DNA of 64,000 bases from a virus. Shown one piece after another: positions 1 to 64,000 of the stretch. Numbering within the stretch: position 1 is the first letter of the stretch; each line of letters opens with the position of its first letter. The stretch is from IMG/VR virus record IMGVR_UViG_3300034198_023063, positions 1 through 64,000 of that record; one strand, given 5' to 3'. The translations under genes and the position numbers were made by a program. The notes below the pieces were generated by a model that did not search any database, was not told the origin of the DNA, and saw only the letters and a program-made list of their open reading frames with translations.

Positions 1-1
1 A

Positions 2-3000
2 AATACTAGATATCAACCACTAGCTTCTTTCTTGCCATTTGGAATGAGATTCGAAGAGGGGGATGAAATTTCTAAAATGATTGGTTTAGCCAAAGGTTAT
101 GTCCCTAATTTTGCAAGAGAAAAAATAATCGCTGCCGCATTTAAAACCAAAAAAGGTAATATTTTTACTGGCTCATATCATGGCGCAGCATATGAAAAAA
201 TTCCAGAAGGAGAAAATATTGATCTTATAGATGGATTTGTCACTAATTCTGGAAAATTTGTAGACAGAAAAGAAGCTGGTTTAATAGCTCAATCCGCTCA
301 TCAATTATATAATAATGGAAACAATAGGAAAGCATTTGCATCGAATAACTATAAATTAGACACAGCGTTTTTGCCTCTTCCTCAAGAAAAATATCGTAGC
401 CGTGGATATATTCCTAATTTCTCTGGGCTATCTCAATCTATATCTAGAGAAAAACAAATGACAGGCTTGCCAGTCTCTCAGATAATGGCTCATTTTGATG
501 GCAAAGGAAATCCAATTGCTGTAACAAATAAAAGAGATGAGCCAAATGGCCTAAAAGATGTGCCGAATTTTGCCCCGCCAAGAGGAGGAGGTAGAGGTGG
601 AGCTAGAGGTGGTAAGGGGTCATCATTAACTCCTGAAAGGGCTATTATTTTAACTCAGGTATTAAATGTAATAGCTGGAGCGGTAGAAGCTGGAGTTAAT
701 GTAGCTGCTCAAAATGAATCTATTTCCCCCGAAACAGCAAGAACTGTTAGTTTCGCTGTGGCTGGTATTAATGCTTTGATTGGGATATCTGCTGGCCTTA
801 AGTCTGTCGGAGGATTTAAAAAAGCTACTGGTCTTCAACGAACTGCTGCCATAGGTTTGCCATTAGTAGCGGCGGCGGCAACTGCTGGAGTTGGGTATCT
901 TGGGTCTGAATCTTTAAAGAAAAACATTTCTCAACAAAAAATCCAAAGAGAATCCGAAAGGGTAGCTCAACAATTTTCGGATCTAACAAATAGTACTCAA
1001 GAACTTAGTGACACTTTGTCTAAATTGGATGCTGCTTATAAAGATGTGTCCACAAATCCAGACGAGTTGCTTAAATTAACAAAAAAATCTACAGAACTTA
1101 CAACTAAGATTTCTAAAACAAACCCTCAGTTGTCAGCTAAATTAGCTGCTGAACCAAATCTTGGTCGTCGCATAGACTTAATACAAGAAAGTAATAAAGA
1201 AGCGACAAGCCAACAAACAGTAGACCAAGAAATCTTAAAACTCAGAAGCCAAGGAAAAGTTTCTAATAAAGAATTAGAATCTTCTTTTAATCGTTTGATA
1301 GGTGGAGTTGGAGAAGATATTTTTAAAACTAAAGAAGGGTCTGTCACAGAAGCTAATTTGCCAGAATTTTTAAAAAAGAATAAATTAGAAAATTTATCTA
1401 AGTTTTTTGACGAGCAAGATAAAGAAGTACAATCCAAATTAAGACCAGCTTTTACTAAAGCTCTTAACAGCCAATTAAAATTAAATAACGAAGCTGAAAA
1501 ATATAATAAAGAAGTAATTAGAATTCAAGGAGACCTATTTAAATCTAGAAAAAAGGTCCAAACAGAAAAAGAGCTTAGAGATATAAATTTAGCAGGAAAA
1601 ATTTCTAACATAGAATCGTTACAAGATTTTGCTCAAAATTTTGGATCGAGGGCTGCTATTTCAGCTAAGGTTGACGCATATAAAACTATTGAAGGATTGA
1701 AGCCGACTAATCAATTTAAACAGGCTATAAATACACAACTCAGAAATGGAAATTTTTCACCTGAAATAACTAGAAAATTATCTTCTATAGAAGGCCCCGG
1801 AGATGTAGCAAAAAAACAATTAGAAGAGATAGCTGCTACTAAAAATTTAACCGAAGAACAAAAAGAGGGTATTAAAAAATTAATAACTCAAAATCAAACT
1901 TCTACTGATGAATTAAAAAAGATCTCTGATATTTCAGAAATAAATAAAAATAATCAATTAAGATTATTAACGATTCAAGAAAAATTGGGTTTTGGTGGAG
2001 GAATTAAAACATCTATAGACGCCAAATCAAGAGTAGAATCTATCAATGCGCCACTCAGAGGAGCTTTAGAATATCAAATTGGAGCGCAATTAGGTTCTCC
2101 AAGATCAATGATAGCTGGCCAAACAAATTTCTTAAAATCTATCCAAGGGCTATATCCCGGCTTAATAGATAAAACTGGAGGGTTAGCTATGGCTTCTCAA
2201 CGTTTATCTGCTTTGAGAATGGGTGACCTTCAGCTTGATTTGATGAAAAATGCTGCCACTGCCGGAAGAATGGGAATGCCTGATGTAGCTGCCGAGTTAA
2301 TGAAGAAGGCTTTCGATCCAAAAGCTTTGGCGGAAATAGCAAAAACTCAAACTGAAACTGAACTTCAAACTGGAAAAACGCCAACTGAAATTTCTAATGA
2401 ATTAAAATCTGCATTTGATTATTTTTCACAATCATTAAATGAAACATTCAAAGGAGAGGCAGAAATAAGACAAAAAGAGAAAGACGTAGCTCAACCTTTA
2501 GAAACAGTCACTAAAACATTTGAAAATTTTCAAAGTGATTTAACTAAGAAAATAGAAGCAGCATTTCAAGAAGCATTTGGAAAAAATGGGGTAGAATTTA
2601 AAAACTCTACAATTGAAGCCCCAAATGCTACGGTTAATGTTTCATCTGCGGCTCCAGCACAATCAGCGTCGAGTGGCGCACAACAGGCGGAAGCTAATAA
2701 AGCGAGCATGGGTGGTTTTAGTAAAGGATTTATTCCTAGTTTTTATAACCCCCTAAGGGAGGCAATACAACGAGAAAATAAATACGTTCCATTTAATTCT
2801 ATAAGAGTAAATAAGAGTGATAAATTAATAAATCCAAACAATCCTTTTGGATTAGCAGTTACAAATACTTTTGATGAACCTAACGGTTTAGCTAGTATAG
2901 GTTTAGCTTCTGGAGGTTTTGTTCCAAATTTCGCAGCATTTGGTTCTAGGGCCGCCTCTGAAGCGAGAAACAACGCTAGGCTTGGAAAACTATATGTTTG

Positions 3001-6000
3001 GGATAATATAGACAATGGCTTTAGAAAAGTTAATCCAAGCGGAACAGTTGACGCTAATTTAATAGATCCAAAAGATTTACCAAAAGGAGCCAGAACAATA
3101 TCAACTGAGCTTTCTCAAGGAGGAGGAAAAAAATCAATAATTCCATTAAAAGATCCAAAAGTTACTAAGCTTGATGAATTAAGTCTTCCGGGCATAGCAA
3201 GATCTCAACCTATAGATAAAATTCTTTCTAGATTAGACAGGCAGGGAAGATTAACCCCTAAGAATTTATTAACAGAAATTAATAAAGTTTCTGGAGGAAA
3301 AGATGTTGTTGTTAAAACAGGTTTCGGAGAGTCTAATGTTCAAAGTAAAGGTGTTTATGGATTAGGCGGAAAATTATCTACCGCTGATGCAAGATCTATT
3401 ATCGGGAAATACACTAGAGGAACTGGCAGTGGCTTTTTTACTCAAGAAAAAGTTCCAACATATTACAATGAATTAAGAGTCCATGTCGCAGTAGACGACA
3501 AAGGAAATATAAAAATAATAAAAGGAGGAACAATTTTAAAGGCAACAGGATTTGATCCCTCTGCTGGTCCTTCTGTAAAAGCTTATACAGACGCAGGTCT
3601 TTCTAAGAATGAAGCTATTAAAATGTCTAAATCTTTTAGAAGATCTGCTGAAGCTTCAGCTTTTGACGCTATAAGAACTTTAGTAAAAACTAAAGGAGTA
3701 AAAAATGCATTCTTTGGAGTAGACGTAGGTGGAACCACTTTGCAATCAGCTTTAGATGCTGGTGTTAAAACTAGAGAATTTTATTCTGGGGGAAGAGGCA
3801 GAGTCGGCACTATTGTATTTGAAGTAAATCCTAGCGATAAAACTGGATCTACCGGATTTATGGGCAGAGGTTTATCTGAAAAATTAGTAAAAAATATTTT
3901 TGGTCAAAAACCTGCTCCTTCAGGATTAACAACAGGTTCACCTGCGATAGGAATTAATCCGACAGGAAATCCAACGTATCCTCCGATAATAAGACCATCG
4001 CTATCTCCTTCTGGGGCTCCATTAGCTTCAGGTCTTCCCGCTGGATTTAGCGCTAAACCAAGTTTAGCCTCTTCTATTATAAATACTGTTAAAAATCAAG
4101 CTACGTTAACAAAAAATTCATTAGTAGCGGGATTCCAAAATATGGCTGGTAAAGCTGGTACTTTTGCAACTAATTTACCAAATATAGGTAGTGGATTAGG
4201 CTCTAAATTTTCAGGATTGGTTAGTGGAGCGAAAGGTTTAGCTGGAAGCGCAGGTTCTAATTTAATGTCGTTTGGAAGAAATGCCTTAGGAAAAGCTGGC
4301 ACTGGCCTTACAATAGCTGGTTCTTTAGGTTTAGGCGAAGAAGCTTATGAGGCTTTAAAGCGCGGAGAGTTTGGAAATGCCGCTGTTTATGGTGGAGCTT
4401 CTGTAGGTTTAGGTATTGGAGCGTTAAATAATATTTTTGGAAAGCAACCTATTTTTAATTCTAGAGCTGGTAGATATGTAGATCCTACAACTGGTAGATT
4501 TACGAGCGCTCCAAAAACTGGTTTATTTGGAAAATTTGCTGGAGGAGCATCTGGAATAGCATCAGCATTACTAAGTGGCGCTCAAACGGTTGAAGAAATA
4601 AAAAATAAAAAATATGGTAATGCGGCTGTTTCTGGCGCTCAGACAGCTCTTTATATCGCTTCTGCTTTATCCAAAAAAGCTACTGGAGCTTTTGGTATAG
4701 CTTCTGGTTTAGGTTTAGCTAAAGACATAGCGAACGCAAAAAATTTCGAGTTAGCTTCTGATTGGTCAGATGTTTTATTTGGCAAAGCAGAGCAAGGCGG
4801 AGGAATTGCTGATTTGGTTGGTACTGCTTTAACCGCTGCTTCTGGTCCAATTGGCGCTGGTGTCGCTACAGCTAAAATTGGATATAGAATTGGTAATGTA
4901 ATAGAAAATAAGCTGGGTTTAGGAGACAAACTTGGAAATGTTATGGCTGGCAGCGAAGCTGCCACAAGAGCCGAATTCGCTTCTCTTGGCATGGCCAAAT
5001 CCATCGCTAAGAAAGACGTTATAGAAGGAAAACAATCTGCATCTAAATATATAGAATCAAAGAGAAGAGATTTAGAAGAGTTAAGCAAAACTGGAGCTTT
5101 TAAAGGAGATGTTATTGACACCTTAAATAAAGATTTAGATCAAATAGCCAGTAAAAGAAAAGAAAGAGAAAAAGCCATCGAAGAGAAATCTAGAACTGAC
5201 GCTATAATCGCTAAAAGAGCTGAAGAAACTAAAGCGAGAGAAGCTGGCTTCAAAGCTGAAGATGAAAAACGAAAAGAAGATCAAAATAAATTTGACGCTT
5301 CTTTAAGGGGAAAAATAGTAGATGGCGTAATTAGAAACGAAGAGCTTTCTGGATTACAAACATCTAGGGATAAAGCTTTATACATAATTGAGCAAGAAAA
5401 GAGATTTGGTAAATTTTCTGAAGCTGATTTTGGTGAAAATAAAGGTTTGTACGATTCTTACAAAAACTACTCCAAAGAGTCGCAAAACATTAAAAAGAAA
5501 GAAGATAAATTCAATGCCGAACTAATGAATCCAGAAGCTGCTGGAGGAGTGGCTTATAGAACACAACCTTTTAGAGAAGAGCAGCAAAGAAAAGTCGAAG
5601 AGCTGGCTTCTTTTCCAAAAGATGCTTTTGAAGAAGCAGCAAGAAGAAGAATGACTGTTGAAGACGTAATGGAAGAAAGGAAGAAGGGCGCGACAAAGAA
5701 TAAATTCAACGGATTCATTCCAAACTTCGCTTATCGCAGAGAGAGGTCTAGTGTATTAACAAGCCCAGATTATGTTGGGTATAGAAATGCTATTCCAGAA
5801 CCTTCTAAATACTATAAAAATGTAGTTAAGAATACCGCTGAAATAGAAGTGCCTGCTGTTGAGGTTTACAATAGAATGGGTCTTTTTGGAGCACAACCTA
5901 AGAATGCTTCTGAAAAATATGCTATTTTGAATCCAGCGCAACAAGCCCAATTAGGTTATGCTGCTAATGGATTTATTCCAAACTTTGCGCCAGAACAATT

Positions 6001-6208
6001 TGCTGGAGCAATAAGCGAGGCTTTGCAACAAGCCTTATCTCCAATGTTTGAGAAAATGGGGTCTTCAGTATCTAATTCTAACGTTATCAATGTTCATGAC
6101 CAAAGATCTTTTGATGTGACATCGGATAAAGTAAATGGAGTAATGGAATTCTTACAAAAACAATTCCCGACACAATTTGCAAGACAAATGGGTCCAAATA
6201 AAGTATAA
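2..6208 (+). CDS. Tape-measure-like polyprotein, 5'-truncated (>2060 aa), with repeated GFxPNFA motifs and embedded cargo domains
   Basis: The frame is open from base 2 (NTRYQPLASFLPFGM...), so the TTG at 32 is probably not the true start. Long coiled-coil (Q/E/K-rich) tracts, Gly/Ala-rich hydrophobic segments and a TMP-like C-terminus (SNSNVINVHDQRSFDV). Lies directly upstream of hub/baseplate-like genes. Confidence 0.75.
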   Translation, partial: NTRYQPLASFLPFGMRFEEGDEISKMIGLAKGYVPNFAREKIIAAAFKTKKGNIFTGSYHGAAYEKIPEGENIDLIDGFVTNSGKFVDRKEAGLIAQSAHQLYNNGNNRKAFASNNYKLDTAFLPLPQEKYRSRGYIPNFSGLSQSISREKQMTGLPVSQIMAHFDGKGNPIAVTNKRDEPNGLKDVPNFAPPRGGGRGGARGGKGSSLTPERAIILTQVLNVIAGAVEAGVNVAAQNESISPETARTVSFAVAGINALIGISAGLKSVGGFKKATGLQRTAAIGLPLVAAAATAGVGYLGSESLKKNISQQKIQRESERVAQQFSDLTNSTQELSDTLSKLDAAYKDVSTNPDELLKLTKKSTELTTKISKTNPQLSAKLAAEPNLGRRIDLIQESNKEATSQQTVDQEILKLRSQGKVSNKELESSFNRLIGGVGEDIFKTKEGSVTEANLPEFLKKNKLENLSKFFDEQDKEVQSKLRPAFTKALNSQLKLNNEAEKYNKEVIRIQGDLFKSRKKVQTEKELRDINLAGKISNIESLQDFAQNFGSRAAISAKVDAYKTIEGLKPTNQFKQAINTQLRNGNFSPEITRKLSSIEGPGDVAKKQLEEIAATKNLTEEQKEGIKKLITQNQTSTDELKKISDISEINKNNQLRLLTIQEKLGFGGGIKTSIDAKSRVESINAPLRGALEYQIGAQLGSPRSMIAGQTNFLKSIQGLYPGLIDKTGGLAMASQRLSALRMGDLQLDLMKNAATAGRMGMPDVAAELMKKAFDPKALAEIAKTQTETELQTGKTPTEISNELKSAFDYFSQSLNETFKGEAEIRQKEKDVAQPLETVTKTFENFQSDLTKKIEAAFQEAFGKNGVEFKNSTIEAPNATVNVSSAAPAQSASSGAQQAEANKASMGGFSKGFIPSFYNPLREAIQRENKYVPFNSIRVNKSDKLINPNNPFGLAVTNTFDEPNGLASIGLASGGFVPNFAAFGSRAASEARNNARLGKLYVWDNIDNGFRKVNPSGTVDANLIDPKDLPKGARTISTELSQGGGKKSIIPLKDPKVTKLDELSLPGIARSQPIDKILSRLDRQGRLTPKNLLTEINKVSGGKDVVVKTGFGESNVQSKGVYGLGGKLSTADARSIIGKYTRGTGSGFFTQEKVPTYYNELRVHVAVDDKGNIKIIKGGTILKATGFDPSAGPSVKAYTDAGLSKNEAIKMSKSFRRSAEASAFDAIRTLVKTKGVKNAFFGVDVGGTTLQSALDAGVKTREFYSGGRGRVGTIVFEVNPSDKTGSTGFMGRGLSEKLVKNIFGQKPAPSGLTTGSPAIGINPTGNPTYPPIIRPSLSPSGAPLASGLPAGFSAKPSLASSIINTVKNQATLTKNSLVAGFQNMAGKAGTFATNLPNIGSGLGSKFSGLVSGAKGLAGSAGSNLMSFGRNALGKAGTGLTIAGSLGLGEEAYEALKRGEFGNAAVYGGASVGLGIGALNNIFGKQPIFNSRAGRYVDPTTGRFTSAPKTGLFGKFAGGASGIASALLSGAQTVEEIKNKKYGNAAVSGAQTALYIASALSKKATGAFGIASGLGLAKDIANAKNFELASDWSDVLFGKAEQGGGIADLVGTALTAASGPIGAGVATAKIGYRIGNVIENKLGLGDKLGNVMAGSEAATRAEFASLGMAKSIAKKDVIEGKQSASKYIESKRRDLEELSKTGAFKGDVIDTLNKDLDQIASKRKEREKAIEEKSRTDAIIAKRAEETKAREAGFKAEDEKRKEDQNKFDASLRGKIVDGVIRNEELSGLQTSRDKALYIIEQEKRFGKFSEADFGENKGLYDSYKNYSKESQNIKKKEDKFNAELMNPEAAGGVAYRTQPFREEQQRKVEELASFPKDAFEEAARRRMTVEDVMEERKKGATKNKFNGFIPNFAYRRERSSVLTSPDYVGYRNAIPEPSKYYKNVVKNTAEIEVPAVEVYNRMGLFGAQPKNASEKYAILNPAQQAQLGYAANGFIPNFAPEQFAGAISEALQQALSPMFEKMGSSVSNSNVINVHDQRSFDVTSDKVNGVMEFLQKQFPTQFARQMGPNKV
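95..5989 (+). repeat. Seven dispersed peptide motifs G(F/Y)(I/V)P(N/S)F(A/S/Y) in the tape measure protein
   Basis: GYVPNFA 95-115, GYIPNFS 404-424, DVPNFA 557-574, GFIPSFY 2726-2746, GFVPNFA 2915-2935, GFIPNFA 5711-5731, GFIPNFA 5969-5989. Synonymous codons differ, so conservation is at the protein level. Confidence 0.9.
3150..3870 (+). other. ATP-grasp (RimK-like) ligase domain embedded in the tape measure protein
   Basis: ATP-grasp motifs in the correct order: VVVKTGFGES..SKGV (~3305), FFTQEKV (~3434), ELRVHV (~3470), FFGVDV (~3710), IVFEVNPS (~3812). Confidence 0.7.
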
Positions 6209-6213
6209 TAAAT

Positions 6214-8076
6214 ATGGCTTTTACATCTGAAACAATCCTCAAGTTTGGATCAACGACAATTAATTTTGCTGTTGTAACTTTATTGGATTATAATTTAGAA
6301 GCTCAGAAAGCTGGCGCATTTTCTTACAGAAGAAAAGAGAATTTTTCTGTTCAAGGTTATTTTTCTAATAGAGAGTCTAACGTTCCAATATCTGAACATT
6401 TTAGGCAAGTAAAAGCTTTATTGGAAAATTCAACAGACTTTGTTGATCTTCAGCTAAATGATAAATCTTATGGAAAAGTTAGGTTTACTGGTTTTTCTTT
6501 TCCAACTTCGGTTGCTTTTGATGAAAACGCGGTAAGATTTAGTAAATTTACCATAAGCATGGAGGTCTTTAAGGACGACTCTACGGGATCTTATGCTTTA
6601 GCTAATTTACCAACCGCAATAGGGTCATTAACTACAAATTGGTATAAACTTAAAGATTTTTCAGAAACATTATCTTTCACTTTATCTGAGGAAGGCAATT
6701 TTGACGTGTCTCACTCGCTGTCTTTTGGCGTAGATAATATCGACAAACAAACAGACTCACAAGTAGTAGCTCTAGCTAATACAATAGCGAATACTTTTTT
6801 TGCTCAAGGTTTAGATTCTTTATCGTCAATAAGATCTTTGTATAGTTCTACTAGCTTTCAAGTATCCAATTCAGATTATGGGTCTTCAATCGTAGATCAA
6901 AGCGTAGATTTAATTAATTATAACTTTTCTTATTCTAAAAATTATACTGTTTTTTCTGACAATGCATCGACAACTTCAGAAACTATAGTAACAGATATAT
7001 CTATAAACAACGACGGAATAATAGAAGTTTATGAAAAAGGAAGAATAAAAGGTAAGGGTATAACTTTAGAAGCGGCAAGAACTAATGCTCTAGCTAAATT
7101 AGATGCGAACTTAAGTTCGGCGTACACTAGATGTAATAATTATTTTCAGTCTTATTTTTCTACTTATTATAATAGTTTTGCAAGAGCAATCCCTAAAATA
7201 AGTTCAAGCGAAACATTAAAATCTAACGCAATATCTATAACAAAAGATTTAACGGGGATAGAAACTGAAGTTGGTTATGAAATTAGATTTTCAACAAGTT
7301 CGGCTTATTCAAGTTCTAGCAGAATCCATACTTATACAATAAATTTGATAAAAAATGAAACAGGAATTGTAGAGGCAACCATTCAAGGTTCTGTAAAATA
7401 CTATACTAATAAAAATTCCAACTTTAATAAAATATCTGATTTTAAAACAAATATAATAGACTCTCCAAGCCCTACCGATATAAACGCTATAACTCCATAT
7501 TATCAAAAAATGACTGGTTCCGTTGCAAATTATGGAGGTAAAAAGACGGCTTCTCAAATAAGCTATACTAAGTTTGGTGTGGAAATTCAATATTCAAAAT
7601 CGTTTTCCGATTCAGCGACCATATTATCTTCTGGTCTTGTTTCTCAATGCTCTATATCAGACACAACCAATTTGCCATCAAGCAGATATTCAACGGTAAA
7701 TGTTCCAAATTTTAAAGAAATTATTTATCAAACTAGGCAATTATCTGAAGGTTCAAAAAGCATATCTATACAAATTAAGATAAATAGAAACTCTTTATAT
7801 TCAACAGCAGCTTCGAATTTGGATAGTTCAATTGTTTTTTCTAAAATAAAAACATTGTTGACTACTAATATGCTTCATAAAACAAGTGGATATCTTTTCG
7901 GCACTGGTCCAGTTGGTGTGATATCTTTTTTAAAAATATTTAATCAAGGGCTATCATTTAAAATAGGAGAATTAACATATTTTTTAGAATCCGTAAAGCT
8001 TTCTTTAGATAGTTCTTATAATTTAAGGGCAGATTTGGTTTATAAGTTTTTGGCCTTGAAGGAGAAATTAAAATAA
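6214..8076 (+). CDS. Virion structural protein, probable tail hub/distal-tail-like, with internal beta-rich repeats (620 aa)
   Basis: Immediately follows the TMP. S/T/Y-rich beta-strand pattern; recurring motifs such as DGIIEVYEKGRIKG and TGIVEATIQGSVKY. Confidence 0.55.
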   Translation: MAFTSETILKFGSTTINFAVVTLLDYNLEAQKAGAFSYRRKENFSVQGYFSNRESNVPISEHFRQVKALLENSTDFVDLQLNDKSYGKVRFTGFSFPTSVAFDENAVRFSKFTISMEVFKDDSTGSYALANLPTAIGSLTTNWYKLKDFSETLSFTLSEEGNFDVSHSLSFGVDNIDKQTDSQVVALANTIANTFFAQGLDSLSSIRSLYSSTSFQVSNSDYGSSIVDQSVDLINYNFSYSKNYTVFSDNASTTSETIVTDISINNDGIIEVYEKGRIKGKGITLEAARTNALAKLDANLSSAYTRCNNYFQSYFSTYYNSFARAIPKISSSETLKSNAISITKDLTGIETEVGYEIRFSTSSAYSSSSRIHTYTINLIKNETGIVEATIQGSVKYYTNKNSNFNKISDFKTNIIDSPSPTDINAITPYYQKMTGSVANYGGKKTASQISYTKFGVEIQYSKSFSDSATILSSGLVSQCSISDTTNLPSSRYSTVNVPNFKEIIYQTRQLSEGSKSISIQIKINRNSLYSTAASNLDSSIVFSKIKTLLTTNMLHKTSGYLFGTGPVGVISFLKIFNQGLSFKIGELTYFLESVKLSLDSSYNLRADLVYKFLALKEKLK

Positions 8077-8077
8077 T

Positions 8078-9913
8078 ATGTCAGACGCTTTAGTAAAATA
8101 TAATGACAAAATAGTTCCAGTATCTGGAACTGGGCCAACGCCTTTTGTATCCCAGAGTTATGAAGTATTAATTTATGGCAACAGATGGGGGACTGCTGAT
8201 AAAATAGTTTTAAATGGACAAATTACTGGCGCAGATTATAGTGCTTTATATACGGCTCAGACTGGTTTAGTGGATATCTTTTCTAATCAATTTAAGAATT
8301 TAGATATTTATGAAAGCGCAGATGATGCGAATAGTTATTCTAAAGTTTATTCATTTTCTGGTTGTTATTTGCAAAATTTATCTTTTGGTAACGCTGGTTA
8401 TAATAAAGTTGTAGATTATTCTATTGAATTATTATCTTATCCATCTGGATTAACTGGATATTTTTCTGGCACTTATGGGATAATAGATCCAAAAGATGAA
8501 ATGAAAATTTCAGAAGGAGAAGATGGCTTCGCTACTCTTACGAGAAATATTTCGGCTAAGGCTTTCGTAACTACAACTATTGATGACGCGATAAATAATG
8601 CGAAAACTTTCGTTTCAGCAAGAACTGGAATATCAAATGTTATAACTACTCCTCAAATCTCTGGATTTCAAAATTCTGCGAACTTCACTCCAGTTCTTAC
8701 TAGAATGTCGGAAAATCTAGATAGACTTTCCTTAACATATTCAGTAGATCAGACCTATAGATTTCATATGCTCACAGGAGACGCTGTGGCAAACAATAAT
8801 TACTCTTTTAATAATTATTATTTAACTTCTTATTCTACAAATTTAACATCTGGAGCGGGGGAAGATTTTGTTGCAGCAAGTATCCAAGGAGAGATAAAAG
8901 CAGGAATAACTGGAGTTACTGGAGACGCTTTGATATCTGGGTTGTTGAATCAACTTTCTGGTTTAAATCCGTACGCTGTAATTTCTAATAAATATGGAGC
9001 GCCAAATAATTTATCTTTTTGCCAAGATCCTATAGATTTTAAGGTAACTCAAGATTTAAAAGCTAGAAAAATAAACTTTTCAGCATCTTATGATAATTTA
9101 GATTTTTATGGACTATCTAATAACAAGTATGTCTATTCTGGATGCTTTCTTGATTCTGTCATAACTCACTCTATAGACGAGTTGACCCAAACAGCTACAA
9201 TCTCTATAAGAGGAGATATAAAATGCAGAGGATCTGCGTCAAATAGACTATCTAATGCTTCTGTTTATCTTGGAAAAATAATGACTGATGGCTCAAGCGC
9301 AACAGAGCCAAGGCTTTACGATTTTGTTAATGATTATTATACTGGATATCTAGCTACAGCTTCTCCAGTTTTAGCTCTTGGAACAAAACCAATAAATGTA
9401 AAAGTCGATACAAATACAACTCTTGGAACAATATCTATAGAAGCTGAATTTGATAATAAAGACAAATTTTCTTCTTTAAATTATTCAGAGTATACGGTAG
9501 ACTATACTCCATATAATACAATTTTCGCTTACGCTTCATCTTGTAATGATGCCGTTAAGCATATAGCTGTAGATATAAATGTCAAAAAGAGAGAAAAAGT
9601 TGATATTAATTTAGTTTTAGGGGCTTCTGGGAAATCAGAGCTAGAATTAATATCTGTGGCAAGAACTTTGTTAGAGCCAGACACAGCAAATAGTTTTTAT
9701 AATTTATTTCCTCTAAGTCTATCTGAAACAAACTCTATTCAAGAAGATTCTTCGGTGTTATCAACGCAAAATTCTTCAGCAGGTAATGCTTTAACATCTA
9801 ATAAATATGGATCTTCAATTTCTATGTCTAAGAGCTACTCTTATGAATTAAAAGACTCTGAGGCTGGAACTAGAAGAATAATCAAATCGGCAAGTAATAT
9901 AGGAACTGTATGA
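8078..9913 (+). CDS. Virion structural protein, probable paralog of 6214..8076 (611 aa)
   Basis: Similar length and recurring motifs (EDFVAASIQGEIKAG, TQTATISIRGDIKCRG). 1-nt gap from the upstream gene. Confidence 0.55.
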   Translation: MSDALVKYNDKIVPVSGTGPTPFVSQSYEVLIYGNRWGTADKIVLNGQITGADYSALYTAQTGLVDIFSNQFKNLDIYESADDANSYSKVYSFSGCYLQNLSFGNAGYNKVVDYSIELLSYPSGLTGYFSGTYGIIDPKDEMKISEGEDGFATLTRNISAKAFVTTTIDDAINNAKTFVSARTGISNVITTPQISGFQNSANFTPVLTRMSENLDRLSLTYSVDQTYRFHMLTGDAVANNNYSFNNYYLTSYSTNLTSGAGEDFVAASIQGEIKAGITGVTGDALISGLLNQLSGLNPYAVISNKYGAPNNLSFCQDPIDFKVTQDLKARKINFSASYDNLDFYGLSNNKYVYSGCFLDSVITHSIDELTQTATISIRGDIKCRGSASNRLSNASVYLGKIMTDGSSATEPRLYDFVNDYYTGYLATASPVLALGTKPINVKVDTNTTLGTISIEAEFDNKDKFSSLNYSEYTVDYTPYNTIFAYASSCNDAVKHIAVDINVKKREKVDINLVLGASGKSELELISVARTLLEPDTANSFYNLFPLSLSETNSIQEDSSVLSTQNSSAGNALTSNKYGSSISMSKSYSYELKDSEAGTRRIIKSASNIGTV

Positions 9914-11709
9914 ATTCATATGTAAAATCAGGTTTTTTAAATAAAATATTTCTTCCTTCTGGAAATTTATTGATTGATTATGATTTTAGAAGCCCATCTT
10001 ATCAATCAATATCTGTAGCTAATGTTGATGGTTTGGGTACAACTGGGACTACATATTTATTTTTCAACGCTCAAGTAGATTCCGGTTTGCAATATAGCGG
10101 TTCTAAAATATACAATTCTGGAAAACCTGCTCTTTCTTATGGTGACGCTTCTTTTCTTCCGTCTAAACAGATAATTAGCGGAAGATTTGATGGTAAATCT
10201 AAATATAGAATATTAGGAAATGCAACGGGAGAAGATTGGACTTTTTATATAGCGTTTAAACCATTAGACACAGGAACATCGAATATAGGGCAAGTTTTAT
10301 TATCGAATAAAGTTTCTGACTCTTCTCTTTCTGGATTTGCTTTTGGAATTAATGGGTGCAACAGATTGTTTTATGAGTTTAATGTTTCGGCAAACGAAAG
10401 AAGAATTTTTACATTAGATCAAGAAATAGATAATAAAAATTTAGTTTCTATTTCTAAAGTAGATCAAGATTTGGCAATTTCAATTCACCAATTTGAGGAT
10501 TTGAATTCTTTTTCATCAGAAAGCCACTTTCCTTTGTCTGGATATAATAAATCAAACTCTTTCTTTTTGGGAGGGATGGGTGTTTCAGGAATAAGATACA
10601 AGAATTTTAGCGGATATGTAGATCAATTTATGTATATGGATAAAGGATTAGCTTTTCCGGAAAGAAATGCTTTTTCTGAGGCTTTTTTTTGCTCTGGTTA
10701 TGATACTGGAGTTTATGAAACGTATACAGAAACTTATCCGATTGTGACCGGGGCAGAATATCAAAATGTTTTAATTGGCACAGGGGTTACTGGATATGTC
10801 GAAGTTATTGTAGGAACAGAAACTGTAGGAAACAGGCAGGTAGATATATATGGATATTCTGGGGTAACTGGATTTATATATGAAGAGGTTTTGGTTGAAT
10901 TAACTGGGTATGAGATTGGTTCAACTTTTGTTACTAGATATAGAGAGCCTAGCGGTTTAATAGATTATAATTATTTATTATCTTTTTCTAATTCTAGGAT
11001 TTTGTCTTTTAATAATTTTGATGACTCATATAAAGAAGTTTATAGTTTTTCTGGTAAAAATTCTGAAGACATTAATTTGATAGCAAATTTTTTACCTGAT
11101 ACAAATAAATTTTCAATTATGTCCACAGGAAGTGGAGAGGCTGTAAACTTCTATGTTAATGGATTGGCTGCTCCTTATGTAACGTCTTTTTCAACATCTT
11201 ACACTGGAGATTTTACTGTTTCTGGGGTTTATGTGGATTCAGAAGGTTTTTACGACGCGAATGATATAGCTATTTACGATTTAATTGCTGGCTCTGGATC
11301 AATTACTGGTCTTACTACTGCGGAAGTTACTGCCGGTACAAAACTTTTACCTTCTTCATTTGTAAATAATAGAGATATATATTTAAATGGTGATAAATTA
11401 ATTTCTGGGATTAATTATTCTGGCGTAGGAGCTAATATTTCAATAAAAACATCAGATTTGATCGATGGTGATATTATGCTTTTACCAAAACATGGGATGA
11501 ATTTAATTATATATACAGGATATAACGACAATAATTTTAATACTAATTTAAGTTTATTTGAAGAGCAAGTTTGGATAAATGGCTTAAGACAAGTAAAATA
11601 CATAGACTATGAAAAAGTGCCTGATTTTAGTCTTAAATATACGTCATTTTCATTAGATCCATTTACAGACATAGTTTATAATAATGACACGGGATTTTTT
11701 AACGTGTAA
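9910..11709 (+). CDS. Virion protein with N-terminal LamG/concanavalin-A-like domain and C-terminal xYxNG...DY repeats (599 aa)
   Basis: LamG-like pattern DWTFYIAFK...QVLLSNK...GFAFGIN...FFLGG...FSGYVDQFMYMDKGL. Repeats VNFYVNG, RDIYLNGDKLISGINY and EQVWINGLRQVKYIDY are typical of phage baseplate/fibre proteins. Confidence 0.65.
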   Translation: MNSYVKSGFLNKIFLPSGNLLIDYDFRSPSYQSISVANVDGLGTTGTTYLFFNAQVDSGLQYSGSKIYNSGKPALSYGDASFLPSKQIISGRFDGKSKYRILGNATGEDWTFYIAFKPLDTGTSNIGQVLLSNKVSDSSLSGFAFGINGCNRLFYEFNVSANERRIFTLDQEIDNKNLVSISKVDQDLAISIHQFEDLNSFSSESHFPLSGYNKSNSFFLGGMGVSGIRYKNFSGYVDQFMYMDKGLAFPERNAFSEAFFCSGYDTGVYETYTETYPIVTGAEYQNVLIGTGVTGYVEVIVGTETVGNRQVDIYGYSGVTGFIYEEVLVELTGYEIGSTFVTRYREPSGLIDYNYLLSFSNSRILSFNNFDDSYKEVYSFSGKNSEDINLIANFLPDTNKFSIMSTGSGEAVNFYVNGLAAPYVTSFSTSYTGDFTVSGVYVDSEGFYDANDIAIYDLIAGSGSITGLTTAEVTAGTKLLPSSFVNNRDIYLNGDKLISGINYSGVGANISIKTSDLIDGDIMLLPKHGMNLIIYTGYNDNNFNTNLSLFEEQVWINGLRQVKYIDYEKVPDFSLKYTSFSLDPFTDIVYNNDTGFFNV

Positions 11710-11724
11710 TTAGAGATAAGGATT

Positions 11725-14700
11725 ATGGCTGCGGTAAATAAAAATAGTATAATAAATATAACCAGAAGAATAGGGACAACGGTTGAAAATTTATACAACA
11801 AACTATTCAACGGTTATATATATAACATGTCACTAGACGTAGGCTACGATGGGCAGCCTACAGTTCTAACTTTAAACTTGGCTCTTAATAGAACAATAGA
11901 TCAAGTTAAAGTAAATTCTGATGTTATAAAAGATAGAAAAAAAGATATCACTTATTTCAAAAATTTAATAGCAGCACAAAAGTCTGTCCCACAAAATTCT
12001 GTTGGTAATTTAGGAAGTGTACCAGCAGGAAGCCAAATTGGACCAAAAGACAACATTTCTCAAATCTCAGATAAAGATTTCAATATAGATCAAAATTATA
12101 TAGGAGTTACATGTTCTTATGATATTGGAATTTATGATGGGCTTGGCAATCCAACTTATTCGTTTAAATCTTTTAAAATAGTAAGTTTTTCAATAAGTAA
12201 GAAAAACGATCAAAAAATATTAACTTTAGTTCTGAAGGATAATTCTTTCGTATTAGATAAAGTTTATGTCGGTTTATTGGGAAATCAAGTCGCCATAGAT
12301 GGCAGATCGGAATCTTTAGCTTATGTAAGTGGAATTAAAATTTCTTGCCCTCCAGTCGGCAGTAATTGCCCAGCGGGATTGGTCACTTTAAATAATCAAC
12401 CACAATACCTGCATTTTTCAAATAGTAAGTTTAAAAATAGTTATCAATCTCATTTAGGTACTATAGATTTAAATGCAAACGCTGGGAATGTCGGGTCAGA
12501 CAGAAGAGTTTCTTTAATTAATTTCCAAGTTGGAGACGATTCCTCTCAAAACAAAAAGCATAATTTTGTAACAATATCTTCTATAGATCCAAATAAAAGT
12601 ATATTTAAAGGATATGGCGCTGCGATTATTTTAGGGGAAGAGGAGTTCAAAGATTCGCCATGCGGATCTGCTGAAGTTTATTACTCATTTGAAACCTTAA
12701 TCGCAGCAATGAAAAAATTGGGAATAGTTATTGCTGAAAATAATAGACCTGCTAATTTAACAAATACATCTGCAAATTATGATTCTCTCCAAGATAAATC
12801 TAGGGGAAAAATAAAGAAAAATTATCAAGGAACTTTAAGGCAAGTTTTGAATCAGTGGTGCGATGACTATGGTTATTCGTATTGCGTTGATTACACAAAA
12901 ACATCTGATACGTCTTTTGTCTTAAAAGGAATAGATAAAACCTCTGGTTTTTCAAAAGAATTAATTCTTCAAACAAAATTAACAATGGAAGATTTGGAGT
13001 CTTCTACTAGTAATTCTGATTTTGTTATTAGAAGTGAAGATTTTTCTTATGATTTATCTCAGCAACAGTTAAAACTTTTTTCGTCTTACTACTCTAAAGA
13101 TGCTAAAGATAAAACTTTAAATTATAAAACATTGTTTGGTAATGAAGCGTTTAATAATATTAGATTAGATGAGTTATATCCTGATATTTTTGGAAATAGA
13201 ACAGATAAAAAAGACTTTTCTGGCTCCTATAGAACTTACGAGGATGTTGTTATTTCTGCTATTTTAGGTAAATATTCTTCAAGACTTAGGGAGATATATA
13301 ATTATAGCATTGGAGCTTATGGTGCTTTAGGATTTATTCCATTTAATGGGATTCCGAATTCTTCACAAATACCATTGTTAGCTGCTGACGCTTCTTTTTC
13401 ATTTATAGAATCTATATCTAGCGTTTTAGATTATCAAAGTGAAAACTTTTTTGCTTCAGACGGAACTCCATTATACGATTTAACCCTTGGATTTTATAAT
13501 GAAGAATTAGCTCAAAATGTTTTAGCTATGGAATCATTTATAGCTGATTTTTTAGGCAGATATTATTGGACGCCTGAATTAGAAATGTTAGACGGGGAGT
13601 CTGGAAATACTGATTTTTATGCAAAATATGAAGTTGGCTCTAGTGTTCCAGTACAAAAAATAATGGCGGGACAATTATATCAACTTGACGTATTTAAAAA
13701 AGCTAGATATTTGTTAAATAGTATTGCTAGCGTGTTTAGTGGTAATAATGATAATTATTTTAAGGCGTATTATCAGTTGGCTGACTTAGCTGCAAACGCT
13801 CAATCAATATGCTCTCAGGTGGGACAAGACTTTATAAATTTACAAGGCTCTCAGGCGAAACTTAAGAAATTTAGATTTTTTTACGAAAGAAGTGGTGCTA
13901 CATATGGGGTAATCCAAGATTTCTTAGAAGATGTACTAAAATTAAAATATACAATAGCTGGATCAACTACAGCATCAGCACAAGAAATAGATGTAGCTAC
14001 AATTTTTGCCCCAGTTTTTAAAGAACTATCTCCAGTTTCTTTAGGTCTTTTGCAGGCGGCTATGCCAATTAATATATCTAATGTTGCTATAGGATCTTTT
14101 AAGTTTGGTGTTTTGTTAGGTTTAAAACCAGCTTATCAAGTTTATAATATTTCATCTCAAAATGCTAGGAATATTTTAGAAATACAAAATAGTATTTATA
14201 ATAGATGCTCAGAAATATTAAAAATAAATACTACTGGAGTAAAAGATAAATTAATAAGAAATAAGAGAAGTTGCAGTAAAACTTTATTATACGAAGTATG
14301 CGTTAGAAGTTGCGAAGATTCTGGCAGAAAATCATCTAACGATAACGCTGTAAGTTTTGCGTCTGGACCAAATCCATACTTTTGCTTTGCGGTAAAAATA
14401 ACTAGGGATCTCAGAAGCCCTGCGGTAGATAGTATGGTTTTGCAGAATGTTTATAAAACAGTTATTTCTTCTAATACCCCATTAAGTTTAGACGGATTTA
14501 CAGATAAGCCAAGCCAAATATTAGTGACAAGCCTTAGGCTTAAAGCTGAGAAAGGATTGACGAATATATCCTATGATATTTTTTCTAAAACTGCATCTTA
14601 TCAACCTCAATGGGAATTGATAGTAGCTCCTTCTCAAGAAAATTATTCAATTCCATTATATACAGAAACAACAACAGAAACATTTTTGCCAGCTAGAAAT

Positions 14701-15231
14701 TACGTTTTAGGTGGACTGGAAAGTCTTAATGATGTTATTAAAATAATAGAAAATCCTAATTTTTCAGTAGACGTAACTACAAGCAATCTAACGCCAAATG
14801 TAAGAGAGCTTTATGGGGATGAAACAACGCCGCAATATGTTTCTGCGCCAGTTTCAGTGGGAAATCCAAGCAGTTATCCTGTATTTATTGAGTATCAAGG
14901 CTACGAAGGAACAAATCCAAAATATCAATTTAGAACTTTAAGTGAATTTCATAATAGTCTGAAAGCTTATTATGATTCAAAAAATATATCTTTATCACAG
15001 CCAAATATAAAATTTTCTGCTGATATTTTTTGCAGTAGCATTCCTTCTCAATTAAAAGATCTACTAACGGTGCAGAATGGATTGACGAAATTAAATATAA
15101 ATTTAGCCGAGAATGGGCTTTCTATAAATTGTTCTTTTGAGAGTTCTCCAACTTTAGCTTTGAGCCAAGAATCTTTAATATTAAAAAATAGACCAAATAT
15201 TAAATTAGTAAATCCAAATTTCTTCAAATAA
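11725..15231 (+). CDS. Probable baseplate hub / Tal-like central tail protein (1168 aa)
   Basis: Hub-like N-terminus (LFNGYIYNMSLDVGYDGQPTVLTLNL; LTLVLKDNSFVLD; GTLRQVLNQWCDDYGYSYCVD) and C-terminal strand pair (GLTKLNINLAENGLSINCSFES). Located in the tail module. Confidence 0.55.
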   Translation: MAAVNKNSIINITRRIGTTVENLYNKLFNGYIYNMSLDVGYDGQPTVLTLNLALNRTIDQVKVNSDVIKDRKKDITYFKNLIAAQKSVPQNSVGNLGSVPAGSQIGPKDNISQISDKDFNIDQNYIGVTCSYDIGIYDGLGNPTYSFKSFKIVSFSISKKNDQKILTLVLKDNSFVLDKVYVGLLGNQVAIDGRSESLAYVSGIKISCPPVGSNCPAGLVTLNNQPQYLHFSNSKFKNSYQSHLGTIDLNANAGNVGSDRRVSLINFQVGDDSSQNKKHNFVTISSIDPNKSIFKGYGAAIILGEEEFKDSPCGSAEVYYSFETLIAAMKKLGIVIAENNRPANLTNTSANYDSLQDKSRGKIKKNYQGTLRQVLNQWCDDYGYSYCVDYTKTSDTSFVLKGIDKTSGFSKELILQTKLTMEDLESSTSNSDFVIRSEDFSYDLSQQQLKLFSSYYSKDAKDKTLNYKTLFGNEAFNNIRLDELYPDIFGNRTDKKDFSGSYRTYEDVVISAILGKYSSRLREIYNYSIGAYGALGFIPFNGIPNSSQIPLLAADASFSFIESISSVLDYQSENFFASDGTPLYDLTLGFYNEELAQNVLAMESFIADFLGRYYWTPELEMLDGESGNTDFYAKYEVGSSVPVQKIMAGQLYQLDVFKKARYLLNSIASVFSGNNDNYFKAYYQLADLAANAQSICSQVGQDFINLQGSQAKLKKFRFFYERSGATYGVIQDFLEDVLKLKYTIAGSTTASAQEIDVATIFAPVFKELSPVSLGLLQAAMPINISNVAIGSFKFGVLLGLKPAYQVYNISSQNARNILEIQNSIYNRCSEILKINTTGVKDKLIRNKRSCSKTLLYEVCVRSCEDSGRKSSNDNAVSFASGPNPYFCFAVKITRDLRSPAVDSMVLQNVYKTVISSNTPLSLDGFTDKPSQILVTSLRLKAEKGLTNISYDIFSKTASYQPQWELIVAPSQENYSIPLYTETTTETFLPARNYVLGGLESLNDVIKIIENPNFSVDVTTSNLTPNVRELYGDETTPQYVSAPVSVGNPSSYPVFIEYQGYEGTNPKYQFRTLSEFHNSLKAYYDSKNISLSQPNIKFSADIFCSSIPSQLKDLLTVQNGLTKLNINLAENGLSINCSFESSPTLALSQESLILKNRPNIKLVNPNFFK

Positions 15232-16898
15232 TGACTATTACTGGAAACATTTTTAGAAGCTTAGTGAAAAATAATGCTTTTTCAGCTTTATTTGATTTAT
15301 CGTTTTCTAATGTTACGGGCGTTGCTGAAATTGGATTTAGTGGGCAAAATAAAAAATATAATTTTTCATTCATTAGCGGAAAAATTTTTGATAATGAAAA
15401 TAGATATTTTTCTTCTTACAGTCCATTATCTCAAGTTTTATTATCTACAAATTTTTCAGGAAAGTCTTACGATTATGCTATCAATTCAAATATAGTAACA
15501 TACTCTGGAAGCAAGCAAGATTTTTATGCAGAAAATTTTTATGCTAATACAACTGGAGTGGATGTGGGCGCTTCTATAATTATCAGAGCTAAAAAGCCAA
15601 CATTGACGCTATCGCTGCCATCTTCTTTTATTACAGGCCAAACTATAACTGGATATTTGCAAACTAATTCTGCTAGCGGTATAAAAGTGTTTACTGGAGA
15701 TTTTGGTGAGTTGTCGTCTTTTTCATTTTTGAGTTTTCCTGCTGGAGATATAACGTCTGTTGCGAGCGGACAAGTTTTAATATCTCAAAAAAATATTGAA
15801 ATAGGAAATTTTACAACAGATATTAATTTGGAGACAAATGCTGGGAATTATTCCCAAAACGTTTCGATATCGTCTGTAGAAAAGCCTTTTCTTGATTATG
15901 TTTTAACTTCAAATATTGATGAAAATTCTTTTGCTTATTTAGCTCAAAATGGCGAAACAACTGGTGTGGCTAAAGAAAATATAGCTACAGTAAATTATAA
16001 TTATTATACTAACTACCCAAATTTAGAGCAGTCTAGTTTACCACTATCTATTTCTTTATCTTATGTTTCTGGGATAACGGGTTATTATGGATTGGTAGCA
16101 GATGTGACGCTTTCAAGCGGCGGCAATGGTTACTTAGCTGCTCCGACAGTAATATTTAGCGGTGGATTAACGGGGCAATTAGCGCAAGGCGAGTTGCTAT
16201 CTGTTGTAGGGGATTATTTTATAAAATCTTCTTTTACAAGATTTGAATTTCCATCTGGCGAACCAATCAGATTTTGGAAAAAGGGATCTAATATTTTGCC
16301 TTCCCCGTTGCAAGAAAACTTTACATATTATGTAACAAGCGTATTCTCTGGGGGATTTGGTCAACCACAAGGAGGATTTCAAATTTCTACTACTTTAGGT
16401 GGGTCAGCTTTAGATGTTACTTCGACTGGAAGCGGAAATTTTTATTATTATAGTTTGAATCAATTACCTTCGGCTCAGGCGGTATTAGGTCAAACAAGAT
16501 CTCTTTATGATCAGGTTGTTGATGTAAATATATTAAATTATGGATCTGGATACACATCTTCTCCAACTGTAATTTTTTCTGGAGGAACTGGAATAATTAA
16601 TAATGCTACGCCAACAATAGCTTCTGGATCTGCTGCAATGGTGTATTATACTAAATCTTTTACTGGATGTTTTAATTTATATACTGGATTAGCTGGAAAT
16701 TATATTAATTATAAAGCTAATAATTATATCTTAAATAATAATTATTCTGGATCAGCATCTTATACTCAATACAATAATCCTATAAATATAAAAGTATCTT
16801 ATACGCCATTTTTAGACTCTAACCAATTGGTAGCAAAGCTTTTAATAAGCGGAGCTAATAACTTAAAAATTGAACAATACATAACAGGAGTAAAATAA
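15231..16898 (+). CDS. Virion/baseplate protein with two GxGY...PTVIFSGG repeats (555 aa)
   Basis: VADVTLSSGGNGYLAAPTVIFSGG and VVDVNILNYGSGYTSSPTVIFSGG flank an inserted PSPLQENFTYYV...FQISTTLGGSALDVTSTGSG module. Both motifs are common in myovirus structural proteins. Confidence 0.65.
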   Translation: MTITGNIFRSLVKNNAFSALFDLSFSNVTGVAEIGFSGQNKKYNFSFISGKIFDNENRYFSSYSPLSQVLLSTNFSGKSYDYAINSNIVTYSGSKQDFYAENFYANTTGVDVGASIIIRAKKPTLTLSLPSSFITGQTITGYLQTNSASGIKVFTGDFGELSSFSFLSFPAGDITSVASGQVLISQKNIEIGNFTTDINLETNAGNYSQNVSISSVEKPFLDYVLTSNIDENSFAYLAQNGETTGVAKENIATVNYNYYTNYPNLEQSSLPLSISLSYVSGITGYYGLVADVTLSSGGNGYLAAPTVIFSGGLTGQLAQGELLSVVGDYFIKSSFTRFEFPSGEPIRFWKKGSNILPSPLQENFTYYVTSVFSGGFGQPQGGFQISTTLGGSALDVTSTGSGNFYYYSLNQLPSAQAVLGQTRSLYDQVVDVNILNYGSGYTSSPTVIFSGGTGIINNATPTIASGSAAMVYYTKSFTGCFNLYTGLAGNYINYKANNYILNNNYSGSASYTQYNNPINIKVSYTPFLDSNQLVAKLLISGANNLKIEQYITGVK

Positions 16899-17416
16899 TG
16901 CCAGAACAACTAAGACATTCGCCTTTAAGAAATAGTGTTGTCGACTTATATGTTGCTAATTTTAATGGAGCAACGCAAAATACATCTTTTGGATTTAGCC
17001 AAGTTCCATCTGTTGATTACCAGTATTTAATAAATAAAGCTAAAATTCAAATAAATAAAATTATACAAGATGGTTATTCTAAATTTTTAAACGATTTTAT
17101 AAATTATCAAGATGGTCTTATTTTATGTGTTAATACTACTAATTTATTAAGCAAAAGCGAATATAAAACAAGCAATGCCTTTTCTGATTCTTTAAGATTT
17201 ACAGTAGTAAAAATGCCCGGAGAATTTGTTAATGTAAATAAATCTAAATTATCATCTCCATATCAATATGGAGAAAGATTAAGAGTTTCCGCGTCATTTG
17301 AAAAAAAATCGGACACAAGACAAAAAGATTTAATTTATCGAGATACAAATATAAAAGGAAGAAGCAAAACTGGATCAGATTCAACAGGGGGAGTCGGAGT
17401 AGGAGTATGGAGTTGA
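16898..17416 (+). CDS. Hypothetical protein, probably virion-associated (172 aa)
   Basis: Clean ORF with a 1-nt stop/start overlap inside the structural operon. Confidence 0.6.
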   Translation: MPEQLRHSPLRNSVVDLYVANFNGATQNTSFGFSQVPSVDYQYLINKAKIQINKIIQDGYSKFLNDFINYQDGLILCVNTTNLLSKSEYKTSNAFSDSLRFTVVKMPGEFVNVNKSKLSSPYQYGERLRVSASFEKKSDTRQKDLIYRDTNIKGRSKTGSDSTGGVGVGVWS

Positions 17417-17419
17417 AAA

Positions 17420-20400
17420 ATGATAAGAATAACAAATGCTCAAAAAGTAGCACCTAAACAGCCAACAACGCACACTCAGCATAATTCTTTAGCTGAAGCG
17501 TTTAATACTAGAATATTGTCTGGATTGGGGGACTGCGCTTGGAGAATTTTTTATTATGCTTATTCTACATTTAGAGGATTAAGAAATCCAGATGGAGACT
17601 CTTATCCAGCTCAAGATGAGTGGTTTAAATTTTACGCACACATAGAACCTAAGATAATGTGGGGAAAATTTGGATGGCCAGAAGTTCCCGCTGGAGAAGC
17701 TCAAGGACCAAACGTCGCTAACCCATTCATGGCTTGGATATTTGGAAATAACTCTAGAACAAAAAAGGCTAATGGAGAAAGCGATGATACTAAAGATAGA
17801 ATTCATGGGTACTGGTCTGAACCAATAAGGTTAAGCGGTTTGGAGGCTCAATTGCCGATGCAAATGCCAACTAAAACTAGTGGTGATCCAAATTTACATA
17901 GAGTCTGGAGCGATTCAGAAATACAAAGAGGATGTTGCGCTTTTTATCCGAATTATTTATATTTACCAAGAAATGCTTTACAGCCATCAACAAAGGAGCT
18001 GCAATTAGTATCTTTAGGTATATGCTCCGCAGCTAGAAGACATTTGCGATATGTGATGGAAACAGTGTCAATGGGAAGATATGCCTCAAGTTATGTTCCA
18101 GATACAGATGGAAAAGGGGGAATATTTAGAAAAAAGAATGCTGTTAAAGACCAAATCGAGCAGGCAATGTTTTATTATTTATCTTTTTTTAGAGGGACCG
18201 AGGATCAGAGGTCAAAGCATGACAAAGTAAGAAAAAATGTAAGAACAGAAGGATTTAATTTTGAATCTTTTTTTGCTAGACAATTTTTATTAGCTCCGAA
18301 TTATTCTAGACCAAAATATGAATTAGATCAATCAGGAAAAGTAAAAAAGGATACATTAGGAAATAATTTAATAAAATATGATAGCATAGGCTATCCTGAG
18401 CTTTTTCCTGAAAATAAAAGTTTTATTTGGAGCGTCCCTTTGAGTACAACAGCGTCTTCAAATGTAATACCTATTTCGACAGATTACTATAATAAAGCAA
18501 TAGATGAAAAATCAATTAACGATGGCTATTTTTTTAAAGATATAAATAATTCGATTACTTTTGATACTGACCCTCAAGATCCGGGATTTAGTAACGAAAG
18601 GACAGGAAGAAATAGATTTTGTTTATCGGCGATATTTATACAAACATCTGATATAGCATCAAGCACAGTAAATGAAGCTGGTCAGTTATTAAACGGATTA
18701 TGCATAGACGTATATTTATATGGAAAATTATACGACACAATTCCTCTCAACAATAATGAAGATAAGTATATTGTGTCAAGGAGGACCGGAGCAGTTAATA
18801 ATTCAATAACAGAGCAACAAAATAAATATCAAATTTATCAATTTAATAGAATTCATTATTTTCAATATCCCGTCAAAGGTTTAGTTTCTTTTAGAGTAAG
18901 AAGCTCTAATGGTTCAATAAATTTTGGCAAAAAAATAGATGATAAAGATAGTTCAAATAATGTTTATTCTTTAAATAATTTTAGTATATTTATAAATACA
19001 GCTCACGTTTTCGATATGAAGCCTACAGTGGCTGATGCTTATGTAATGATGCGGGTGGCTACTACAGAAGGCGCGGGAACAGACGCTGGACAAATGGATC
19101 CAGTTGGGCATTTCAATGGAGAAACTTGCAAAAGCGTTTTTCAAAATTATATAAAATATGGAGTAGCTTATACTTTAAATAAAGGTAAAACTTTATATCA
19201 AAATGATTCTTATGTAAGCGCAAATCCAGTTTATGAATCTGCTAGAAAATTTATAACTAGCAATATTAGAATGGCTGATAGAATTTCTTTAGTAGACTAC
19301 GAGGTGGATTCGCAAGGTAGATCTGTTTTATATTTTAGTCGTTATGCTTATGGAATGAAAAATAGCGGAGTAGATATTTTTAGAGGAATAGCGCCATCAA
19401 TAACTCCAGTTGGAAATAGAACAATTTTAGGTTCTAATACTGAAACATTTATTCCAATTGTCAAGGGAAAAGAATATATTGTATTGGATTTATCAGAGGC
19501 AAAAGATGGTTATATATATTATAGAAATAATGACTCTAGCGTTTCAAAATTAACTCACGGTAAAAAATTTAAAGGTGGAGACTATTATTTTGCTTCGGGT
19601 TTTTCAAATACTACTATAGGTATTTACGAATTAGATGGAATAGTAGCATCAACTTTAATAAATGAATCCCCCAAAGCAAGTATAAAAATCAAAGTTGGAT
19701 CAGAAGATTTTAATCAAATATCAAATGGTAATATTTCAAATGAGTGGTGCATGTTTATGTCTTATAATTTGTACCATTGGTCTAATAGTTCGGCTTGGAA
19801 ACCAGAAATATATGGCGATATCATGGGGGCTTTTAATGGCAGGTGCTTAACTTCAAGCGTTTCTTTGGAATATTATAGAACAACTTCTAAAAATGTAAAA
19901 AAACATTTGGCAAATGTAACTTGGAGGCCGTACGACATTCCTTTGGTTGTAGAGTCTCCGTCTGGATATAATTATATAGAAAGCGCAAATACAGATTTAT
20001 CTAAAACTGGTGGAGCAGATTATTTTTATGCTCAAAAATTCGCAAAAAGTTGTCAAATATATGTTCCACCTTATCAAATTCAATCGACTTCTAGAATAAA
20101 TCCTTATGACCCAAGATGCGATATAATAAAAGTAGTTTTAAATACTAGACTTTCAGCAAGTAGCATTAATGGCTCAACAGCAGCGATAAAAGGAAAAGTA
20201 AGCGAAAACTTAGATTATTTTACATATAAAGCTAACGCTTTTGAGTTTAGATCAGATGAATCTGCTGCCATAGATTATGTTTTGCATTATTTGACGGGTA
20301 GATCTTGCCCAAGGTCAGTGATTGGAGATGTATCATTAGATAATAACTTTTTTTGGTCAAAGCAGAGACCGTTTGGGTGCTGTTATCCAAGATTTTATTT

Positions 20401-20692
20401 TGTAAAATTAATTCCAAAAGTATCTGCTGGAACAGTAATGTATTCAGATCATTATACGCAAATGGAATATTATCTAAGAGCTATGTGTAATGGTTTTATA
20501 AATAGAGATACTGAAATGGCCCCAAATGAAATACAAAAAATAATATCAGAAAGAAATACAGGAATTGATGTCGTGGGAGGGTATGATTCTGCTGTTGGAG
20601 ATTATTTATTTGAAGACTTAATGCGAAAATCTTATGATATTTCGACGAATAATTATGCACCAATGCCTACAAACATGACCAGCACAGCATAA
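17420..20692 (+). CDS. Large virion structural protein (1090 aa)
   Basis: Long ORF in the structural operon. N-terminal HNSLAEAFNTRI anchor-like helix; shares an IxxGxEYxV...GxxFxG module with the 3265-aa protein. Confidence 0.6.
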   Translation: MIRITNAQKVAPKQPTTHTQHNSLAEAFNTRILSGLGDCAWRIFYYAYSTFRGLRNPDGDSYPAQDEWFKFYAHIEPKIMWGKFGWPEVPAGEAQGPNVANPFMAWIFGNNSRTKKANGESDDTKDRIHGYWSEPIRLSGLEAQLPMQMPTKTSGDPNLHRVWSDSEIQRGCCAFYPNYLYLPRNALQPSTKELQLVSLGICSAARRHLRYVMETVSMGRYASSYVPDTDGKGGIFRKKNAVKDQIEQAMFYYLSFFRGTEDQRSKHDKVRKNVRTEGFNFESFFARQFLLAPNYSRPKYELDQSGKVKKDTLGNNLIKYDSIGYPELFPENKSFIWSVPLSTTASSNVIPISTDYYNKAIDEKSINDGYFFKDINNSITFDTDPQDPGFSNERTGRNRFCLSAIFIQTSDIASSTVNEAGQLLNGLCIDVYLYGKLYDTIPLNNNEDKYIVSRRTGAVNNSITEQQNKYQIYQFNRIHYFQYPVKGLVSFRVRSSNGSINFGKKIDDKDSSNNVYSLNNFSIFINTAHVFDMKPTVADAYVMMRVATTEGAGTDAGQMDPVGHFNGETCKSVFQNYIKYGVAYTLNKGKTLYQNDSYVSANPVYESARKFITSNIRMADRISLVDYEVDSQGRSVLYFSRYAYGMKNSGVDIFRGIAPSITPVGNRTILGSNTETFIPIVKGKEYIVLDLSEAKDGYIYYRNNDSSVSKLTHGKKFKGGDYYFASGFSNTTIGIYELDGIVASTLINESPKASIKIKVGSEDFNQISNGNISNEWCMFMSYNLYHWSNSSAWKPEIYGDIMGAFNGRCLTSSVSLEYYRTTSKNVKKHLANVTWRPYDIPLVVESPSGYNYIESANTDLSKTGGADYFYAQKFAKSCQIYVPPYQIQSTSRINPYDPRCDIIKVVLNTRLSASSINGSTAAIKGKVSENLDYFTYKANAFEFRSDESAAIDYVLHYLTGRSCPRSVIGDVSLDNNFFWSKQRPFGCCYPRFYFVKLIPKVSAGTVMYSDHYTQMEYYLRAMCNGFINRDTEMAPNEIQKIISERNTGIDVVGGYDSAVGDYLFEDLMRKSYDISTNNYAPMPTNMTSTA

Positions 20693-20704
20693 CCATAATA
20701 ATAT

Positions 20705-23700
20705 ATGAGCGCATTAAATGATAATAAGGCTTTTTTAAGTGGGGTATTAACTGGAGAATCATTAAATTTTGATACTTCAGTTTTTGGTCTTTGGGTTTCT
20801 ATATTTCAAAATGTTAATTATAGTGAAAATGGTTACTCTTACTTTCAGCCGTTAGCGACAGACATTACCGCTATAGATTTTCCTATTACTGGTAAAAGAT
20901 TTTCTTTATTTAATTTTGATGGAAAGTATTCTGATGCAAGATTTATAATATCCTCAGGTAAAAAGGGAGATGCTGAATATGATACTACTGTTCCTATAGC
21001 GGATATTTCAAATTCTTTTGTATCAGGTTTTAAGCCATTAATTATAATGCCAAATGTTGATTTCACGGGCAGCATTTATAGAAGAACTGAAATCACTGGA
21101 TATAGAAATTCTGTAATTGGAAATTATCAAACCCTTGGTCTTTCTGGGGAAGATTGGCAAAAAACATCTATACCAGTAAATGTTAGCGATGACGTTAAAG
21201 AATACGCTTATTTTGATACTGGATACTCTGGTTACTCAAACGAAGTCGCTACAAGATATAAATTTTTATATGATGATCCGTCACACTCGCAAAGACAAAA
21301 CGTATCGATATTTGAAATACCAATTCAATATGAAGCTGGATCAAATTTTAAATATAAAATATCTAGAAAAAGCGATCCATTTGGAGAATTTTATACCCCA
21401 GAAATAACTACTGATGGCAAAATAATTATTGATTACTCTCAATATAAAGATGAAGTAAATAAGCCAGTGGAAGCTGGATTAAATTATAAATTTACTACAG
21501 TTTCTAAATTTTCTTTCCCACAAGGCGTTTTTGAAGATTTAGACGATAATCAAGTTGTCACTAGGCCGATTAATGATTCTTCTATAACTGGACTGAAATT
21601 AACCAGAAGAAAGGAAGGGGATGATACTTATTATGATTTTTATTTGTCATCAACTGGCGTTAATAATACTGGAGCTACTTATGATGGTATTTATAGAATA
21701 ACATTTAATGTAGATAGATATAACACAACAAATAAAACAGGAATAGTTGGTTATGTGATGACCGGCATCAAAACTGGAGACGTATCAACAAATGTTTTAG
21801 TTAATTTAGGAATAAATTCTGGAGTCTACCCTAGGGTCATAGATACTCAAAGATATCAAACTTCAGACATATTAAATTTAGCAAATTTAGAAGAGCTTAT
21901 TGTTAATGAGGAGTCGGCGCAGGCTTTAGCTTCTGATACTGATTTTGAAAACGAAACTAATTTAGCAAAAAATTTACAAGATAATATAAAGAAAAATGTA
22001 GATTTTTTAAACGAATTGCTAAAAGATGAGCCACAAAACCCAACGCAAAATACAACATCAGATCAAGTTTTAAGAGGCCAAATTGATTCTCTTGAAAATT
22101 CTAATTTAGATTCTGCAAATCAAAATCAAATTATAGAAAAAATTGCTCTTCCAAAATTTACGTTACCAAAACAAAATGTAGATAAAAATTATTATAATAA
22201 TTATATAAATTCTGGAGAAGAGTATGTCGCGGTTCCTTTGGCTAATTACACTCTTCAGCCAAGTTATGTTTTTTATGGAGATCAATATGGACAACTAGGA
22301 TACTATATAGAAGAAACTGAATATTCAACATATAGAATAGTTGTTAATTCCACCAGCAATGGAGTTTACGTTTCAAATACTTCGGTTTGCAAAGGAGACA
22401 CTGCTATATATGCAAATATGCCATACTCAGAAGATGTATATTTTGAAAATGGTATTTGCACAAGAATTCCAGAAGATGGAATAATAGATAAAAATAATTA
22501 CGCAACACAAGATAGCTGGAAGAATGCTGTTAATTATTTTTACACAAAAAATTATTTATCTTCAGTAGATGTTTTTCCTACTAGTTCAGATCAAGATGCA
22601 AATTTATCTATATCAAACGCAATATCTAAAGCTTTGCAGCAAATAGGTTCTTGCACGGGAGATTTTCTAACAGAAAACTCAAATGCAAAACCAATATTAT
22701 ATTTGGAAAGAGAAGTTTACGTTGAGCCATACGATAAAGATCAAATAACTCTGCTAAACAATACTTTAAATTCGGGGTCTTTCGTATCTCCAAGTGGAGA
22801 ATTAGTGAGGCAACAAGAAGAAAAGCTTTATTGCGTACAAATTTTTGATACGTCATTTGCTAAAGATAATAGTTCATTTTTCAAGGCAGCTAATGATTAT
22901 GAAGAAAGTTTAACTTTTAAATCCTTTGCTCCTTATAAAGATTCTGCTGGAAAAGATATCGTGAGTTATGGTGTCGGAGAAAATTTTGGTACAGTATATT
23001 ATAATGATCAAAATAAAGATGAGCAAGATATTTATAGATTAGAGTATGTAACTGGACAAGCCTTCTCTTATAATAAAACTTCTAATTTTAGAGCTTGGAA
23101 TGGATTAGGAAGTCAAACAATATCAATATCAAATCAAAACGATAAGAATTATGGCTACCACTTGTATGGATATGAAAACGCAGATGATGTTTTAACTTTT
23201 GTAAAATCTAACATTTTAAATGGGGTAGATGTTTCACCAACATCTTTTACAAACTATGTTGTATTAAAATTTAATAAACAAGGATTTACCGATAGCAGTT
23301 ATATTTTTAATGACTCTAATGGAACTAATTATACAGCAATAAATACTTCAGTGGTTGATTCTTCTGGAGCTTTGTTATCATCAAGTTATGTGTTTTTTAA
23401 TATACAAAAATATTCATACTTGGCAAGAGCGGTAACAGAAAATAATGTTTGGTATACCAACAAGTTGATTCCAATAAATGATGATTCATATGGCGCTGAA
23501 GATCAGTTTGGATTATTTGCTCCTAGATTTTTTGAAGACGCAACACAGGAAGCAAAGTCTGCGGCAGAACAACTTTTTGTGTTTCCAAATGGGCCTTCGA
23601 CTTCCAAAAATTACGAAGGATCTCCGTTAGTTTACGATCATCTTCCTAGCATACCTCAAGGAGTATTAAATAATAAATTAGTCATAACAGAAGAAAGAAA

Positions 23701-26700
23701 AAATTATAATATAATAAATAATGATTTCATATTAAATTTTGTTTTGGAGGGAAGGCTTACAAAAGAACTGGGCCTTAATAATGTTAAAAATTATAAAGAT
23801 TCTAGAAGACTTAAAATAACAAGAGTAAGATACAATGTATATTCTAAAAATTTATTGATTGTTGGTGACGCTGGTTTTCCATATGCATTAGCATTAAATA
23901 CAGGTTGGGAATACAAACTTCAATACAGGAAAAAAGGAGTAGGTTCAGCTTGGAAAGAGATGGATTCTACCTCATCTTTTACAAATAGTAAAATTGCAAA
24001 TGTAAGTTCATTTCTGAATCCATATTTTTATAAATTTGAAGATTTGATAACGCCGAACTATCTTCCAACTGTTGGGTTTTTGACTAATTTACCAAATTTC
24101 TTAGATGATAGCCAATATCAATTTAGAATTTTTAAATACGAAAAATTTGATTCTGGTTCAGATTCGGTTGATATAATAAGAAAAACAAACTTTTTGCCAA
24201 TACAAGTAAATTGGGCGAATGATAACAAATCTTCTTATTTTAATATTTACCAATTAGATAGCGGCAATAATTTAAAACTAATAAAAACAGAAAACCAAAA
24301 AAGTTCTTCTACGTTTGCTATTCCAAGCGTTAAACAGCAATATTTTGATTTGGGATTGGCTAATTTTTCCAAAAATGGATCAGGATATTATGATATAATA
24401 GTTTCTGGCGCTTTGCCATCTACTCAAGTTAATACTGGATTAGCGGGTTCTGTATTTATAGGAAATCCAACTATAGGAAATTCCACCGCAGATCCAAGTG
24501 ATCAAAATGATCCATCTGGACCAATAATAATAGATGTAATTAATCAAACATCTAATACAAGCGGTTATAATTCAATAACTGGAGTGACATATGCTCCTCT
24601 TATAAATTTTAATAATCCAGAATCTAAAAATGCAGATTTTAGTATTAACGCAAATTATAGTGGTTATTATTTTATATCCGATGGTAAAAATGCTACCTTA
24701 GATAACTCTTTAGTTAATGGTTTTGAGTGCTATGTTGCAAATACTGGATCATCAACCAATATTTATTCTAATGGCTCAGCTTATTCTTTAAATAATAATA
24801 AGGTAGCAAAAGTGATTTTGCCTTCAGTAACAACTACGGACTCAATCCGAGCTTTACCATCAGCGCAAGTAAGCGTTGATTATACTAATAATTATGTTTA
24901 TATAAAAGAAAATTTTAATTATAACACAGGAGATTTTGAAGCTAGCGCTGGGACAAAAAGTTCAATTTCTACAATTATAAATGGATCAAGTTCTTCTGTC
25001 ACATTAACTTATGGGACTGGAACGATATCAATTCCAGCTAATACGAGTTATAAACTGCAATTCGATAATGGTTGGGATGGGTCTGCATTCGCCTCTCAGA
25101 TTCTTCAATTAAATTCTTATAAAAATGTAGATACTCAAGCTTCTTATATAAATTCTTCTGGTGGTTTAGTTAATTTAAATTATGATTCTTTAATATTAAA
25201 TACCCAAGACTATATTGATTTACCAATTTATAATTTTGCAAAAAATAAACTATCTGTAAATGGATTAATAAATTTAAATGCAGATTCATTTTATCTTTTG
25301 AGTGGAAATCCGGCTGGAACAATAACGGCGACTGAAAAAGATTATTTTGATTCTATAAAAATATACTTAGATGGAAGCGAGGGGGAAAATAATATTTTTG
25401 TATTAAAAGATGATACTGATATAGATGTGTCTTATTTCCAGTTTGGCAATCGAAAAGAGTATTATTTTATAAAAGACAACAATATACAAAGATCTTTAAA
25501 TATAAAAATCAAAAATGGAACCTCGGAGAAATTAATTCCAAAAGGATCACCAGATTTTAAATTAACTGTTAAAAAAGATACGTTTTCTAATATAACTTAT
25601 GAGATTTTATTTCCATCTTCAGATTTTACTACATTAATCGGAGACGAACTTGAGCAATTAATAGTAATAAAATCTCAAAATAGTCATATTATTGATTTGG
25701 GATATATAGAGGGCTCGCTAAAATCTAATGCTTTTGTTTATTTTGTTAACTCTTCAAATACAAACGTAGATTTTCAAAGAGATTTCAAGAGCGTCATGAC
25801 TTTATCAAATGGCGAAATCGCTAAAGTAACTCTAGAAAAATACAATCTAACAGCAAGAATTACAAAAATAAATGAAGCAAGAAATCATTTTGAATTTAAA
25901 ATAGATCCGCAAATTCATTTAACAGAACCTTCTGGGGTCAATATTTTGAATTTAAATTTTTGTGGCGCTGATGTTGTTCTGCCGCCTCCTTCTGATTTTT
26001 CAGCTAAAGAAACTTTTATAATTTCTAAAAATAGATTAGCAGCAAATAAAATAGATTACAAAAAAATAGAAAACACTCCCAGCACAGCCATATCTTCTGA
26101 AGGAAAATTCTCACAAAATAGCATTGTATGTAAAATTTATAAAAATTCATCTTCTAGTACATACCCTGCCGTAGATCAGTCAGAAATATCTGCTGGCTAT
26201 TATTCCCCTTTCAGAGAAAGAAATACTCCAAAAGATGATGTTTATGAAGTTTTCTATATTAAAGATGCTGATTTAAAGTCTTTTTCTATAAAAGATTATT
26301 TCGAAAGATCAGCATATTATTATGGGAAAGTTTTGTTGGAGTCTGAAAAGGAGTTTTCTATTTATTCTTATGATGAAAATAATAGCAATACACAAAATGT
26401 AGAAAAAAAGGGGGTTAGTTTTGATTTTGATTTCGATTTGGGTGAAGTCATAGATGGCGCACTAACTACAAAGCTGGTTGAAAACGATTACCAAATAATT
26501 AATTCTAATAGCGAAGACGACGGTGTTCAGACTTTAGATAATTTTTCAGTTGGTCAATATTGCATAAATTTCGCTTATGATAGCGTAGCTCTTACTGGTC
26601 AGAGCGTATCTTTGATTAAAAATAGAGGAGCTTTTATAAACGAAAATCAAGGGTTGAGGGTTTTCCCAATTTATAATGAAGATGAGTTTTTTATTGCAGA

Positions 26701-29700
26701 AAATATAAATCAAGAACTTAGATCTTCTTACACAAATTATAGAAAAGAAGATGGCGTTAAGTTGTATACTTCATTTTTTTATCAACTTAATAATTCCACG
26801 GATATTGAATCAGTATTTCTTCCGTATTCTACTGATAAAAAATATATTATAGAAAATTTATCTTCTAGGGCTTTTGATATAAAAACTCTGGATTCAAATT
26901 CTTTGGTCACAACAATAAAACCAAACGAAAAAAAGACATTCTCTTACTCGTCTACATCTTGGATTAGTTCAAACTACATTGATAGCGTAGATGGATATTT
27001 GCCCACTGATAGTAGTCCTTCTGTAATTAAATCTGAAAATCAAAATAATGAAAAAGATTCTGCGCACCCATTTATTAGTTTATTTGGAACAGCTAATAGT
27101 TTAGATGGTATAAAAGGTAATATTTTTGAGTCATTTTGTTATGATGAGGCTGGTACTTTAAAGTCATCGATAAGTTTACCAAATGGAGAGCAATCTTTAA
27201 CATACAATTTAATAGACTGCGATGAGGCCAAAAATAATACCACAACTAGCGATGGGTCTTCACAGTATATGTTTTGCTATGGAAGAGGAGGAGCAAAAAC
27301 TATATCTGATACAGATTTTGTTTTAAATGATTTTTATCTTTTTATTAAATATGGAACTAGCTACATTAAAAATAAACAAGTAGGCGGAAAGTTTTTAAGT
27401 AGAATTAGTAGCGAGGGTATTGATAATCCAATTTTAACTATAATAAAAAGAAATCATTTTGATTTGTTGAGTTTATTTATTTCTGAAAATGGATATGCCA
27501 CATCATTACCGAGAAATTTAAGGTCTGCTACGCCAATTCCGTTTTATAATGAGTTGCAGACTTATTACTTGCCAAATTTAAATATTACGATACAAAAAAC
27601 AGAAGAAGAAGTAGAAAATCCTTCCCTTGGCTCTTTATGGCTGGGCAAAAAATTTGTTTTTATTAATTTAGTAAAAGTAAACTCTCAAGCCCCAAACAAG
27701 ATATATAATTATACAGATGAAACTTATACTGACTTGATAAATACAAGTGGAGAAAATTCTGTTGCTGTTTTTGAGGTGGTATATGATGGGACAAATTATT
27801 TATGGAAAAAACAAACTTTAAATGTTCCTAAAATTCAAAATGTATACGTTTCTTTAAAAAATGTAAAAGGCCTCGATTCAACTTCTTCTTCCAATGTTAC
27901 AGATGGTAGAGAGATGGTTTATTTGAGTAATTTTAGAACTTTTAATGTTTCAATAGATAGTTTTGCTGATTATAAATTTAACAATTTTTATTTATATAAT
28001 TCCTGCAACTATCCTTTAGAGATTTTGTTTAATGGCTCTAGAAGTAGTTTAGACGCCAACTCTCCATTCGTGAAAGTTAGTTATGATGGATCTTTTATAC
28101 CAAAAGAGATATCATATAATCATACGACTAATTTTGTAGAGACTGAATCTATAGATATAAGAATTACTTCAAATACAGATACCGATACGACCTTAATAGA
28201 GCGAATTGCTTATATTTATCCATCCCCAGTAATAGGGGCTTATGCAAAATTAAATTATAGAACATACTCTACAAGTGCGGGGATAACTACTTATTCTGAT
28301 TTATCATCCGCATTATTCGTATCGTCAAGTAATGGTTGGTCTAAAATAAATTTATCAGATTATTTAAGCGATAATTATTGCGATCTAAATGTTAGTAATT
28401 TAGAAAAATATAGCCCTGATTCAAGATTATTTATTTACGGATCTTCTGTTAGGAATCAGTACTCTCAAAGCTTTGACACATACACTCTTAGAGTGGTCGC
28501 GCCAGAATCAAGATCGACATCGTTTTTTATTTTTAATAATACGGTTAATGATTTAAAAATAAAATTTGTAACATCTAATTTTACTGACTTCGGCGGAATT
28601 GGGCGGTTAACAATTAATTTAGCTAAAAACAGAATCTCTAAAGTTTATAAAAACTCAAATGGCAAACTATCTTTTGAAGTACTAGAAATCCACCAACGGG
28701 GCAGATACTATCTATCTAATAAAAATAAAAACATTAACTATATAAACGGCTCAGAAATAGAACTTTTTATTGATGCTTGTGTGCCTTCCGATTTAGACTC
28801 TCAACCTTTTGAAATATCAAATGATAATATAAATTGTTTTCTTACATTGTTACCAACAAGTTCTGAGTATACTAGGATTTTTTATAATCTTTATCAAGGC
28901 GCAAATGGTAATTTAGTTAAAAATAGAGACACAAAAGGCGATTCGGTCAATAATTTTTCCGTAGTCCCTTTTGATACGTCGCAAAGTCTGGGATGGCTAT
29001 CTTTAAATAATTCACAAGATTACCAAAAAGATTTAATTACTCCATTTTTGGATATATCAGTAGCAGGGCATTATATTTTAACAAACTATAATTATTCTGT
29101 AAAAATAACTCCTAGTGCTTCAGATATCTTTTTAGTAAATAATACATCAAAAAATATTAAAGTTCAGCAGGGAGATTCTGATTATCAATTATATAGAAAT
29201 ACTGTTTTAATTGTAAATTCTACATCAAAAAGATATTTAAAAAAGGGAAAAAGAAAAGACGCCTTTTATTCTGTATTTAATCCTAAGACTTTAGTGAATA
29301 CTCAAAGAGAGATCAGTTTAGTATTGGGAATAGAAAGGCATCAAGAAATTTTGCCGATTTATGACATAGATTTTGTAGATGTCCCATCTTATCTAAAGTT
29401 ATATTCAAGATATGGGCAAACTCAATCTGTTTACTTGAATTTTCAAGATTATTATTTAGGCAAAGATATTCCATCAGATTGCCCAGAAAATATGCTTGCT
29501 TACGAGGTGGGAACTGGGCATGAAACCATATATAAGTTTTTATTCTTTGATCCTTCTACTAATTATTATACTTTACCGGGCATAACAGAAGGTGAAGAGT
29601 ATTTAGTGGATTTTAATGAGGGTTTATTCTTCAATTTATTATTGGGGCAAGGTGGCGACAAGTTTGGTTCAGTTATGTATATGGGTAAAAAATACTATAA

Positions 29701-30502
29701 TGGCCAAACATTTATTGGCGGAGCATCATCTTGGTATGAAGTAGATTGTCCAGATTACATAAAAGTACAAAAAATAACTAGAGAAATTCCATTAGGGTTT
29801 GAGGATTTTTACGAACCAGAAAAAGACTCTGATATAACAGATTCAACTGCAATAGTAGATTTAGATCAAAATATTCAATTACCAGATGACCCTCTTGCGC
29901 TGCTAAAATCTAATATTTTTAATTTTATTGGGCAAACTTTAGCTTCTTTTCCAGCAACTCAATCTTCTTTATGCTGGATTCCAGAAAATCAAAATGCTTT
30001 TTGGTTAGACTCTAATTTTATCAAAGATATATGGGAAGTAGAAGAAATAATCCCATCAGATACTAAGAAAATTACTTCAGGCACTCAAGAAGTTTCATTT
30101 GTTAAGTGCAAAATGAAGAAAATTGGCTCTAGATTTTTAATAAATAGCTTTTTCTTTAACTTTTATTCCGCGCTACAGAATAAGTTAAAAATGAGTGATG
30201 ATGGGCAAATAAGCATGGGATTTGACTATAATTTAAAGCCTAGTCAAAGAAAAAGATTAAATGATATAGGTAAATATGTTTACGAGCAGAATGATTATAT
30301 TTTCTCAAATAAAGAATTTTTATTAACTCCGATTTTAAAGGAATACTTGGTTCCAATAGATTCTAATTCTGCTAGTGTAATTAAAGATGCTGAAACCGAA
30401 GTGATAATAACAATAGAAAAATTAAAGAGTATGCCTGAATTAAGGATAGAAGATTATTCTTTTGATCCTACGGTAACTCTTTTGAATAGTAACAAGGCAT
30501 AA
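20705..30502 (+). CDS. Giant virion/tail-fibre-like protein with tandem degenerate beta-sandwich modules (3265 aa)
   Basis: Uninterrupted 9.8-kb ORF, N/S/Y/F-rich. About ten recurrences of (Y/F)(I/F/L)xNxS/T...L/IxxN modules between ~24700 and ~29230. Confidence 0.65.
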   Translation: MSALNDNKAFLSGVLTGESLNFDTSVFGLWVSIFQNVNYSENGYSYFQPLATDITAIDFPITGKRFSLFNFDGKYSDARFIISSGKKGDAEYDTTVPIADISNSFVSGFKPLIIMPNVDFTGSIYRRTEITGYRNSVIGNYQTLGLSGEDWQKTSIPVNVSDDVKEYAYFDTGYSGYSNEVATRYKFLYDDPSHSQRQNVSIFEIPIQYEAGSNFKYKISRKSDPFGEFYTPEITTDGKIIIDYSQYKDEVNKPVEAGLNYKFTTVSKFSFPQGVFEDLDDNQVVTRPINDSSITGLKLTRRKEGDDTYYDFYLSSTGVNNTGATYDGIYRITFNVDRYNTTNKTGIVGYVMTGIKTGDVSTNVLVNLGINSGVYPRVIDTQRYQTSDILNLANLEELIVNEESAQALASDTDFENETNLAKNLQDNIKKNVDFLNELLKDEPQNPTQNTTSDQVLRGQIDSLENSNLDSANQNQIIEKIALPKFTLPKQNVDKNYYNNYINSGEEYVAVPLANYTLQPSYVFYGDQYGQLGYYIEETEYSTYRIVVNSTSNGVYVSNTSVCKGDTAIYANMPYSEDVYFENGICTRIPEDGIIDKNNYATQDSWKNAVNYFYTKNYLSSVDVFPTSSDQDANLSISNAISKALQQIGSCTGDFLTENSNAKPILYLEREVYVEPYDKDQITLLNNTLNSGSFVSPSGELVRQQEEKLYCVQIFDTSFAKDNSSFFKAANDYEESLTFKSFAPYKDSAGKDIVSYGVGENFGTVYYNDQNKDEQDIYRLEYVTGQAFSYNKTSNFRAWNGLGSQTISISNQNDKNYGYHLYGYENADDVLTFVKSNILNGVDVSPTSFTNYVVLKFNKQGFTDSSYIFNDSNGTNYTAINTSVVDSSGALLSSSYVFFNIQKYSYLARAVTENNVWYTNKLIPINDDSYGAEDQFGLFAPRFFEDATQEAKSAAEQLFVFPNGPSTSKNYEGSPLVYDHLPSIPQGVLNNKLVITEERKNYNIINNDFILNFVLEGRLTKELGLNNVKNYKDSRRLKITRVRYNVYSKNLLIVGDAGFPYALALNTGWEYKLQYRKKGVGSAWKEMDSTSSFTNSKIANVSSFLNPYFYKFEDLITPNYLPTVGFLTNLPNFLDDSQYQFRIFKYEKFDSGSDSVDIIRKTNFLPIQVNWANDNKSSYFNIYQLDSGNNLKLIKTENQKSSSTFAIPSVKQQYFDLGLANFSKNGSGYYDIIVSGALPSTQVNTGLAGSVFIGNPTIGNSTADPSDQNDPSGPIIIDVINQTSNTSGYNSITGVTYAPLINFNNPESKNADFSINANYSGYYFISDGKNATLDNSLVNGFECYVANTGSSTNIYSNGSAYSLNNNKVAKVILPSVTTTDSIRALPSAQVSVDYTNNYVYIKENFNYNTGDFEASAGTKSSISTIINGSSSSVTLTYGTGTISIPANTSYKLQFDNGWDGSAFASQILQLNSYKNVDTQASYINSSGGLVNLNYDSLILNTQDYIDLPIYNFAKNKLSVNGLINLNADSFYLLSGNPAGTITATEKDYFDSIKIYLDGSEGENNIFVLKDDTDIDVSYFQFGNRKEYYFIKDNNIQRSLNIKIKNGTSEKLIPKGSPDFKLTVKKDTFSNITYEILFPSSDFTTLIGDELEQLIVIKSQNSHIIDLGYIEGSLKSNAFVYFVNSSNTNVDFQRDFKSVMTLSNGEIAKVTLEKYNLTARITKINEARNHFEFKIDPQIHLTEPSGVNILNLNFCGADVVLPPPSDFSAKETFIISKNRLAANKIDYKKIENTPSTAISSEGKFSQNSIVCKIYKNSSSSTYPAVDQSEISAGYYSPFRERNTPKDDVYEVFYIKDADLKSFSIKDYFERSAYYYGKVLLESEKEFSIYSYDENNSNTQNVEKKGVSFDFDFDLGEVIDGALTTKLVENDYQIINSNSEDDGVQTLDNFSVGQYCINFAYDSVALTGQSVSLIKNRGAFINENQGLRVFPIYNEDEFFIAENINQELRSSYTNYRKEDGVKLYTSFFYQLNNSTDIESVFLPYSTDKKYIIENLSSRAFDIKTLDSNSLVTTIKPNEKKTFSYSSTSWISSNYIDSVDGYLPTDSSPSVIKSENQNNEKDSAHPFISLFGTANSLDGIKGNIFESFCYDEAGTLKSSISLPNGEQSLTYNLIDCDEAKNNTTTSDGSSQYMFCYGRGGAKTISDTDFVLNDFYLFIKYGTSYIKNKQVGGKFLSRISSEGIDNPILTIIKRNHFDLLSLFISENGYATSLPRNLRSATPIPFYNELQTYYLPNLNITIQKTEEEVENPSLGSLWLGKKFVFINLVKVNSQAPNKIYNYTDETYTDLINTSGENSVAVFEVVYDGTNYLWKKQTLNVPKIQNVYVSLKNVKGLDSTSSSNVTDGREMVYLSNFRTFNVSIDSFADYKFNNFYLYNSCNYPLEILFNGSRSSLDANSPFVKVSYDGSFIPKEISYNHTTNFVETESIDIRITSNTDTDTTLIERIAYIYPSPVIGAYAKLNYRTYSTSAGITTYSDLSSALFVSSSNGWSKINLSDYLSDNYCDLNVSNLEKYSPDSRLFIYGSSVRNQYSQSFDTYTLRVVAPESRSTSFFIFNNTVNDLKIKFVTSNFTDFGGIGRLTINLAKNRISKVYKNSNGKLSFEVLEIHQRGRYYLSNKNKNINYINGSEIELFIDACVPSDLDSQPFEISNDNINCFLTLLPTSSEYTRIFYNLYQGANGNLVKNRDTKGDSVNNFSVVPFDTSQSLGWLSLNNSQDYQKDLITPFLDISVAGHYILTNYNYSVKITPSASDIFLVNNTSKNIKVQQGDSDYQLYRNTVLIVNSTSKRYLKKGKRKDAFYSVFNPKTLVNTQREISLVLGIERHQEILPIYDIDFVDVPSYLKLYSRYGQTQSVYLNFQDYYLGKDIPSDCPENMLAYEVGTGHETIYKFLFFDPSTNYYTLPGITEGEEYLVDFNEGLFFNLLLGQGGDKFGSVMYMGKKYYNGQTFIGGASSWYEVDCPDYIKVQKITREIPLGFEDFYEPEKDSDITDSTAIVDLDQNIQLPDDPLALLKSNIFNFIGQTLASFPATQSSLCWIPENQNAFWLDSNFIKDIWEVEEIIPSDTKKITSGTQEVSFVKCKMKKIGSRFLINSFFFNFYSALQNKLKMSDDGQISMGFDYNLKPSQRKRLNDIGKYVYEQNDYIFSNKEFLLTPILKEYLVPIDSNSASVIKDAETEVIITIEKLKSMPELRIEDYSFDPTVTLLNSNKA

Positions 30503-30503
30503 A

Positions 30504-33500
30504 ATGGCAAGTATTTCGCTGACGCCAACAAGAACGCCAACTAGGACAAGAACTCCTAGTATTACGCCTAGCGTAACACCGACTACTAGCGCAACGCCAA
30601 CGACTAGCGTTACTCCTAGCGTTACTCCAACAAACAGCGTAACGCCGACTACTAGCGTAACACCGACTACTAGCGTAACGCCAACGACTAGCGTTACTCC
30701 TAGCGTTACTCCAACCAACAGCGTAACGCCGACTACTAGCGTAACACCGACTACTAGCGTAACGCCAACGACTAGCGTAACGCCGACGGCTAGCGTTACT
30801 ATAACACCAAGCGCTACTCCTAGTACGACTCCAATACCAAGCATAACTCCATCAATTTCAGTTTCTGGAGCAAAACCAAATGATGATAAAATATTTTTAG
30901 TTAATATTTTTAATATTATTGGAGCATTAACAAGAAAGCCGATTGCAGATCAATTAATAAATATAGATACCTCTATAAAAACAGCTTACTCGAAAGACAT
31001 TGAAAATTTTGAGCAGTACGCTTCAATAAGTTTATTTAATAACAAAACAATAACTGATTTTTATAATAATGTAATAGTTAAGTCTTCATCAATCTTAGAT
31101 CCAAATGCTAAAAATGCTGTATTAGATAAGGACATTAAAGAAATAAGATCGGATTTAATAAATATTTATCTTTTCTCGACTTATAGAAATGTTAGTCAAA
31201 AAGACTGCATCTCTTTAAATGCTGATGGCACTATAAATTTCGAAGATTTAACTGTTCTATCAAAGATTTATAATATAAATTCTACATCTGTTGATGTATT
31301 GCAACTTGGAGATCCAAATTTATCTAGTTATACAAATCAACAAGAATCAGCAAAACCATATGCAGAAGTTAGAGAATGCGATGGAATTTTAGTTTCAAAA
31401 TCTTATGTAAATGTTGATGGTCTAATAAAACAGATTTATCCTTGGGACTATAGCAGCTCTAAATATTCCAGCGCAACAGATAAAATAGTAACTTCATTTT
31501 ATAAATGTAAGATTTATTTATTTGTAGTTAAGAATTACGAGCCGCAAAGCGCGACTTTCTCATACACAACATATCCTTTAGTGTTTAAATACTCTTCAAT
31601 AGAGTACGAATACGCACAAGATTTTGATGATGTAACAGAAATTCAAACTGCCCAAAATATACAAGTAAATAAAATCTTCTATCCTTATTCTTTATTAATA
31701 AATAATAATATGGTGAAAAAAGGAAGCTTGATGGGCGCGGCTTTGCCAAAATCTTTCTTAAACTTCCCTAAGATTTGCATAAATGATGACGGATACTTCA
31801 ATGGGGATATGTCCGCTTTATCTTTGCCGCAAAATACAATGGCTTGTGATTTAGGCGGAAATTTAATGCTGCAATATAATAGTGGGCAAGTGTTAAAATT
31901 AGCAGATGCTCAATTATGTGGCGACCAAACAAGAAACGCATTTATTAAGGTTAATAACGTTCTTTCTCAGTCTTCTCCCATTTACAAAAATCTTCCAGTT
32001 GTATCTGGGGCGATAGATATATATGCTGACAATTTTTCATATTTATATTATATTAAAAAGGACTCTTCTTTAGAACTAATCACTGGAGATGCATCTATAA
32101 AAAATCAAACCCAGTTATATTCTGGGCTGCCTTTAAATACAGACAATTATTTTGCTTATTCTTATAATGAAAAATACAAAGATTCAGCTTTTATATTTTC
32201 GTACGCTTTTAGAGCAGTGAGCGGAACTAGTTCTACTGATTTCTATTTAGATGTGAAGCCAGAGGTAAAGAGGCCAAGATTAAGATTGCAAAATATAAAT
32301 TCACTTAATAAAGTCGCTGTTATTTCAGATTTTGCTACTGGACTAATATATTCATTTAATGACGAAGCTGCAATCTCAACAGGAATTGTTGATTCTGGTA
32401 ATGGAATAAATCAAATATCTTTTATTCCAACATCTGGAAAATATGGAACACTACACATAGAAGCTAGAAATTATTTTTATGACTTTGATGACGGAAGCAG
32501 AAGTTTGTACTCTACGTCAGATTCGATTCAAGTAGGTAATTCTCCTGTGATATCTGATTTTAGATTAGAGTTGCTAAGAAATGGAACGCTTACAAATTTT
32601 TATGATTCTAATCAAAATTCTATACCTGCAATATCTGGAGCAGTATTTGACCAACAAACTTTTGATAACTATAGATATTATAATCCATACACTAATAACA
32701 ATCCTATACAATTTAAGTTATCTTACAATTATAATTACCAGATCGGTTTAAGAGTTGGAAACTCGGATATAAGAATGATCCCAAGCGGATCAAGCGCTAC
32801 GTTCAGTAAACAGGACTTCTTCTCTTTATTGTCTAATGATGGATCTATTAATATAACTTCAATATTACAAGATGGGACAGAATTTGTAGCTCCATTTATT
32901 TTTAAAGATAGCTACAATATGAATCCAGCTTTATCTAATCTTACAATAAATAAAGTTACAATGTATAACGCCGAAGAAACAGATTTGACTTTTAGCTTCG
33001 ACTATCAATATACAGAAATGATTAGATATGAAATATTAAATCAAGATGGCGTTGTAATTTATTCTGCGCCGTTCAAGACGAAATTCTCTTCTAGCGTAAT
33101 TTCATATTCCATAAAAACTGACATCATTCCAATAGAAAATGTAGATAGTTTAACCGTAAGAGTTACGCTAAAAAATACAACTGACTCATCTGGAAATGAA
33201 TTATATAATACAGCGATTTCAAGTTCTAGTTCTTATATCTTGCCATTAAGGTTGCCAAGATTAAATGCTTCTTCGATAAGGTTCTTTTCCGACGCAGCCT
33301 TATCGAATGAAATATCCACAATGAGAAAAAATCAAACTATTTATGTTAAATTACAATTATTTGATAAAAATGGTATAGAAATAAATGAAAACGATTACTA
33401 TAAATATATAAATACAGATCCTAATTCTTTGCAATTCATATTCTCAAATCCAGAGAATTTAAATGACTATCAGAGAGGTGTAATTTTTAATAAGATATCT

Positions 33501-33602
33501 AATTATGTTTATTCATTATTTATTTCCCCAGACACAAGTTTTGCAAAAAATACATCTTTAGTAAGCGTAAAATACACACCAATATACGAATATAAAAATT
33601 AA
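30504..33602 (+). CDS. Virion protein with N-terminal mucin-like Thr/Ser/Pro repeat (1032 aa)
   Basis: The first ~120 aa are (S)VTPTT repeats, followed by a beta-rich globular region. Confidence 0.7.
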   Translation: MASISLTPTRTPTRTRTPSITPSVTPTTSATPTTSVTPSVTPTNSVTPTTSVTPTTSVTPTTSVTPSVTPTNSVTPTTSVTPTTSVTPTTSVTPTASVTITPSATPSTTPIPSITPSISVSGAKPNDDKIFLVNIFNIIGALTRKPIADQLINIDTSIKTAYSKDIENFEQYASISLFNNKTITDFYNNVIVKSSSILDPNAKNAVLDKDIKEIRSDLINIYLFSTYRNVSQKDCISLNADGTINFEDLTVLSKIYNINSTSVDVLQLGDPNLSSYTNQQESAKPYAEVRECDGILVSKSYVNVDGLIKQIYPWDYSSSKYSSATDKIVTSFYKCKIYLFVVKNYEPQSATFSYTTYPLVFKYSSIEYEYAQDFDDVTEIQTAQNIQVNKIFYPYSLLINNNMVKKGSLMGAALPKSFLNFPKICINDDGYFNGDMSALSLPQNTMACDLGGNLMLQYNSGQVLKLADAQLCGDQTRNAFIKVNNVLSQSSPIYKNLPVVSGAIDIYADNFSYLYYIKKDSSLELITGDASIKNQTQLYSGLPLNTDNYFAYSYNEKYKDSAFIFSYAFRAVSGTSSTDFYLDVKPEVKRPRLRLQNINSLNKVAVISDFATGLIYSFNDEAAISTGIVDSGNGINQISFIPTSGKYGTLHIEARNYFYDFDDGSRSLYSTSDSIQVGNSPVISDFRLELLRNGTLTNFYDSNQNSIPAISGAVFDQQTFDNYRYYNPYTNNNPIQFKLSYNYNYQIGLRVGNSDIRMIPSGSSATFSKQDFFSLLSNDGSINITSILQDGTEFVAPFIFKDSYNMNPALSNLTINKVTMYNAEETDLTFSFDYQYTEMIRYEILNQDGVVIYSAPFKTKFSSSVISYSIKTDIIPIENVDSLTVRVTLKNTTDSSGNELYNTAISSSSSYILPLRLPRLNASSIRFFSDAALSNEISTMRKNQTIYVKLQLFDKNGIEINENDYYKYINTDPNSLQFIFSNPENLNDYQRGVIFNKISNYVYSLFISPDTSFAKNTSLVSVKYTPIYEYKN
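30519..30860 (+). repeat. Coding tandem repeat: 18-bp SVTPTT units organised into an 84-bp (28-aa) higher-order unit, ~2.5 copies
   Basis: 84-bp units start at 30570, 30654 and 30738. Copies 1 and 2 differ at two positions (gca/gta, aca/acc). Confidence 0.9.
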
Positions 33603-33607
33603 ATCAT

Positions 33608-36600
33608 ATGCCAATACAAGAAGATGGAATCATTGAAATATCGGATGGCGTAGATCAAGACCCCTTAAGCCCTCCAACAGTAAAAGATCTTTTCATTAAG
33701 ATTGAAGATACTAGAGTTATAAATAATCTTAACAATATAATTGTTGATTCTGTTTATGTTAATTGGAGTGTGGAAAACGCGTCTTCAATAGAATTAAAAA
33801 TTCAAAAAGTAAATAGTTCGATGGTTGTTTTTGGCGATGAGGAAGTTATAGATGTATCTTTTTTTAATCAAAGAGATGGATATTTATTAGTTTTAGATAA
33901 AGATTTTGGATTAAAAATTACTATTGCTGCAAAAAATCCAAATACTGAGCCAAGTCAAGATTCAAGATCTATAATAATAAAAAAAGCCTCTTCTAATTCT
34001 ATCCCATCGGATTCTATAGTTAATCAAGAAAATGGTTTTTTTATAGAAAAAGCTGGAAGCGATTATGATTTTAATGCTGTAAAACTTACTTTGCTTTTAG
34101 ATAAAAAAGGAGGAGTATTTAGTTTTCCGGAAGATGGAGCTTCTTTAGATATATTTTTAAACTATACTTCTAATAGAAATAGATCTTGGACACCGATTGC
34201 TTTGAGTGGTGGATCTACAAAGGAGATAAAAGACGCTGGCGATAATATAATAAATTATAAATTTATATTTGGATCTAATGGTTCAATAAAAATAAATCCG
34301 CCTCAGAATGGGGGTACTATATTCTTTTATTGTAGGTTAGTTACAAAAAGTGCAGATGGGCAGGCAAATGAGTATAGAACAAAAGAAGAATTTTTGTTTT
34401 TTGACACAGTTGAGTTACAAACAAATCAAGCGAATGTAGTTTTAGATTCATCTTCATCAAAACCCGCAAAATTAAAATATGAAATCAAAACAACGATTTC
34501 AGAAATGTATGCGTTAGCAGAAAATATAGTAGGAAAAAATGGAGAAAAAATAAAAAATAATTTTATTCATTATTTTTTAGATTCTAAAAAATTTAAAGGA
34601 AAAAACTATTCAGATTCGTCTTTTGTTTATTATGTGGACGGTTCTTTAAGGTCTAGTTTTATATATGAAGCTTCTCCTAAAAATGGAACGAATACTCAAG
34701 GATATTTTTATCCAGCTTGTGTGTCTGAAATTTTACCATGTATAAATATTGTTTTAGATGCAAATGGAAAAAATAATTGCGTTACTTTATTTTGGAAAAT
34801 AATTGATGATTTTTATGATTATACTTTTTTCAATGGAAACATAAATATAAAAACAAATGAGTTAAAAATCTCAGTTGAATATTTAGATGCTGGAGTTTAT
34901 AAAGAGATTTTATCTGACGTATTATTAAGTTATGGAGCAGATAAAAATTATGATCCTGTAGAAAATAAATTTTTTATTAAAATCAGCAAAGACAATAGAG
35001 AATTAAAGAATGCGTCTTTATTTTTTAATATTTCAGAATTGGATAACCAAAATAAAAATTTAAGAATCGTTGTAAAATCACATAAGGTTACAGTGTCTAC
35101 TCCATTTTTAGGTACTTTTGATTATTCTTATAATAAGTTATTAATAACTCCAGAATGGACTCATCTTTTATATGATCAATTTATACCAAGTTCCAGCAGG
35201 GATTCTTTGGATAAAAAGTTTAGTATTAATTTAGATAGTCCTATTTTAAGAGGAATAGTATTACCAGATAAAGCATTCAAAATTTTTGATATTTTAAAAG
35301 GAATTAGTTATGGCAGTGGAATATCAGGAGATCCATTTGTAATTAAACAAGATTACAAAATACTATATAAATTATTTACGGAAGTAAATGCTTTCTACTT
35401 AGATCCGATTAGAGAGGGAACAATAACTTATATAGATTTACCAAATAAATCTGATTCTGTATTTTTAATACCGCCATCATTAACTATTCCACCACCAAAT
35501 CTAGATCAAATAAATGGAATACAGGCTAAAGCAGAAGTTGTATTAAATGAATATGGAAAAATAGGAGGAATAAAAATAATAGATCCGGGGAGTGGGTATT
35601 CATTTTTTAAAGATTCTCAAGCTAAAAGAGAGCAAACTTTCATAGATTTAATTCCAGTAATAAAATCAACATATCAAATAGTATCTTCTAATTTAAATGT
35701 TAACAAGCAAACTTTAACTCTTGTAAATAATTCATTTTCTAGATTAAAAGCTAGTATTGATGGTGGGACTCTCTTGTCTCAAGCAGCTACTTCTTCGAGA
35801 GTACTGGATTCCGAACAGCAAGCAATATTAGAAGACTATAAGCAAAGAAATAATTTTAAAGATGATTCTAATATAGAGGAAAGTCGAGATTCTATTGGAT
35901 ACAACAACACAAGGACGGTAATAAAAAATAATGTCTCGATACAAATTCTTGATCCTGAGTGGTACGCAATATCATCATTATATGGAGAAAAATATAATAA
36001 TCCATTAGAAAATTTATCTATTTATAATCAAGATACAGATCCAGCCGCAGAGTCAATAGATCCTTCTAGTTTGTCTCCAAATGTACAAAACGCTTCCGTC
36101 GCAATAGAAAATCCAGAAGGTCAGACCGTTGTGCAAAATAATACACAAATACCGGGAACATCAACAACTTCGGAAACTTTTGCTTTAAATTATTTAACTA
36201 TTTATACAGATTCTAGCCCCTCGATTTCTTTAATAAATAACGATAGCGCTCCTCCTTGGCTTACGCTCTTACCGAAAGAATATAGAAGCGATGGTTCACC
36301 TGCTTATGGAACTTTAGCGAATATGTTGCCAAGAGCTTATAATTTATACAATAGATTATCAGTGGGAATTAATAATCTAAATGAAGTGAGAGTTATGATT
36401 CCGATGATTTGGGCTGTTGATTTTACTACCTCTTCAAAAGATTATTATTTACCAATAGATCAAACGGAAGATGAGAATAAGATAATAGAATGGAGTCAAG
36501 ATGGGACGAGAAAAACCTTTCAACAAACTTATAGCTATTATCAACCAATAAACTCTTCAATAGGAGTTTCAGCGTCAAGAAGTGTTGGTAAAGTTTGGTA

Positions 36601-37108
36601 TACAAATCTGGATAGGATAGATAGAGGTTTGGAAAACTCTAGTGCTAGCGAATTTAAAATCTCTTCAGAATATGGAAGTTCAGCGTCTTTTGCTCCATTT
36701 GTGCATCCTTGGATGGAAAAAGCATTTCCAGAATTTTATTTAAGATCTTATAAGAGAAAGTTTTTAGGAATAGTGACTGAGCAGTCTTATTCGTGTTCGA
36801 GCTACACTCCTTATCAAGAAAATGGCATTTCTTATATATCTTGCGCTGGTGTATGGGGAGATCCATACGCAAAGGCAACGTCAGCTTCAAGTATCCCAGT
36901 TGATATTGGAACCACAAATACTCGTTTTGAGTTTTTTGGAAATGGAACAATATCAGCGTCACCAGATGGAACAGCCAGAGCTTTATCGGTACACAACGGA
37001 GCAAAAAATGGAAGAAGAATATTTTGCTCGGAAAGTTGTGGGACACAACACTATAAAACAATAGATTTTAAATATACAAATATGTATCCGGGAACAGTAA
37101 GAATATGA
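33608..37108 (+). CDS. Large virion structural protein (1166 aa)
   Basis: Contains the AKAEVVLNEYGKIGGIKIIDPGSGYS motif shared with phage baseplate proteins. Located in the structural operon. Confidence 0.6.
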   Translation: MPIQEDGIIEISDGVDQDPLSPPTVKDLFIKIEDTRVINNLNNIIVDSVYVNWSVENASSIELKIQKVNSSMVVFGDEEVIDVSFFNQRDGYLLVLDKDFGLKITIAAKNPNTEPSQDSRSIIIKKASSNSIPSDSIVNQENGFFIEKAGSDYDFNAVKLTLLLDKKGGVFSFPEDGASLDIFLNYTSNRNRSWTPIALSGGSTKEIKDAGDNIINYKFIFGSNGSIKINPPQNGGTIFFYCRLVTKSADGQANEYRTKEEFLFFDTVELQTNQANVVLDSSSSKPAKLKYEIKTTISEMYALAENIVGKNGEKIKNNFIHYFLDSKKFKGKNYSDSSFVYYVDGSLRSSFIYEASPKNGTNTQGYFYPACVSEILPCINIVLDANGKNNCVTLFWKIIDDFYDYTFFNGNINIKTNELKISVEYLDAGVYKEILSDVLLSYGADKNYDPVENKFFIKISKDNRELKNASLFFNISELDNQNKNLRIVVKSHKVTVSTPFLGTFDYSYNKLLITPEWTHLLYDQFIPSSSRDSLDKKFSINLDSPILRGIVLPDKAFKIFDILKGISYGSGISGDPFVIKQDYKILYKLFTEVNAFYLDPIREGTITYIDLPNKSDSVFLIPPSLTIPPPNLDQINGIQAKAEVVLNEYGKIGGIKIIDPGSGYSFFKDSQAKREQTFIDLIPVIKSTYQIVSSNLNVNKQTLTLVNNSFSRLKASIDGGTLLSQAATSSRVLDSEQQAILEDYKQRNNFKDDSNIEESRDSIGYNNTRTVIKNNVSIQILDPEWYAISSLYGEKYNNPLENLSIYNQDTDPAAESIDPSSLSPNVQNASVAIENPEGQTVVQNNTQIPGTSTTSETFALNYLTIYTDSSPSISLINNDSAPPWLTLLPKEYRSDGSPAYGTLANMLPRAYNLYNRLSVGINNLNEVRVMIPMIWAVDFTTSSKDYYLPIDQTEDENKIIEWSQDGTRKTFQQTYSYYQPINSSIGVSASRSVGKVWYTNLDRIDRGLENSSASEFKISSEYGSSASFAPFVHPWMEKAFPEFYLRSYKRKFLGIVTEQSYSCSSYTPYQENGISYISCAGVWGDPYAKATSASSIPVDIGTTNTRFEFFGNGTISASPDGTARALSVHNGAKNGRRIFCSESCGTQHYKTIDFKYTNMYPGTVRI

Positions 37109-37368
37109 TATCTGAATCTTTTAAAAATTTACTAAAAGAAGGGCTAAAAATTCAAAACGGAATGATAAAAACAACGCAAAGAGCTTCTTCAGCAATAATA
37201 AATAATGGAAAGCTTGTCTCTACAAAAGATGAAGCTAAAGCTAGGCTTGATATATGCAATAAATGCCCCAACCTTTCGAAAAAGGGGGGCAGATGCGAAC
37301 TTTGTGGATGTTTCGTGGTAGCTAAAGTAAAGCTTGACTTTGAAACTTGCCCAGCCGGTAAATGGTAA
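37105..37368 (+). CDS. Small Cys-rich metal-binding protein (DUF6171-like, 87 aa)
   Basis: RLDICNKC...RCELCGCFVVAK...CPAGKW pattern; ATGA overlap with the upstream gene. Confidence 0.65.
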   Translation: MISESFKNLLKEGLKIQNGMIKTTQRASSAIINNGKLVSTKDEAKARLDICNKCPNLSKKGGRCELCGCFVVAKVKLDFETCPAGKW

Positions 37369-38076
37369 TTACTTACTGGAAGACTTCTTTATACGATCTA
37401 TAAGCTCGAAGATCTTTGGCTTTGGAATATCTGAAAGAGCAGTTATTTCTTCAGCTTTTTCATATTTCTCTTTAGATAATTTCTTTTTTAAGTCATCTAG
37501 AGAAATATTTTTTTCTTTCATTAGGTTAGAAAGAACTGCTGTTGGTGAAAGAGGGTTTTCTGGAGTAAGTTCTTCAAAATTAACTTTAGCTCCAATTTCA
37601 TCTTGGCCAACGATATTAATCTTAAGGAAATTGCGGACGCATCGTACAAAGGCTCTATTTTCAGCTATTGCTGCTAAATAATTTCTAGCAAAGCTCTGTG
37701 TATTATCTGGAGAAGCGTCAGCGAGTGCTTCGAAGATGATTTCCTTCCCATTAGTTTCATAGTTACTGCTCCAACAAATTGTACAACCAGCTATAACATA
37801 TGACGGACTTGCTGATGGAATAGAGTACCCAACAGAGGTGAAACCTCTAATCTGGGCTAGCTCTTTGATGCCGCCTAGAAGGATAAGAAGATCCTTGTCC
37901 TCAAGCTTTGATATGTCAGTCTCTTGGGTTCTTTGCTTATTAGGAACAAGAAATTCTGGGCGAATCATTTTGCGCCAGTTTACAGATCCATCTTCATTGT
38001 AGACGTATGGAATTGGCGGATTCTCAAGAAGTCCATACTCATTTCTTGAAAATATTTTTGGAGGAATAGAACTCAT
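37369..38076 (-). CDS. Putative single-strand annealing protein (Rad52/Red-beta-like annealase)
   Basis: LLGGIKELAQIRG and AIAENRAFVRCVRNFLKI motifs resemble the annealase core; replication context. Start re-assigned to the ATG at 38076 (MSSIPP) based on the upstream promoter. Confidence 0.5.
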   Translation of the reverse strand: MSSIPPKIFSRNEYGLLENPPIPYVYNEDGSVNWRKMIRPEFLVPNKQRTQETDISKLEDKDLLILLGGIKELAQIRGFTSVGYSIPSASPSYVIAGCTICWSSNYETNGKEIIFEALADASPDNTQSFARNYLAAIAENRAFVRCVRNFLKINIVGQDEIGAKVNFEELTPENPLSPTAVLSNLMKEKNISLDDLKKKLSKEKYEKAEEITALSDIPKPKIFELIDRIKKSSSK

Positions 38077-38082
38077 CTTTGT

Positions 38083-38111
38083 AGTATGGATCAAATTTTT
38101 TCGTTAGTCAA
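38083..38111 (-). promoter_or_regulatory. Sigma70-type promoter TTGACT-N17-CATACT, 6 nt before the ATG (leaderless)
   Basis: -35 at 38111-38106, -10 at 38088-38083, ATG at 38076. Same geometry at three other loci. Confidence 0.7.
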
Positions 38112-39248
38112 GAAGTAAAAGCTGTCAGCCTCTTCTTTGAAAGAGTCGTCTAAGATTTGAGGCAAAGGGAAAGAGCCATTTCTAACATCTGGGTGATTAA
38201 TTCCAGCCCGACAATGCCATTTGCTAGCGAACGTTTTCCCGCTTTTAATTATTATTTTATTTGTTTTGAAGAAAACTTTTGATTTATCAAGCCCATCTAA
38301 AAATGATAAATCCATTTTATTTAGCTTGTTAATTATTTTATAATTTAAATATTTTAGTTTTTCAGGCTCTAGGTCTTTATCGTTAAGGGATGTTATAATG
38401 TCATAATTAAATTTAAAAGACTCCAGTAAGTCTATAAAAGATGGATCTGAACCTTTTTGAACTTTAAAATATATTTTTTTAATTGAATTTTTATAAGTTA
38501 GTAAAATATTTTTAGAAATATCTCTATTTGTTACTATGGAAGCGGGACCATTTTTTAATTGATCAGCAAGGTTTGCTTCTGAAAAAAATTCATCCATTCT
38601 AACTAATATTTCATTTTTTGAATCATTAGTTATTTTAAAACTGCAATCTGGAATTAAATCCATAGTTGGAAATGAATAAACTTTCCCAATCGAAAGGGTT
38701 CTATCAAAATCATAATTTTCTTCAGGCGATAGTTTTGAAAGTATCTTTACTGCGATTTCTTCTGGTCTAATATTATTTATGAAATTACCAATAGGATTAA
38801 AAAAGTTTTTTGATGCTTTATTCGTATTGATGATTTCATTTTCGCCAAGCAGCAAATTGTCAACAAGATAATCTGTTTTTAAAAATATTTGCGGAATTCC
38901 TTTTTCAGAACAGATGAGAGAATAAAATTTTGAAGAACCACAATAAAGCATTGAGTGGTTTAGCATATAGGCTTTTTCAGACAAACTGGTTTCTTTGTCT
39001 ATGCAAGTGCGGCTGAATGGTTGTTTTTTGTCGTCTACAAAATTAACTATCTCTATACTATTTTTAGATAAGAAAGGCTCAATTAATTGAACGACCCTAC
39101 TCCAGAATACATAATTTAAATTTTGATCATCGTTTTGAGTTTCCAGCACTATGTATTTAGTGAATGGTAGTGGGAAAAACTTCTGATAAATAAAACTATC
39201 ATTAGGCTCGATGCCTGTAGTAGAAGAAAAAGATTTAAGTAAATTCAT
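38091..39248 (-). CDS. Degenerate GT9 (heptosyltransferase-like) C-terminal-lobe protein (385 aa)
   Basis: YIVLETQ...NYVFWSRVVQLI...TSLSEKAYMLNHSMLYCGSSKFYSLICSEKGIPQIFL follows the GT9 C-lobe pattern, but the GxDSxxxH motif is altered. Confidence 0.5.
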   Translation of the reverse strand: MNLLKSFSSTTGIEPNDSFIYQKFFPLPFTKYIVLETQNDDQNLNYVFWSRVVQLIEPFLSKNSIEIVNFVDDKKQPFSRTCIDKETSLSEKAYMLNHSMLYCGSSKFYSLICSEKGIPQIFLKTDYLVDNLLLGENEIINTNKASKNFFNPIGNFINNIRPEEIAVKILSKLSPEENYDFDRTLSIGKVYSFPTMDLIPDCSFKITNDSKNEILVRMDEFFSEANLADQLKNGPASIVTNRDISKNILLTYKNSIKKIYFKVQKGSDPSFIDLLESFKFNYDIITSLNDKDLEPEKLKYLNYKIINKLNKMDLSFLDGLDKSKVFFKTNKIIIKSGKTFASKWHCRAGINHPDVRNGSFPLPQILDDSFKEEADSFYFLTNEKI

Positions 39249-41110
39249 GGAACTAAAACAGAATGAAAATTATTAATAGAAAAATTATCAAGGCAATAAA
39301 TCGACTCAAAGTTATTTCTAAGAAATTCTAAATTGCTTAAATCTTTGCCTTGAACGAGAACTTCATGGACGTCAGTATTACCAAAGAATATTTCAGCAGA
39401 ATCTTTATTTGTATGAACAAATATTTTTTTATTTGGTTGTTTTTTCTTTATAGAAGAAATGATTTTAGTTGATAAAAAAACATTCTCCTTGGAAGAATTT
39501 ATACTAACAAAAATTCTGTCTTTCTTTTCGCTGTCTATGAATAAATTATCTACAGTAGTATTTTTAAATTTTGCTACTTCTTGCCTAGCAACATCTCTAA
39601 AAAATCCAACAATAGCATCTCTGGGAACGCCAGAATTTATTTTTTCAATCCAGTGCGTTAGACCTTCGTCGTTATCTTTGACTATTCTGCCTAGAATTTT
39701 AAAATATAAAGTTTTAAGCCATAAAATATTATCTTCTATGTTATCTATATTTGCTTCTGGGTTAGCTTTTGAATTTTTACTGTCTTCTGGACAATATTCT
39801 GAAAAGGGTTGCGAATCTAAAAATTTTTCTATTTTTCCACCAATAAAAGAGGCGGAAAAATTTTCAATTACCCATTTCCTAGCGGTTCTTCCCATTTTTT
39901 GTTTTTGAGACGAATCCATTTTGAAAACAGTTTCTAGATTTTTAGCAATTGATTTGGGGCAAGTTGAAGCTTTAATAAACTCCGTCCCGAATTCTCTATA
40001 TTCACTCCAGTCTAGAGGAATTGATGCGGCTTCTGGACAGCACATTTCTTCTCCGCAGCTATAGTTTGTAACTAAAGTAATTAAGCCAGTAAGCTTCGCT
40101 TCTTGTATGGGTATTTCCTGACCGCCGCTAGTAAAGGGATGACAATAAACATCCATGCAATTGTATATTTCATTTAATTGCTTTTCATTAACGCCGCAAG
40201 CAACACCAGTGGTTATTTGAGAATTATTAGTCCTGCAAAATTTACAACTGACTTCAGGGCCAGAGAAATTTTTAATTTCATACGCTTTGCAATTTCTACA
40301 AACGTATGTAGTCAAAACATCCGACTCTGCAACTCCAGTTTCTTTGCATAGTTTATGAATATTCCAACCTTCTTGCCAATGAGTGTGTAGAAGTAATTTT
40401 GCTGAAATCTGAGGATTGACGTCTTTGAAAATTTTAAAACCCTGTAGCAGATTAGGAACGGATTTTCTTAATTGATTTCTAAAAACAAATCCTATAATAA
40501 AATCTTTTTTTGGTATGTTGTTATTTTTTCTAATTTCATCCTTTTCTTCTTGAGGCAGCGGTTTGAAGTCGGAAATATAAATAGCTCCATGAAGGGTTTT
40601 AACGTGAGATAAACCGATCCTGTGCATTTCTTTCTCAGCAAAACTAGACCATACCCAATAGTTTTTAATTTTAGGAGCTTGAGATATGGCGGATGGAAGA
40701 AGCGGCAATGAATCTAAAGTGGTCCATATTACAGAATTAATTTTATTAAACCAAGGCTTATCAATGCAATAATCTACACCCCAAAAATCTTGAACTCCTA
40801 TATAGAAATCTGGTTTTTCATTTTCTATTATTTTATCTATTTCAAATGCTCCATATGAATATAGTCTAGTTTTATCTGGAGAACTATTAAAATCTTGAAG
40901 TTCTGGGCCTTGGCTTGGTACTACGCCAACGCTTCTCCAAGGGGTTCTTTCTAGCTCTGGATGATTTTTTGTTACTCCTCCAGCCAAGCTAATTATATCA
41001 TACTTTCCAGTATTATATAAATAAGAAAGAATGGCCTTGGCATTTCTGCCAAAGCCAGTCTTACTAAGAGCAAAATCGCTATGAAAAACTATTTTCTTCT
41101 TTTTTACCAT
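39245..41110 (-). CDS. GT-B (GT4-like) glycosyltransferase with zinc-ribbon insert, DUF4214-like helical domain and GT9-N-like tail (621 aa)
   Basis: TGFGR, FRNQLRK, DVYCHPFTSGGQEIPIQEAKLTG motifs; CRNC...CKFC insert; LYFKILGR..DNDEGLTHW helical domain. Confidence 0.8.
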   Translation of the reverse strand: MVKKKKIVFHSDFALSKTGFGRNAKAILSYLYNTGKYDIISLAGGVTKNHPELERTPWRSVGVVPSQGPELQDFNSSPDKTRLYSYGAFEIDKIIENEKPDFYIGVQDFWGVDYCIDKPWFNKINSVIWTTLDSLPLLPSAISQAPKIKNYWVWSSFAEKEMHRIGLSHVKTLHGAIYISDFKPLPQEEKDEIRKNNNIPKKDFIIGFVFRNQLRKSVPNLLQGFKIFKDVNPQISAKLLLHTHWQEGWNIHKLCKETGVAESDVLTTYVCRNCKAYEIKNFSGPEVSCKFCRTNNSQITTGVACGVNEKQLNEIYNCMDVYCHPFTSGGQEIPIQEAKLTGLITLVTNYSCGEEMCCPEAASIPLDWSEYREFGTEFIKASTCPKSIAKNLETVFKMDSSQKQKMGRTARKWVIENFSASFIGGKIEKFLDSQPFSEYCPEDSKNSKANPEANIDNIEDNILWLKTLYFKILGRIVKDNDEGLTHWIEKINSGVPRDAIVGFFRDVARQEVAKFKNTTVDNLFIDSEKKDRIFVSINSSKENVFLSTKIISSIKKKQPNKKIFVHTNKDSAEIFFGNTDVHEVLVQGKDLSNLEFLRNNFESIYCLDNFSINNFHSVLVP

Positions 41111-41679
41111 AGATCATCGTCCGAAGACTCCTGCTTGGGTGCCTCTTCCTTTTTTGGAGCGGCCTGAGCGGGAGCAGCGGTCGATTTATTATCTTGTTCC
41201 TTCATTGCCTTTTCAAAGATTTTTGCCAAAGACAACATAAAATAAGATTCAAGCTTGATAGCTTCGCCAAAAGTAAAACCGATTAGGAATGAAGTTTTAT
41301 CTTGAGCATTTTCTCGGCTTTCCTTAGATACAGAAAGTGAGTAGCCAACTTGAGAAATCTGATTTGGATTATCCTTGCTGGCGCGATTGTATGGAGAAAA
41401 CTTAATTCGAGTTACTTGTTTAGGAGAATCGTGAAAGCCGTTGAATTCAGCATTTCTACGCATGGCTGAAATAATGTCTCCAATCTCAGTAGAACTGATT
41501 TTGACAGAGGCAGACATTTTTGGATTTTGAGCGTTTCCAGCGAAAGAGCCACGCTTCTTGGCTTCATCCCAACTAGATTGCTTGATTAGGTTAATATAGA
41601 CGCAGTCGTCCTTGGCTGAAAAGTTGAACGAACATCCAGTCCCAGTGTTTTTTGGATTCGGTTTATAAAATTGAATCAT
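41104..41679 (-). CDS. Putative single-stranded DNA-binding protein, Whirly/PC4-like fold, acidic C-terminal tail (191 aa)
   Basis: Two beta4-alpha repeats (KISSTEIGDII; GFTFGEAIKL) and an FHDS motif. Flexible A/P/K/E linker ends in DDDLW. Directly downstream of dnaE. Confidence 0.65.
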   Translation of the reverse strand: MIQFYKPNPKNTGTGCSFNFSAKDDCVYINLIKQSSWDEAKKRGSFAGNAQNPKMSASVKISSTEIGDIISAMRRNAEFNGFHDSPKQVTRIKFSPYNRASKDNPNQISQVGYSLSVSKESRENAQDKTSFLIGFTFGEAIKLESYFMLSLAKIFEKAMKEQDNKSTAAPAQAAPKKEEAPKQESSDDDLW

Positions 41680-41686
41680 ACGATAT

Positions 41687-41715
41687 ATGATGCTCTTTTT
41701 ACTCTAGATTGTCAA
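41687..41715 (-). promoter_or_regulatory. Sigma70-type promoter TTGACA-N17-CATCAT, 7 nt before the ATG (leaderless)
   Basis: -35 at 41715-41710, -10 at 41692-41687, ATG at 41679. Confidence 0.75.
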
Positions 41716-44266
41716 GATTTTTTTCTTTAAGCTCAGACAATTTTGTATATATTTTTAGTGTTTGAACGCCGAAAGTTTCTGCGAAAACACAGTCTTGCTT
41801 TTTGGTTCCTTTAACGATAACTATGTCTTCAGTTTCGGGCAGATAATCGTTATTTGCCGACTTGTTAAAGTCGATTTTATCATTAAAGGTAAGGATGGGA
41901 ATTGATCCATACTCGTCAGACACAATCATCTTAAATGTTCTGGTTTTCTTTTCGTTTTTGGATACCCATTGGGAACTTTCTTCAACTTTGCCAACTATAA
42001 ATACAGTAGAGTTATCTTGTTTATTTGGTAAGTCTTTCAATGTGACTAGATTAGGCATCTTCTGAGAGAATATCTCAAATAAAGATTTGTCGTAGCTGTA
42101 TCCAAGAAGTTTAGTTTCATAAAACCAATTAGCAAAGCTTTCTGATTTATTATTTTGCTGGTAGATCTTTAAATAAGGATCATATTTCTTTTTGATTGTC
42201 TGAAATCTAGATTCTTTAATTAAAAGCTTGCCATTTTCATTCTTTGTCTCTGATAGCTTTTTAAGAACTTTAATTAAATCAAACTCAAATTCTGAACCAA
42301 ATTGAATGGCTAACACTTTTTCCTTATCAGTAAGAATATTCCATAATTGAGCCTCTAGCACAACTCTGCTTCTTGAAGATGAGAATCCATCTAACGCACC
42401 GGCTTGAATTAAAGCTGAAACAACTCCAATAGATAGCCCGACTTCTTTTGCTGCCTCAAAAACTTCGAACTTGTTTGAATGATCTGATTTAAAGTTTTTA
42501 AGCTTTTCCATCGTTTTTTCAGAAATACCCTTGATCGAAGACAATCCGAATCTAATGTCTTCTCCTTGAATTGAAAAATCTGTTTCTGATTTTAAGATAT
42601 GCGGGCCAAGAAGCTTTATGCCGAAATGCCTAAGTTCTTTCTGTATTTTTGAAATTTCTTCTAGAGGAGCAGGTTCATGCTTAGTCATCTCAAGCAGAGC
42701 GAGGAAAAAATGTTTTGGATACTTGAATTTTAAGTAAATAGTGCAAGCAGCCAATGCGGCATAACTCATTGAATGAGATTTATTGAAAGAGTAGTTTGCG
42801 GAGTTTTCTAAAATTCTCCACAGAATATCTCCAATCTCGGGAGCTAATTTATTTTCCTTAATTTTTTCAGAAATCTTTTCTTGCCACTTCTTTACTTCTT
42901 CTACCTTCTTTTTGCCAACAATTCGACGCAAAACTTCAGCTTCATCAAGAGTGAAGCCAATCTTGTTGGACATTTTCATTAACTGCTCTTGGTAAAGAGC
43001 TACGCCGCCACTTGAGCTAAGAACAGAATCAAAGAAAGGATGAATTGGTTCGTAAACATTGTTGTTAGTAAAATTAGCGTATTGATCTACGAACTCCAAG
43101 GCTCCGGGGCGAGCCAATGCAAGTACACCACTTAATTCTTCTAGATTTTTCGGTTTAACTTTTTTACAAACCTTGAAATTTGTATCAGCTTCAATTTGAA
43201 AAATTCCATGAGGAGTTTTTAAATCGGCTAGTTGTTGATAAATGAACGGATCGTTAAAATCTATATCGTTAACGTTTATTCCAACTAACTTGCAGACTCT
43301 ATCGACTATTGAAACGCTTCGCAAACCTAACAAGTCAAGTTTAACATTGAACGTGGATGCCCAGTTCATGTCATAGCTAGAGACCTGTTCCTTGTCGCTA
43401 GTAAGTTCAGTAGGGCAGCTTTTATCCATCGGGTAGTACGAAAGCATCATGCCAGATGCATGAACGCTTTTATTTTTGATTAAACTTCTTAATTTAAGAG
43501 CGGTATTGTAAACCCTTGGATTTTCATTACACCATTTCTTGAACTCTTCCACTTCGTCATAAGCGTCTTTCAGATCCATGACTTGGCCGAAAGTCTTCGG
43601 AATTAAAGAGCTTACGTCATTCATTTCTGTTTCTGTCTTTTCTTCTATTATTTTACCACATTCTTTGATTAGTAGTTTGCCACTCAAAGTGGTTAATGTT
43701 AAAATTTTAGAAGTCCTTCCAGAGAATAACTGCTCTAGGAATTTAATTACTTTATAGCGATTATAGTAGCAAATATCAATGTCAACATCGCACATTAAAG
43801 ATCCATCAAGATAAGTAATGCCATCGACTACTTGCTTCTTGGCTCGAATCTTAGAGATGAAACGCTCAAAGAATAGTTCGTATTTGATTGGATCTACCTT
43901 GGTAACCCCCAACAAATAAAGAATAAGGCTGCCAGCAGCAGAGCCGCGTCCAAGACCAACAGGAATGGAGTTTTCGTTGCAATAATTAACAACAGTCCAT
44001 ACTAATAGAACATAATCTAGAAATCCAAGCTCTTTAATGGTTTCCAGTTCATACTTTACTCTTTCTGAATATTTAGAGTATTCTTCTTTCGGAATTTTTA
44101 ATTTCTTAAAATTGCTTCTGCAAACTTGAATCAAAAAGTCATAGTTAGAAGACTCTTCTTTTAGGCCGTATTGAGTCTTGAGCCGGTTCTCTATATTAAA
44201 TTCTGGCAAACGAACGCCATACAATGGAAGCTTTATATTGTCAAACGCAGATTCAAATTTATTCAT
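41699..44266 (-). CDS. dnaE: DNA polymerase III alpha catalytic core lacking the PHP domain (855 aa)
   Basis: GRGSAAGSL, FERFIS, catalytic DVDID, KLDLLGL, YQEQLM, YSFNKSH, IRFGLSSIKG, and a C-terminal OB fold. Confidence 0.95.
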   Translation of the reverse strand: MNKFESAFDNIKLPLYGVRLPEFNIENRLKTQYGLKEESSNYDFLIQVCRSNFKKLKIPKEEYSKYSERVKYELETIKELGFLDYVLLVWTVVNYCNENSIPVGLGRGSAAGSLILYLLGVTKVDPIKYELFFERFISKIRAKKQVVDGITYLDGSLMCDVDIDICYYNRYKVIKFLEQLFSGRTSKILTLTTLSGKLLIKECGKIIEEKTETEMNDVSSLIPKTFGQVMDLKDAYDEVEEFKKWCNENPRVYNTALKLRSLIKNKSVHASGMMLSYYPMDKSCPTELTSDKEQVSSYDMNWASTFNVKLDLLGLRSVSIVDRVCKLVGINVNDIDFNDPFIYQQLADLKTPHGIFQIEADTNFKVCKKVKPKNLEELSGVLALARPGALEFVDQYANFTNNNVYEPIHPFFDSVLSSSGGVALYQEQLMKMSNKIGFTLDEAEVLRRIVGKKKVEEVKKWQEKISEKIKENKLAPEIGDILWRILENSANYSFNKSHSMSYAALAACTIYLKFKYPKHFFLALLEMTKHEPAPLEEISKIQKELRHFGIKLLGPHILKSETDFSIQGEDIRFGLSSIKGISEKTMEKLKNFKSDHSNKFEVFEAAKEVGLSIGVVSALIQAGALDGFSSSRSRVVLEAQLWNILTDKEKVLAIQFGSEFEFDLIKVLKKLSETKNENGKLLIKESRFQTIKKKYDPYLKIYQQNNKSESFANWFYETKLLGYSYDKSLFEIFSQKMPNLVTLKDLPNKQDNSTVFIVGKVEESSQWVSKNEKKTRTFKMIVSDEYGSIPILTFNDKIDFNKSANNDYLPETEDIVIVKGTKKQDCVFAETFGVQTLKIYTKLSELKEKNLDNLE

Positions 44267-44901
44267 ATCTCGACTTGAAATTTAATTTTATTCCACACTT
44301 TTAGATTTAACTCCAAATCTACAATAGCATTGTGGAGATTTTCGTAATCATGCTCTATGTTATAATCTTTTCCGAGAGAAGTTAAATTAGTTTTAATGCC
44401 TTTTCTATAAGTATGAAGCAACTTGTATTGATATTCTACAAGGGACTCTTTTGGCATTTTAGGAATTCCATATTTGATTCCTTTAGCCAAGCAATTAGTA
44501 TCAAGGATTTTATTAACTAGATGGCTAGCTCGCATTCCTTTGAGTAAATACATCTCTTTTATTAAATACAAGTCGAAGCCAAGAATATTATGACCAACAA
44601 TATAGTCAGAACACTCAAGCCAATCCCTAACAGTACTAAACACATCATCAAATTTCTTGCCAGTTGTTCTAATAAGTTCTTCTGGATATCTTGTGATTCT
44701 TCTCGCATCTTCAGATATTTTAAGGTTTGTGTCCCATTTAACAAGAAAATCTCGCTCGTCGACTTTTTTTCCGCCAACAGTGCTTAGCATCGCTATTTGC
44801 CAAGGTAGATTTTGACAGAAATTAAGGCAAAGATTAAGTGTTTCGCAGTCGATAAAAACAAGTTTTTTAGACTTGTCAAATCTTAATAGTTCATTTTCCA
44901 T
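44263..44901 (-). CDS. DEDDh 3'-5' exonuclease (Pol III epsilon/PolC exonuclease-like; 212 aa)
   Basis: FIDCET, GHNILGFDL, ILDT and LHNAIVDL motifs; lies between the PHP and polymerase genes. Confidence 0.9.
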   Translation of the reverse strand: MENELLRFDKSKKLVFIDCETLNLCLNFCQNLPWQIAMLSTVGGKKVDERDFLVKWDTNLKISEDARRITRYPEELIRTTGKKFDDVFSTVRDWLECSDYIVGHNILGFDLYLIKEMYLLKGMRASHLVNKILDTNCLAKGIKYGIPKMPKESLVEYQYKLLHTYRKGIKTNLTSLGKDYNIEHDYENLHNAIVDLELNLKVWNKIKFQVEI

Positions 44902-45658
44902 ATTTTTCCTTGAATGATTCTGCGCAAAATTCGTTAGACGAAAAGTGGTCTAAGTTTGGTTTATTTAAAGTAGTTCTATTAGAAATACATCTGAAAGTTA
45001 AATACGTTAGAAAGTCTTCTTTGTTTTCGTAATACACAGATTGACTTTGCACTATAGAAGACTTGTCGAGAATTGTATCGTTAACCTTACGACTCAAAAT
45101 ACCATCGAAAGGCAAATTATTATCTTCAACAAAATAAATCAAATCGCAAAAACTAAAATCAGGAACGCAAATGCTATAAGTTAAGTTATTCTTAAAAATA
45201 TAGGAGTCGTAAAATGGTATTGCCATTAGAAGATTATCTTTATTCCATAGCTCTTTTAGAACTTTACAATCTATTCTTGGGTAATAATAAAATCCAGTAG
45301 TGCTGGCTGTTGTGGATATTTTAATTAGATCCTTATACCCTTCAGCATTTTTGATAAAGATTATTACTTTGTGCTCTTTATCTTTTGACTCAGTGGTCTT
45401 ATTATTTATATCATCACATATCGTGAGCCTAAGCCCAAACCTTAAATCAATCTTCGATTCTTCGCAAGACTTGTACGCCTCTAGAAAACCAGAAATAGAA
45501 TCTTCAACCAAATATAGTTTGTTTAATTTAAGTTTTAAAGCAATATCTATTATTGAGCTTGGTTCATGCTCTGAGCTAGACCCAGCCTTAGAAAGCGTCA
45601 AAATAGATTTCCCAAGACTATAATGGGATTTGAAAAGAGGAATGGCTGAGTAGTCCAT
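44891..45658 (-). CDS. Stand-alone PHP domain of Pol III alpha, probably catalytically degenerate (255 aa)
   Basis: LFKSHYSLGKSIL, LYLVEDSISGF, FGLRL, KNAEGYKDLIKIST and FYYYPRID match the DnaE N-terminal PHP pattern. Confidence 0.85.
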   Translation of the reverse strand: MDYSAIPLFKSHYSLGKSILTLSKAGSSSEHEPSSIIDIALKLKLNKLYLVEDSISGFLEAYKSCEESKIDLRFGLRLTICDDINNKTTESKDKEHKVIIFIKNAEGYKDLIKISTTASTTGFYYYPRIDCKVLKELWNKDNLLMAIPFYDSYIFKNNLTYSICVPDFSFCDLIYFVEDNNLPFDGILSRKVNDTILDKSSIVQSQSVYYENKEDFLTYLTFRCISNRTTLNKPNLDHFSSNEFCAESFKEKYGK

Positions 45659-45663
45659 GGGAT

Positions 45664-45691
45664 ATGGTGGGCGATAGGTTCAATAAGTCAA
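45664..45691 (-). promoter_or_regulatory. Sigma70-type promoter TTGACT-N16-CACCAT, 5 nt before the ATG (leaderless)
   Basis: -35 at 45691-45686, -10 at 45669-45664, ATG at 45658. It fills almost the entire 33-nt intergenic gap. Confidence 0.6.
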
Positions 45692-46654
45692 TCAAAAAGT
45701 TGGATCATCTTTGCGCCAAAATGGGCAACCTTTATAAGATGTTTTATTTATCAAAACAATATTCGAATCATTAAAAAGATCGTCTCTGTTAAAAGATGAT
45801 TTAATAAATTTATCATTCTTATCGTAACCCATATAATAAGTAGCTGGAAGTCTGGATGGACAAATCCATTTTCCCTCTACGTCACTTCCACACATCCATT
45901 TCTTTTTTGGAGTACTCGCAGCTAAATTTTGAACAGCTCTTTTTTCATCAAAAGATGATATGTATCCAGCGACGTAACTAAGATAAGCCTTGAAACCCTC
46001 TAATTGCTCTACGGTTGGTTTTGGGGCTTCTTGAATTGGCTGTTTTTTAAATTTAAGAAAAATAAATGAGACATCTGGAATATGGCCTTTAGTTTTAAAT
46101 ACAGCTAAAGAATACATCAAGTTTTGTAGGTTAAAGTCAATCTCTTCTTTAGAAAACTTACCTTTGCTTGATTTGTAGTCGTAAATTTTATAGTTTGTAT
46201 CGCTAAATTTTGCAAGCTTGTCAATAAATCCATTGATAATATAATCTTCCTCTTCAAGTTTAAACTCTGATTCAGCTTCAACAAGCAAAGCTCCACTACA
46301 GAAAAAGTCGCTTTGAAGACCTGTTTGGATCATATTATAAATAAGATCTAAATTTTCTTCGTCATTTACTTTGAGCTTTTTAGCGTGTTTTAGAATAAGT
46401 CTATGGATAGATGGATTTTTTATAACTCCAGCTTTGCCAGAGCATAGATCTTCAAAATATTTTTTATGCCTATCAGTAAGGAGTAGCTCAAATATTAAAT
46501 GGCAAATTGTCCCCCTTGAAGCTCCAGCGTTAGAAATATCTGGAAGTTTAAGAATATATTTAGTATAGTAAAGCCAGCTACACCCTTCGGCGGTTTTTAT
46601 TTTACTAGCGCTTAGTTTTACTTTTTCTTTATTAATTAAAGTGTCTTGTGCCAT
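45692..46654 (-). CDS. PD-(D/E)XK exonuclease, Cas4/RecB/AddB-like, with four Cys (320 aa)
   Basis: LSASKI..C, GTICH, E, GFIDKL, IYDYKSSK and QNLMY motifs; additional Cys in WMC, WICP and GCP. Confidence 0.85.
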   Translation of the reverse strand: MAQDTLINKEKVKLSASKIKTAEGCSWLYYTKYILKLPDISNAGASRGTICHLIFELLLTDRHKKYFEDLCSGKAGVIKNPSIHRLILKHAKKLKVNDEENLDLIYNMIQTGLQSDFFCSGALLVEAESEFKLEEEDYIINGFIDKLAKFSDTNYKIYDYKSSKGKFSKEEIDFNLQNLMYSLAVFKTKGHIPDVSFIFLKFKKQPIQEAPKPTVEQLEGFKAYLSYVAGYISSFDEKRAVQNLAASTPKKKWMCGSDVEGKWICPSRLPATYYMGYDKNDKFIKSSFNRDDLFNDSNIVLINKTSYKGCPFWRKDDPTF

Positions 46655-47568
46655 TGTAATATCTTTGCTTTGTCTAGCAGGTTTAAGTCTCCAAAGTCTT
46701 TCCCGCCAACAGGAAGATTGATTGAAATTTGATTTGTGTCAAAATAATTCAGTAATTTATTTTTTACAGCTTCCGCTGCTTCATTGCCAGCGTTGTTTGC
46801 TTGAGAGTCGTTATTAAAAGCTACAATTATTCTTTTAGGATTGATGGCGATTAAACTATAAATTATTTTAACAGAAAGATTGAGACCAAATGTAACTATG
46901 CAATTTTTGATTCCATTTTCTCTCAAAGCGAGCATGTCGCCAATGCTTTCCACAAGAATTACGGATTTGCTTTCTTTGATATCTTCTAAATTTACCTTTA
47001 AAGGGTAAACCCATTCTTTTTTATCTCCTATGTGTTTCCATTTTGGCCTTCCGTCTAAAGACAAAGGACCTACGTCTCTACCTGAAAAACCGATAATATT
47101 ATCTTTGTTATCAAATACTGGGAAGGTGTATCTATTATACATTTTACCAGTAGTAGCAAGGCCGCATTGAAATGGAAGTAAAGTAGACGCAGAAATGCCT
47201 CTATTTAACCAGTAAGAATCGTCTTTGGCCAATTTTAATAATAAAGATTTATCAAAATATTGGATTTGAGAAGTTGTTATCTTGGGTTTTTCTATCTCTT
47301 TAGTATCATAATTAACTCCTTTGGAAGAGATCCAGCTTTTAGCTTCGGTTATGTTTTTAAGCTTTAAAGTTATTTTAACTAGCTCCTCCAAGGACCCGCT
47401 TTTGCTTTCCTTGAAATCAACCCATTGACCAGAGTTTTTCCAGATGCGAAGTACGTTATCGTTATCTGAGTCTCTATACAATGGCTTTGCTCTATATTCT
47501 CTTCCGTTATCGTTAAGAACATAGCCTAAATCCTGTAGGATTTGCCTAACAGACTCGCAGTCGTTCAT
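46636..47568 (-). CDS. dnaG: DnaG-like TOPRIM primase (310 aa)
   Basis: YWLNRGI, RYTFPVFD..GFSGR, PKW, VILVESIGDMLAL, AFNND..AG, KDFGDL. Adjacent to dnaB. Confidence 0.85.
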   Translation of the reverse strand: MNDCESVRQILQDLGYVLNDNGREYRAKPLYRDSDNDNVLRIWKNSGQWVDFKESKSGSLEELVKITLKLKNITEAKSWISSKGVNYDTKEIEKPKITTSQIQYFDKSLLLKLAKDDSYWLNRGISASTLLPFQCGLATTGKMYNRYTFPVFDNKDNIIGFSGRDVGPLSLDGRPKWKHIGDKKEWVYPLKVNLEDIKESKSVILVESIGDMLALRENGIKNCIVTFGLNLSVKIIYSLIAINPKRIIVAFNNDSQANNAGNEAAEAVKNKLLNYFDTNQISINLPVGGKDFGDLNLLDKAKILQWHKTL

Positions 47569-49028
47569 AGAAGTTCGCCATCTCCAGAATCGTCTAATTC
47601 GGGTCTTAAAGATCTAGCTTCAACAATATCTTCAAGAGTTCCCTTTTCTTCAACATTAAAATTTGATATATTAAAGCTGATATAGTTAGGAATATACTTA
47701 GTTCTTTTGCCTTCTTTAATTCTAACTAAATCATGGTGACCGGCAGAATCTTTGCCTTGAAAGCGTGTAGCTAAAGGAATTAATTTGTGAGATCCAAATT
47801 CTTCTCCATCGTCAGCGATTTCTTCTACGGTTTTTCTTCTAAAAATACCTACGAACGAAGCAAACCACTGTAAACGATCTGATTGAGAAATTGCACTACT
47901 ATCATCAACGCCATTTTCTGCGCTTCTATTTAATTGGCAAGCTGTAAGAATTGGAATATTTAATTCAGAAGCAAGTTCTTTCAAAGCGTTCACCTTATCG
48001 CCAATCAACTGATACTCTTGTTTGTTTTTATCCATTTCTCCAGTCAGTTTTATATAGTCATAAACGATAACGCATGGATTTCCTCTGCCAACTTTCGCAA
48101 AGTACCATCGGCGAATAATTGAAATAACCTCTTCAATTGGTTTGCCAGAGACCTGAACGTGATCTACTTGATTCTGTATTTTAATTATATCAGATTTCTT
48201 TTCTTGAAAAAGATTGTATAGATTTGTGTTTTTCTTCCAATTTCCAGTTTCTAGATACCAAACAGGAATCTGCGTGATTGAGGAGGCTATTCTGAACTTC
48301 ATATCTAGAGTAGACATTTCAGTATCAAGAACTAAGGCTCTGCAACCTTTATTAATTGTTGTGGTTTTTATTGCTAGATCATTTAAGATAGTTGATTTGC
48401 CATGCTTTGGGCGACTAACCCAAGCGTATAAGTTTCCGGGCCTTACGCCACCATAAAGGCGATTAAAGTTTTGATATGGAGTCTCTAGTCCATTTTCTTT
48501 GATTGGATTATTGCCTCTTTCCTCAATGATCTCTATAACATTAGAAGTTATATCTTCTGGCTTATCATTTTCGTTAGCATAAAGAGATATTTTTTTATTA
48601 TAGATCTGGTCTGATTCGGTGATAATTGACTCAAGATCTTTTTCCGCACAACTATGCGCGAATTTCTTGATGTTTTCGCCGGTCTCTTCCAGCTCTCTTC
48701 TTACTCTAAATTTAACTAATTCTTTTGCAGCTTCAATCAATCCATTCTTTGTTGTCGGGATTAAGCATATGCTGTTGACATAATCAAAAACATTGATGCT
48801 TTGATCTTTAAATGTAATGCCTAGGTTTTGCGCTTTTTGAGCTACAAGAACTTTATCTACAGTTGAGCCATTTTCAAAGCAGTCTTTGAAGACACAAAAA
48901 ATAGTATAATGAACGTCATTGACAAAATCATTTTCATTAATAAAAGAACGAACATCGCCAAATGAATCGTGATGCCTAATTAAGCCTGAAAGAATGTATT
49001 TTTCTAACTGCAAAGAATAAATTGCCAT
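47565..49028 (-). CDS. dnaB: DnaB-like replicative helicase (487 aa)
   Basis: Walker A SRPKHGKS, LDTEMS, YDYIKL, CQLNR, and an N-terminal DnaB helical domain. Confidence 0.93.
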   Translation of the reverse strand: MAIYSLQLEKYILSGLIRHHDSFGDVRSFINENDFVNDVHYTIFCVFKDCFENGSTVDKVLVAQKAQNLGITFKDQSINVFDYVNSICLIPTTKNGLIEAAKELVKFRVRRELEETGENIKKFAHSCAEKDLESIITESDQIYNKKISLYANENDKPEDITSNVIEIIEERGNNPIKENGLETPYQNFNRLYGGVRPGNLYAWVSRPKHGKSTILNDLAIKTTTINKGCRALVLDTEMSTLDMKFRIASSITQIPVWYLETGNWKKNTNLYNLFQEKKSDIIKIQNQVDHVQVSGKPIEEVISIIRRWYFAKVGRGNPCVIVYDYIKLTGEMDKNKQEYQLIGDKVNALKELASELNIPILTACQLNRSAENGVDDSSAISQSDRLQWFASFVGIFRRKTVEEIADDGEEFGSHKLIPLATRFQGKDSAGHHDLVRIKEGKRTKYIPNYISFNISNFNVEEKGTLEDIVEARSLRPELDDSGDGELL

Positions 49029-49029
49029 A

Positions 49030-49446
49030 TTATAATATTATATTAAATTTCTCAAGGAAAAACTTTTCATTTAAAGAATCAACTTCATTGTCGTAGATCT
49101 CAACAAGAATAAATTTATTCAATGTGAGCCAGTTTTCCTTGGCGACATCTCGCTTAATTGATTTTAAATAATTTAAACGAGAATCGTTATGAAAAAACTT
49201 ATTGTAAGCAGAGTGCTGTGGGCCGTGGACCTCAACAGCAATCTTGCGAGTTGCGTTCAAAATGTCAACTTTTAATCGACTTCCAAACACAGGAAACTCC
49301 TCGTAGACAATATGGTTTTGCCAATATTTTCTAAGGAACTGCTTGGTTTTAAATTGTATTTTAGATCTGGAGGCGGCGTCCCAGTCTATAGTATATTGAG
49401 ATACATTTTTGCTTACAACCTTGCCAAAAGCATTATAGAGCTTCAT
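49030..49446 (-). CDS. Vsr/DUF559-like endonuclease (138 aa)
   Basis: EEFPV...LKVDI...IAVEVHGPQH...RDVAKENW...LVEI pattern. Confidence 0.7.
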   Translation of the reverse strand: MKLYNAFGKVVSKNVSQYTIDWDAASRSKIQFKTKQFLRKYWQNHIVYEEFPVFGSRLKVDILNATRKIAVEVHGPQHSAYNKFFHNDSRLNYLKSIKRDVAKENWLTLNKFILVEIYDNEVDSLNEKFFLEKFNIIL

Positions 49447-50555
49447 TTCTTTAGGACGCTAATAAATTTATCAAACAAATATTTAGTGATGTTTGGGTTT
49501 TCCTCAAGGAAATTTTTGAGATTGGCTTCTCCTTGATGTTGTTTTGGAAACTCTAAATTATTATCAGCAAGCTCTTTGACAAGCTCGTCAGTTATAGTTA
49601 TCCAAGCTCCTTTTGCATGAGCGAACTCCCAAGCAAGCAATTGGTCCACAATCTCATATTCAATCCAAACGCTAGAGCCGTTTTTGCGCCCATATTTAAT
49701 TGGATACCGAACTTCTCTGCCAGATTTCTCATTTGGAGTTTTTTTGAAAACTATTTTGCACCAATGCCCGACAGGATTACCATCTTGTTTGGCGTTTGCA
49801 TAAATAAAGTCTTTGTTCCAACGCTGCTGGAATTCTAGGATCCAGTCAGAATAATGAAGGGCTGCGTTTCCGCCGCTGGCATTAGTAACTTTTGGATCAC
49901 CCTTCTCGTAAGGATTAATCTTAATTGAAGATCTGACTTGAGAAATTATGAAACAAATGTGACCTCTGGAAGAAAAAGCGGCGGCCATCTTACGAAGTAG
50001 GTCCGCAGTTAGGAGCGCGGCTCCAGCAGTCTTGTTAGCTTCAGTGGATGACTTTGCTAAATCGTTTCTTGGTACTAAAGCGTCAAGGCTATCAAGAATG
50101 AAGAAATATAAATTATTGTCATCGTTATCTTTGATTAGCCTTCGCATCATGTCGATGACAAATTCATAATCATTAGTTGGAATTACTTTCCAACGGTCTG
50201 GATCTGTGCTTACTCCAGATCTTTCAATGATTGCTTCACTAAGTCTGCCTTCAGATTTTATATAAATAATACATCCTTTTTCTGGATGAAGATCTTGAAA
50301 GCTTTTAGCGAAAGCCAGAGCGTTGCTTGTTTTGCCGCCTTCTGTGACACCGGAAGATCTTACGATACCGGGATGGATTCCTCCGCCCATTTCAATATCT
50401 AAAGTTAAACTGCCGCTGCTAACTACATAATCAATATTATTATCAAAAGCATAATGATGTTCTTTATTATCTTTTAAGATAGAATCTAAAACACGAAGTT
50501 TGTTAGATGATGATTCTTCTTGTATTTCGGAGGTTTCTTTTTTGGGTCGTGCCAT
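49443..50555 (-). CDS. recA: RecA/UvsX-like recombinase (370 aa)
   Basis: SSGSLTLDIEMGGG, Walker A GVTEGGKTS, ILDSLDALVP, ISQVR, SGGNAALHYS. Confidence 0.9.
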   Translation of the reverse strand: MARPKKETSEIQEESSSNKLRVLDSILKDNKEHHYAFDNNIDYVVSSGSLTLDIEMGGGIHPGIVRSSGVTEGGKTSNALAFAKSFQDLHPEKGCIIYIKSEGRLSEAIIERSGVSTDPDRWKVIPTNDYEFVIDMMRRLIKDNDDNNLYFFILDSLDALVPRNDLAKSSTEANKTAGAALLTADLLRKMAAAFSSRGHICFIISQVRSSIKINPYEKGDPKVTNASGGNAALHYSDWILEFQQRWNKDFIYANAKQDGNPVGHWCKIVFKKTPNEKSGREVRYPIKYGRKNGSSVWIEYEIVDQLLAWEFAHAKGAWITITDELVKELADNNLEFPKQHQGEANLKNFLEENPNITKYLFDKFISVLKK

Positions 50556-50556
50556 A

Positions 50557-50913
50557 TTATTTATTGAATAAATTTAAAAACTGTTTAAGTGATGTGGGCT
50601 TTTTTACAACTTCTGTAAGCGGAGCTACAGTTTCATTTTCTAATGTGATTTTAGGCTTTTCAAAAGACAAGGACTCGTATTTTTTAATGGCTTCCAAAAA
50701 TTTTTTACCGTTTTCTCCTAAAAACCACGTCAAAGAAATCAACTTTGTTCTTCCTTTGAGGCCAATTAAAAAATCAAATCCGTATTTTTTAATTAATTGA
50801 CCAGCCACGCGCATTTCGTTAGGCCAGTTGCAATTCTTGGTGTCTACAAGAAAAGCAGAAATAAGCAATTGATGGTTGCTAAGTTTTCTGGGTTTTTTGA
50901 TCTTGTCCACCAC
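50557..50913 (-). CDS. Hypothetical protein (118 aa)
   Basis: ORF with GTG start, 1-nt gap to recA, preceded by a canonical promoter. Confidence 0.7.
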   Translation of the reverse strand: MVDKIKKPRKLSNHQLLISAFLVDTKNCNWPNEMRVAGQLIKKYGFDFLIGLKGRTKLISLTWFLGENGKKFLEAIKKYESLSFEKPKITLENETVAPLTEVVKKPTSLKQFLNLFNK

Positions 50914-50920
50914 AGAATGG

Positions 50921-50949
50921 AGTGTGGCTTGAAATCAGAGATTAGTCAA
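50921..50949 (-). promoter_or_regulatory. Sigma70-type promoter TTGACT-N17-CACACT, 7 nt before the GTG (leaderless)
   Basis: -35 at 50949-50944, -10 at 50926-50921, GTG at 50913. Confidence 0.7.
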
Positions 50950-51993
50950 GAGGGAAATATCGTGCAAGACCATTTTGCTGACAAGGTCTTTAAATGAAGA
51001 CTTTGGACTCCATCCAAGCTCTTCTATGGCTGGATTTGAATTGCCGAGAAGTAGATCGACCTCTGCTGGTCGATAAAATTTAGGATTTATTTTAACTAAA
51101 ATAGATGAAGATGGATCATTTTTAATGGCGTATTCGGTGGTGACGCTGTACTCCTCGCTCGTTCCTTGACCATGCCAAGCCCCTTGAATGCCTGCTGTTG
51201 AAAATGCAAGCTCAACAAATTCTCTAATTGAATGAGTTTCATTTGAAGAAAGGACATAATCTTTAGGAGAGTCTCTGTTTAACATTTTCCATACCCCATC
51301 AACAAAGTCTTCGCTGTCTGACCAGTCTCTTTTAGAGTCTAGATTTCCAAGTTCAATAGCCTCAAATACTTCTCCTTTATTAATAGCATTTATTATTCTA
51401 GCTACTCCTTTAGTTATTTTTCTTGTAACAAACTCTTCTCCTCTTTTTGTCCCTTCATGATTAAATAAAATGCCATGAACGGCGTAAAGGTTGTAAGACT
51501 CTCTGTAGACCTTGACAATATGCCTAGCGGCAGCTTTAGAGGCTCCATATGGGCTTCTTGGGCGAATAGGATGGGCGATATCTTGAGGGGCGTAGGCTAC
51601 GTCTCCGAACTCTTCACTTGACCCAGCAGAATAAAACCTGCAAGCTGGTCGATGTTTTCTTATAGCTTCAAGGCATCTTGCGACTCCAGTGGCATTTGTA
51701 TCAAATGTTTGCAATGGTATTTCCCAACTGCAACCAACAAAGCTTTGCGCACCAAAATTAATAAAGTAATCTGGTTGTATTTCTTTAACTAGAGAATCTA
51801 TTGAAACACTATCGCAAAGATCGGCATAAACAAACTTAAATCTACTATTTTTAATAAACGACTGACAGTTTACAAAATTTGGATTAGAACTTCTTCTTAT
51901 TGTTCCAAATATTTCATGGTTAGTATTTTTTAATAAATACTCGACCATGTTTGCCCCGTCTTGCCCTAAAACGCCGGTTATTAAAACTCTCAT
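50935..51993 (-). CDS. gmd: GDP-mannose 4,6-dehydratase (352 aa)
   Basis: ITGVLGQDG, AQSFV, PRSPYGASK, LFNHE..RGEEFVTRKIT, LGNLDSKRDW, YRPAEVDLLLG. Confidence 0.93.
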   Translation of the reverse strand: MRVLITGVLGQDGANMVEYLLKNTNHEIFGTIRRSSNPNFVNCQSFIKNSRFKFVYADLCDSVSIDSLVKEIQPDYFINFGAQSFVGCSWEIPLQTFDTNATGVARCLEAIRKHRPACRFYSAGSSEEFGDVAYAPQDIAHPIRPRSPYGASKAAARHIVKVYRESYNLYAVHGILFNHEGTKRGEEFVTRKITKGVARIINAINKGEVFEAIELGNLDSKRDWSDSEDFVDGVWKMLNRDSPKDYVLSSNETHSIREFVELAFSTAGIQGAWHGQGTSEEYSVTTEYAIKNDPSSSILVKINPKFYRPAEVDLLLGNSNPAIEELGWSPKSSFKDLVSKMVLHDISLLTNL

Positions 51994-51994
51994 A

Positions 51995-52309
51995 TCAAAA
52001 CTTTACTCTTCCAATAATTATATCTTTAAGCATTACCCAGTCCGCTGCCTTAGCCCAGATTGGATTTTTAAATGCGGCTGGTTTATTTTTCTCTATGAAA
52101 AAATGACCGCTCCAAGCAAATGGATAAACAATAAATGGAAGCGCTATAAACATGGGAAGAAAAAACAAAGACTTCCAAAAAACGAGTCTGATACAAAGAA
52201 TAAAATAACCAATTGTAAACAACTGACCCAGAACATGAAGTCTTCTGTTCCACTTATTTTGATGGAGTGTTAGATACATTTCGTAATATTCTTTAAATGT
52301 CATATTCAT
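51995..52309 (-). CDS. DUF962/Mpo1-like small membrane protein (104 aa)
   Basis: YLTLHQNKWNRRLHVLG, two hydrophobic helices, YPFAWSGHFFIEKNKPAAF. Confidence 0.8.
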   Translation of the reverse strand: MNMTFKEYYEMYLTLHQNKWNRRLHVLGQLFTIGYFILCIRLVFWKSLFFLPMFIALPFIVYPFAWSGHFFIEKNKPAAFKNPIWAKAADWVMLKDIIIGRVKF

Positions 52310-53034
52310 GATTTTAATAATTCGCTAGATGAATATATTTTAGGAAGATCAAGAACTATTTCTAAAATATTATTTTCTTTGCAAGTTACGGACTCGGCGG
52401 AGTCTAGGTTTCCGTGTTTTCTGTCTCCACTGTTAAAAAACATGATTTTACAATCTTGATACTTACTTTTAATTAATTTTAGAGTTCGGCATTGAGTTTT
52501 ATCTTGATCTATAGAAACTATAGCTTCGTCTACACTTTTAAGATTTTTTAATATATCTTGCCTATGCGACTCTGACATAAACGATTTGCTACCTTTTAGT
52601 AAAACTTGATGATCATTATTTATAATAGCTATTAAATAAGAGCAGTTCTTTTTTGCTTCATTTATGTATTCTAGATGCCCGGAGTGGATGGGGTTGAAGT
52701 ATCCAGATACAACGCCTATAGTTTTATTTTTTATTGATTTTCTCCAATCAACAGCATTTAGGCCCTTATCGTCAATAAAAATATCGCCGTTTGGTTTACC
52801 TTTATCTATAAGTTCGTGGTATTTAACGCCCCAATGGTTTAGTTGTTTTACTGTTAGTTCATGCCAGTTTAATCCTGATGAAGCCCCTCTGGCGGTAAAT
52901 AAGATTATTATATTTCCATTTTCATAGAGATAATTTATTTCTTTTACAGCTTCTGGAAATGGCTCAGCTTTTTCGTACTCTCTTTTTTCATTTGTGGAAC
53001 ATATAGTTCCATCTATGTCAATAACATATCTCAT
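52306..53034 (-). CDS. Fusion of a HAD phosphatase and an HxGH-type sugar-phosphate nucleotidyltransferase
   Basis: N-terminal DIDGT, TARG, GKP..D..IDDK; C-terminal SGYFNPIHSGH, NND, R..IL..LKSVD, SGDR, SSS. Start moved to the ATG at 53034 (MRYVIDIDG). Confidence 0.85.
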   Translation of the reverse strand: MRYVIDIDGTICSTNEKREYEKAEPFPEAVKEINYLYENGNIIILFTARGASSGLNWHELTVKQLNHWGVKYHELIDKGKPNGDIFIDDKGLNAVDWRKSIKNKTIGVVSGYFNPIHSGHLEYINEAKKNCSYLIAIINNDHQVLLKGSKSFMSESHRQDILKNLKSVDEAIVSIDQDKTQCRTLKLIKSKYQDCKIMFFNSGDRKHGNLDSAESVTCKENNILEIVLDLPKIYSSSELLKS

Positions 53035-53992
53035 TTGTATTATCAAATATAGTAGAAGCTCCGGAATCGTCGAAGTCAAAATCTAAAACGCTGTTTCCAA
53101 ATGTTTCTTTAATTCTTTTCTTTACATTGGGATTGCAAATAACTAACACAAAACCGCATCCACCAGCGCCAAGGAGTTTGGCCCCATAAGCTCCGAGGCC
53201 AATGCATGTAGTAATAATGTTGTTTACAGAGCTGGTGGCTATTTGGTTTGATATCTTACGTTTCTCCATCCAAGATTGATATAGCAGGTTTCCTATTTCA
53301 CGAATATTTTCATTTATGAAAGAGCTATAAGCAGCTTTTGCTAATTGGAGTATTTCTAGTTTGTTTTGATTTTCGTGAGACTTGGCGACGTCGCTAGACT
53401 GTCTTTGCTCATTAGAGTAAATTAAAACCATTGATCTTTGAAGCTCTCGTTTGAACTCCTCTGTAACTGGCAGGGGCTTAACAAGAAAGTCGCCATTGGT
53501 TTTAATATTTATTGTATTAAGTCCTCCATAAGCGGACCATATTTGATCTTGAATACCGCCACTTTCGTTGAGGGTTGTTCTTTCTATTTCTATAGCGTCT
53601 TTTGCTAGCGTTTTTTTAGAAGTTTCTAGTTTAAGAAATTTTCTAATTAAATAACTCATTCCGACGCAATAAGAGGATGACCCTCCTAGGCCTGTTCTAG
53701 AAGGTATATCGGAAAAAGAAATAAATTCTATAGGAGATTTAATTTTAAAATATTTTAACGTTTCTCTTATAAGTGGATTTTCTATTTCTTCTAATGTTTT
53801 AACTCTTTCAAACTTTGAATAACTTATTGTCGTTTCTTCGGATAAAATTTTTGGTTTTTCTCTTATAGAAAGATATGCATATTTATTTATAGCGCAGCCA
53901 ATTATAAAAGATTCATGCTTCTCGTAAAAATCTTTATAATCAGTCGAGCCACCAAAAAATGAAACTCTAAATGGAGATTTCGCTAAAATCAT
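53018..53992 (-). CDS. GHMP-family sugar kinase, HddA-like (heptose 7-phosphate kinase family; 324 aa)
   Basis: SPFRVSFFGGSTD, SDIPSRTGLGGSSS, GGIQDQ, GAKLLGAGGCGF. Confidence 0.88.
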   Translation of the reverse strand: MILAKSPFRVSFFGGSTDYKDFYEKHESFIIGCAINKYAYLSIREKPKILSEETTISYSKFERVKTLEEIENPLIRETLKYFKIKSPIEFISFSDIPSRTGLGGSSSYCVGMSYLIRKFLKLETSKKTLAKDAIEIERTTLNESGGIQDQIWSAYGGLNTINIKTNGDFLVKPLPVTEEFKRELQRSMVLIYSNEQRQSSDVAKSHENQNKLEILQLAKAAYSSFINENIREIGNLLYQSWMEKRKISNQIATSSVNNIITTCIGLGAYGAKLLGAGGCGFVLVICNPNVKKRIKETFGNSVLDFDFDDSGASTIFDNTNEICY

Positions 53993-55164
53993 GACGGCAA
54001 GCTATTTACAAGAGAAGTGAGTTGTAAGATATGTTCTTTGGGAAGCTCTGGATAATTTCCTATATACCATCCGAAACTATGGCAATGATCTGTAATAGGA
54101 AAATTAAGATAATAATTATCGAAGAGCTTTTTTAGATACGGCTGACGCAATTGATTGCCGCCTCCAGATAAACCTCTTCTAAATTCTATCCCTGCATTTT
54201 TTAAAGCTATTTCAACATTTAATGCTAGCGTTGGGCTTGGCTGTCTTAAAATAAGGGTAAATGCATAATTAGAATTTCCTTCTCTATCAAATCCTGTAAA
54301 AAATTTGGTGGGATCTAAATTATCTAAGAACAGATTTAAGTTTTCTGCTCTAATTTTATTATTTTTATCTAAATTAGGTAGCTGGTTCAAAGCTAATACG
54401 GCGTTGATTTCTGTAGACCTAAAATTATGAGCGGCCTCTAGGAATACAAAGTCTTTATTTAAATCTGGGTGTTGATTTAAAATTTTACTCTTTAGATTTT
54501 CATCAGTTGTTTCTCTTAACATTCCGTGAGAGCGGAAAGCTCTGATAAGTTGATATATATCATGATTGTTGGTGCTAATCATGCCGCCCTCAATAGAAGT
54601 CATGTGATGGGCGTAATAAAAAGAAAAATTAGAAATATCTCCAAAGGTTCCTACTTTTTGACCTTTAAATGTGGCTCCATGAGATTCGCAAACATCTTCA
54701 ATCAATAGAATATTCTTTTCCTTACATAACTTAAGAAGCTCGTCACTTAGGCCATTATATCCTAAAATGTGTATTAGCAAAATAGCTTTAGTTTTTGGAG
54801 TGATTTTAGCTTTTATTTGCTCAATATCTAAGGCTAGATTGTTAAGTGTGATGTCGCAAAATACTGGAGTGAAATCATTCTGTAAAATTGCAGCAACATC
54901 TGAAACCCAAGCCATGGGGGGTACAATAACTTCCCCGCCTTCAGGGAACATATACTTAAGATAAAGCAGGGACAACTCGTTAGCGGCGCTGCCTGAGTTT
55001 ACCATTATATTATATTTAGTCCCAAGCCATTCTCCCCACTTAGTTTCGAACTCTCTTACTTTAGAAGAGTTGGTGAGAATAGGGAGTGGATCTTGAGATA
55101 GGAAATCAATAATTGAATTCGCGTCTGATCGCGAAATATTGTTATGCATTAATGGCCATTTCAT
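53989..55164 (-). CDS. PLP-dependent NDP-4-keto-6-deoxysugar 3-dehydratase, ColD-like (DegT/DnrJ fold; 391 aa)
   Basis: VNSGSAAN, IEDVCESHGA and SFYYAHHMTSIEGG, with His at the Schiff-base Lys position. No RfbH-type Fe-S Cys cluster. Confidence 0.8.
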   Translation of the reverse strand: MKWPLMHNNISRSDANSIIDFLSQDPLPILTNSSKVREFETKWGEWLGTKYNIMVNSGSAANELSLLYLKYMFPEGGEVIVPPMAWVSDVAAILQNDFTPVFCDITLNNLALDIEQIKAKITPKTKAILLIHILGYNGLSDELLKLCKEKNILLIEDVCESHGATFKGQKVGTFGDISNFSFYYAHHMTSIEGGMISTNNHDIYQLIRAFRSHGMLRETTDENLKSKILNQHPDLNKDFVFLEAAHNFRSTEINAVLALNQLPNLDKNNKIRAENLNLFLDNLDPTKFFTGFDREGNSNYAFTLILRQPSPTLALNVEIALKNAGIEFRRGLSGGGNQLRQPYLKKLFDNYYLNFPITDHCHSFGWYIGNYPELPKEHILQLTSLVNSLPS

Positions 55165-55179
55165 ACAGTATTAGTTTTA

Positions 55180-55974
55180 TTAAGTTAAAGAATTAGATAT
55201 TTCTAAAAACTTTGTTCTTTTTTCTATTATCTCTTTTAGAAGAGAGCTAACGCCATCGGGCGGACAATATCTTCTGTGCAACGCGTTACGATTAGAAGCC
55301 ATTCTTTTGGTTCCTGAATCTGATTCCATAGTTTTATTATGAATGGATTTATGTAAAATATTAATTTTTTCTCTATAATTTAAAATAGTAAATTTATTAG
55401 ATTCTTTTGCAAGTTTATATAATTTTACATCACCTTCCCACGTTGGATATTCTCTAGGGTAAAATTCTCCCAAATCAAAGCAGTAATTAGAAGAAAGAAT
55501 AGGAAAACAACAGCATTCAAATATTTCTTCTTCGTGTATTCGTTTGTTTTGTTTCCAGTGGGTGTCGTCAGATATAGAAATATAATAATATTTATTAGAT
55601 AAAAAATCAGACTGAAATTTTTGAGAATAAATTATTTTTTCAAGTTCTAAATCCCAATTTTTAGTATCGATAGAGCAATCATTTCCTAAAATCCATTTAA
55701 AATAAGATTGCTCGCTAAGATCTAACCCGAGGCTGTAATAGTGGTTAGGAAGGTCTAATGATTTTTCCTGTTTTCTAGATATAAATTTAAATTCATAAGA
55801 AAGTTTTAGAGCTGTTTTTTGAAAAAGGTTTATTGTTTCTATATCGTCATGATCGCAAACTCCAACAACATCTATTTTTTCTTTGTTTTTTGTAAATTTT
55901 TCTATAGACAAGAGTAATTGCTCAGTGGAATCTAATCTAGATCTGGCAGGAAAAATAATTGATACGGTATTCAT
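55180..55974 (-). CDS. GT-A (GT2-like) glycosyltransferase (264 aa)
   Basis: VSIIFPARSR...CDHDD, WILGND, CFPILS, WEGD. Confidence 0.65.
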   Translation of the reverse strand: MNTVSIIFPARSRLDSTEQLLLSIEKFTKNKEKIDVVGVCDHDDIETINLFQKTALKLSYEFKFISRKQEKSLDLPNHYYSLGLDLSEQSYFKWILGNDCSIDTKNWDLELEKIIYSQKFQSDFLSNKYYYISISDDTHWKQNKRIHEEEIFECCCFPILSSNYCFDLGEFYPREYPTWEGDVKLYKLAKESNKFTILNYREKINILHKSIHNKTMESDSGTKRMASNRNALHRRYCPPDGVSSLLKEIIEKRTKFLEISNSLT

Positions 55975-55980
55975 AATATA

Positions 55981-56952
55981 TTAAAAAAAACTACATTTTA
56001 TAGTTTCGTAATCTAGCTGTTCTTTTGTTAAATAAAGATTATTTTTTAAGAACTGCTTTAATCTTTCTGGATCTTTAGATTTACCGTCTGGATGATAGCA
56101 TTCAGGACGATGAGGAAGAATTCTATTGCATTCTTCATACCCAAAACCGCATTCAACAGCTTCTGGATCTTGTACGATTTTAAAAATTGTTTCAGGAGCG
56201 GGAGCAATAAAAGTATGGCACCAAGCTGGAAATTGCACTAATTCTGGCCTAAATCCAGAACTTGCGCCATCCATGCTTGTTTGATGGTGCGCAATGACAT
56301 CTTTATGAGCAATAAATTTCTTATTAACACTAGCACATAAATAAGAAAAAACAGATTCCGTACAGCAAGAAGCGAAAATATCGGGTATTAATTTTTGATT
56401 AAAATTTTCGTATAAAGAATGATCAAATATTTGACAATGCAAATTTAAAGTTTTGCCTATTGGAATAATTAAATGATCGTTTTTGAAAAGAGAACCTTGA
56501 ATAGATTCGTCATTAGAAAATTGACTTTCATTAAACCATACGAATGCCCCGCTGTCAGAATCTGTCCTTGAGCAAGTCATTGCATATTCTTTAGAACAAT
56601 GCAAACTATAAAGCTTTTCTATAGCGTTTAAATCATGCTCAAGGCTTATTCCTGAATCGATATATAAATATCCACTAAATGGCCCAAATCTTTTAACGCA
56701 TTCTTGGGCTGTTTTATTAAATGTTACGTTTACTGGAAGCTTTTCATCTATAAAACAATAATTTATTAAATCACCAAAAGAATCTCTTAAGTAGTTTTTA
56801 GTGTTTTCGCTATTAAGGCACGAAGACACTACTATTTTTATATTTTTTTTAGTTTGATTTAAAAAACTAGTTATTGAATTTTTATAATAGAAAATATTTT
56901 CTCTTCCAGAAATGCCGCATGTATTATATACTAGTAAAAGATCGTTATTCAT
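55981..56952 (-). CDS. Putative GT-A glycosyltransferase (323 aa)
   Basis: SITSFLNQT, IVVSSC, NVTFN, YLYIDSG; located in the GT cluster. Confidence 0.6.
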   Translation of the reverse strand: MNNDLLLVYNTCGISGRENIFYYKNSITSFLNQTKKNIKIVVSSCLNSENTKNYLRDSFGDLINYCFIDEKLPVNVTFNKTAQECVKRFGPFSGYLYIDSGISLEHDLNAIEKLYSLHCSKEYAMTCSRTDSDSGAFVWFNESQFSNDESIQGSLFKNDHLIIPIGKTLNLHCQIFDHSLYENFNQKLIPDIFASCCTESVFSYLCASVNKKFIAHKDVIAHHQTSMDGASSGFRPELVQFPAWCHTFIAPAPETIFKIVQDPEAVECGFGYEECNRILPHRPECYHPDGKSKDPERLKQFLKNNLYLTKEQLDYETIKCSFF

Positions 56953-57692
56953 AGTTGAAAATTATATGTTGTATTTGGTAAATGGGAAATAGAAACTAAA
57001 GATTTAAAAATTGACTCATCGTAATTATCAAAACTTAAATTGCTTTTTTCTGAATTAAATTTTTGATTGCATTCCATATAAATATCTGGGCCTAATTTTT
57101 CCGTTGGTCTTTCGCCGTTTATCATCTCTTCGTAGAATCCGAGCCAATGATCAACCCAATGATGAATGAAACATGTATTAAATATTACATTTTCCATGTG
57201 TTTTTCTATAGATAGTCTTTCTATAGCAAAAAAATGCCATACATTATAGGGTCTTCCATTTTTAATTGAGCAAAGCGGATTGTCTGGCCATATATTTCCA
57301 GTATGGCGCTTTATCCTTTTATCGTAATAATTTTTTTCTGGACCACCTAGATGATGTGTTAAATTGCATATTCTAAAATCTAAACTTTGAAAATCATCAT
57401 TAGAAAAATAGTCTTTTATTTTTAGAAAATCTTGCTTTACGCAATGGTCATCTGGTAAAATTATAACGTAATCGTTTTGAGATTCTTTGTACGCTTTATT
57501 AAAACCATAAACAGATCCATTATTTTTGTCGTCTTCAACCCATTTTATATTTGAGCTTTCTTTTATTTTATTTTTGGAACAGACAATTATTTCATAATTA
57601 GAATCATCCAAATCTGTTATTGATTTAATAGTATTTTCTAAAGCAAAATTCGATTTGTTGCTGGCTATAATATAAGATAGTTTGTTTTTCAT
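56949..57692 (-). CDS. GT-A (GT2-like) glycosyltransferase (247 aa)
   Basis: LSYIIAS, YEIIVCS, GSVYGFNKAY, VIILPDDH, IFNTCFIHHWVDHWL. Confidence 0.75.
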   Translation of the reverse strand: MKNKLSYIIASNKSNFALENTIKSITDLDDSNYEIIVCSKNKIKESSNIKWVEDDKNNGSVYGFNKAYKESQNDYVIILPDDHCVKQDFLKIKDYFSNDDFQSLDFRICNLTHHLGGPEKNYYDKRIKRHTGNIWPDNPLCSIKNGRPYNVWHFFAIERLSIEKHMENVIFNTCFIHHWVDHWLGFYEEMINGERPTEKLGPDIYMECNQKFNSEKSNLSFDNYDESIFKSLVSISHLPNTTYNFQL

Positions 57693-58406
57693 TCAATCCT
57701 CTCTTTCATTATAGCAAAGAGTGTTATTTTTAAAAAATTTCTTTACGAGTTTTTCGTAAGTTTCGAAATCTTTCGAATCATTAACTGTATAAGACGTTGG
57801 TTTTTCAGAAATTCTATTTAAAGAAGATCCAAGACAAAAAATTGGCTCGCCATCTATTTTAGATATAAAAAAAGGCAAAAAGTTATCAGCGTAATGATGC
57901 AAGAAAGATTGATTAAAAATCACTCCTTGGAGATAATTTTCAACTGTTTCTCTATCAAATACTGGATATCCCATGATCATTTCGGTCGGCTCGTTATATA
58001 TATTTTCAATGGGTGGTATTCTTGTGGCTGTTAATTTATTTAAATTTAAAGGGGCTCCTATAGCTGTTATTTTTAATTTTCTATTGTTAAAAATGTTAGA
58101 TTTTAATAATTCTATGGCGTCTAAACAACCATCTGAAAGTTTATGATCGTCATTTAAAATAAAAATATATTTGCCTTTAGACGCTTTGTACATTTCATTA
58201 TAGCACTTAACAGTATTCCCATATTTTTTATTAGTATCTATTATATTAATTATTCTATCGTCTTTTATTTGTTCGAATGAAGATATAATTATTTCAAAAG
58301 AATATTTTTTATAATGATTGGTGGTAGTGTCGATAATATTATCTACTACTTTTTTACATAAAACATCATAATTTTCGCCATTTACTATAAGAAAAGAAAT
58401 ATCCAT
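57693..58406 (-). CDS. GT-A (GT2-like) glycosyltransferase, paralog of 56949..57692 (237 aa)
   Basis: ISFLIV, FEIIISS, CYNEMYKASKG, FILNDDH, IFNQSFLHHYADNFL. Confidence 0.75.
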   Translation of the reverse strand: MDISFLIVNGENYDVLCKKVVDNIIDTTTNHYKKYSFEIIISSFEQIKDDRIINIIDTNKKYGNTVKCYNEMYKASKGKYIFILNDDHKLSDGCLDAIELLKSNIFNNRKLKITAIGAPLNLNKLTATRIPPIENIYNEPTEMIMGYPVFDRETVENYLQGVIFNQSFLHHYADNFLPFFISKIDGEPIFCLGSSLNRISEKPTSYTVNDSKDFETYEKLVKKFFKNNTLCYNERED

Positions 58407-58407
58407 A

Positions 58408-59304
58408 TTATTTTGCGGTTATAATTTCAATAAGATTTTTAGCTTTTTCTTTATGTATGTTGCTGGAATGTTTTAATTTATAATTCCTGAGAGAATTGAG
58501 TCTTTTCTGTATTAATTTTTCTCTATTGGAGCAAATATCAGTTATTTGATTTATTTCATTATAATTTATAGAATTTAATTTATTACAATATTCATCCATT
58601 CCCCATCCGTCCGAAACAATCAGGCAAAGACCAAAAGACATAGCGTTAGTTAAAGAGCAGGAGTGGACTTGTCTTGATGGAAGTAAGAAAATATCTGATT
58701 TATAGTATAGTTCTTGAAGTTCATTTTCTGAAATATATTCTTTGATTATATTTACTTTATCTGGGAATAGATTTTTGCATTTTAGATTTTTATTAGTTCT
58801 AAAAGTCAAATTAATATTAATATTATTTTGAAGAAGATAACATGCTATGTCATCCACTTTATCTCCGCCTCTTTCGAAAAAATTATTATCGTTTATGTCT
58901 ATCCAGCTACCCCAAGCTATAAGATTAATAGGCCTATCAGATTTTAAAGATTCTATATTTTGTAAAATAATAGAATAGTTTTTATCTGGAGAAGATAAGT
59001 CTAGATGATATGTATTGCAATTATATTTTTCAAATACTTGCTCGCATGTGTTTTTTATATGACTAATAAAACCGAGAAAATTTTTATTGTTTATGATTTC
59101 TTCTCTTCGAAAAGTTTTGAATTCTTCTAAATATAGAAAAAATGGTTTTTTATAAAACTCTTCGTTTGAATAAAATGGCAAATTCATGCCAGAATGAGGG
59201 TCGTCAAGTCCTATAATATTGCAATCAAAGTCTATACTTTTAAAAGTATTTCTTAATACATTATATAAAGTATGATCGTTTTTAATTGCGAAAATGTTTA
59301 TCAT
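58408..59304 (-). CDS. GT-B (GT4-like) glycosyltransferase, atypical
   Basis: RGG, ISENELQELYYKSDIFLLPS...AMSFGLCLIVSD. Start moved to the ATG at 59304, 1 nt after the upstream stop. Confidence 0.65.
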   Translation of the reverse strand: MINIFAIKNDHTLYNVLRNTFKSIDFDCNIIGLDDPHSGMNLPFYSNEEFYKKPFFLYLEEFKTFRREEIINNKNFLGFISHIKNTCEQVFEKYNCNTYHLDLSSPDKNYSIILQNIESLKSDRPINLIAWGSWIDINDNNFFERGGDKVDDIACYLLQNNININLTFRTNKNLKCKNLFPDKVNIIKEYISENELQELYYKSDIFLLPSRQVHSCSLTNAMSFGLCLIVSDGWGMDEYCNKLNSINYNEINQITDICSNREKLIQKRLNSLRNYKLKHSSNIHKEKAKNLIEIITAK

Positions 59305-59305
59305 A

Positions 59306-59836
59306 TTATTTTTCGTTGTAAAAATCTCCCCATTCAACTAAAATTGTAGATTTGCCATCTGTTCTATTCAAGGCTTTCTCATAAGCAGGAAATATGTCTT
59401 CAGGCTCATCTAGCCTAATAACGTCAATATTAGACAGCATCAATTTAAAAGCCTCTGTAAAATCTCCAACATGTTGATGCTGGGGGTGCATTGGGCGGAT
59501 AGATCCAATTCCTGTTCTAATTATAGCTTTTGTTTTATAATCAGAAATCATTTGGATCTTGTCAAGATGACTAACTACTTGGTTGGTCGCCAATAAAAAG
59601 AAATTCCATCTTGGATAAATGCTGATTGGTATTTTTCCAGATAAAGCAAGCCCATTTGTGATTCCAGCTTGTAAGTCTTCGCAAACTGGAAGCTCTAGTT
59701 TCTTAGAATCTGGAACATCTTTCAGGGTATTAGTCATTGCAGTCCCAGCGTATTCAACGGCCTGACCAATAAAAATAGTGTCTGGATGAGAAGCCAGAAA
59801 ATTCATTGATCTTTTTAATTCGTCAAAATATTTCAT
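59306..59836 (-). CDS. Truncated TPP-dependent E1-beta/transketolase pyrimidine-binding subunit (176 aa)
   Basis: IFIGQAV, ELPVCEDLQAGITNGLAL, QVVSHLDK, HPQHQH. The C-terminal domain of canonical E1-beta is absent. Confidence 0.85.
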   Translation of the reverse strand: MKYFDELKRSMNFLASHPDTIFIGQAVEYAGTAMTNTLKDVPDSKKLELPVCEDLQAGITNGLALSGKIPISIYPRWNFFLLATNQVVSHLDKIQMISDYKTKAIIRTGIGSIRPMHPQHQHVGDFTEAFKLMLSNIDVIRLDEPEDIFPAYEKALNRTDGKSTILVEWGDFYNEK

Positions 59837-59837
59837 A

Positions 59838-60446
59838 TTAAAATTGAACTCTTTGCCCAGCGCCAGCGTGGGGCCATTTAGTTTCGTACTTATAGTAGTG
59901 AATGTATTTGTTATAAACTCCTTCGTAAGTTAATCTAATTGAATTCCATGTTTTTTTAGTATCTGTGCATACGGATTTTCCATTGTCCTCAATAATGAAT
60001 CTTACTGGAAGATCGTGATTTTTAACATATTTATAGCATTCTTCAAAAGATCCAGTTTCAGATGTCATGTCTCCTACGAAACAATGTATTTTTTCTGAAG
60101 ATCCATTTCTTTTAGAAGCTATTCCAAGGCCGACTGCTATAGGTAATATTCCAGTCACAATAGCGGAAGAAAACACTTTATATTCAGGAAAGCAAAGAGA
60201 AATAGATTTGCCATCCATAATACTTTGTTTGACTTGATCTTGAGGGACTCCCTTTAGAAGGCATTGATAATGACTTCTCCAAGTACAAAGAACCCAATCT
60301 TCATCTTTTATATCTTGAAAAACATTTATAATGCTATCTTCGTTTCCATTATATAGATGAACTGGAGATTTTATTTTGCCAGAATTAAATTCTTTGGCAA
60401 TATCTTCTTCAAATTCAATCAATTCTTCTTTTGAATATTTTTTCAT
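59838..60446 (-). CDS. Short TPP-dependent E1-alpha-like subunit (202 aa)
   Basis: PVHLYNGNE, TWRSHYQCL, SAIVTG, variant TPP motif GDMTSETG...IIEDN, C-terminal HAG. Confidence 0.85.
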   Translation of the reverse strand: MKKYSKEELIEFEEDIAKEFNSGKIKSPVHLYNGNEDSIINVFQDIKDEDWVLCTWRSHYQCLLKGVPQDQVKQSIMDGKSISLCFPEYKVFSSAIVTGILPIAVGLGIASKRNGSSEKIHCFVGDMTSETGSFEECYKYVKNHDLPVRFIIEDNGKSVCTDTKKTWNSIRLTYEGVYNKYIHYYKYETKWPHAGAGQRVQF

Positions 60447-61967
60447 TTAATTGTAAATTTTACGTTTGAGTTTTACTTGTAACATATTTTTGATATTTTC
60501 ACAAGCCCTTATTCCAAATTTATTTTTTATCTTTTCTAAAAATTTTGAATCGTTATGATATTCTTCGAAAGCTAAATCTCTAAATTTTAAAATTTCAGCA
60601 GCGCTCAAAGTTTCTGTAGGAAGAGGCATAGTGTCGTATCCATGAAAAGAAAACGCTTCATACTTATCTGGAACTTGTATGTTTTTAGATATAGCGTCTT
60701 TGTAAAGTTGGCTGCCGGGAAGAGCCATTGCTGCGTAGGCATTCCAACCTGCTGTGCAAAGTTCTTTTGAGAACTCTAAAGTCTTTCTCATACTTTCTAA
60801 AGTATCTCCGGGAAGTCCAAAAATATAATTAGCCATTACTTCTATTCCAGAATCGTGGACTTGAGATATTACTTTTCTTATGTCAACTTCTTCGAATTTT
60901 CCTTTAGATACTTCTAGTCTTACTGATTTTTCTGCGCTTTCTATGCCAAGAGCAAGCCATCTGATTCCAGCAGATCTAACTAGCTTTAAAAGCTCTGGAT
61001 TGCGTACAGTATCTATTCTTGAATAAGCCCACATCATTAAATCTTTACCGTATCCACGATCTCTAAGCATTTCACATAAAGGGGCATAAAATTTTTTATT
61101 GAGTAAGAACATTTCGTCAGTTATTTTTATTGTTCTAACTCCCATGGAATATAGTTTGTCAAACTCTTTAATTATAAATTCAGGAGTCCAATACCTCATT
61201 CCACTATATTTACCAGCAACGCCTACTTCTTCATTATCATTTCTATTGATAATATTTATCATGCAGAAATTACATGCGAATTGGCATCCTAGAGAAGTTT
61301 GAATTGCTGCGTAAGGAGTCCTTTTCGATTCGTCATATTCAGAATGCCATAGCGGAGATCTATACAAGTCGAGAGGAGATTTATCAAATGGCAAGAGATC
61401 CCAAGCGTATCCCGGTAAATCTATATCCATTCTGTCGTTTGGAACAACTTTTTCTGGAGGATTTATTGTTACTACTCCATTTTTTCTCCAAACTATGCCT
61501 TTAATTTCTTCTAAGTTAGAAAAATCATTTAAAGCAGCAAGATTTCTTATGGCATAAACACCTTCATTTGTGCAAGCGAAATCTATAGACTCTTCTTCTT
61601 TTAAGCATTTAATAGGAAGAGCTTGGACATAAGAGCCGATATAGCAAATTGGAATTTTTACATTTTTTGATTTTAAAAATTTAGAAACAAAAACAGCTCC
61701 AGACATATTTACTGTCCCAGCATTTACATTTTGCCCGTATACGACAAAACATAAAAGCTTGGGTTTCAGTTCATTTATTCTGTCTAGAATAGACTCGTTG
61801 CTAAGTCTTTCGGCGTTGATATCTAATATTCCGACTTTAAATCCGATTGACCTACAAGATTCAGCCAATAATAATGCCCAAGTAGGAGGTTCTATTGCAG
61901 AATAAGATTCAGAAAGACTTTGATAAATTCCAGAAGAGTTGCCGGGAGATATGAATAGTATGTCCAT
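60447..61967 (-). CDS. Cobalamin-binding radical SAM enzyme (class B methyltransferase-like)
   Basis: N-terminal B12-binding domain (EPPTW, LDINAE, EGV), CQFACNFC, GIES, YIFGLPGDT, ALPGSQLY. Start likely the ATG at 61967. Confidence 0.9.
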   Translation of the reverse strand: MDILFISPGNSSGIYQSLSESYSAIEPPTWALLLAESCRSIGFKVGILDINAERLSNESILDRINELKPKLLCFVVYGQNVNAGTVNMSGAVFVSKFLKSKNVKIPICYIGSYVQALPIKCLKEEESIDFACTNEGVYAIRNLAALNDFSNLEEIKGIVWRKNGVVTINPPEKVVPNDRMDIDLPGYAWDLLPFDKSPLDLYRSPLWHSEYDESKRTPYAAIQTSLGCQFACNFCMINIINRNDNEEVGVAGKYSGMRYWTPEFIIKEFDKLYSMGVRTIKITDEMFLLNKKFYAPLCEMLRDRGYGKDLMMWAYSRIDTVRNPELLKLVRSAGIRWLALGIESAEKSVRLEVSKGKFEEVDIRKVISQVHDSGIEVMANYIFGLPGDTLESMRKTLEFSKELCTAGWNAYAAMALPGSQLYKDAISKNIQVPDKYEAFSFHGYDTMPLPTETLSAAEILKFRDLAFEEYHNDSKFLEKIKNKFGIRACENIKNMLQVKLKRKIYN

Positions 61968-61969
61968 AA

Positions 61970-62575
61970 TTATAATTGTTTTATCCAAGTATTAAATCCA
62001 ATAAGCTCAATATCATATCCAAAATGATCAAAAGTAGCTTGAATAACCCCTTGATGTCTTGGCGGGTTTCCAGTGCAATCTTTATTTAAAATATTAGGAT
62101 CTTTTGTTTCGTTAACAAATTCAAATCCTTCAAAATCATGACCGCATAAAAAACCTCCTTTTTTAACTTTTGGAATACATAACTTAATATCAGAATATAC
62201 GCTATCATATGCGTGGTCGGCGTCTATAAAGCAAATATCTAAAGAGTTATCTGGTATTAAAGGAATCATGTCTTGACTTTTGCCATCTTTTATTTCAATT
62301 ATATCAAGATATTCAGAAAGATTGGTTTTGAATTGTTTCAAAATTAATTCATGATTATCTTCATTATACCCATGCGGTCCTACTACGTTAAGATTTCCTT
62401 TAAACCAGTCTACTATATATATTTTTCCTTTATTTTTTTTTATTGTTTTTACATAGCCAATCGTTGTAGAGCCATCGAAAGAACCAATTTCAGCAACTGT
62501 GATTCCGTTTTTTGCATTTTTATGTATTAAATTAGTAAAAGCAAAATTTTGCTCTGTTATAAAATTTTTTATCAT
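61970..62575 (-). CDS. Class I SAM-dependent methyltransferase (Methyltransf_24-like; 201 aa)
   Basis: AEIGSFDGSTT, VDWF, FIDADHAYDSV..D, GGFLCGHDF. Confidence 0.85.
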   Translation of the reverse strand: MIKNFITEQNFAFTNLIHKNAKNGITVAEIGSFDGSTTIGYVKTIKKNKGKIYIVDWFKGNLNVVGPHGYNEDNHELILKQFKTNLSEYLDIIEIKDGKSQDMIPLIPDNSLDICFIDADHAYDSVYSDIKLCIPKVKKGGFLCGHDFEGFEFVNETKDPNILNKDCTGNPPRHQGVIQATFDHFGYDIELIGFNTWIKQL

Positions 62576-63507
62576 AGATTTGTGAAATCTTTATTTTTAT
62601 ATTTTATTATTTGTTGATATCCACAAATCAACTCACTGATTCCAGCCTCTAAAGAAAAATTTGGGCTCCATCCGTAAGACTCTATCTTTTCGTTTGATAC
62701 CCTATAATTCCTTTGATCGAAATCTTTTTTAAATTCATTTTGAACAATAACTAGTTCAGGAACAAATTTTTTGATCGTTTCAACGAGTTGTAGTTTATTA
62801 AGATTAGCGTCAGAAAGACCAACATTAAAAGCGTTGTTGTTGCAATTCAGATAGCGATTAACCATGAAAGAAAATGCTTTGGCTACGTCTCTGACATGAA
62901 TATAGTTTCTTATAAAATGAGATTCAAAAAGAACCAAATAACCATCAGTTAATGATTTATATACCAAATCGTTAACAAGAAGATCCATTCTCATTCTGTA
63001 AGACATTCCAAAAACTGTGGCAAGCCTTAGCGCTATTCCATTTCCAGAGTCTAATAGAGCTTTTTCTGCATCACATTTAGTTTCAGCGTAAAGAGAAAGA
63101 GGTTTAAATGGACTACTTTCAGTAATAATTTCAGTAGAAGACCCATACTGGCTATTAGTATTCGGCAATATGATTCTGTGTCTAGGGCTAGAGAATTTAA
63201 TTACATTTTTTATTTGATTAAGATTAATGTCTATAGCTGCTTGAGGATTAACTTTGCAAGCTGGCATCCCAACTATTGCAGCTAGTGGAATAACAACTTC
63301 GTTCTCTTTTACAAACTTTTCCAAAAGCGCGGAATTTCTTACGTCGCCAAGAATAAACTTAAAAGATTTGTTGTGAAAAAATCCACTCAGAGAAAGTTGG
63401 TTGTAACATAAATTATCCAAAACTGTTACCTCATGCCCTTCTTTGAGTAAGGTTTCAGTAAGCACTGATCCTAAATAGCCAGCTCCTCCTGTAATTAAAA
63501 TTTTCAT
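62572..63507 (-). CDS. NAD(P)-dependent nucleotide-sugar epimerase/reductase (extended SDR; 311 aa)
   Basis: ITGGAGYLGS, LAAIVG, YAETK, LRLATVFG, RNYIHVRD. Confidence 0.9.
   Translation of the reverse strand: MKILITGGAGYLGSVLTETLLKEGHEVTVLDNLCYNQLSLSGFFHNKSFKFILGDVRNSALLEKFVKENEVVIPLAAIVGMPACKVNPQAAIDINLNQIKNVIKFSSPRHRIILPNTNSQYGSSTEIITESSPFKPLSLYAETKCDAEKALLDSGNGIALRLATVFGMSYRMRMDLLVNDLVYKSLTDGYLVLFESHFIRNYIHVRDVAKAFSFMVNRYLNCNNNAFNVGLSDANLNKLQLVETIKKFVPELVIVQNEFKKDFDQRNYRVSNEKIESYGWSPNFSLEAGISELICGYQQIIKYKNKDFTNL

Positions 63508-64000: not shown

What the first reader, a model, noticed from the sequence alone, without database searches (positions are those of the whole stretch)
95..5989. 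Tape measure protein punctuated by seven GFxPNFA motifs: a candidate processed, cargo-delivering polyprotein
Seen: seven G(F/Y)(I/V)P(N/S)F(A/S/Y)-type motifs with different codons. They fall at boundaries between unrelated blocks: a small globular domain (116-403), an RGG + hydrophobic + coiled-coil block (575-2725), a block with the ATP-grasp domain and Gly-rich membrane-like segments (2936-5710), and the TMP C-terminus. Established: tape measure proteins are ejected into the host, are often proteolytically processed, and some carry enzymatic domains; multi-domain 'polyvalent' phage proteins deliver effectors. Inference: PNF/A is a recognition or cleavage site, or a linker that lets cargo domains be swapped, making the TMP a modular effector-delivery system.
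Basis: partly seen in the sequence, partly recalled or inferred. Interest (0 to 1): 0.85.

Follow-up and report, generated by a model that had tools for sequence, protein, structure and literature searches.

The report
Tape measure protein with motif-fenced swappable modules
The tail "ruler" protein of this uncultured large phage carries optional protein modules, here a small T4-type domain and an ATP-dependent ligase, each fenced by one short conserved peptide at which related phages gain, lose and swap modules; so the tail probably carries ready-made proteins into the host, but neither delivery nor cutting at the peptide has been shown.

Summary
ORF 2..6208 (+) holds seven [GK][FYD][IV]P[NS]F[ASY] motifs. 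About 0.04 are expected by chance, and no other real gene of the contig has one. The ORF is the C-terminal 2068 aa of a roughly 3000-3500 aa TP901-type tape measure protein (TMP), cut by the contig end.

All 52 homologues carry 2-13 motifs. Cutting them at the motifs gives a fixed backbone plus cassettes that vary in presence and order.

In this gene the similarity breakpoints fall on the motifs:
- One relative has an extra 78-aa cassette exactly after motif 1.
- DNA identity drops from 99% to 90% to undetectable at motifs 1 and 3.
- Homology to other relatives stops at the end of motif 5.

The synonymous sites of the motif vary, so selection acts on the peptide.

The two cargo modules here are a T4_Y16D domain (116-403) and a true ATP-grasp fold (2936-4000; Z 12.4; the Lys, Asp and ExN positions are invariant), which only 29 of 52 homologues have.

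Cleavage at PNF|A is untested. The four protease families I looked for were not found, and the motif occurs only in the TMP.

The scan has reported the same motif arrays (at least 8 notes) and ATP-grasp domains inside TMPs (at least 13 genomes) on other DNA. I found no published description.

The parts
2..6208 (+). C-terminal 2068 aa of a giant TP901-type tape measure protein. The 5' end is cut by the contig start; the stop codon is at 6206-6208.
   Evidence: Homologues of 2000-3600 aa carry PF10145 at the N-terminus.
2..94 (+). C-terminal tail of an upstream cassette (cluster 12, 242-278 aa in relatives).
   Evidence: 82% identical to P0004 aa 1544-1581. 99% DNA identity to L004/L010.
95..115 (+). 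Motif 1, GYVPNFA.
   Evidence: A relative has an extra 78-aa cassette plus one motif exactly here, and the crossover lies inside the motif codons.
116..403 (+). Cassette: T4_Y16D-type small domain (PF26092), 96 aa.
   Evidence: Precomputed PF26092. Atlas nearest clusters are 97-100% T4_Y16D, 226 of 256 features shared. Absent from P0004 at this place. Sits elsewhere in the array in P0009, P0017 and P0018.
404..424 (+). Motif 2, GYIPNFS.
   Evidence: 33 internal alignment ends pile up at aa 126-141. The L008 DNA match starts at nt 404.
425..553 (+). Small conserved backbone unit (cluster 0, copy A): helix plus hairpin, flanked by motifs on both sides.
   Evidence: Cluster 0 has 76 copies in 48 homologues. 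Many invariant columns. The AF2 model is only pLDDT about 60.
554..574 (+). Motif 3, variant KDVPNFA.
   Evidence: DNA similarity to L004 and L008 ends at nt 573.
575..2725 (+). Backbone block 2: RGG stretch (aa 193-205), three hydrophobic helices (aa 214-302, nt 641-907), then about 600 aa rich in charged residues.
   Evidence: Hydropathy and composition. Cluster 2 is present in 45 homologues.
2726..2746 (+). Motif 4, variant GFIPSFY.
   Evidence: The variant is conserved at this position in relatives. The L006 DNA match starts at nt 2726.
2747..2914 (+). Small conserved backbone unit (cluster 0, copy B).
2915..2935 (+). Motif 5, GFVPNFA.
   Evidence: Homology to P0021 and P0037 stops at aa 978. 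14 alignment ends fall at aa 978. Coil outside the fold in the AF2 model.
2936..4000 (+). Optional cassette: ATP-grasp ligase-type domain (aa 979-1333).
   Evidence: AF2 pLDDT 82, pTM 0.81. All top Foldseek hits are ATP-grasp enzymes. VIA Z 12.4 to TTLL11, 11.7 to DcsG, 11.6 to PurD, over model residues 22-342. Invariant K1105, E1157, R1159, D1241, E1274 and N1276 in 24 sequences. Present in 29 of 52 homologues.
4034..4051 (+). Possible degenerate closing motif LPAGFS (aa 1345-1350).
   Evidence: [LM]PxGF[AS] follows the ATP-grasp domain in 7 of 12 homologues examined besides the window protein (P0004, P0009, P0016, P0017, P0018, P0022 shown). Distant TMPs P0054 and P0055 have GVPGF[AS] before it. 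Weak: noted, not tested statistically.
4052..5710 (+). Rest of backbone block 4: Pro/Ser linker, Gly/Ala-rich region (aa about 1400-1700), then a highly charged region (aa about 1700-1900).
   Evidence: Composition. The equivalent region of P0052 gives a sub-threshold Gly-zipper_Omp hit.
5711..5731 (+). Motif 6, GFIPNFA.
   Evidence: Alignment ends at aa 1903-1904.
5732..5968 (+). Small backbone unit (cluster 6, 79 aa). Relatives have either this or a 30-aa alternative (cluster 7).
5969..5989 (+). Motif 7, GFIPNFA.
5990..6205 (+). Conserved C-terminal end of the TMP (cluster 1, 72 aa).
   Evidence: Present in 48 homologues.

Best explanation
This is the C-terminal two thirds of a giant tail tape measure protein, built as a fixed backbone with optional modules spliced in.

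The backbone consists of the N-terminal PhageMin_Tail region (missing here), three membrane helices, a long charged ruler, a Gly/Ala-rich region and the C-terminal end. The optional modules here are a T4_Y16D domain and an apparently active ATP-grasp ligase. Every module and every backbone block ends in the nine-residue peptide [SA]xG[FY][IV]PNFA.

Shown:
- The peptide marks the points where related phages insert, delete, reorder and exchange modules.
- The crossover of at least one such event lies inside the motif codons.
- The peptide itself, not its DNA, is what selection keeps.

Inferred:
- Because tape measure proteins are expelled into the cell envelope at infection, the modules enter the host as ready-made proteins.
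- The peptide is a protein-level signal between modules. Its most likely role is a processing site cut after Phe (P1 aromatic, P1' small), which would free the modules and split the backbone. I put cleavage at about 40% and an uncleaved docking or hinge role at about 30%.
For: - Motif count against chance.
- TMP identity.
- Backbone plus variable cassette array: seen in 52 homologues. The short forms have no cassettes, and cassette 13 sits first or last in the array depending on the phage.
- Breakpoints in this gene. aa 39-134 is an insertion relative to P0004. Homology to P0021 and P0037 ends at aa 978. Homology to P0003 starts at aa 126.
- Mosaic identity. aa 1-125 are 96-100% identical to P0021/P0025 (100% in four of the five 25-aa bins); after aa 200 identity is about 30%.
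- DNA evidence. Window nt 1-114 is 99% identical to L004/L010 and nt 95-573 is 90% identical; nothing is detectable after nt 573. The 78-aa indel is bounded by two motif copies.
- Family-wide: 26% of 8218 internal alignment ends lie within 5 aa of a motif, against 3.5% for random positions.
- Conservation runs from -5 to +4 and collapses after the Ala. Synonymous codons vary.
- The motif is coil outside the ATP-grasp fold.
- Cargo character of the modules. The ATP-grasp fold has an invariant catalytic set and is far better conserved than its flanks (75-100% in most 28-aa bins against 13-35% upstream and 30-78% downstream, versus P0004). T4_Y16D is otherwise a stand-alone phage protein family. 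Relatives carry ART-PolyVal and DUF7178.
- Precedent for an enzyme in a TMP acting in the host: P23-45 gp96 (PMC10770324).
Against: - There is no direct evidence of cleavage or delivery.
- No peptidase of families S77, S78, ClpP or MPTase-PolyVal was found in this contig or in the complete relative.
- The motif is absent from every other gene, so it is not a general virion protease site.
- It is never followed directly by a TAA or TAG stop in a real gene in 2.9 million viral contigs. Natural split forms that would show the modules work as separate chains were therefore not found.
- P23-45 gp96 is proposed to act uncleaved.
- A folded 40-kDa domain in three copies does not obviously fit a tail tube lumen (established knowledge), so how it is stored is unexplained.
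- The alignment-end statistics count related sequences many times over.
Confidence: 0.55

Rival explanations
1. The peptide is not cut. It is a short docking or hinge element that binds the tail assembly chaperone or the inner wall of the tail tube (or sets the register of the TMP trimer) at the end of every module. This would keep bulky or unfolded modules orderly during tail assembly, and the modules would act while tethered to the TMP channel, as proposed for P23-45 gp96.
For: - No protease was found.
- The motif is exclusive to the TMP.
- The backbone itself keeps five motifs even in relatives with no cassettes, so the peptide has a job unrelated to cargo release.
- The hydrophobic-aromatic core with Pro looks like a typical short linear binding motif (inference).
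- gp96 is thought to work uncleaved.
Against: - Conservation is one-sided and ends sharply after a small residue, which resembles polyprotein cleavage sites more than docking motifs.
- No partner has been identified.
- The genes upstream of the TMP in the relative have no recognisable family.
Confidence: 0.3
2. The motif is only the end of a small repeated backbone domain (the 40-80 aa units of clusters 0, 5, 6, 7 and 16). Cassettes simply landed between copies of that repeat, so the peptide has no signalling role of its own.
For: Three motif pairs in this protein flank small, mutually similar units (aa 142-184, 916-971, 1911-1989). These share an RE[KN]...NP.G.AVTN..DEP.GL pattern.
Against: - Unrelated cassettes (T4_Y16D, cluster 12, the 78-aa cassette in L010, DUF7178, ART-PolyVal modules) also end in the motif without the small unit.
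- Over 286 distinct instances, conservation is confined to positions -5 to +4.
Confidence: 0.1
3. The motif matters only as DNA: a short repeat that promotes recombination between cassettes, with no function for the encoded peptide.
For: The indel junction lies inside the motif codons, and DNA similarity blocks start and stop at motif edges.
Against: Synonymous positions differ freely among the seven copies while the amino acids are kept. The residues are 92-100% conserved (two of them were required by the search pattern) over 286 distinct instances in proteins only 26-45% identical overall. A DNA signal would show the opposite pattern.
Confidence: 0.05

Closest known systems
Polyvalent proteins of phages and conjugative elements (Iyer, Burroughs, Anand, de Souza, Aravind 2017, PMC5512222)
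   Same: Giant virion-associated proteins that string together unrelated effector domains in highly mosaic combinations, thought to be delivered with the DNA. A relative of this TMP carries their ART-PolyVal domain.
   Different: - Those proteins are head-packaged or MuF/portal-associated, and are proposed to be cut by their own MPTase or other peptidase domain.
- That paper never mentions tape measure proteins.
- No MPTase was found here.
- Here the carrier is the TMP, and every module is fenced by one conserved peptide, which that work does not describe.
Thermus phage P23-45 gp96, a 5,002-aa TMP whose N-terminal part is a virion RNA polymerase (PMC10770324)
   Same: A giant TMP with a working enzyme fused to membrane and ruler parts. 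The enzyme acts in the host right after ejection.
   Different: It has one fixed enzyme, no cassette array and no delimiting motif, and it is proposed to act uncleaved at the TMP pore. There is no sequence relation to this protein (not among the hits).
TMPs processed or carrying lytic domains: T5 pb2, lambda gpH to gpH* (own knowledge, not checked here), and enterococcal-phage TMPs with lytic transglycosylase (PMC10194240, title and highlights only)
   Same: They establish that TMPs are ejected, can be proteolytically processed and can carry enzymes.
   Different: They have a single C-terminal or internal cell-wall enzyme. They have no exchangeable array, no shared boundary peptide and no cytoplasm-type enzymes such as an ATP-grasp ligase.
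Sle1-type TMP-related effectors of actinobacterial contractile injection systems (PMC13277306)
   Same: A TMP-derived carrier with a swappable functional domain, shown experimentally to be packaged, ejected and reprogrammable (abstract).
   Different: They belong to a phage-tail-like nanomachine, not a phage. Each carries one C-terminal functional domain, and the abstract reports no repeated delimiting peptide.
ATP-grasp protein- and peptide-modifying ligases: TTL/TTLL, LysX/ArgX, RimK, DcsG, Ddl; R2K ligases of jumbo phages (PMC7824862)
   Same: The same three-subdomain fold (Z 11-12.4) and the conserved Lys / Asp / Glu-x-Asn positions. Jumbo phages are already predicted to use ATP-grasp peptide ligases on host proteins.
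   Different: - No Pfam ATP-grasp model matches, even at E 0.1.
- phmmer against 1.8 billion representative proteins finds it only inside giant TMPs.
- The substrate is unknown.

Membership tests
TP901-type tail tape measure protein (Pfam PF10145 PhageMin_Tail) | PhageMin_Tail domain in the N-terminal part | tested here: inconclusive
   The window protein lacks its N-terminus because the contig ends there, and Pfam gives no hit on it. Full-length homologues matching 57-94% of it at 36-74% identity have the domain at E 1e-26 to 1e-28.
TP901-type tail tape measure protein (Pfam PF10145 PhageMin_Tail) | Very long, hydrophobic helices plus a long helical/charged ruler, encoded just upstream of the large distal-tail genes | tested here: met
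   Three hydrophobic segments at aa 214-302 and charged blocks. It is followed by a co-oriented string of large ORFs at 6214-37108. The gene order is the same in relative L002.
Polyvalent proteins (Iyer et al. 2017) | Several unrelated effector or enzyme domains in one giant virion protein, with mosaic combinations among relatives | tested here: met
   T4_Y16D and ATP-grasp here. ART-PolyVal and DUF7178 in relatives. Variable cassette order.
Polyvalent proteins (Iyer et al. 2017) | An own processing peptidase (MPTase or similar) in the protein or genome | tested here: not met
   PF18818 MPTase-PolyVal is absent from this contig and from the complete 174.5-kb relative. No peptidase family was found in the TMPs scanned.
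ATP-grasp superfamily | Three-subdomain ATP-grasp fold | tested here: met
   AF2 pLDDT 82. All 25 Foldseek hits at E <= 1e-3 are ATP-grasp enzymes. VIA Z 10.7-12.4 over residues 22-342.
ATP-grasp superfamily | Conserved ATP-binding Lys and the Mg ligands Asp and Glu-x-Asn | tested here: met
   K1105, D1241, E1274 and N1276 are invariant in 24 aligned sequences. Their assignment to these roles rests on their order and sequence context, not on a residue-level structural superposition.
ATP-grasp superfamily | Match to a curated sequence model (RimK, Dala_Dala_lig_C, ATP-grasp_3 and others) | tested here: not met
   No Pfam family at E <= 0.1. Only language-model feature similarity to viral RimK / Ddl / TTL / R2K clusters, score 0.92.
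T4_Y16D (PF26092) | Match to the family model | tested here: inconclusive
   A precomputed PF26092 hit is listed for this protein (P0002), and the atlas clusters are 97-100% T4_Y16D with 226 of 256 shared features. However, the local Pfam copy lacks the model, the word-index search found no stand-alone relatives, and the fold model failed.
Viral-type polyprotein with dedicated cleavage sites | Cleavage at the repeated site | not testable with these tools
   This needs proteomics or expression. The only indirect evidence is one-sided conservation ending at a small residue.
Viral-type polyprotein with dedicated cleavage sites | A cognate protease encoded by the virus | tested here: inconclusive
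   S77, S78, ClpP and MPTase were not found. Most structural genes of these phages match no family at all, and the S77 control also found nothing in any of the control genomes.

The most novel reading that the evidence does not exclude
The nine-residue peptide is a dedicated release code. After ejection, or during tail assembly, a still unknown protease (from the phage or the host) cuts after ...PNF. The tape measure protein would then be a natural plug-and-play injector that delivers a changeable set of free, ready-made proteins (ligases, ADP-ribosyltransferases, small T4-type early proteins) ahead of the DNA. New cargo would be added simply by recombination at the peptide's codons.
Probability: 0.35. 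Interest if true: 0.85.

Novelty: new variant of a known kind. Interest (0 to 1): 0.68.

Why it matters
If the modules are delivered, long-tailed phages would have a second route, besides head-packaged proteins, for bringing enzymes into the cell before any phage gene is expressed.

A route whose content can be re-dealt module by module would explain how these phages keep pace with host defences.

A short portable peptide that marks where cargo can be spliced into an ejected protein would also be a practical handle for engineering phage tails or tail-like particles as protein delivery devices.

Even without cleavage, the case shows unusually cleanly, at nucleotide resolution, how domain shuffling inside one essential structural gene is channelled to fixed joints.

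Tried and rejected
- **Pfam and PHROGs on the window protein:** nothing except a weak phrog_839 hit of unknown function inside the T4_Y16D module.
- **tblastn against 50,697 GenBank phage records:** no match. Scan of 185,579 species genomes for prophage relatives: none. So there is no cultured relative and no host clue.
- **Cluster look-up of NCBI-sourced homologues:** no organism names.
- **Sequencing-run search:** only the probable source sample and a 6% share in one freshwater metagenome; no RNA holder listed. Not used as evidence.
- **The look-up of encoding contigs:** The DNA of P0021, 96-100% identical over aa 1-125, could not be fetched; L004/L010 served instead.
- **Stand-alone relatives of the T4_Y16D module by word index:** none.
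- **AF2 of aa 1-213:** pLDDT 40, unusable, so no fold search for T4_Y16D or the small unit.
- **Complex prediction, three copies of aa 128-196:** no answer, score 0.00.
- **Idea that the embedded ATP-grasp acts on the motif** (as graspetide ligases recognise leader motifs): rejected as a general mechanism, because 23 of 52 motif-bearing homologues lack the domain.
- **Asn-cyclisation self-cleavage at N|F:** made less likely. Position-specific variants have Ser (motif 4), and distant TMPs have Gly in place of Asn.
- **Motif followed by a TAA/TAG stop in viral contigs:** one hit, in a non-coding frame.
- **Peptidase families S77, S78, ClpP and MPTase:** none found.
- **Pfam on P0003, P0004 and P0021:** no further cassette families beyond PF10145.
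- **Literature searches** for a published description of the motif or of an ATP-grasp domain inside a TMP: none found in the open-access library.

Full report
**What is at the coordinates.**
The + strand frame starting at base 2 is open to base 6208 and gives 2068 residues. The window starts at base 1 of an 80,757-bp IMG/VR virus contig rated 53% complete. The gene is therefore cut at its 5' end, and the TTG at base 32 is not a real start. The rest of the window is clearly phage:
- a co-oriented run of very large ORFs with no family matches (6214-37108);
- on the other strand, DNA polymerase, DnaB-type helicase, primase, a UvsX-like recombinase and sugar-modifying enzymes.

**The motif is real.**
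Five are canonical G[FY][IV]PNF[AS]. Two are variants (KDVPNFA at 554-574, GFIPSFY at 2726-2746) that relatives conserve at the same backbone positions.

A loose pattern finds 7 copies in this ORF and only 3 in the six-frame translation of the rest of the 80.7-kb contig, all in spurious 43-93 aa frames. That gives an expectation of about 0.04 for a protein of this length.

In a complete 174.5-kb relative the pattern occurs 11 times in the TMP. Its 5 other matches are all in 14-72 aa junk frames. The motif is therefore exclusive to this one gene. Synonymous sites differ among the seven copies.

**It is a tape measure protein.**
Pfam and PHROGs say almost nothing about the window fragment. However, 52 homologues (26-74% identity) are mostly 2000-3600 aa proteins whose N-terminal 100-300 residues match PF10145 PhageMin_Tail at E 1e-17 to 1e-30. 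JGI names several of them TP901-family tape measure proteins.

The fragment has the expected three hydrophobic helices (aa 214-302), long charged stretches and a Gly/Ala-rich region. The window thus holds roughly the last two thirds of the protein.

No cultured phage and no prophage carries a relative.

**Architecture across relatives.**
Every homologue has 2-13 motifs. I cut all proteins at the motifs and clustered the pieces. This gives a fixed backbone:
- N-terminal block;
- small unit 0;
- block 2 (about 720 aa);
- small unit 0;
- block 4 or 14;
- small unit 6 or 7;
- C-terminal block 1.

Between the N-terminal block and the first unit 0 lies an array of 0-6 cassettes, which differ in presence and order between phages.

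Ten short homologues (1861-2210 aa) have no cassettes at all but keep four or five motifs.

The window protein reads 12(tail)|13|0|2|0|4|6|1.

Cassette 13 is first in the array (after the short unit 5) in P0009, P0017 and P0018, but last in P0016, P0021, P0025, P0027 and here. Other cassettes are DUF7178 (P0008) and ART-PolyVal, the ADP-ribosyltransferase of polyvalent proteins (P0052). A second insertion point lies just after motif 5 (clusters 21, 31 and 45 in relatives).

**Breakpoints fall on the motifs in this very gene.**
- Against P0004, aa 39-134 (cassette 13 plus one motif) is a clean insertion between motif 1 and motif 2.
- Against P0021 and P0037, homology stops at aa 978, the last residue of motif 5, and resumes at aa 1628.
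- Against P0003 (74% identical), homology begins at aa 126, nine residues before motif 2.
- aa 1-125 are 96-100% identical to P0021/P0025 (100% in four of the five 25-aa bins). aa 126-200 are 68-88% identical, and everything after aa 200 is about 30% identical.

At DNA level:
- Window nt 1-114 is 99% identical to contig 3300034106_004341 (L004/L010). nt 95-573 is 90% identical, and nothing is detectable after nt 573, the end of motif 3. Overall the two TMPs are only 43% identical as proteins.
- That relative has an extra 78-aa cassette ending in its own SGYIPNFA, inserted exactly after the PNFA of motif 1. Comparing the three junction sequences places the crossover inside the motif codons.
- Other DNA matches start at nt 2726 (first base of motif 4, L006), or span nt 404-573 (motif 2 start to motif 3 end, L008).

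Family-wide, 26% of 8218 internal alignment ends lie within 5 aa of a motif, against 3.5% for random positions. These ends are not independent events.

**The two cargo modules here.**
1. nt 116-403 is a 96-aa domain. It carries a precomputed PF26092 (T4_Y16D) hit, and its nearest atlas clusters are 93-105 aa stand-alone viral proteins of that family. Its function is unknown.
2. aa 979-1333 folds with confidence (pLDDT 82, pTM 0.81).
   - Every Foldseek hit at E <= 1e-3 is an ATP-grasp enzyme.
   - VIA-align gives Z 12.4 to TTLL11, 11.7 to DcsG and 11.6 to PurD, and 10.7-11.5 to TTL, Ddl, LysX/ArgX and L-amino-acid ligases, over residues 22-342.
   - K1105, E1157, R1159, D1241, E1274 and N1276 are invariant in 24 sequences.
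   - The domain is much better conserved than its flanks (75-100% in most 28-aa bins against 13-35% upstream and 30-78% downstream, versus P0004). This fits a working enzyme.
   - No Pfam model sees it. A full phmmer scan of 1.8 billion representative proteins finds it only in giant TMPs.
   - It is optional: 29 of 52 homologues have it.
   - It begins right after motif 5. In this protein and in 7 of 12 other homologues it is followed by a degenerate [LM]PxGF[AS] (here LPAGFS, aa 1345-1350). Two distant TMPs have GVPGF[AS] in front of it.

**What the peptide does.**
- Over 286 distinct instances, conservation runs [SA]-x-G-[FY]-[IV]-P-N-F-A. It falls to background immediately after the Ala (positions 0 to +4 were required by the search pattern, the flanks were not).
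- Amino acids are kept while codons drift, so the signal is read in the protein. That rules out a purely DNA-level recombination signal. The repeat does, however, serve as the joint at which cassettes recombine.
- In the one confident model the motif is coil preceding the first helix, not part of the fold.
- The one-sided pattern, with an aromatic residue followed by a small one, resembles polyprotein cleavage sites. That is why I rank cleavage after Phe first, at about 40%.
- Against cleavage:
  - none of the four protease families searched was found;
  - the motif occurs in no other protein;
  - no natural split forms were found;
  - the backbone keeps its motifs even without cargo;
  - the best-studied enzyme-bearing TMP is thought to work uncut.
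- An uncleaved docking or hinge role is therefore a serious rival, at about 30%.
- Self-cleavage by Asn cyclisation is unlikely, because Ser and Gly replace the Asn at some positions and in some lineages.
- The ATP-grasp domain cannot be the enzyme that reads the motif, since many motif-bearing TMPs lack it.

**Comparison with what is known.**
- Polyvalent proteins (PMC5512222) share the logic of many effector domains in one delivered protein. That paper does not mention tape measure proteins and relies on built-in peptidases, which were not found here.
- P23-45 gp96 (PMC10770324) shows that a TMP-fused enzyme can act in the host.
- Sle1-type effectors (PMC13277306) show that a TMP-derived carrier with an exchangeable functional domain is packaged and ejected by a tail-like machine.

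None of these has an array of modules fenced by one conserved peptide. I found no paper describing the motif or an ATP-grasp domain inside a TMP. The library holds open-access papers only.

Earlier agents of this scan reported the same motif arrays on at least eight other genomes and ATP-grasp domains in TMPs on at least thirteen. Their conclusions agree with mine. What this window adds:
- a junction at nucleotide resolution;
- the stepwise 99% / 90% / undetectable mosaic that ends on motifs;
- the exclusivity of the motif to the TMP in a complete genome;
- the negative stop-codon and protease tests.

**Verdict.**
It is a new variant of a known kind (enzyme-bearing TMPs and polyvalent proteins). 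Interest is moderately high, because the delivery and cleavage steps that would make it important remain untested.

Noticed in passing
window 20705-30502 (+), and the whole run 6214-37108: A 3265-aa ORF sits inside a co-oriented string of very large ORFs (555-1168 aa, plus one of 172 aa). None has a PHROG hit, and those scanned have no Pfam hit, apart from a weak head-closure Hc2 match at 15231-16898. The tail/baseplate module of this phage group is essentially uncharacterised.
   Followed up: partly
window 38091-64000 (-): Glycosyltransferase, nucleotide-sugar epimerase and aminotransferase genes are interleaved with the replication genes (DNA polymerase 41699-44266, helicase 47565-49028, primase 46636-47568, UvsX-like 49443-50555).
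   Followed up: no
window 1-64000: ARAGORN finds no tRNA gene in 64 kb of a phage with an estimated genome of about 150 kb.
   Followed up: no
L010 9793-10026 (= contig IMGVR_UViG_3300034106_004341; TMP aa 1345-1422): This 78-aa cassette (ESSQYVLYDT...FRSSGYIPNFA) is present in this relative and absent from the window, between otherwise 90-99% identical DNA. Its family is unknown.
   Followed up: partly
P0052 aa 877-1037 (homologous TMP, 2494 aa): This homologue carries an ART-PolyVal ADP-ribosyltransferase cassette next to DUF7178. This is a direct link between this TMP family and polyvalent proteins.
   Followed up: partly
P0054 aa 583-592 and P0055 aa 582-591 (distant TMPs, about 2150 aa): These TMPs have the same ATP-grasp domain but no canonical motif. 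GVPGF[AS] stands in front of the domain, which suggests an older or parallel form of the boundary peptide with Gly in place of Asn.
   Followed up: partly
window 425-553, 2747-2914, 5732-5968: Three small units, each flanked by motifs on both sides, precede the three large backbone blocks. They share an RE[KN]...NP.G.AVTN..DEP.GL pattern. Their fold and role are unknown (the AF2 model reached only pLDDT about 60).
   Followed up: partly
L002 130-5346 (genes upstream of the TMP in the complete 174.5-kb relative): Seven ORFs (93-374 aa) lie where tube, chaperone and sheath genes are expected. None has a PHROG match, so the tail type (contractile or not) of this phage group is not known.
   Followed up: partly

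Follow-up and report, generated by a model that had tools for sequence, protein, structure and literature searches.

An ATP-grasp ligase-type module predicted within the tape measure protein of an uncultured large freshwater phage

To our knowledge, the enzymes so far found inside tape measure proteins (TMPs) target the cell wall; they work outside the cytoplasm and are independent of ATP. Motifs of peptidoglycan hydrolases or peptidases are reportedly present in the TMPs of T5 (Pb2) and mycobacteriophage TM4, for instance. In contractile injection systems, TMP-related effectors (Sle1) carry functional domains that are exchangeable and are ejected (PMC13277306). The polyvalent proteins of phages and conjugative elements are long multidomain polypeptides for which entry into the cell together with the DNA has been proposed (Iyer et al. 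2017, PMC5512222); that paper does not mention tape measure proteins and refers to ATP-grasp only for RNA ligases. Among ATP-grasp proteins, the R2K/Cdc123 clade has phage and T6SS-linked members among others; in this clade a second Lys/Arg is found in the loop after the strand-2 lysine and the linker lysine is absent (Burroughs, Zhang, Aravind 2015, PMC4431377). The classical ATP-grasp carboxylate-amine ligases used here for comparison (Ddl/VanA, DcsG, TTL, LysX/ArgX, RimK, PGM1, BacD and S. aureus SAOUHSC_02373) are free enzymes. A sequence-only reading of the phage DNA described below had placed a RimK-like ATP-grasp ligase domain inside a TMP and knew of no described fusion of this kind. 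We also found none in the TMP and ATP-grasp literature searched, nor by tblastn of the module against 50,697 GenBank phage records; blastn against GenBank phages gave no match, and no relatives were found among 185,579 prokaryote species genomes.

The window analyzed, 64,000 nucleotides, is the start of a record of 80,757 bases from an uncultured large freshwater phage (IMGVR_UViG_3300034198_023063). Related contigs come from environmental metagenomes in IMG/VR, and none of the relatives is in culture. The TMP has the following coordinates and features in the window:
2..6208, + strand: giant TMP, C-terminal 2068 aa, frame open from base 2
116..403, + strand: small T4_Y16D-like domain forming a second cassette (aa 39-134) between GYVPNFA and GYIPNFS, found by atlas search
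638..907, + strand: three hydrophobic, transmembrane-like segments (aa 213-302; Kyte-Doolittle mean at least 1.2 over 19 aa)
2894..3142, + strand: conserved N-terminal extension of the ATP-grasp cassette (aa ~965-1047), mean identity to homologues 44-49% over aa 951-1050
2915..2935, + strand: GFVPNFA motif (aa 972-978), upstream boundary of the ATP-grasp cassette, where homology to TMPs lacking ATP-grasp ends
3143..3901, + strand: predicted ATP-grasp catalytic module (aa ~1048-1300), RAGNYA domain plus protein-kinase-like domain, from the AF2 model, fold searches and language-model neighbours
3902..5101, + strand: Pro-rich linker and, after it, a stretch rich in Gly, Ala and Ser that has glycine-zipper-like motifs (aa ~1301-1700), from composition and motif count

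The ORF is truncated at its 5' end by the contig end, and the full protein would have ~3500 aa; the part in the window is collinear with full-length homologous TMPs of 3065-3692 aa. PF10145 (PhageMin_Tail) was detected at the N-terminus (aa ~115-301) of three collinear full-length homologues (E 4e-26 to 4e-28) and is present in the precomputed annotation of 17 of 21 homologues; the domain itself falls outside the window, the 5' end of the TMP being cut. In PHROGs, the N-terminal part of full-length homologues matches TMP families, best phrog_4211 (E 2e-49). Head and tail-shaft genes, two small genes, the TMP gene and large tail-tip genes follow one another in this order, which is the same in L002, L011 and L014, and TerL lies upstream in a related complete genome of 174.5 kb. 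A Pfam search for a tail sheath in the related complete genome gave no match, the divergence being too great to tell siphovirus from myovirus. PHROGs left most neighbouring structural genes without a name, and no tRNA genes were found for host inference.

An alignment-based AF2 model of the module is confident and contains the two-domain ATP-grasp fold, with a RAGNYA domain and a protein-kinase/PIPK-like domain. Three independent structure searches with this model returned ATP-grasp enzymes only, and the protein language-model neighbours of the module carry the RimK, GSH-S_ATP and YheCD families. Structure prediction followed by fold search was the check proposed with the sequence-only reading, and its claim of an ATP-grasp domain within a TMP is thus borne out by the model, by the searches and by the TMP homologues and PHROGs matches. 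Sequence profiles behaved differently. Pfam gave no match for the whole ORF (E up to 1) or for the 313-aa domain (E up to 10), and for about 5-6 homologous domains only two isolated weak matches, to OprF and Ppx-GppA, which were taken as noise. PHROGs searched with ORF 2..6208 returned phrog_839 alone, for the small N-terminal domain, and no ATP-grasp match; phmmer and profile searches against PDB sequences gave no ATP-grasp match either. No solved structure exceeds 19% identity to the module. These blanks in Pfam, PHROGs and PDB, together with a poor single-sequence AF2 model (pLDDT 41), speak for a fortuitous motif match in ordinary TMP sequence without an ATP-grasp fold. However, the confident alignment-based model, the agreement of the structure and language-model searches and the invariance of the motif residues leave this explanation next to no probability, and on the predicted structure it is refuted for practical purposes. 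We conclude that aa ~1048-1300 are predicted to form an intact ATP-grasp module of the carboxylate-amine (amide-bond) ligase type, very divergent from described families. The module is a new ATP-grasp family invisible to profiles.

The putative functional residues, whose equivalences come from motif position and predicted secondary structure, are as follows:
3167..3169, + strand: K1056, candidate linker lysine (first ATP-phosphate lysine) in D-P-x3-K-L-D-E-L, assigned by position only
3314..3316, + strand: K1105, predicted ATP-binding lysine at the end of RAGNYA strand 2 (VVVK-T); invariant, strand E102-105, aligned with RimK K141
3443..3448, + strand: Q1148-E1149, predicted hinge (FFTQEKV), aligned with the RimK hinge LVQEYI
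3476..3478, + strand: R1159, predicted Arg of the first kinase-like strand; invariant, strand E155-164, aligned with the arginine of RimK DIRCLV
3722..3724, + strand: D1241 (FFGVDV), candidate Mg2+ ligand in the middle of kinase-like strand 4; invariant, central in strand E236-246
3821..3829, + strand: E1274-V-N1276 (ExN), putative Mg2+ ligands at the end of kinase-like strand 5; invariant, end of strand E268-277, aligned with E-V-N of RimK LVMEVNAS

All six motifs of the sequence-only reading lie where it had put them. K1105, Q1148, R1159, D1241 and E1274-x-N1276 are invariant in 23 of 23 homologues, down to 35% identity; E1149 varies. In the AF2 secondary structure the K, R, D and ExN residues are on the same strands as those named in the superfamily template (PMC4431377), in which an Arg in the first kinase-like strand marks the amide-bond ligase assemblage. 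K1105 is followed by a flexible Gly-rich loop with 11 residues before G1117, versus ~9 residues with ssxGbGl in the template; it ends in an invariant G-V-[YF]-G (here G1117-V-Y-G1120), where the template has GbG, and its low pLDDT (at 109-114) is as expected for a flexible lid. K1056 is invariant in the 10-sequence alignment A1 and the 6-sequence alignment A3, and conserved in at least 90% of the 23-sequence alignment A2.

The affiliation with RimK fared less well than the fold. The fold and the amide-bond ligase Arg agree with a RimK-like ligase, but membership in the RimK family (PF08443, with RimK_N PF18030) was rejected by profile, the whole virus record having no PF08443 match while 13 of 14 control genomes match, and the module is structurally no closer to RimK than to other ATP-grasp families. 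With hhalign, the family profile aligned to E. coli RimK alone only over a short stretch (E 0.11), and to a RimK alignment collinearly and non-significantly (E 0.04), this RimK profile being shallow, as the RimK-seeded homologue search gave only 87-100% identical sequences. The latter alignment, non-significant as it is, pairs K1105, Q1148-E1149, R1159 and E1274-x-N1276 with RimK motifs, and puts the RimK DK motif at D1072/K1073, not at K1056. It also lays the N-terminal extension, the ~50-80 residues before the module, along RimK residues 6-100 (E 0.04, non-significant). The modelled part of this extension has low confidence (pLDDT 41-72), and aa ~965-1047 are possibly a reduced pre-ATP-grasp domain. 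The R2K/Cdc123 clade was also rejected: its defining second Lys/Arg is not conserved, position 1116 being K, R, Q, L or G among homologues. A conserved candidate linker lysine, K1056, lies at about the place where that clade has none. Compared with the classical ligases, the module matches no family profile, has a longer Gly-rich loop, an insertion of ~27 residues that separates the Asp and ExN strands and a further insertion after the Arg strand, and is embedded in a virion protein of ~3500 aa.

No other block of the TMP is as well conserved as the ATP-grasp domain. Within it, identity averages 44-58%, versus 11-39% in most other 50-residue windows of the TMP, although part of this apparent conservation is ascertainment, because the domain itself was the query that retrieved the homologues. 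The motif-bearing windows aa 151-200 and 951-1000 reach 45-49%. One pair shares 86% in the domain versus 45% overall, and against P0016 the domain has 76-96% identity, most windows having 12-50%. The dN/dS of the domain is ~0.065 (versus L004), and the domain is under strong purifying selection. The fusion of TMP and ATP-grasp is kept in all ~25 homologues.

Invariance and selection also bear on whether the module works as an enzyme. It could instead be a non-catalytic ATP-binding or structural part: a plug or a spacer, for example, or a folding ratchet that, once in the cytoplasm, binds ATP and helps pull TMP and DNA through the membrane. Membrane-like segments flank the domain, there is no evident substrate or partner gene, and the pre-ATP-grasp domain, whose usual role is to assist in binding the acceptor, is reduced. 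However, both Mg2+ ligands, the ExN and the clade-specific catalytic Arg are invariant beside the nucleotide-binding residues, a larger set than simple ATP binding or a spacer role would require; a dN/dS of 0.065 is also very low for a spacer. A non-catalytic part is therefore improbable, and we consider it quite likely that the module is catalytically active.

The module is not fixed in the TMPs of this lineage. The syntenic TMPs of L011 and L014 have no ATP-grasp domain; their homology to the TMP studied here stops at aa 978, the end of GFVPNFA, and resumes only at aa 1628 and 1768, respectively. The motif G-x-[IVL]-P-[NS]-[FY] has 6 copies in the TMP and none elsewhere in the six frames of the 64 kb. 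From these alignments, the ATP-grasp module is an optional cassette inserted just after GFVPNFA. An obligatory partnership between ATP-grasp and the GFxPNFA motifs was considered and rejected, since relatives without the domain keep 10-13 motifs. For the second cassette, 30 of 30 atlas neighbours carry PF26092 T4_Y16D (score 0.92); PF26092 is precomputed for the window's own protein, the phrog_839 match has E 1.8e-6, and the domain is missing from the otherwise collinear P0016. DUF7178 is present in TMP homologues. Separate expression of the ATP-grasp domain found no support, as promoter-like sites in the ORF are at chance level (19 versus 16.4 +/- 4.2 expected) and the phage's own promoter class, TTGACW-N16-18-CAYNNT, has no site within the TMP ORF.

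Like the TMPs of T5 and TM4 and like Sle1, this protein is a TMP scaffold with a functional domain that is exchangeable among relatives, and in those systems the domain leaves the tail on ejection. Unlike the known TMP enzymes, the module would need ATP-Mg2+ and must therefore act in a cytoplasm. It resembles the polyvalent proteins in having several unrelated domains (ATP-grasp and T4_Y16D, with DUF7178 in homologues) on one long polypeptide, but the carrier here is the tail ruler and not a head-packaged MuF or portal-associated protein. Neither a peptidase nor a processing metallopeptidase was found in the TMP by Pfam or PHROGs. The presence of a complete, strongly conserved module of this type in the TMP hints that the phage may bring a finished enzyme into its host by way of the tail.

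The module sits between coiled-coil or hydrophobic segments and the Pro-rich linker, which is followed by glycine-zipper-rich segments. As part of the TMP it would travel in the tail and exit before the DNA does; once on the cytoplasmic side, it would refold and draw on the ATP of the host. ATP-Mg2+ would be held between the RAGNYA and kinase-like domains by K1105, probably with K1056, by the Q1148-E1149 hinge, and by D1241 and E1274/N1276. The ATP would be spent on an acyl-phosphate at a carboxylate, stabilised by R1159, and attack by an amine would give an amide, ADP and Pi. Early in infection, an amino acid or peptide may in this way be ligated to a macromolecule of the host or the phage, and we infer that the target would be a protein. 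Taken as a whole, this account of an intact ligase-type module that is carried in the tail, delivered and active early in the host, close to what the sequence-only reading had supposed, is tentative and falls slightly short of an even chance.

Size and copy number speak against delivery. The lumen of the tail tube is ~4 nm, and a folded domain of ~28 kDa per TMP copy should not fit, so the domain would have to pass through unfolded or be excised before assembly. With few TMP copies delivered per infection, there is a limit to what the enzyme could modify after delivery. The module may instead work in the producer cell, before or during tail assembly, where either the nascent TMP or a piece released by cleavage at the GFxPNFA motifs would modify the TMP, other tail proteins or a small molecule, and the module may be absent or non-functional in the mature virion. 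ATP is present only in a cytoplasm, the producer cell makes far more TMP copies than the virion delivers, a folded globular domain fits the tail tube poorly, and a processed polyprotein could have such a motif-bounded block structure; purifying selection fits equally well. However, no protease or sign of cleavage was found, and the motifs are not an obligatory substrate of the ATP-grasp, because relatives without the domain keep their 10-13 copies. A separate gene would also be simpler, as with standalone phage ATP-grasp proteins, yet all ~25 homologues keep the fusion. We regard this alternative as unlikely, though far from negligible. As to the place of action, work after delivery comes near to an even prospect, and work in the producer cell is a minority one.

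The delivery account can be extended to a more specific and doubtful proposal, in which the TMP would be a modular delivery vehicle with cytoplasm-acting enzymes spliced at GFxPNFA junctions, and an ATP-dependent protein ligase would refold in the host and covalently tag a low-copy host defence or phage-entry protein before phage gene expression. If true, this would directly demonstrate entry of part of the TMP into the cytoplasm, and would define a new class of injected post-translational modifier. The TMPs of this lineage swap enzyme cassettes at a peptide motif that is fixed, a trait of interest where phage tails are engineered to deliver proteins. The distance that a TMP covers during ejection has long been in question, and the ATP-grasp domain gives a concrete biochemical handle on it; amide-linked modification in infected cells under blocked phage gene expression would be a possible readout for a TMP with ATP-grasp. 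A conserved ATP-Mg-dependent ligase in a TMP implies either that part of the TMP gets into the host cytoplasm and works there or that the TMP has a second, enzymatic role in the producer cell.

Six motifs in a fixed order had led the sequence-only reading to propose a RimK-like ATP-grasp domain within a tape measure protein (TMP). All six were found, in frame and in that order, in the ORF at 2..6208 (+):

aa 1102 (nt 3305), + strand: VVVK
aa 1115, + strand: SKGV
aa 1146, + strand: FTQEKV
aa 1157, + strand: ELRVHV
aa 1237, + strand: FFGVDV
aa 1271 (nt 3812), + strand: IVFEVNP

Neither the whole ORF nor a 313-aa segment containing the domain (window 3002-3940) matched Pfam, even at an E of 10, and a PDB sequence search with the domain gave no relevant match. 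AlphaFold2 failed without an alignment (pLDDT 41) and produced a confident model with a 23-sequence alignment of homologues, A2 (pLDDT 77.5, pTM 0.74). Foldseek comparison of this model with the PDB, a check that the earlier reading had proposed, returned ATP-grasp enzymes exclusively down to rank 49 (E from 4.5e-4), including PurK, RimK, ArgX/LysX, PurD, TTL, Ddl and RiPP ligases. In a viral structure library the top matches were standalone ATP-grasp, TTL and Cdc123 proteins of phages and giant viruses, none named TMP. A protein language-model search, independent of the fold searches and used as a lead only, pointed to RimK, GSH-S_ATP and YheCD clusters.

The conserved positions of the superfamily, as listed by Burroughs et al. 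2015 (PMC4431377), were located in the domain, with invariance scored in the 23 sequences of A2 and strand positions taken from the AlphaFold2 model:

K1105: template Lys that ends RAGNYA strand 2; invariant; end of strand 102-105, with a flexible loop of low confidence after it
R1159: template Arg of the first kinase-like strand (amide-ligase clade); invariant; strand 155-164
D1241: template acidic residue in mid strand 4; invariant; centre of strand 236-246
E1274-x-N1276: template ExN terminating strand 5; invariant; lies at the end of strand 268-277
K1056: candidate template linker Lys, assignment uncertain; conserved to at least 90% in A2 and without exception in A1 and A3, which are smaller alignments

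Judging from the fold, these catalytic residues would cluster in one pocket. The family profile, compared by hhalign with a RimK alignment, was collinear over nearly all of RimK, pairing K1105 with K141, R1159 with the DIRC arginine, and the QE and EVN motifs each with the same motif of RimK; since the score is non-significant (E 0.04), this alignment serves as a residue map and not as evidence of homology.

The model, the Foldseek matches and the invariant residues uphold an ATP-grasp domain in a TMP, but not its placement in the RimK family: PF08443 was not found anywhere in the virus record, while the same profile matched 13 of 14 control genomes. Compared with the classical ATP-grasp template, the domain has a longer Gly-rich loop, which ends in G-V-[YF]-G, insertions after the Arg strand, about 27 extra residues between the Asp and ExN strands, and a pre-ATP-grasp domain that is rudimentary at most. 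It does not belong to R2K/Cdc123, because its homologues do not conserve the second loop lysine that is diagnostic for that clade. The domain represents a new ATP-grasp family that sequence profiles do not detect, and its architectural context is new as well. The earlier reading knew of no TMP-ATP-grasp fusion, and our searches of the TMP and ATP-grasp literature turned up none. A survey of polyvalent proteins never mentions tape measure proteins and mentions ATP-grasp for RNA ligases only (PMC5512222), and a jumbo-phage survey limits its ATP-grasp reports to standalone R2K ligases and RNA ligases. No homologue of the domain was detected by tblastn among 50,697 GenBank phage records, nor was one present among 185,579 species genomes.

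An exhaustive phmmer search with the domain segment against 1.8 billion cluster representatives recovered 9 clear relatives (1191-3692 aa, except one 167-aa fragment), and a word-indexed search enlarged the set to 21 clusters at 90% identity. PF10145 (PhageMin_Tail) is precomputed for 17 of these clusters and was confirmed in 3 full-length homologues (aa about 115-301, E 4e-26 to 4e-28). The N-terminal 621 aa of the orthologue from the related locus L002 (P0016, 3511 aa) match 15 TMP PHROGs (best E 2e-49). The window ORF is collinear with the full-length homologues from their middle through the C-terminus. Gene order is conserved around the homologous TMPs, and in a related complete genome of 174.5 kb the terminase and head genes are found upstream, in canonical order. 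On this evidence, the ORF encodes the last 2068 aa of a TMP of about 3500 aa; its frame is open from the first base, so the 5' end was removed by the contig end.

The source record has 80,757 bases and a completeness of 53% (CheckV); the window covers its opening 64 kb (GC about 31%). Very large virion genes (600-3265 aa) occupy the + strand. For the 3265-aa ORF at 20705-30502 (+) and its neighbours of 1032-1168 aa, Pfam gave no match at all; they may be presumed to encode giant proteins of the tail or baseplate. The - strand encodes DNA polymerase III alpha, DnaB, primase and RecA, besides sugar-nucleotide genes. In the 855-aa polymerase (41699-44266, -) the NTPase domain begins at residue 45; the PHP domain usual at the N-terminus is apparently either lacking or carried by another gene, for which the 212-aa ORF immediately upstream (44263-44901) is a candidate. 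The sugar-nucleotide/modification genes are:

50935-61988, - strand: set amid replication genes, with GDP-mannose 4,6-dehydratase, DegT-type aminotransferase and B12-binding radical SAM enzyme
39245-41110: glycosyltransferase, listed with this set

Of all TMP stretches, the ATP-grasp block is conserved most strongly across 18 homologues (mean identity 44-58%), in part through ascertainment, since homologues were retrieved with the domain itself. Most other 50-residue windows average 11-39%, and only the motif-bearing aa 151-200 and 951-1000 come near (45-49%). Against P0016, the block is 76-96% identical and most windows 12-50%. The homologous TMP P0011 (3065 aa) shows the opposite pattern: its identity to the window TMP is 79-87% over aa 101-200 and reaches 82% over aa 1951-2000, but is only 19-49% in the block. 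Such mosaic identities suggest recombination between TMP segments. The window and the related locus L004 give, as a pair, a dN/dS of about 0.065, at a dS close to saturation. Because the nucleotide, metal and acyl-phosphate residues are all invariant and purifying selection is strong, the domain is probably an active ATP-dependent carboxylate-amine ligase. A non-catalytic domain is improbable, fitting poorly with the conserved Mg ligands and catalytic Arg.

A second homologue search, seeded with the TMP segment upstream of the domain, found 4 syntenic TMPs, two of which, from loci L011 (2755 aa) and L014 (3453 aa), lack ATP-grasp. Their homology to the window TMP ends exactly at GFVPNFA (aa 972-978) and restarts at aa 1628 and 1768, with low-complexity or coiled-coil sequence in between; the ATP-grasp domain is thus an optional cassette. 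Related features are:

aa 39-134 (window 116-403), + strand: second cassette, a small T4_Y16D-like domain (PF26092, from both the atlas search and the precomputed list; phrog_839)
window 95-5989, + strand: G-[FY]-[IV]-P-[NS]-F-A motifs at nt 95, 404, 560, 2726, 2915, 5711 and 5969

The T4_Y16D-like domain is flanked by two GFxPNFA-type motifs and is missing from P0016. Some ATP-grasp-bearing TMPs also have DUF7178 (aa 849-1046 of P0022, E 4e-21), another cassette. The motif G-x-[IVL]-P-[NS]-[FY] has six copies in the TMP and none elsewhere in six frames of the window. The G-[FY]-[IV]-P-[NS]-F-A motifs, likewise confined to the TMP, are often paired, 35-90 aa apart, around a conserved R-E-K ... 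N-P-x-G-x-A-V-T-N-x-x-D-E-P-N-G-L module, and cassette gain and loss among relatives is located at them. Relatives without ATP-grasp retain 10-13 motifs, so the motif is independent of the enzyme.

Three hydrophobic segments (aa 213-302) lie upstream of the domain; downstream, at aa about 1301-1700, a Pro-rich linker leads to a stretch rich in Gly and Ala that contains glycine-zipper-like motifs. Promoter-like sites within the ORF are at chance level, none belongs to the phage's own promoter class, and we saw no sign of separate expression of the domain. As it would require ATP, the ligase could work only in a cytoplasm, and two main options follow. One is action in the producer cell ahead of tail assembly, perhaps once the protein has been processed at the motifs; we hold this to be the less likely. 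We tentatively prefer action after ejection, within a TMP that would leave the tail ahead of the DNA, given the cassette behaviour, the adjoining membrane-type segments, a fusion constant across homologues and the analogy of TMP-related injected effectors (PMC13277306). The target may be a macromolecule, to judge from the protein context and from the weakness of the N-domain for acceptor binding.

What the first reader, a model, noticed from the sequence alone, without database searches (positions are those of the whole stretch)
41104..41679. Whirly-like ssDNA-binding protein with a bacterial SSB-style acidic tail
Seen: FYK start; VKISSTEIGDII; FHDSP; RIKFSP; GYSLSVSK; FLIGFTFGEAIKLESYF; then a flexible linker ending DDDLW. 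Established: the plant organellar Whirly domain has the pattern YK...LSxTExGxL...FFHDP...LKxEP...GxFxNLSV...IPVTxAEFAVL (two beta4-alpha repeats, related to PC4); bacterial SSBs end in an acidic-aromatic tail (DDDIPF); phage T5 uses a PC4-like SSB. Inference: this phage uses a two-repeat Whirly-type protein as its replicative SSB, which bears on the origin of plant Whirly and kinetoplastid MRP proteins.
Basis: partly seen in the sequence, partly recalled or inferred. Interest (0 to 1): 0.8.

Follow-up and report, generated by a model that had tools for sequence, protein, structure and literature searches.

The report
Phage Whirly-family SSB with acidic tail

Summary

- **Fold:** the AlphaFold2 model (pLDDT 88.5) is a two-repeat beta4-alpha domain followed by a disordered tail. 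It matches potato PBF-2 p24 (Z 16.2), StWhy2 (15.9) and trypanosome MRP1/2 (15.3), far above PUR-alpha (8.1). No OB fold appears.
- **Sequence homology:** a family profile hits p24/WHY2/WHY1 (E 1.8e-4 to 4.5e-3). A relative 52% identical passes Pfam Whirly's cut-off (25.1 vs 23 bits). The window's own protein does not.
- **Tetramer:** a Whirly-style homotetramer is predicted (0.92 vs 0.00 control).
- **Tail:** the acidic-aromatic tip is family-wide (142 of 182 members).
- **Context:** the gene is single-copy and lies directly after a split DnaE replicase. It heads a conserved cassette ending in a probable Rad52/Redbeta-like annealase.
- **No rival SSB:** no OB-fold, gp32-type or gp2.5-type SSB was detected in two complete 172-175 kb relatives.

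ssDNA binding and a replisome role are inferred, not shown. The tip may be Whirly's own autoregulatory Glu-Trp motif.

Whirly folds in phages are already known (ChmC), and this scan has noted the same kind of protein on other DNA many times. I therefore class it as a new variant of a known kind.

The parts
41104..41679 (-). Whirly-family SSB gene (191 aa, P0001)
   Evidence: ORF. Conserved family. One copy per genome in five records.
41455..41679 (-). Whirly repeat 1 (residues 1-75): strands 2-6, 14-21, 26-33, 56-62 plus a small 36-45 hairpin, then helix 63-74. Contains the family-wide FYKPNxKxTG N-terminus and the LSxTE-like motif (E65 invariant).
   Evidence: AF2 secondary structure. Invariant columns. 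HMM alignment to Whirly.
41179..41445 (-). Whirly repeat 2 (residues 79-167): four strands, then long helix 137-167. Contains FHD (H83), GY (G112) and GEA (E139). Helices 63-75 and 136-163 form the predicted tetramer core.
41122..41178 (-). Variable low-complexity linker (residues 168-186; A/P/K/E/Q-rich; pLDDT below 50 from residue 172)
41107..41121 (-). Conserved acidic-aromatic C-terminal tip DDDLW (residues 187-191)
   Evidence: Of 182 full-length members, 142 end in W (97) or F (45), and 142 combine an aromatic in the last 3 residues with at least 2 acidic residues in the last 8. It is the only such tip in the window.
41687..41715 (-). Promoter-like site TTGACA-17-CATCAT inside the 3' end of dnaE, ending 7 nt before the ATG, with no Shine-Dalgarno sequence
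   Evidence: This is a consensus match only.
41699..44266 (-). DnaE-type polymerase core (no PHP domain), immediately upstream
   Evidence: Pfam DNA_pol3_alpha 1.8e-55, finger domain and HHH_6. phrog_405.
44263..45658 (-). Separate DnaQ-like exonuclease (44263-44901) and PHP-domain (44891-45658) genes of the split replicase
   Evidence: Pfam RNase_T 1.7e-11 and PHP 4.2e-12.
45692..50555 (-). Rest of the replication/recombination operon: PD-(D/E)XK exonuclease, DnaG-type primase, DnaB helicase, HNH-like 138-aa ORF and UvsX/RecA-like recombinase
39245..41110 (-). GT4-type glycosyltransferase (621 aa). Its ATG overlaps the end of the Whirly gene. It is the first conserved downstream cassette partner.
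   Evidence: Pfam Glycos_transf_1 1.1e-6. phrog_2170 4.7e-13. Synteny.
38091..39248 (-). 385-aa protein with no family match; second cassette partner
   Evidence: synteny.
37369..38094 (-). Probable Rad52/Redbeta-like single-strand annealing protein (u241). The true start is probably the ATG at 38076. The N-domain is Rad52-like and the C-terminal three-helix domain is Redbeta-CTD-like.
   Evidence: AF2 pLDDT 81. VIA-align: RAD52 Z 7.8, Mgm101 6.7, Sak 6.5, Redbeta NTD 5.9; residues 181-241 match the Redbeta CTD solved with the SSB C-peptide (8tfu), Z 6.8, rmsd 2.3 A over 58 residues. Foldseek top hits are RAD52, E 2.7e-3. Atlas gives leads only.

Best explanation
[quoted passage not shown] It serves as the phage's own SSB.

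Proposed mechanism:
- Four subunits join through their two helices into a whirligig tetramer.
- The basic beta-sheet blades bind ssDNA non-specifically.
- A flexible linker presents the acidic DDDLW tip. When no DNA is bound, the tip may fold back on the DNA-binding surface, as in plant Whirly, E. coli SSB, T7 gp2.5 and T4 gp32. When DNA is bound, the tip docks phage partners.
- The best partner candidate is the Redbeta-CTD-like domain of the co-encoded Rad52-like annealase. Replisome proteins are a further possibility.

The protein would thus be an ssDNA hub for DnaE-based replication and for recombination-dependent replication (annealase, PD-(D/E)XK exonuclease, UvsX-like recombinase), taking the place of an OB-fold SSB.

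Shown here: the fold, sequence homology to Whirly, tail conservation, gene context, and the absence of detectable canonical SSBs. Predicted: the tetramer. Inferred: ssDNA binding, tail function, partner identity and the replisome role.
For: - **Fold.** The AF2 model has pLDDT 88.5 and pTM 0.78, with beta4-alpha-beta4-alpha topology and a disordered 172-191. The Foldseek PDB hits shown above E 1e-3 (23 in total) are all plant WHY1/2/3, StWhy2, PBF-2 or MRP1/2, at E about 1e-5 and probability 1.00. VIA-align gives PBF-2 Z 16.2 (rmsd 3.0 A, 139 aligned), StWhy2 Z 15.9 (2.5 A, 135) and MRP1/2 Z 15.3 (3.2 A, 133). The next hit is PUR-alpha at 8.1.
- **Sequence.** Profile A2 hits p24 at 1.8e-4, AtWHY2 at 5.9e-4, StWhy2 at 6.6e-4 and AtWHY1 at 4.5e-3. 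The family-invariant E65, H83, G112 and E139 fall on Whirly's TE, FHD, G-Y/F and AEF residues. Nine of 64 members hit PF08536. P0060, 52% identical to this protein, scores 25.1 bits against the 23-bit cut-off. The Atlas places a viral 'Whirly domain' cluster at 0.94.
- **Tetramer.** Complex prediction with four copies of residues 1-170 scored 0.92, against a best of three controls of 0.00. That mark was reached by 20 of 30 proteins solved as pairs of one chain and by 1 of 23 solved as single chains. The runs agree in at least 84% of their contacts, and the partner pLDDT is at least 89. The interface is helices 63-75 and 136-163. Whirly tetramers are solved, so the pass may reflect likeness to them.
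- **Tail.** The tip is conserved behind a variable linker. 142 of 182 members have an acidic+aromatic tip. The core has a median net charge of +6.
- **Context.** The gene is directly downstream of DnaE in a co-directional operon with exonuclease, PHP, PD-(D/E)XK nuclease, primase, DnaB and UvsX-like genes. The order is identical in 80 viral loci. A Whirly-GT-u385-annealase cassette is kept in relatives at 31-44% identity.
- **Annealase fold.**
- **No alternative SSB.** PF00436, PF08804 and PF10991 give no hit at E<=1 in the own record or in four relatives, two of them 100% complete. There is one Whirly copy in each.
Against: - There is no biochemical evidence. Whirly-fold proteins can prefer RNA (MRP1/2; phage ChmC, PMC11077065).
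- This protein itself misses Pfam Whirly and lacks the KGKAAL hallmark.
- In divergent relatives DnaE is not always adjacent, while the annealase cassette always is. This points to recombination as much as replication.
- Absence of other SSBs rests on three Pfam models in six-frame searches. A very divergent OB fold or use of the host SSB is not excluded.
- The annealase assignment rests on middling scores (Z below 8; Foldseek E about 3e-3).
- Plant Whirlies have their own C-terminal Glu-Trp autoregulatory motif, so the tip need not be a partner-docking device.
- All synteny comes from what may be one broad phage lineage, so it is partly inherited rather than independent.
Confidence: 0.7

Rival explanations
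1. It is a recombination-dedicated ssDNA-binding partner of the Rad52-like annealase and PD-(D/E)XK exonuclease, not the replisome SSB. Replication forks would use the host SSB or an undetected phage SSB.
For: The only neighbours kept across relatives at 31-44% identity are GT621, u385 and the annealase. In L088 the annealase follows directly, and DnaE is absent from the flank in L086-L088, L093 and L094. The annealase C-domain resembles the Redbeta CTD that binds an SSB tail. Earlier scan notes, which are unchecked, report a Whirly protein beside an ordinary SSB in other phages.
Against: In this lineage no other SSB type was detected in complete genomes. The gene is transcriptionally coupled to DnaE in 80 loci. 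Phage SSBs such as T4 gp32 normally serve both replication and recombination, so the two readings overlap.
Confidence: 0.2
2. It is an RNA-binding protein like trypanosome MRP1/2 or the jumbo-phage ChmC, acting on phage mRNAs rather than on DNA.
For: MRP1/2 is as close structurally (Z 15.3) as plant Whirlies. ChmC is a phage Whirly-fold tetramer that prefers RNA and has a disordered C-terminus.
Against: Sequence similarity is to the ssDNA-binding plant Whirlies, not to MRP. The gene lies in a replication/recombination operon. ChmC has beta3-alpha repeats and an N/G-rich tail, unlike the short acidic-aromatic tip here.
Confidence: 0.05
3. It is a DNA-coating or nucleoid-architectural or regulatory protein, as proposed for plant WHIRLY1. 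Alternatively it is a decoy whose tail titrates host SSB-interacting enzymes.
For: Plant Whirlies compact nucleoids and act in transcription. The tip resembles SSB-Ct motifs in outline.
Against: There is no specific support. The tip ends in LW rather than the bacterial IPF in this lineage. Conserved operon placement fits core DNA metabolism.
Confidence: 0.05

Closest known systems
Plant organellar Whirly proteins (StWhy1 = PBF-2 p24, StWhy2, AtWHY1/2/3; Pfam PF08536; PDB 1l3a, 3n1h, 4koo, 4kop, 4koq)
   Same: Both have a two-repeat beta4-alpha fold (Z about 16). Sequence homology is detectable (profile E 1.8e-4; a 52%-identical relative passes the Pfam cut-off). The TE, FHD, G-Y/F and (A/G)E motif residues are shared. 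A helix-core homotetramer is predicted. Both have an acidic-Trp element at the end of a variable C-terminal region.
   Different: The phage protein has no transit peptide. The KGKAAL motif is replaced by YK-PNxKxTG with a longer first hairpin. It has one long C-terminal helix. It is encoded by a phage in a DnaE/annealase operon. This protein itself is below Pfam's threshold. The family is described as plant-specific in reviews (PMC9070903).
Bacterial SSB (PF00436) and phage SSBs T7 gp2.5 and T4 gp32
   Same: The architecture is a DNA-binding core, a disordered linker and an acidic tip ending in an aromatic residue. It forms a tetramer like E. coli SSB. It occupies the SSB position in a replication/recombination operon.
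   Different: The core is not an OB fold and does not match PF00436, PF08804 or PF10991. The tip is DDDLW rather than DDDIPF.
ChmC of Chimalliviridae jumbo phages (PMC11077065)
   Same: It is a phage-encoded Whirly-fold homotetramer with a disordered C-terminus, which shows the fold is not new to phages.
   Different: ChmC has beta3-alpha repeats, prefers RNA, has an N/G- and S/D/E-rich condensate-forming tail, and acts in mRNA handling at the phage nucleus. No sequence link to it was seen here.
Trypanosoma MRP1/MRP2 (PDB 2gia, 2gje)
   Same: It has the same fold (Z 15.3) and a whirligig tetramer.
   Different: It is an RNA matchmaker that forms a heterotetramer, and it shows no sequence-level match here.
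Phage T5 PC4-like SSB, YdbC and PUR-alpha (PC4-like superfamily, PMC7549692)
   Same: It uses the same beta4-alpha building block and binds single-stranded nucleic acid.
   Different: T5/PC4/YdbC are single-repeat 'type II' dimers. PUR-alpha is much less similar (Z 8.1).

Membership tests
Whirly (PF08536) | Tandem beta-beta-beta-beta-alpha repeats forming the Whirly domain | tested here: met
   AF2 topology. Z 16.2 and 15.9 to PBF-2 and StWhy2. Foldseek E about 1e-5.
Whirly (PF08536) | Protein itself scores above Pfam's gathering cut-off (23 bits) | tested here: not met
   No PF08536 hit for P0001 even at E<=10. Six-frame search of the own genome and four relatives gave none.
Whirly (PF08536) | Sequence homology through the family (transitive or profile) | tested here: met
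   P0060 (52% identical) scores 25.1 bits and P0155 scores 22.7 bits. Nine of 64 members hit. Profile A2 against p24, WHY2 and WHY1 gives E 1.8e-4 to 4.5e-3.
Whirly (PF08536) | KGKAAL motif of higher-plant Whirlies | tested here: not met
   The N-terminus is FYKPNPKNTGTGCSF. Only YK is kept, and this holds family-wide. Algal and liverwort Whirly-like proteins also lack the motif (PMC9070903).
Whirly (PF08536) | Homotetramer built on the helices | tested here: met
   This is a prediction only: score 0.92 against a control of 0.00, with the interface at 63-75 and 136-163. The pass may reflect likeness to solved Whirly tetramers.
Whirly (PF08536) | Conserved C-terminal acidic-Trp (Glu271-Trp272 of StWHIRLY1) autoregulatory element | tested here: inconclusive
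   An acidic-Trp tip is present and conserved. Homology to the plant motif could not be tested, and the Lys188 partner could not be mapped.
Whirly (PF08536) | Sequence-non-specific ssDNA binding | not testable with these tools
   Only indirect evidence is available: a basic core with median net charge +6 and the operon context.
Bacterial-type SSB (PF00436) | OB-fold DNA-binding domain | tested here: not met
   There is no Pfam hit, and the fold searches return Whirly rather than OB.
Bacterial-type SSB (PF00436) | Disordered linker plus acidic tip with a terminal aromatic residue (SSB-Ct) | tested here: met
   Residues 172-191 have pLDDT below 50. The DDDLW tip is conserved. It is analogous to DDDIPF, not identical.
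PC4-like type II (PC4, T5 SSB, YdbC) | Single beta4-alpha unit that dimerises | tested here: not met
   There are two repeats in one chain. This matches the type I definition in PMC7549692.
ChmC (Chimalliviridae) | beta3-alpha repeats, RNA preference and an N/G-rich disordered tail | tested here: inconclusive
   The repeats here have four main strands, and the tail is short and acidic. No ChmC structure or sequence was compared directly.

The most novel reading that the evidence does not exclude
The Whirly family is not plant-specific in origin. Plant and algal organellar Whirlies (and possibly kinetoplastid MRPs) would descend from an SSB of large tailed phages like this one, acquired together with the other phage-derived organellar replication proteins (Twinkle, RPOT). 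The acidic-Trp C-terminal tip would then be an ancestral autoregulatory and partner-docking device shared by the phage and plant proteins.
Probability: 0.2. Interest if true: 0.85.

Novelty: new variant of a known kind. Interest (0 to 1): 0.62.

Why it matters
Reviews call Whirly proteins plant-specific. A large, sequence-linked sister family in uncultured phages changes that picture: at least 795 clusters at 50% identity and 489 IMG/VR contigs.

The phage protein sits in the SSB slot of a DnaE replisome and recombination module and carries an SSB-like linker and tip. If it binds ssDNA, it would be a non-OB replicative or recombinational SSB built on a different fold, and a concrete candidate for the source of the plant organellar proteins.

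It also offers a simple system to test whether the acidic-aromatic tail of Whirlies acts in autoinhibition, in docking, or in both. The candidate partner is a co-encoded annealase whose C-terminal domain resembles the Redbeta domain that binds the SSB tail.

The interest of this single instance is tempered on three counts. The Whirly fold is already documented in phages (ChmC). Databases already auto-label some phage proteins as 'Whirly'. This scan has already flagged the same kind of protein in many other genomes.

Tried and rejected
**Searches with no useful result**
- Direct Pfam and PHROG scans of the protein gave only low-complexity tail noise: Ribosomal_60s at E 0.037 and phrog_748 at E 0.088.
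- Single-sequence phmmer against the PDB gave one spurious TCR-alpha hit at E 0.25.
- Profile A1 ranked cofilin slightly above StWhy2 (E 0.048 vs 0.11). The cofilin hits vanished with the broader profile A2, so I treat them as chance.
- tblastn of P0001, P0204 and P0172 against 50,697 cultured-phage records found nothing.
- No PHROG family matched any of the 64 members.
- The search for related loci failed with A2 because it has no conserved stretch. With the single distant members P0186 and P0204 it found no confirmed relatives.
- No Pfam or PHROG family matched u241 or u385.
- Pfam scans of the variable upstream genes in divergent loci showed only a ClpB-like AAA+ protein and unknowns.
- The DnaE tblastn gave only hits below 32% identity, so the phage lineage could not be placed.

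**Tools and papers not available**
- I tried to obtain plant Whirly sequences from a tool for hhalign and a tree. One call was rejected for its parameter and the relaxed search returned none. No profile-profile test or phylogeny was done.
- The Whirly-ssDNA structure paper PMC2910959 is not held, so DNA-contact residues were not mapped.

**Expression**
- No RNA holder is listed among the sequencing runs.

**Readings rejected**
- OB-fold SSB, PC4 type II dimer and PUR-alpha membership.
Full report
**1. Observation**

Window 41104-41679 holds a 191-aa ORF on the minus strand, with an ATG at 41679 and a stop at 41104-41106. The gene is real and conserved:
- 58 clusters at 90% identity;
- 795 representatives at 50% identity with E<=1e-3;
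- 489 IMG/VR contigs with a confirmed relative.

All aligned sequences start at the same Met. The invariant columns are M1, K6, G13, Q34, W37, G44, F46, K60, E65, H83, Y97, G112 and E139. No source names any member; all are 'hypothetical protein'.

**2. What it is**

Direct Pfam, PHROG and PDB sequence searches with the single protein are blank.

*Structure.* With a 33-sequence alignment, AlphaFold2 gives a confident model (pLDDT 88.5, pTM 0.78). Four strands and helix 63-74 are followed by four strands and long helix 137-167. Residues 172-191 are disordered.
- The Foldseek PDB hits shown above E 1e-3 (23 in total) are all plant Whirlies (WHY1/2/3, StWhy2, PBF-2) or trypanosome MRP1/2. PUR-alpha follows.
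- An all-against-representatives VIA-align search gives PBF-2 Z 16.2 (rmsd 3.0 A, 139 residues), StWhy2 Z 15.9 (2.5 A, 135) and MRP1/2 Z 15.3.
- There is then a large drop to PUR-alpha at 8.1 and SsgA at 7.8. No OB fold appears.

*Sequence.* The relationship is also visible at sequence level.
- The first family profile reached StWhy2 only at E 0.11.
- A broader 64-member profile hits p24 at 1.8e-4, AtWHY2 at 5.9e-4, StWhy2 at 6.6e-4 and AtWHY1 at 4.5e-3, over about 100 aligned residues.
- These alignments place the family-invariant E65, H83, G112 and E139 on Whirly's TE, FHD, G-Y/F and AEF positions.
- Nine of 64 members hit Pfam Whirly on their own.
- P0060, 52% identical to the window's protein, scores 25.1 bits against the curated 23-bit cut-off, and P0155 scores 22.7.
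- The window's protein and its near relatives remain below detection.
- The higher-plant KGKAAL hallmark is replaced by FYK-PNxKxTG-xACSF. Algal Whirly-like proteins also lack that motif (PMC9070903).

I therefore call it a divergent phage branch of the Whirly family, not a canonical plant-type Whirly. The ESM Atlas agrees as a lead: a mostly viral cluster auto-named 'Whirly ... domain-containing' scores 0.94, with PF08536 on 13% of its members.

*Quaternary structure.* Four copies of residues 1-170 were predicted to assemble with score 0.92, against a best of three controls of 0.00.
- That mark was reached by 20 of 30 proteins solved as pairs of one chain, and by 1 of 23 solved as single chains.
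- The runs agree in at least 84% of their contacts, and the partner pLDDT is at least 89.
- The contacts lie in helices 63-75 and 136-163. This is the helical core described for Whirly whirligigs (PMC3245945).
- Because Whirly tetramers are solved, the pass shows likeness. It does not prove assembly.

**3. The tail**

After the last helix comes a variable A/P/K/E/Q-rich linker with indels, then a conserved tip.
- Of 182 full-length family members, 97 end in W and 45 in F.
- 142 combine an aromatic residue in the last three positions with at least two acidic residues in the last eight. Examples are ...EEDLW, ...EDIF and ...EDNIPF.
- The folded core is basic, with a median net charge of +6.
- In the window this is the only one of 41 non-nested ORFs with such a tip.

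A second reading emerged, however. Plant Whirlies carry a conserved Glu271-Trp272 near their C-terminus. It contacts the Whirly domain, and mutating the Trp raises ssDNA binding (PMC9070903, citing Desveaux 2005). The phage acidic-Trp tip may therefore be an ancestral Whirly feature. The two readings do not exclude each other, since the acidic tails of E. coli SSB, gp2.5 and gp32 both self-inhibit and recruit partners (established knowledge).

**4. Context**

The gene closes a co-directional minus-strand operon. In order it contains:
- a UvsX/RecA-like recombinase;
- an HNH-like ORF;
- DnaB;
- a DnaG-type primase;
- a PD-(D/E)XK exonuclease;
- a PHP protein;
- a DnaQ-like exonuclease;
- the DnaE core;
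- this gene.

A TTGACA-17-CATCAT promoter-like site lies in the end of dnaE, 7 nt before the ATG. Downstream follow a GT4-type glycosyltransferase (its ATG overlaps the end of this gene), a 385-aa unknown and a 241-aa unknown.

All 80 best viral loci show the identical order. That is one lineage, so the order is inherited rather than independent evidence. Sixteen relatives at 31-44% identity lie on MAG contigs binned to unrelated phyla, and these are probably mis-binned phage contigs. They keep the block Whirly-GT-u385-u241 even where DnaE is displaced or absent. In L088 the 241-aa gene follows directly.

I folded the 241-aa protein (pLDDT 81).
- Its N-domain best matches RAD52 (Z 7.8), Mgm101 (6.7), phage 80alpha Sak (6.5) and the Redbeta NTD (5.9).
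- Residues 181-241 match the Redbeta C-terminal domain solved with the SSB C-terminal peptide (8tfu: Z 6.8, rmsd 2.3 A, 58 of 70 residues) and with lambda Exo (6m9k: Z 6.6).
- Foldseek also ranks RAD52 first, at E 2.7e-3.
- These scores are middling but coherent. The protein is probably a two-domain Redbeta-style annealase, and its C-domain is the most concrete candidate receptor for the DDDLW tip.

**5. Is there another SSB?**

Six-frame searches with PF00436 (OB SSB), PF08804 (gp32) and PF10991 (Enc34/gp2.5-type) found nothing at E<=1. The searches covered the window's 80.7-kb record (about 53% complete) and four relatives. Two of those are rated 100% complete, at 174.6 and 171.9 kb. Each record has exactly one copy of the Whirly gene. 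A very divergent OB fold, or reliance on the host SSB, is not excluded.

**6. Mechanism and rivals**

*Best reading (0.7).* The protein is a tetrameric Whirly-type ssDNA-binding protein that serves as the phage's SSB hub for DnaE replication and for annealase/UvsX-driven recombination. The tip acts as an autoinhibitory and/or docking element.

*Rivals.*
- A recombination-only partner of the annealase (0.2). This is favoured by the conserved cassette, but it overlaps with the main reading.
- An RNA binder like MRP or ChmC (0.05).
- A nucleoid-architectural or regulatory protein, or a decoy (0.05).

ssDNA binding, tail function and partner identity are all inferred.

**7. Prior knowledge and novelty**

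- The PC4-like review lists Whirly, MRP, PUR, T5 PC4-like and others, but no phage Whirly-type SSB (PMC7549692).
- ChmC of chimalliviruses is a phage Whirly-fold tetramer, but an RNA-binding one with beta3-alpha repeats (PMC11077065).
- sPC4/Whirly-fold sensor domains are noted in defence systems (PMC12065111).
- BFVD contains other uncharacterised phage and giant-virus proteins with this fold. One is auto-named 'Whirly transcription factor'.
- Full-text searches for Whirly combined with phage replication terms found nothing further.
- This scan has already noted phage Whirly-type SSBs many times: 241 notes in at least 189 genomes. Several follow-ups reached the same reading. Some report coexistence with an ordinary SSB, which I did not find in this lineage.

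I class it as a new variant of a known kind, with interest 0.62.

**8. Limits**

- Plant Whirly sequences could not be obtained from a tool, so no hhalign or phylogeny was run.
- The Whirly-DNA complex paper was not held.
- No RNA run was listed.

Noticed in passing
window 37369-41679 (-); L081-L096: A four-gene cassette (Whirly gene, 621-aa GT4-type glycosyltransferase with a DUF4214-like part, 385-aa unknown, 241-aa Rad52-like protein) is kept in relatives down to 31% identity. The glycosyltransferase (44-55% identical) is better conserved than the Whirly protein. Why a glycosyltransferase sits between an SSB and an annealase is unexplained; one possibility is replication-coupled DNA or protein glycosylation.
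   Followed up: partly
window 41699-45658 (-): The C-family replicase is split into three adjacent genes: a PHP protein, a DnaQ-like exonuclease and a DnaE core without PHP. The arrangement is conserved in all related loci.
   Followed up: partly
window 41687-41715 (-): There is a near-consensus -35 box (TTGACA), a 17-nt spacer and a CATCAT -10-like box ending 7 nt before the ATG, with no Shine-Dalgarno sequence. This suggests a leaderless or very short-leader mRNA.
   Followed up: partly
window 41032-41057 (-): A terminator-like hairpin (11 pairs, 6 G-C, then a T-rich run) lies about 50 nt after the Whirly stop, inside the first 30 codons of the glycosyltransferase gene. It may be an attenuator separating high SSB expression from downstream genes. 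Its conservation was not checked.
   Followed up: no
L081-L096 (GTDB MAG contigs): Contigs carrying this phage cassette are binned into MAGs of unrelated phyla, including Pseudomonadales, Nitrospinales, Promethearchaeota, Flavobacteriaceae, Woesebacteria and Neomarinimicrobiota. They are most likely viral contigs mis-binned into MAGs, so these labels are not host evidence.
   Followed up: no
L084:1125-3593, L085:4191-6593: In two divergent relatives a ClpB/ClpA-like double AAA+ ATPase (about 800 aa) is inserted between dnaE and the Whirly gene.
   Followed up: no
BFVD hits: Small Whirly-like folds (about 120-140 aa) occur as several paralogues in Bacillus phages (W.Ph. Gp208, Gp212, Gp230; BPS10C), in Acinetobacter phage ME3, and in giant viruses (Pithovirus, Tupanvirus, Moumouvirus, Pandoravirus). 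All are uncharacterised.
   Followed up: no
window 2-37108 (+): There is a run of very large plus-strand ORFs (2068, 1168, 1090, 3265, 1032 and 1166 aa). Those scanned have almost no Pfam or PHROG matches. The window GC content is 32.5%. The lineage has no close cultured relative; its DnaE is at most 32% identical to any phage record.
   Followed up: partly
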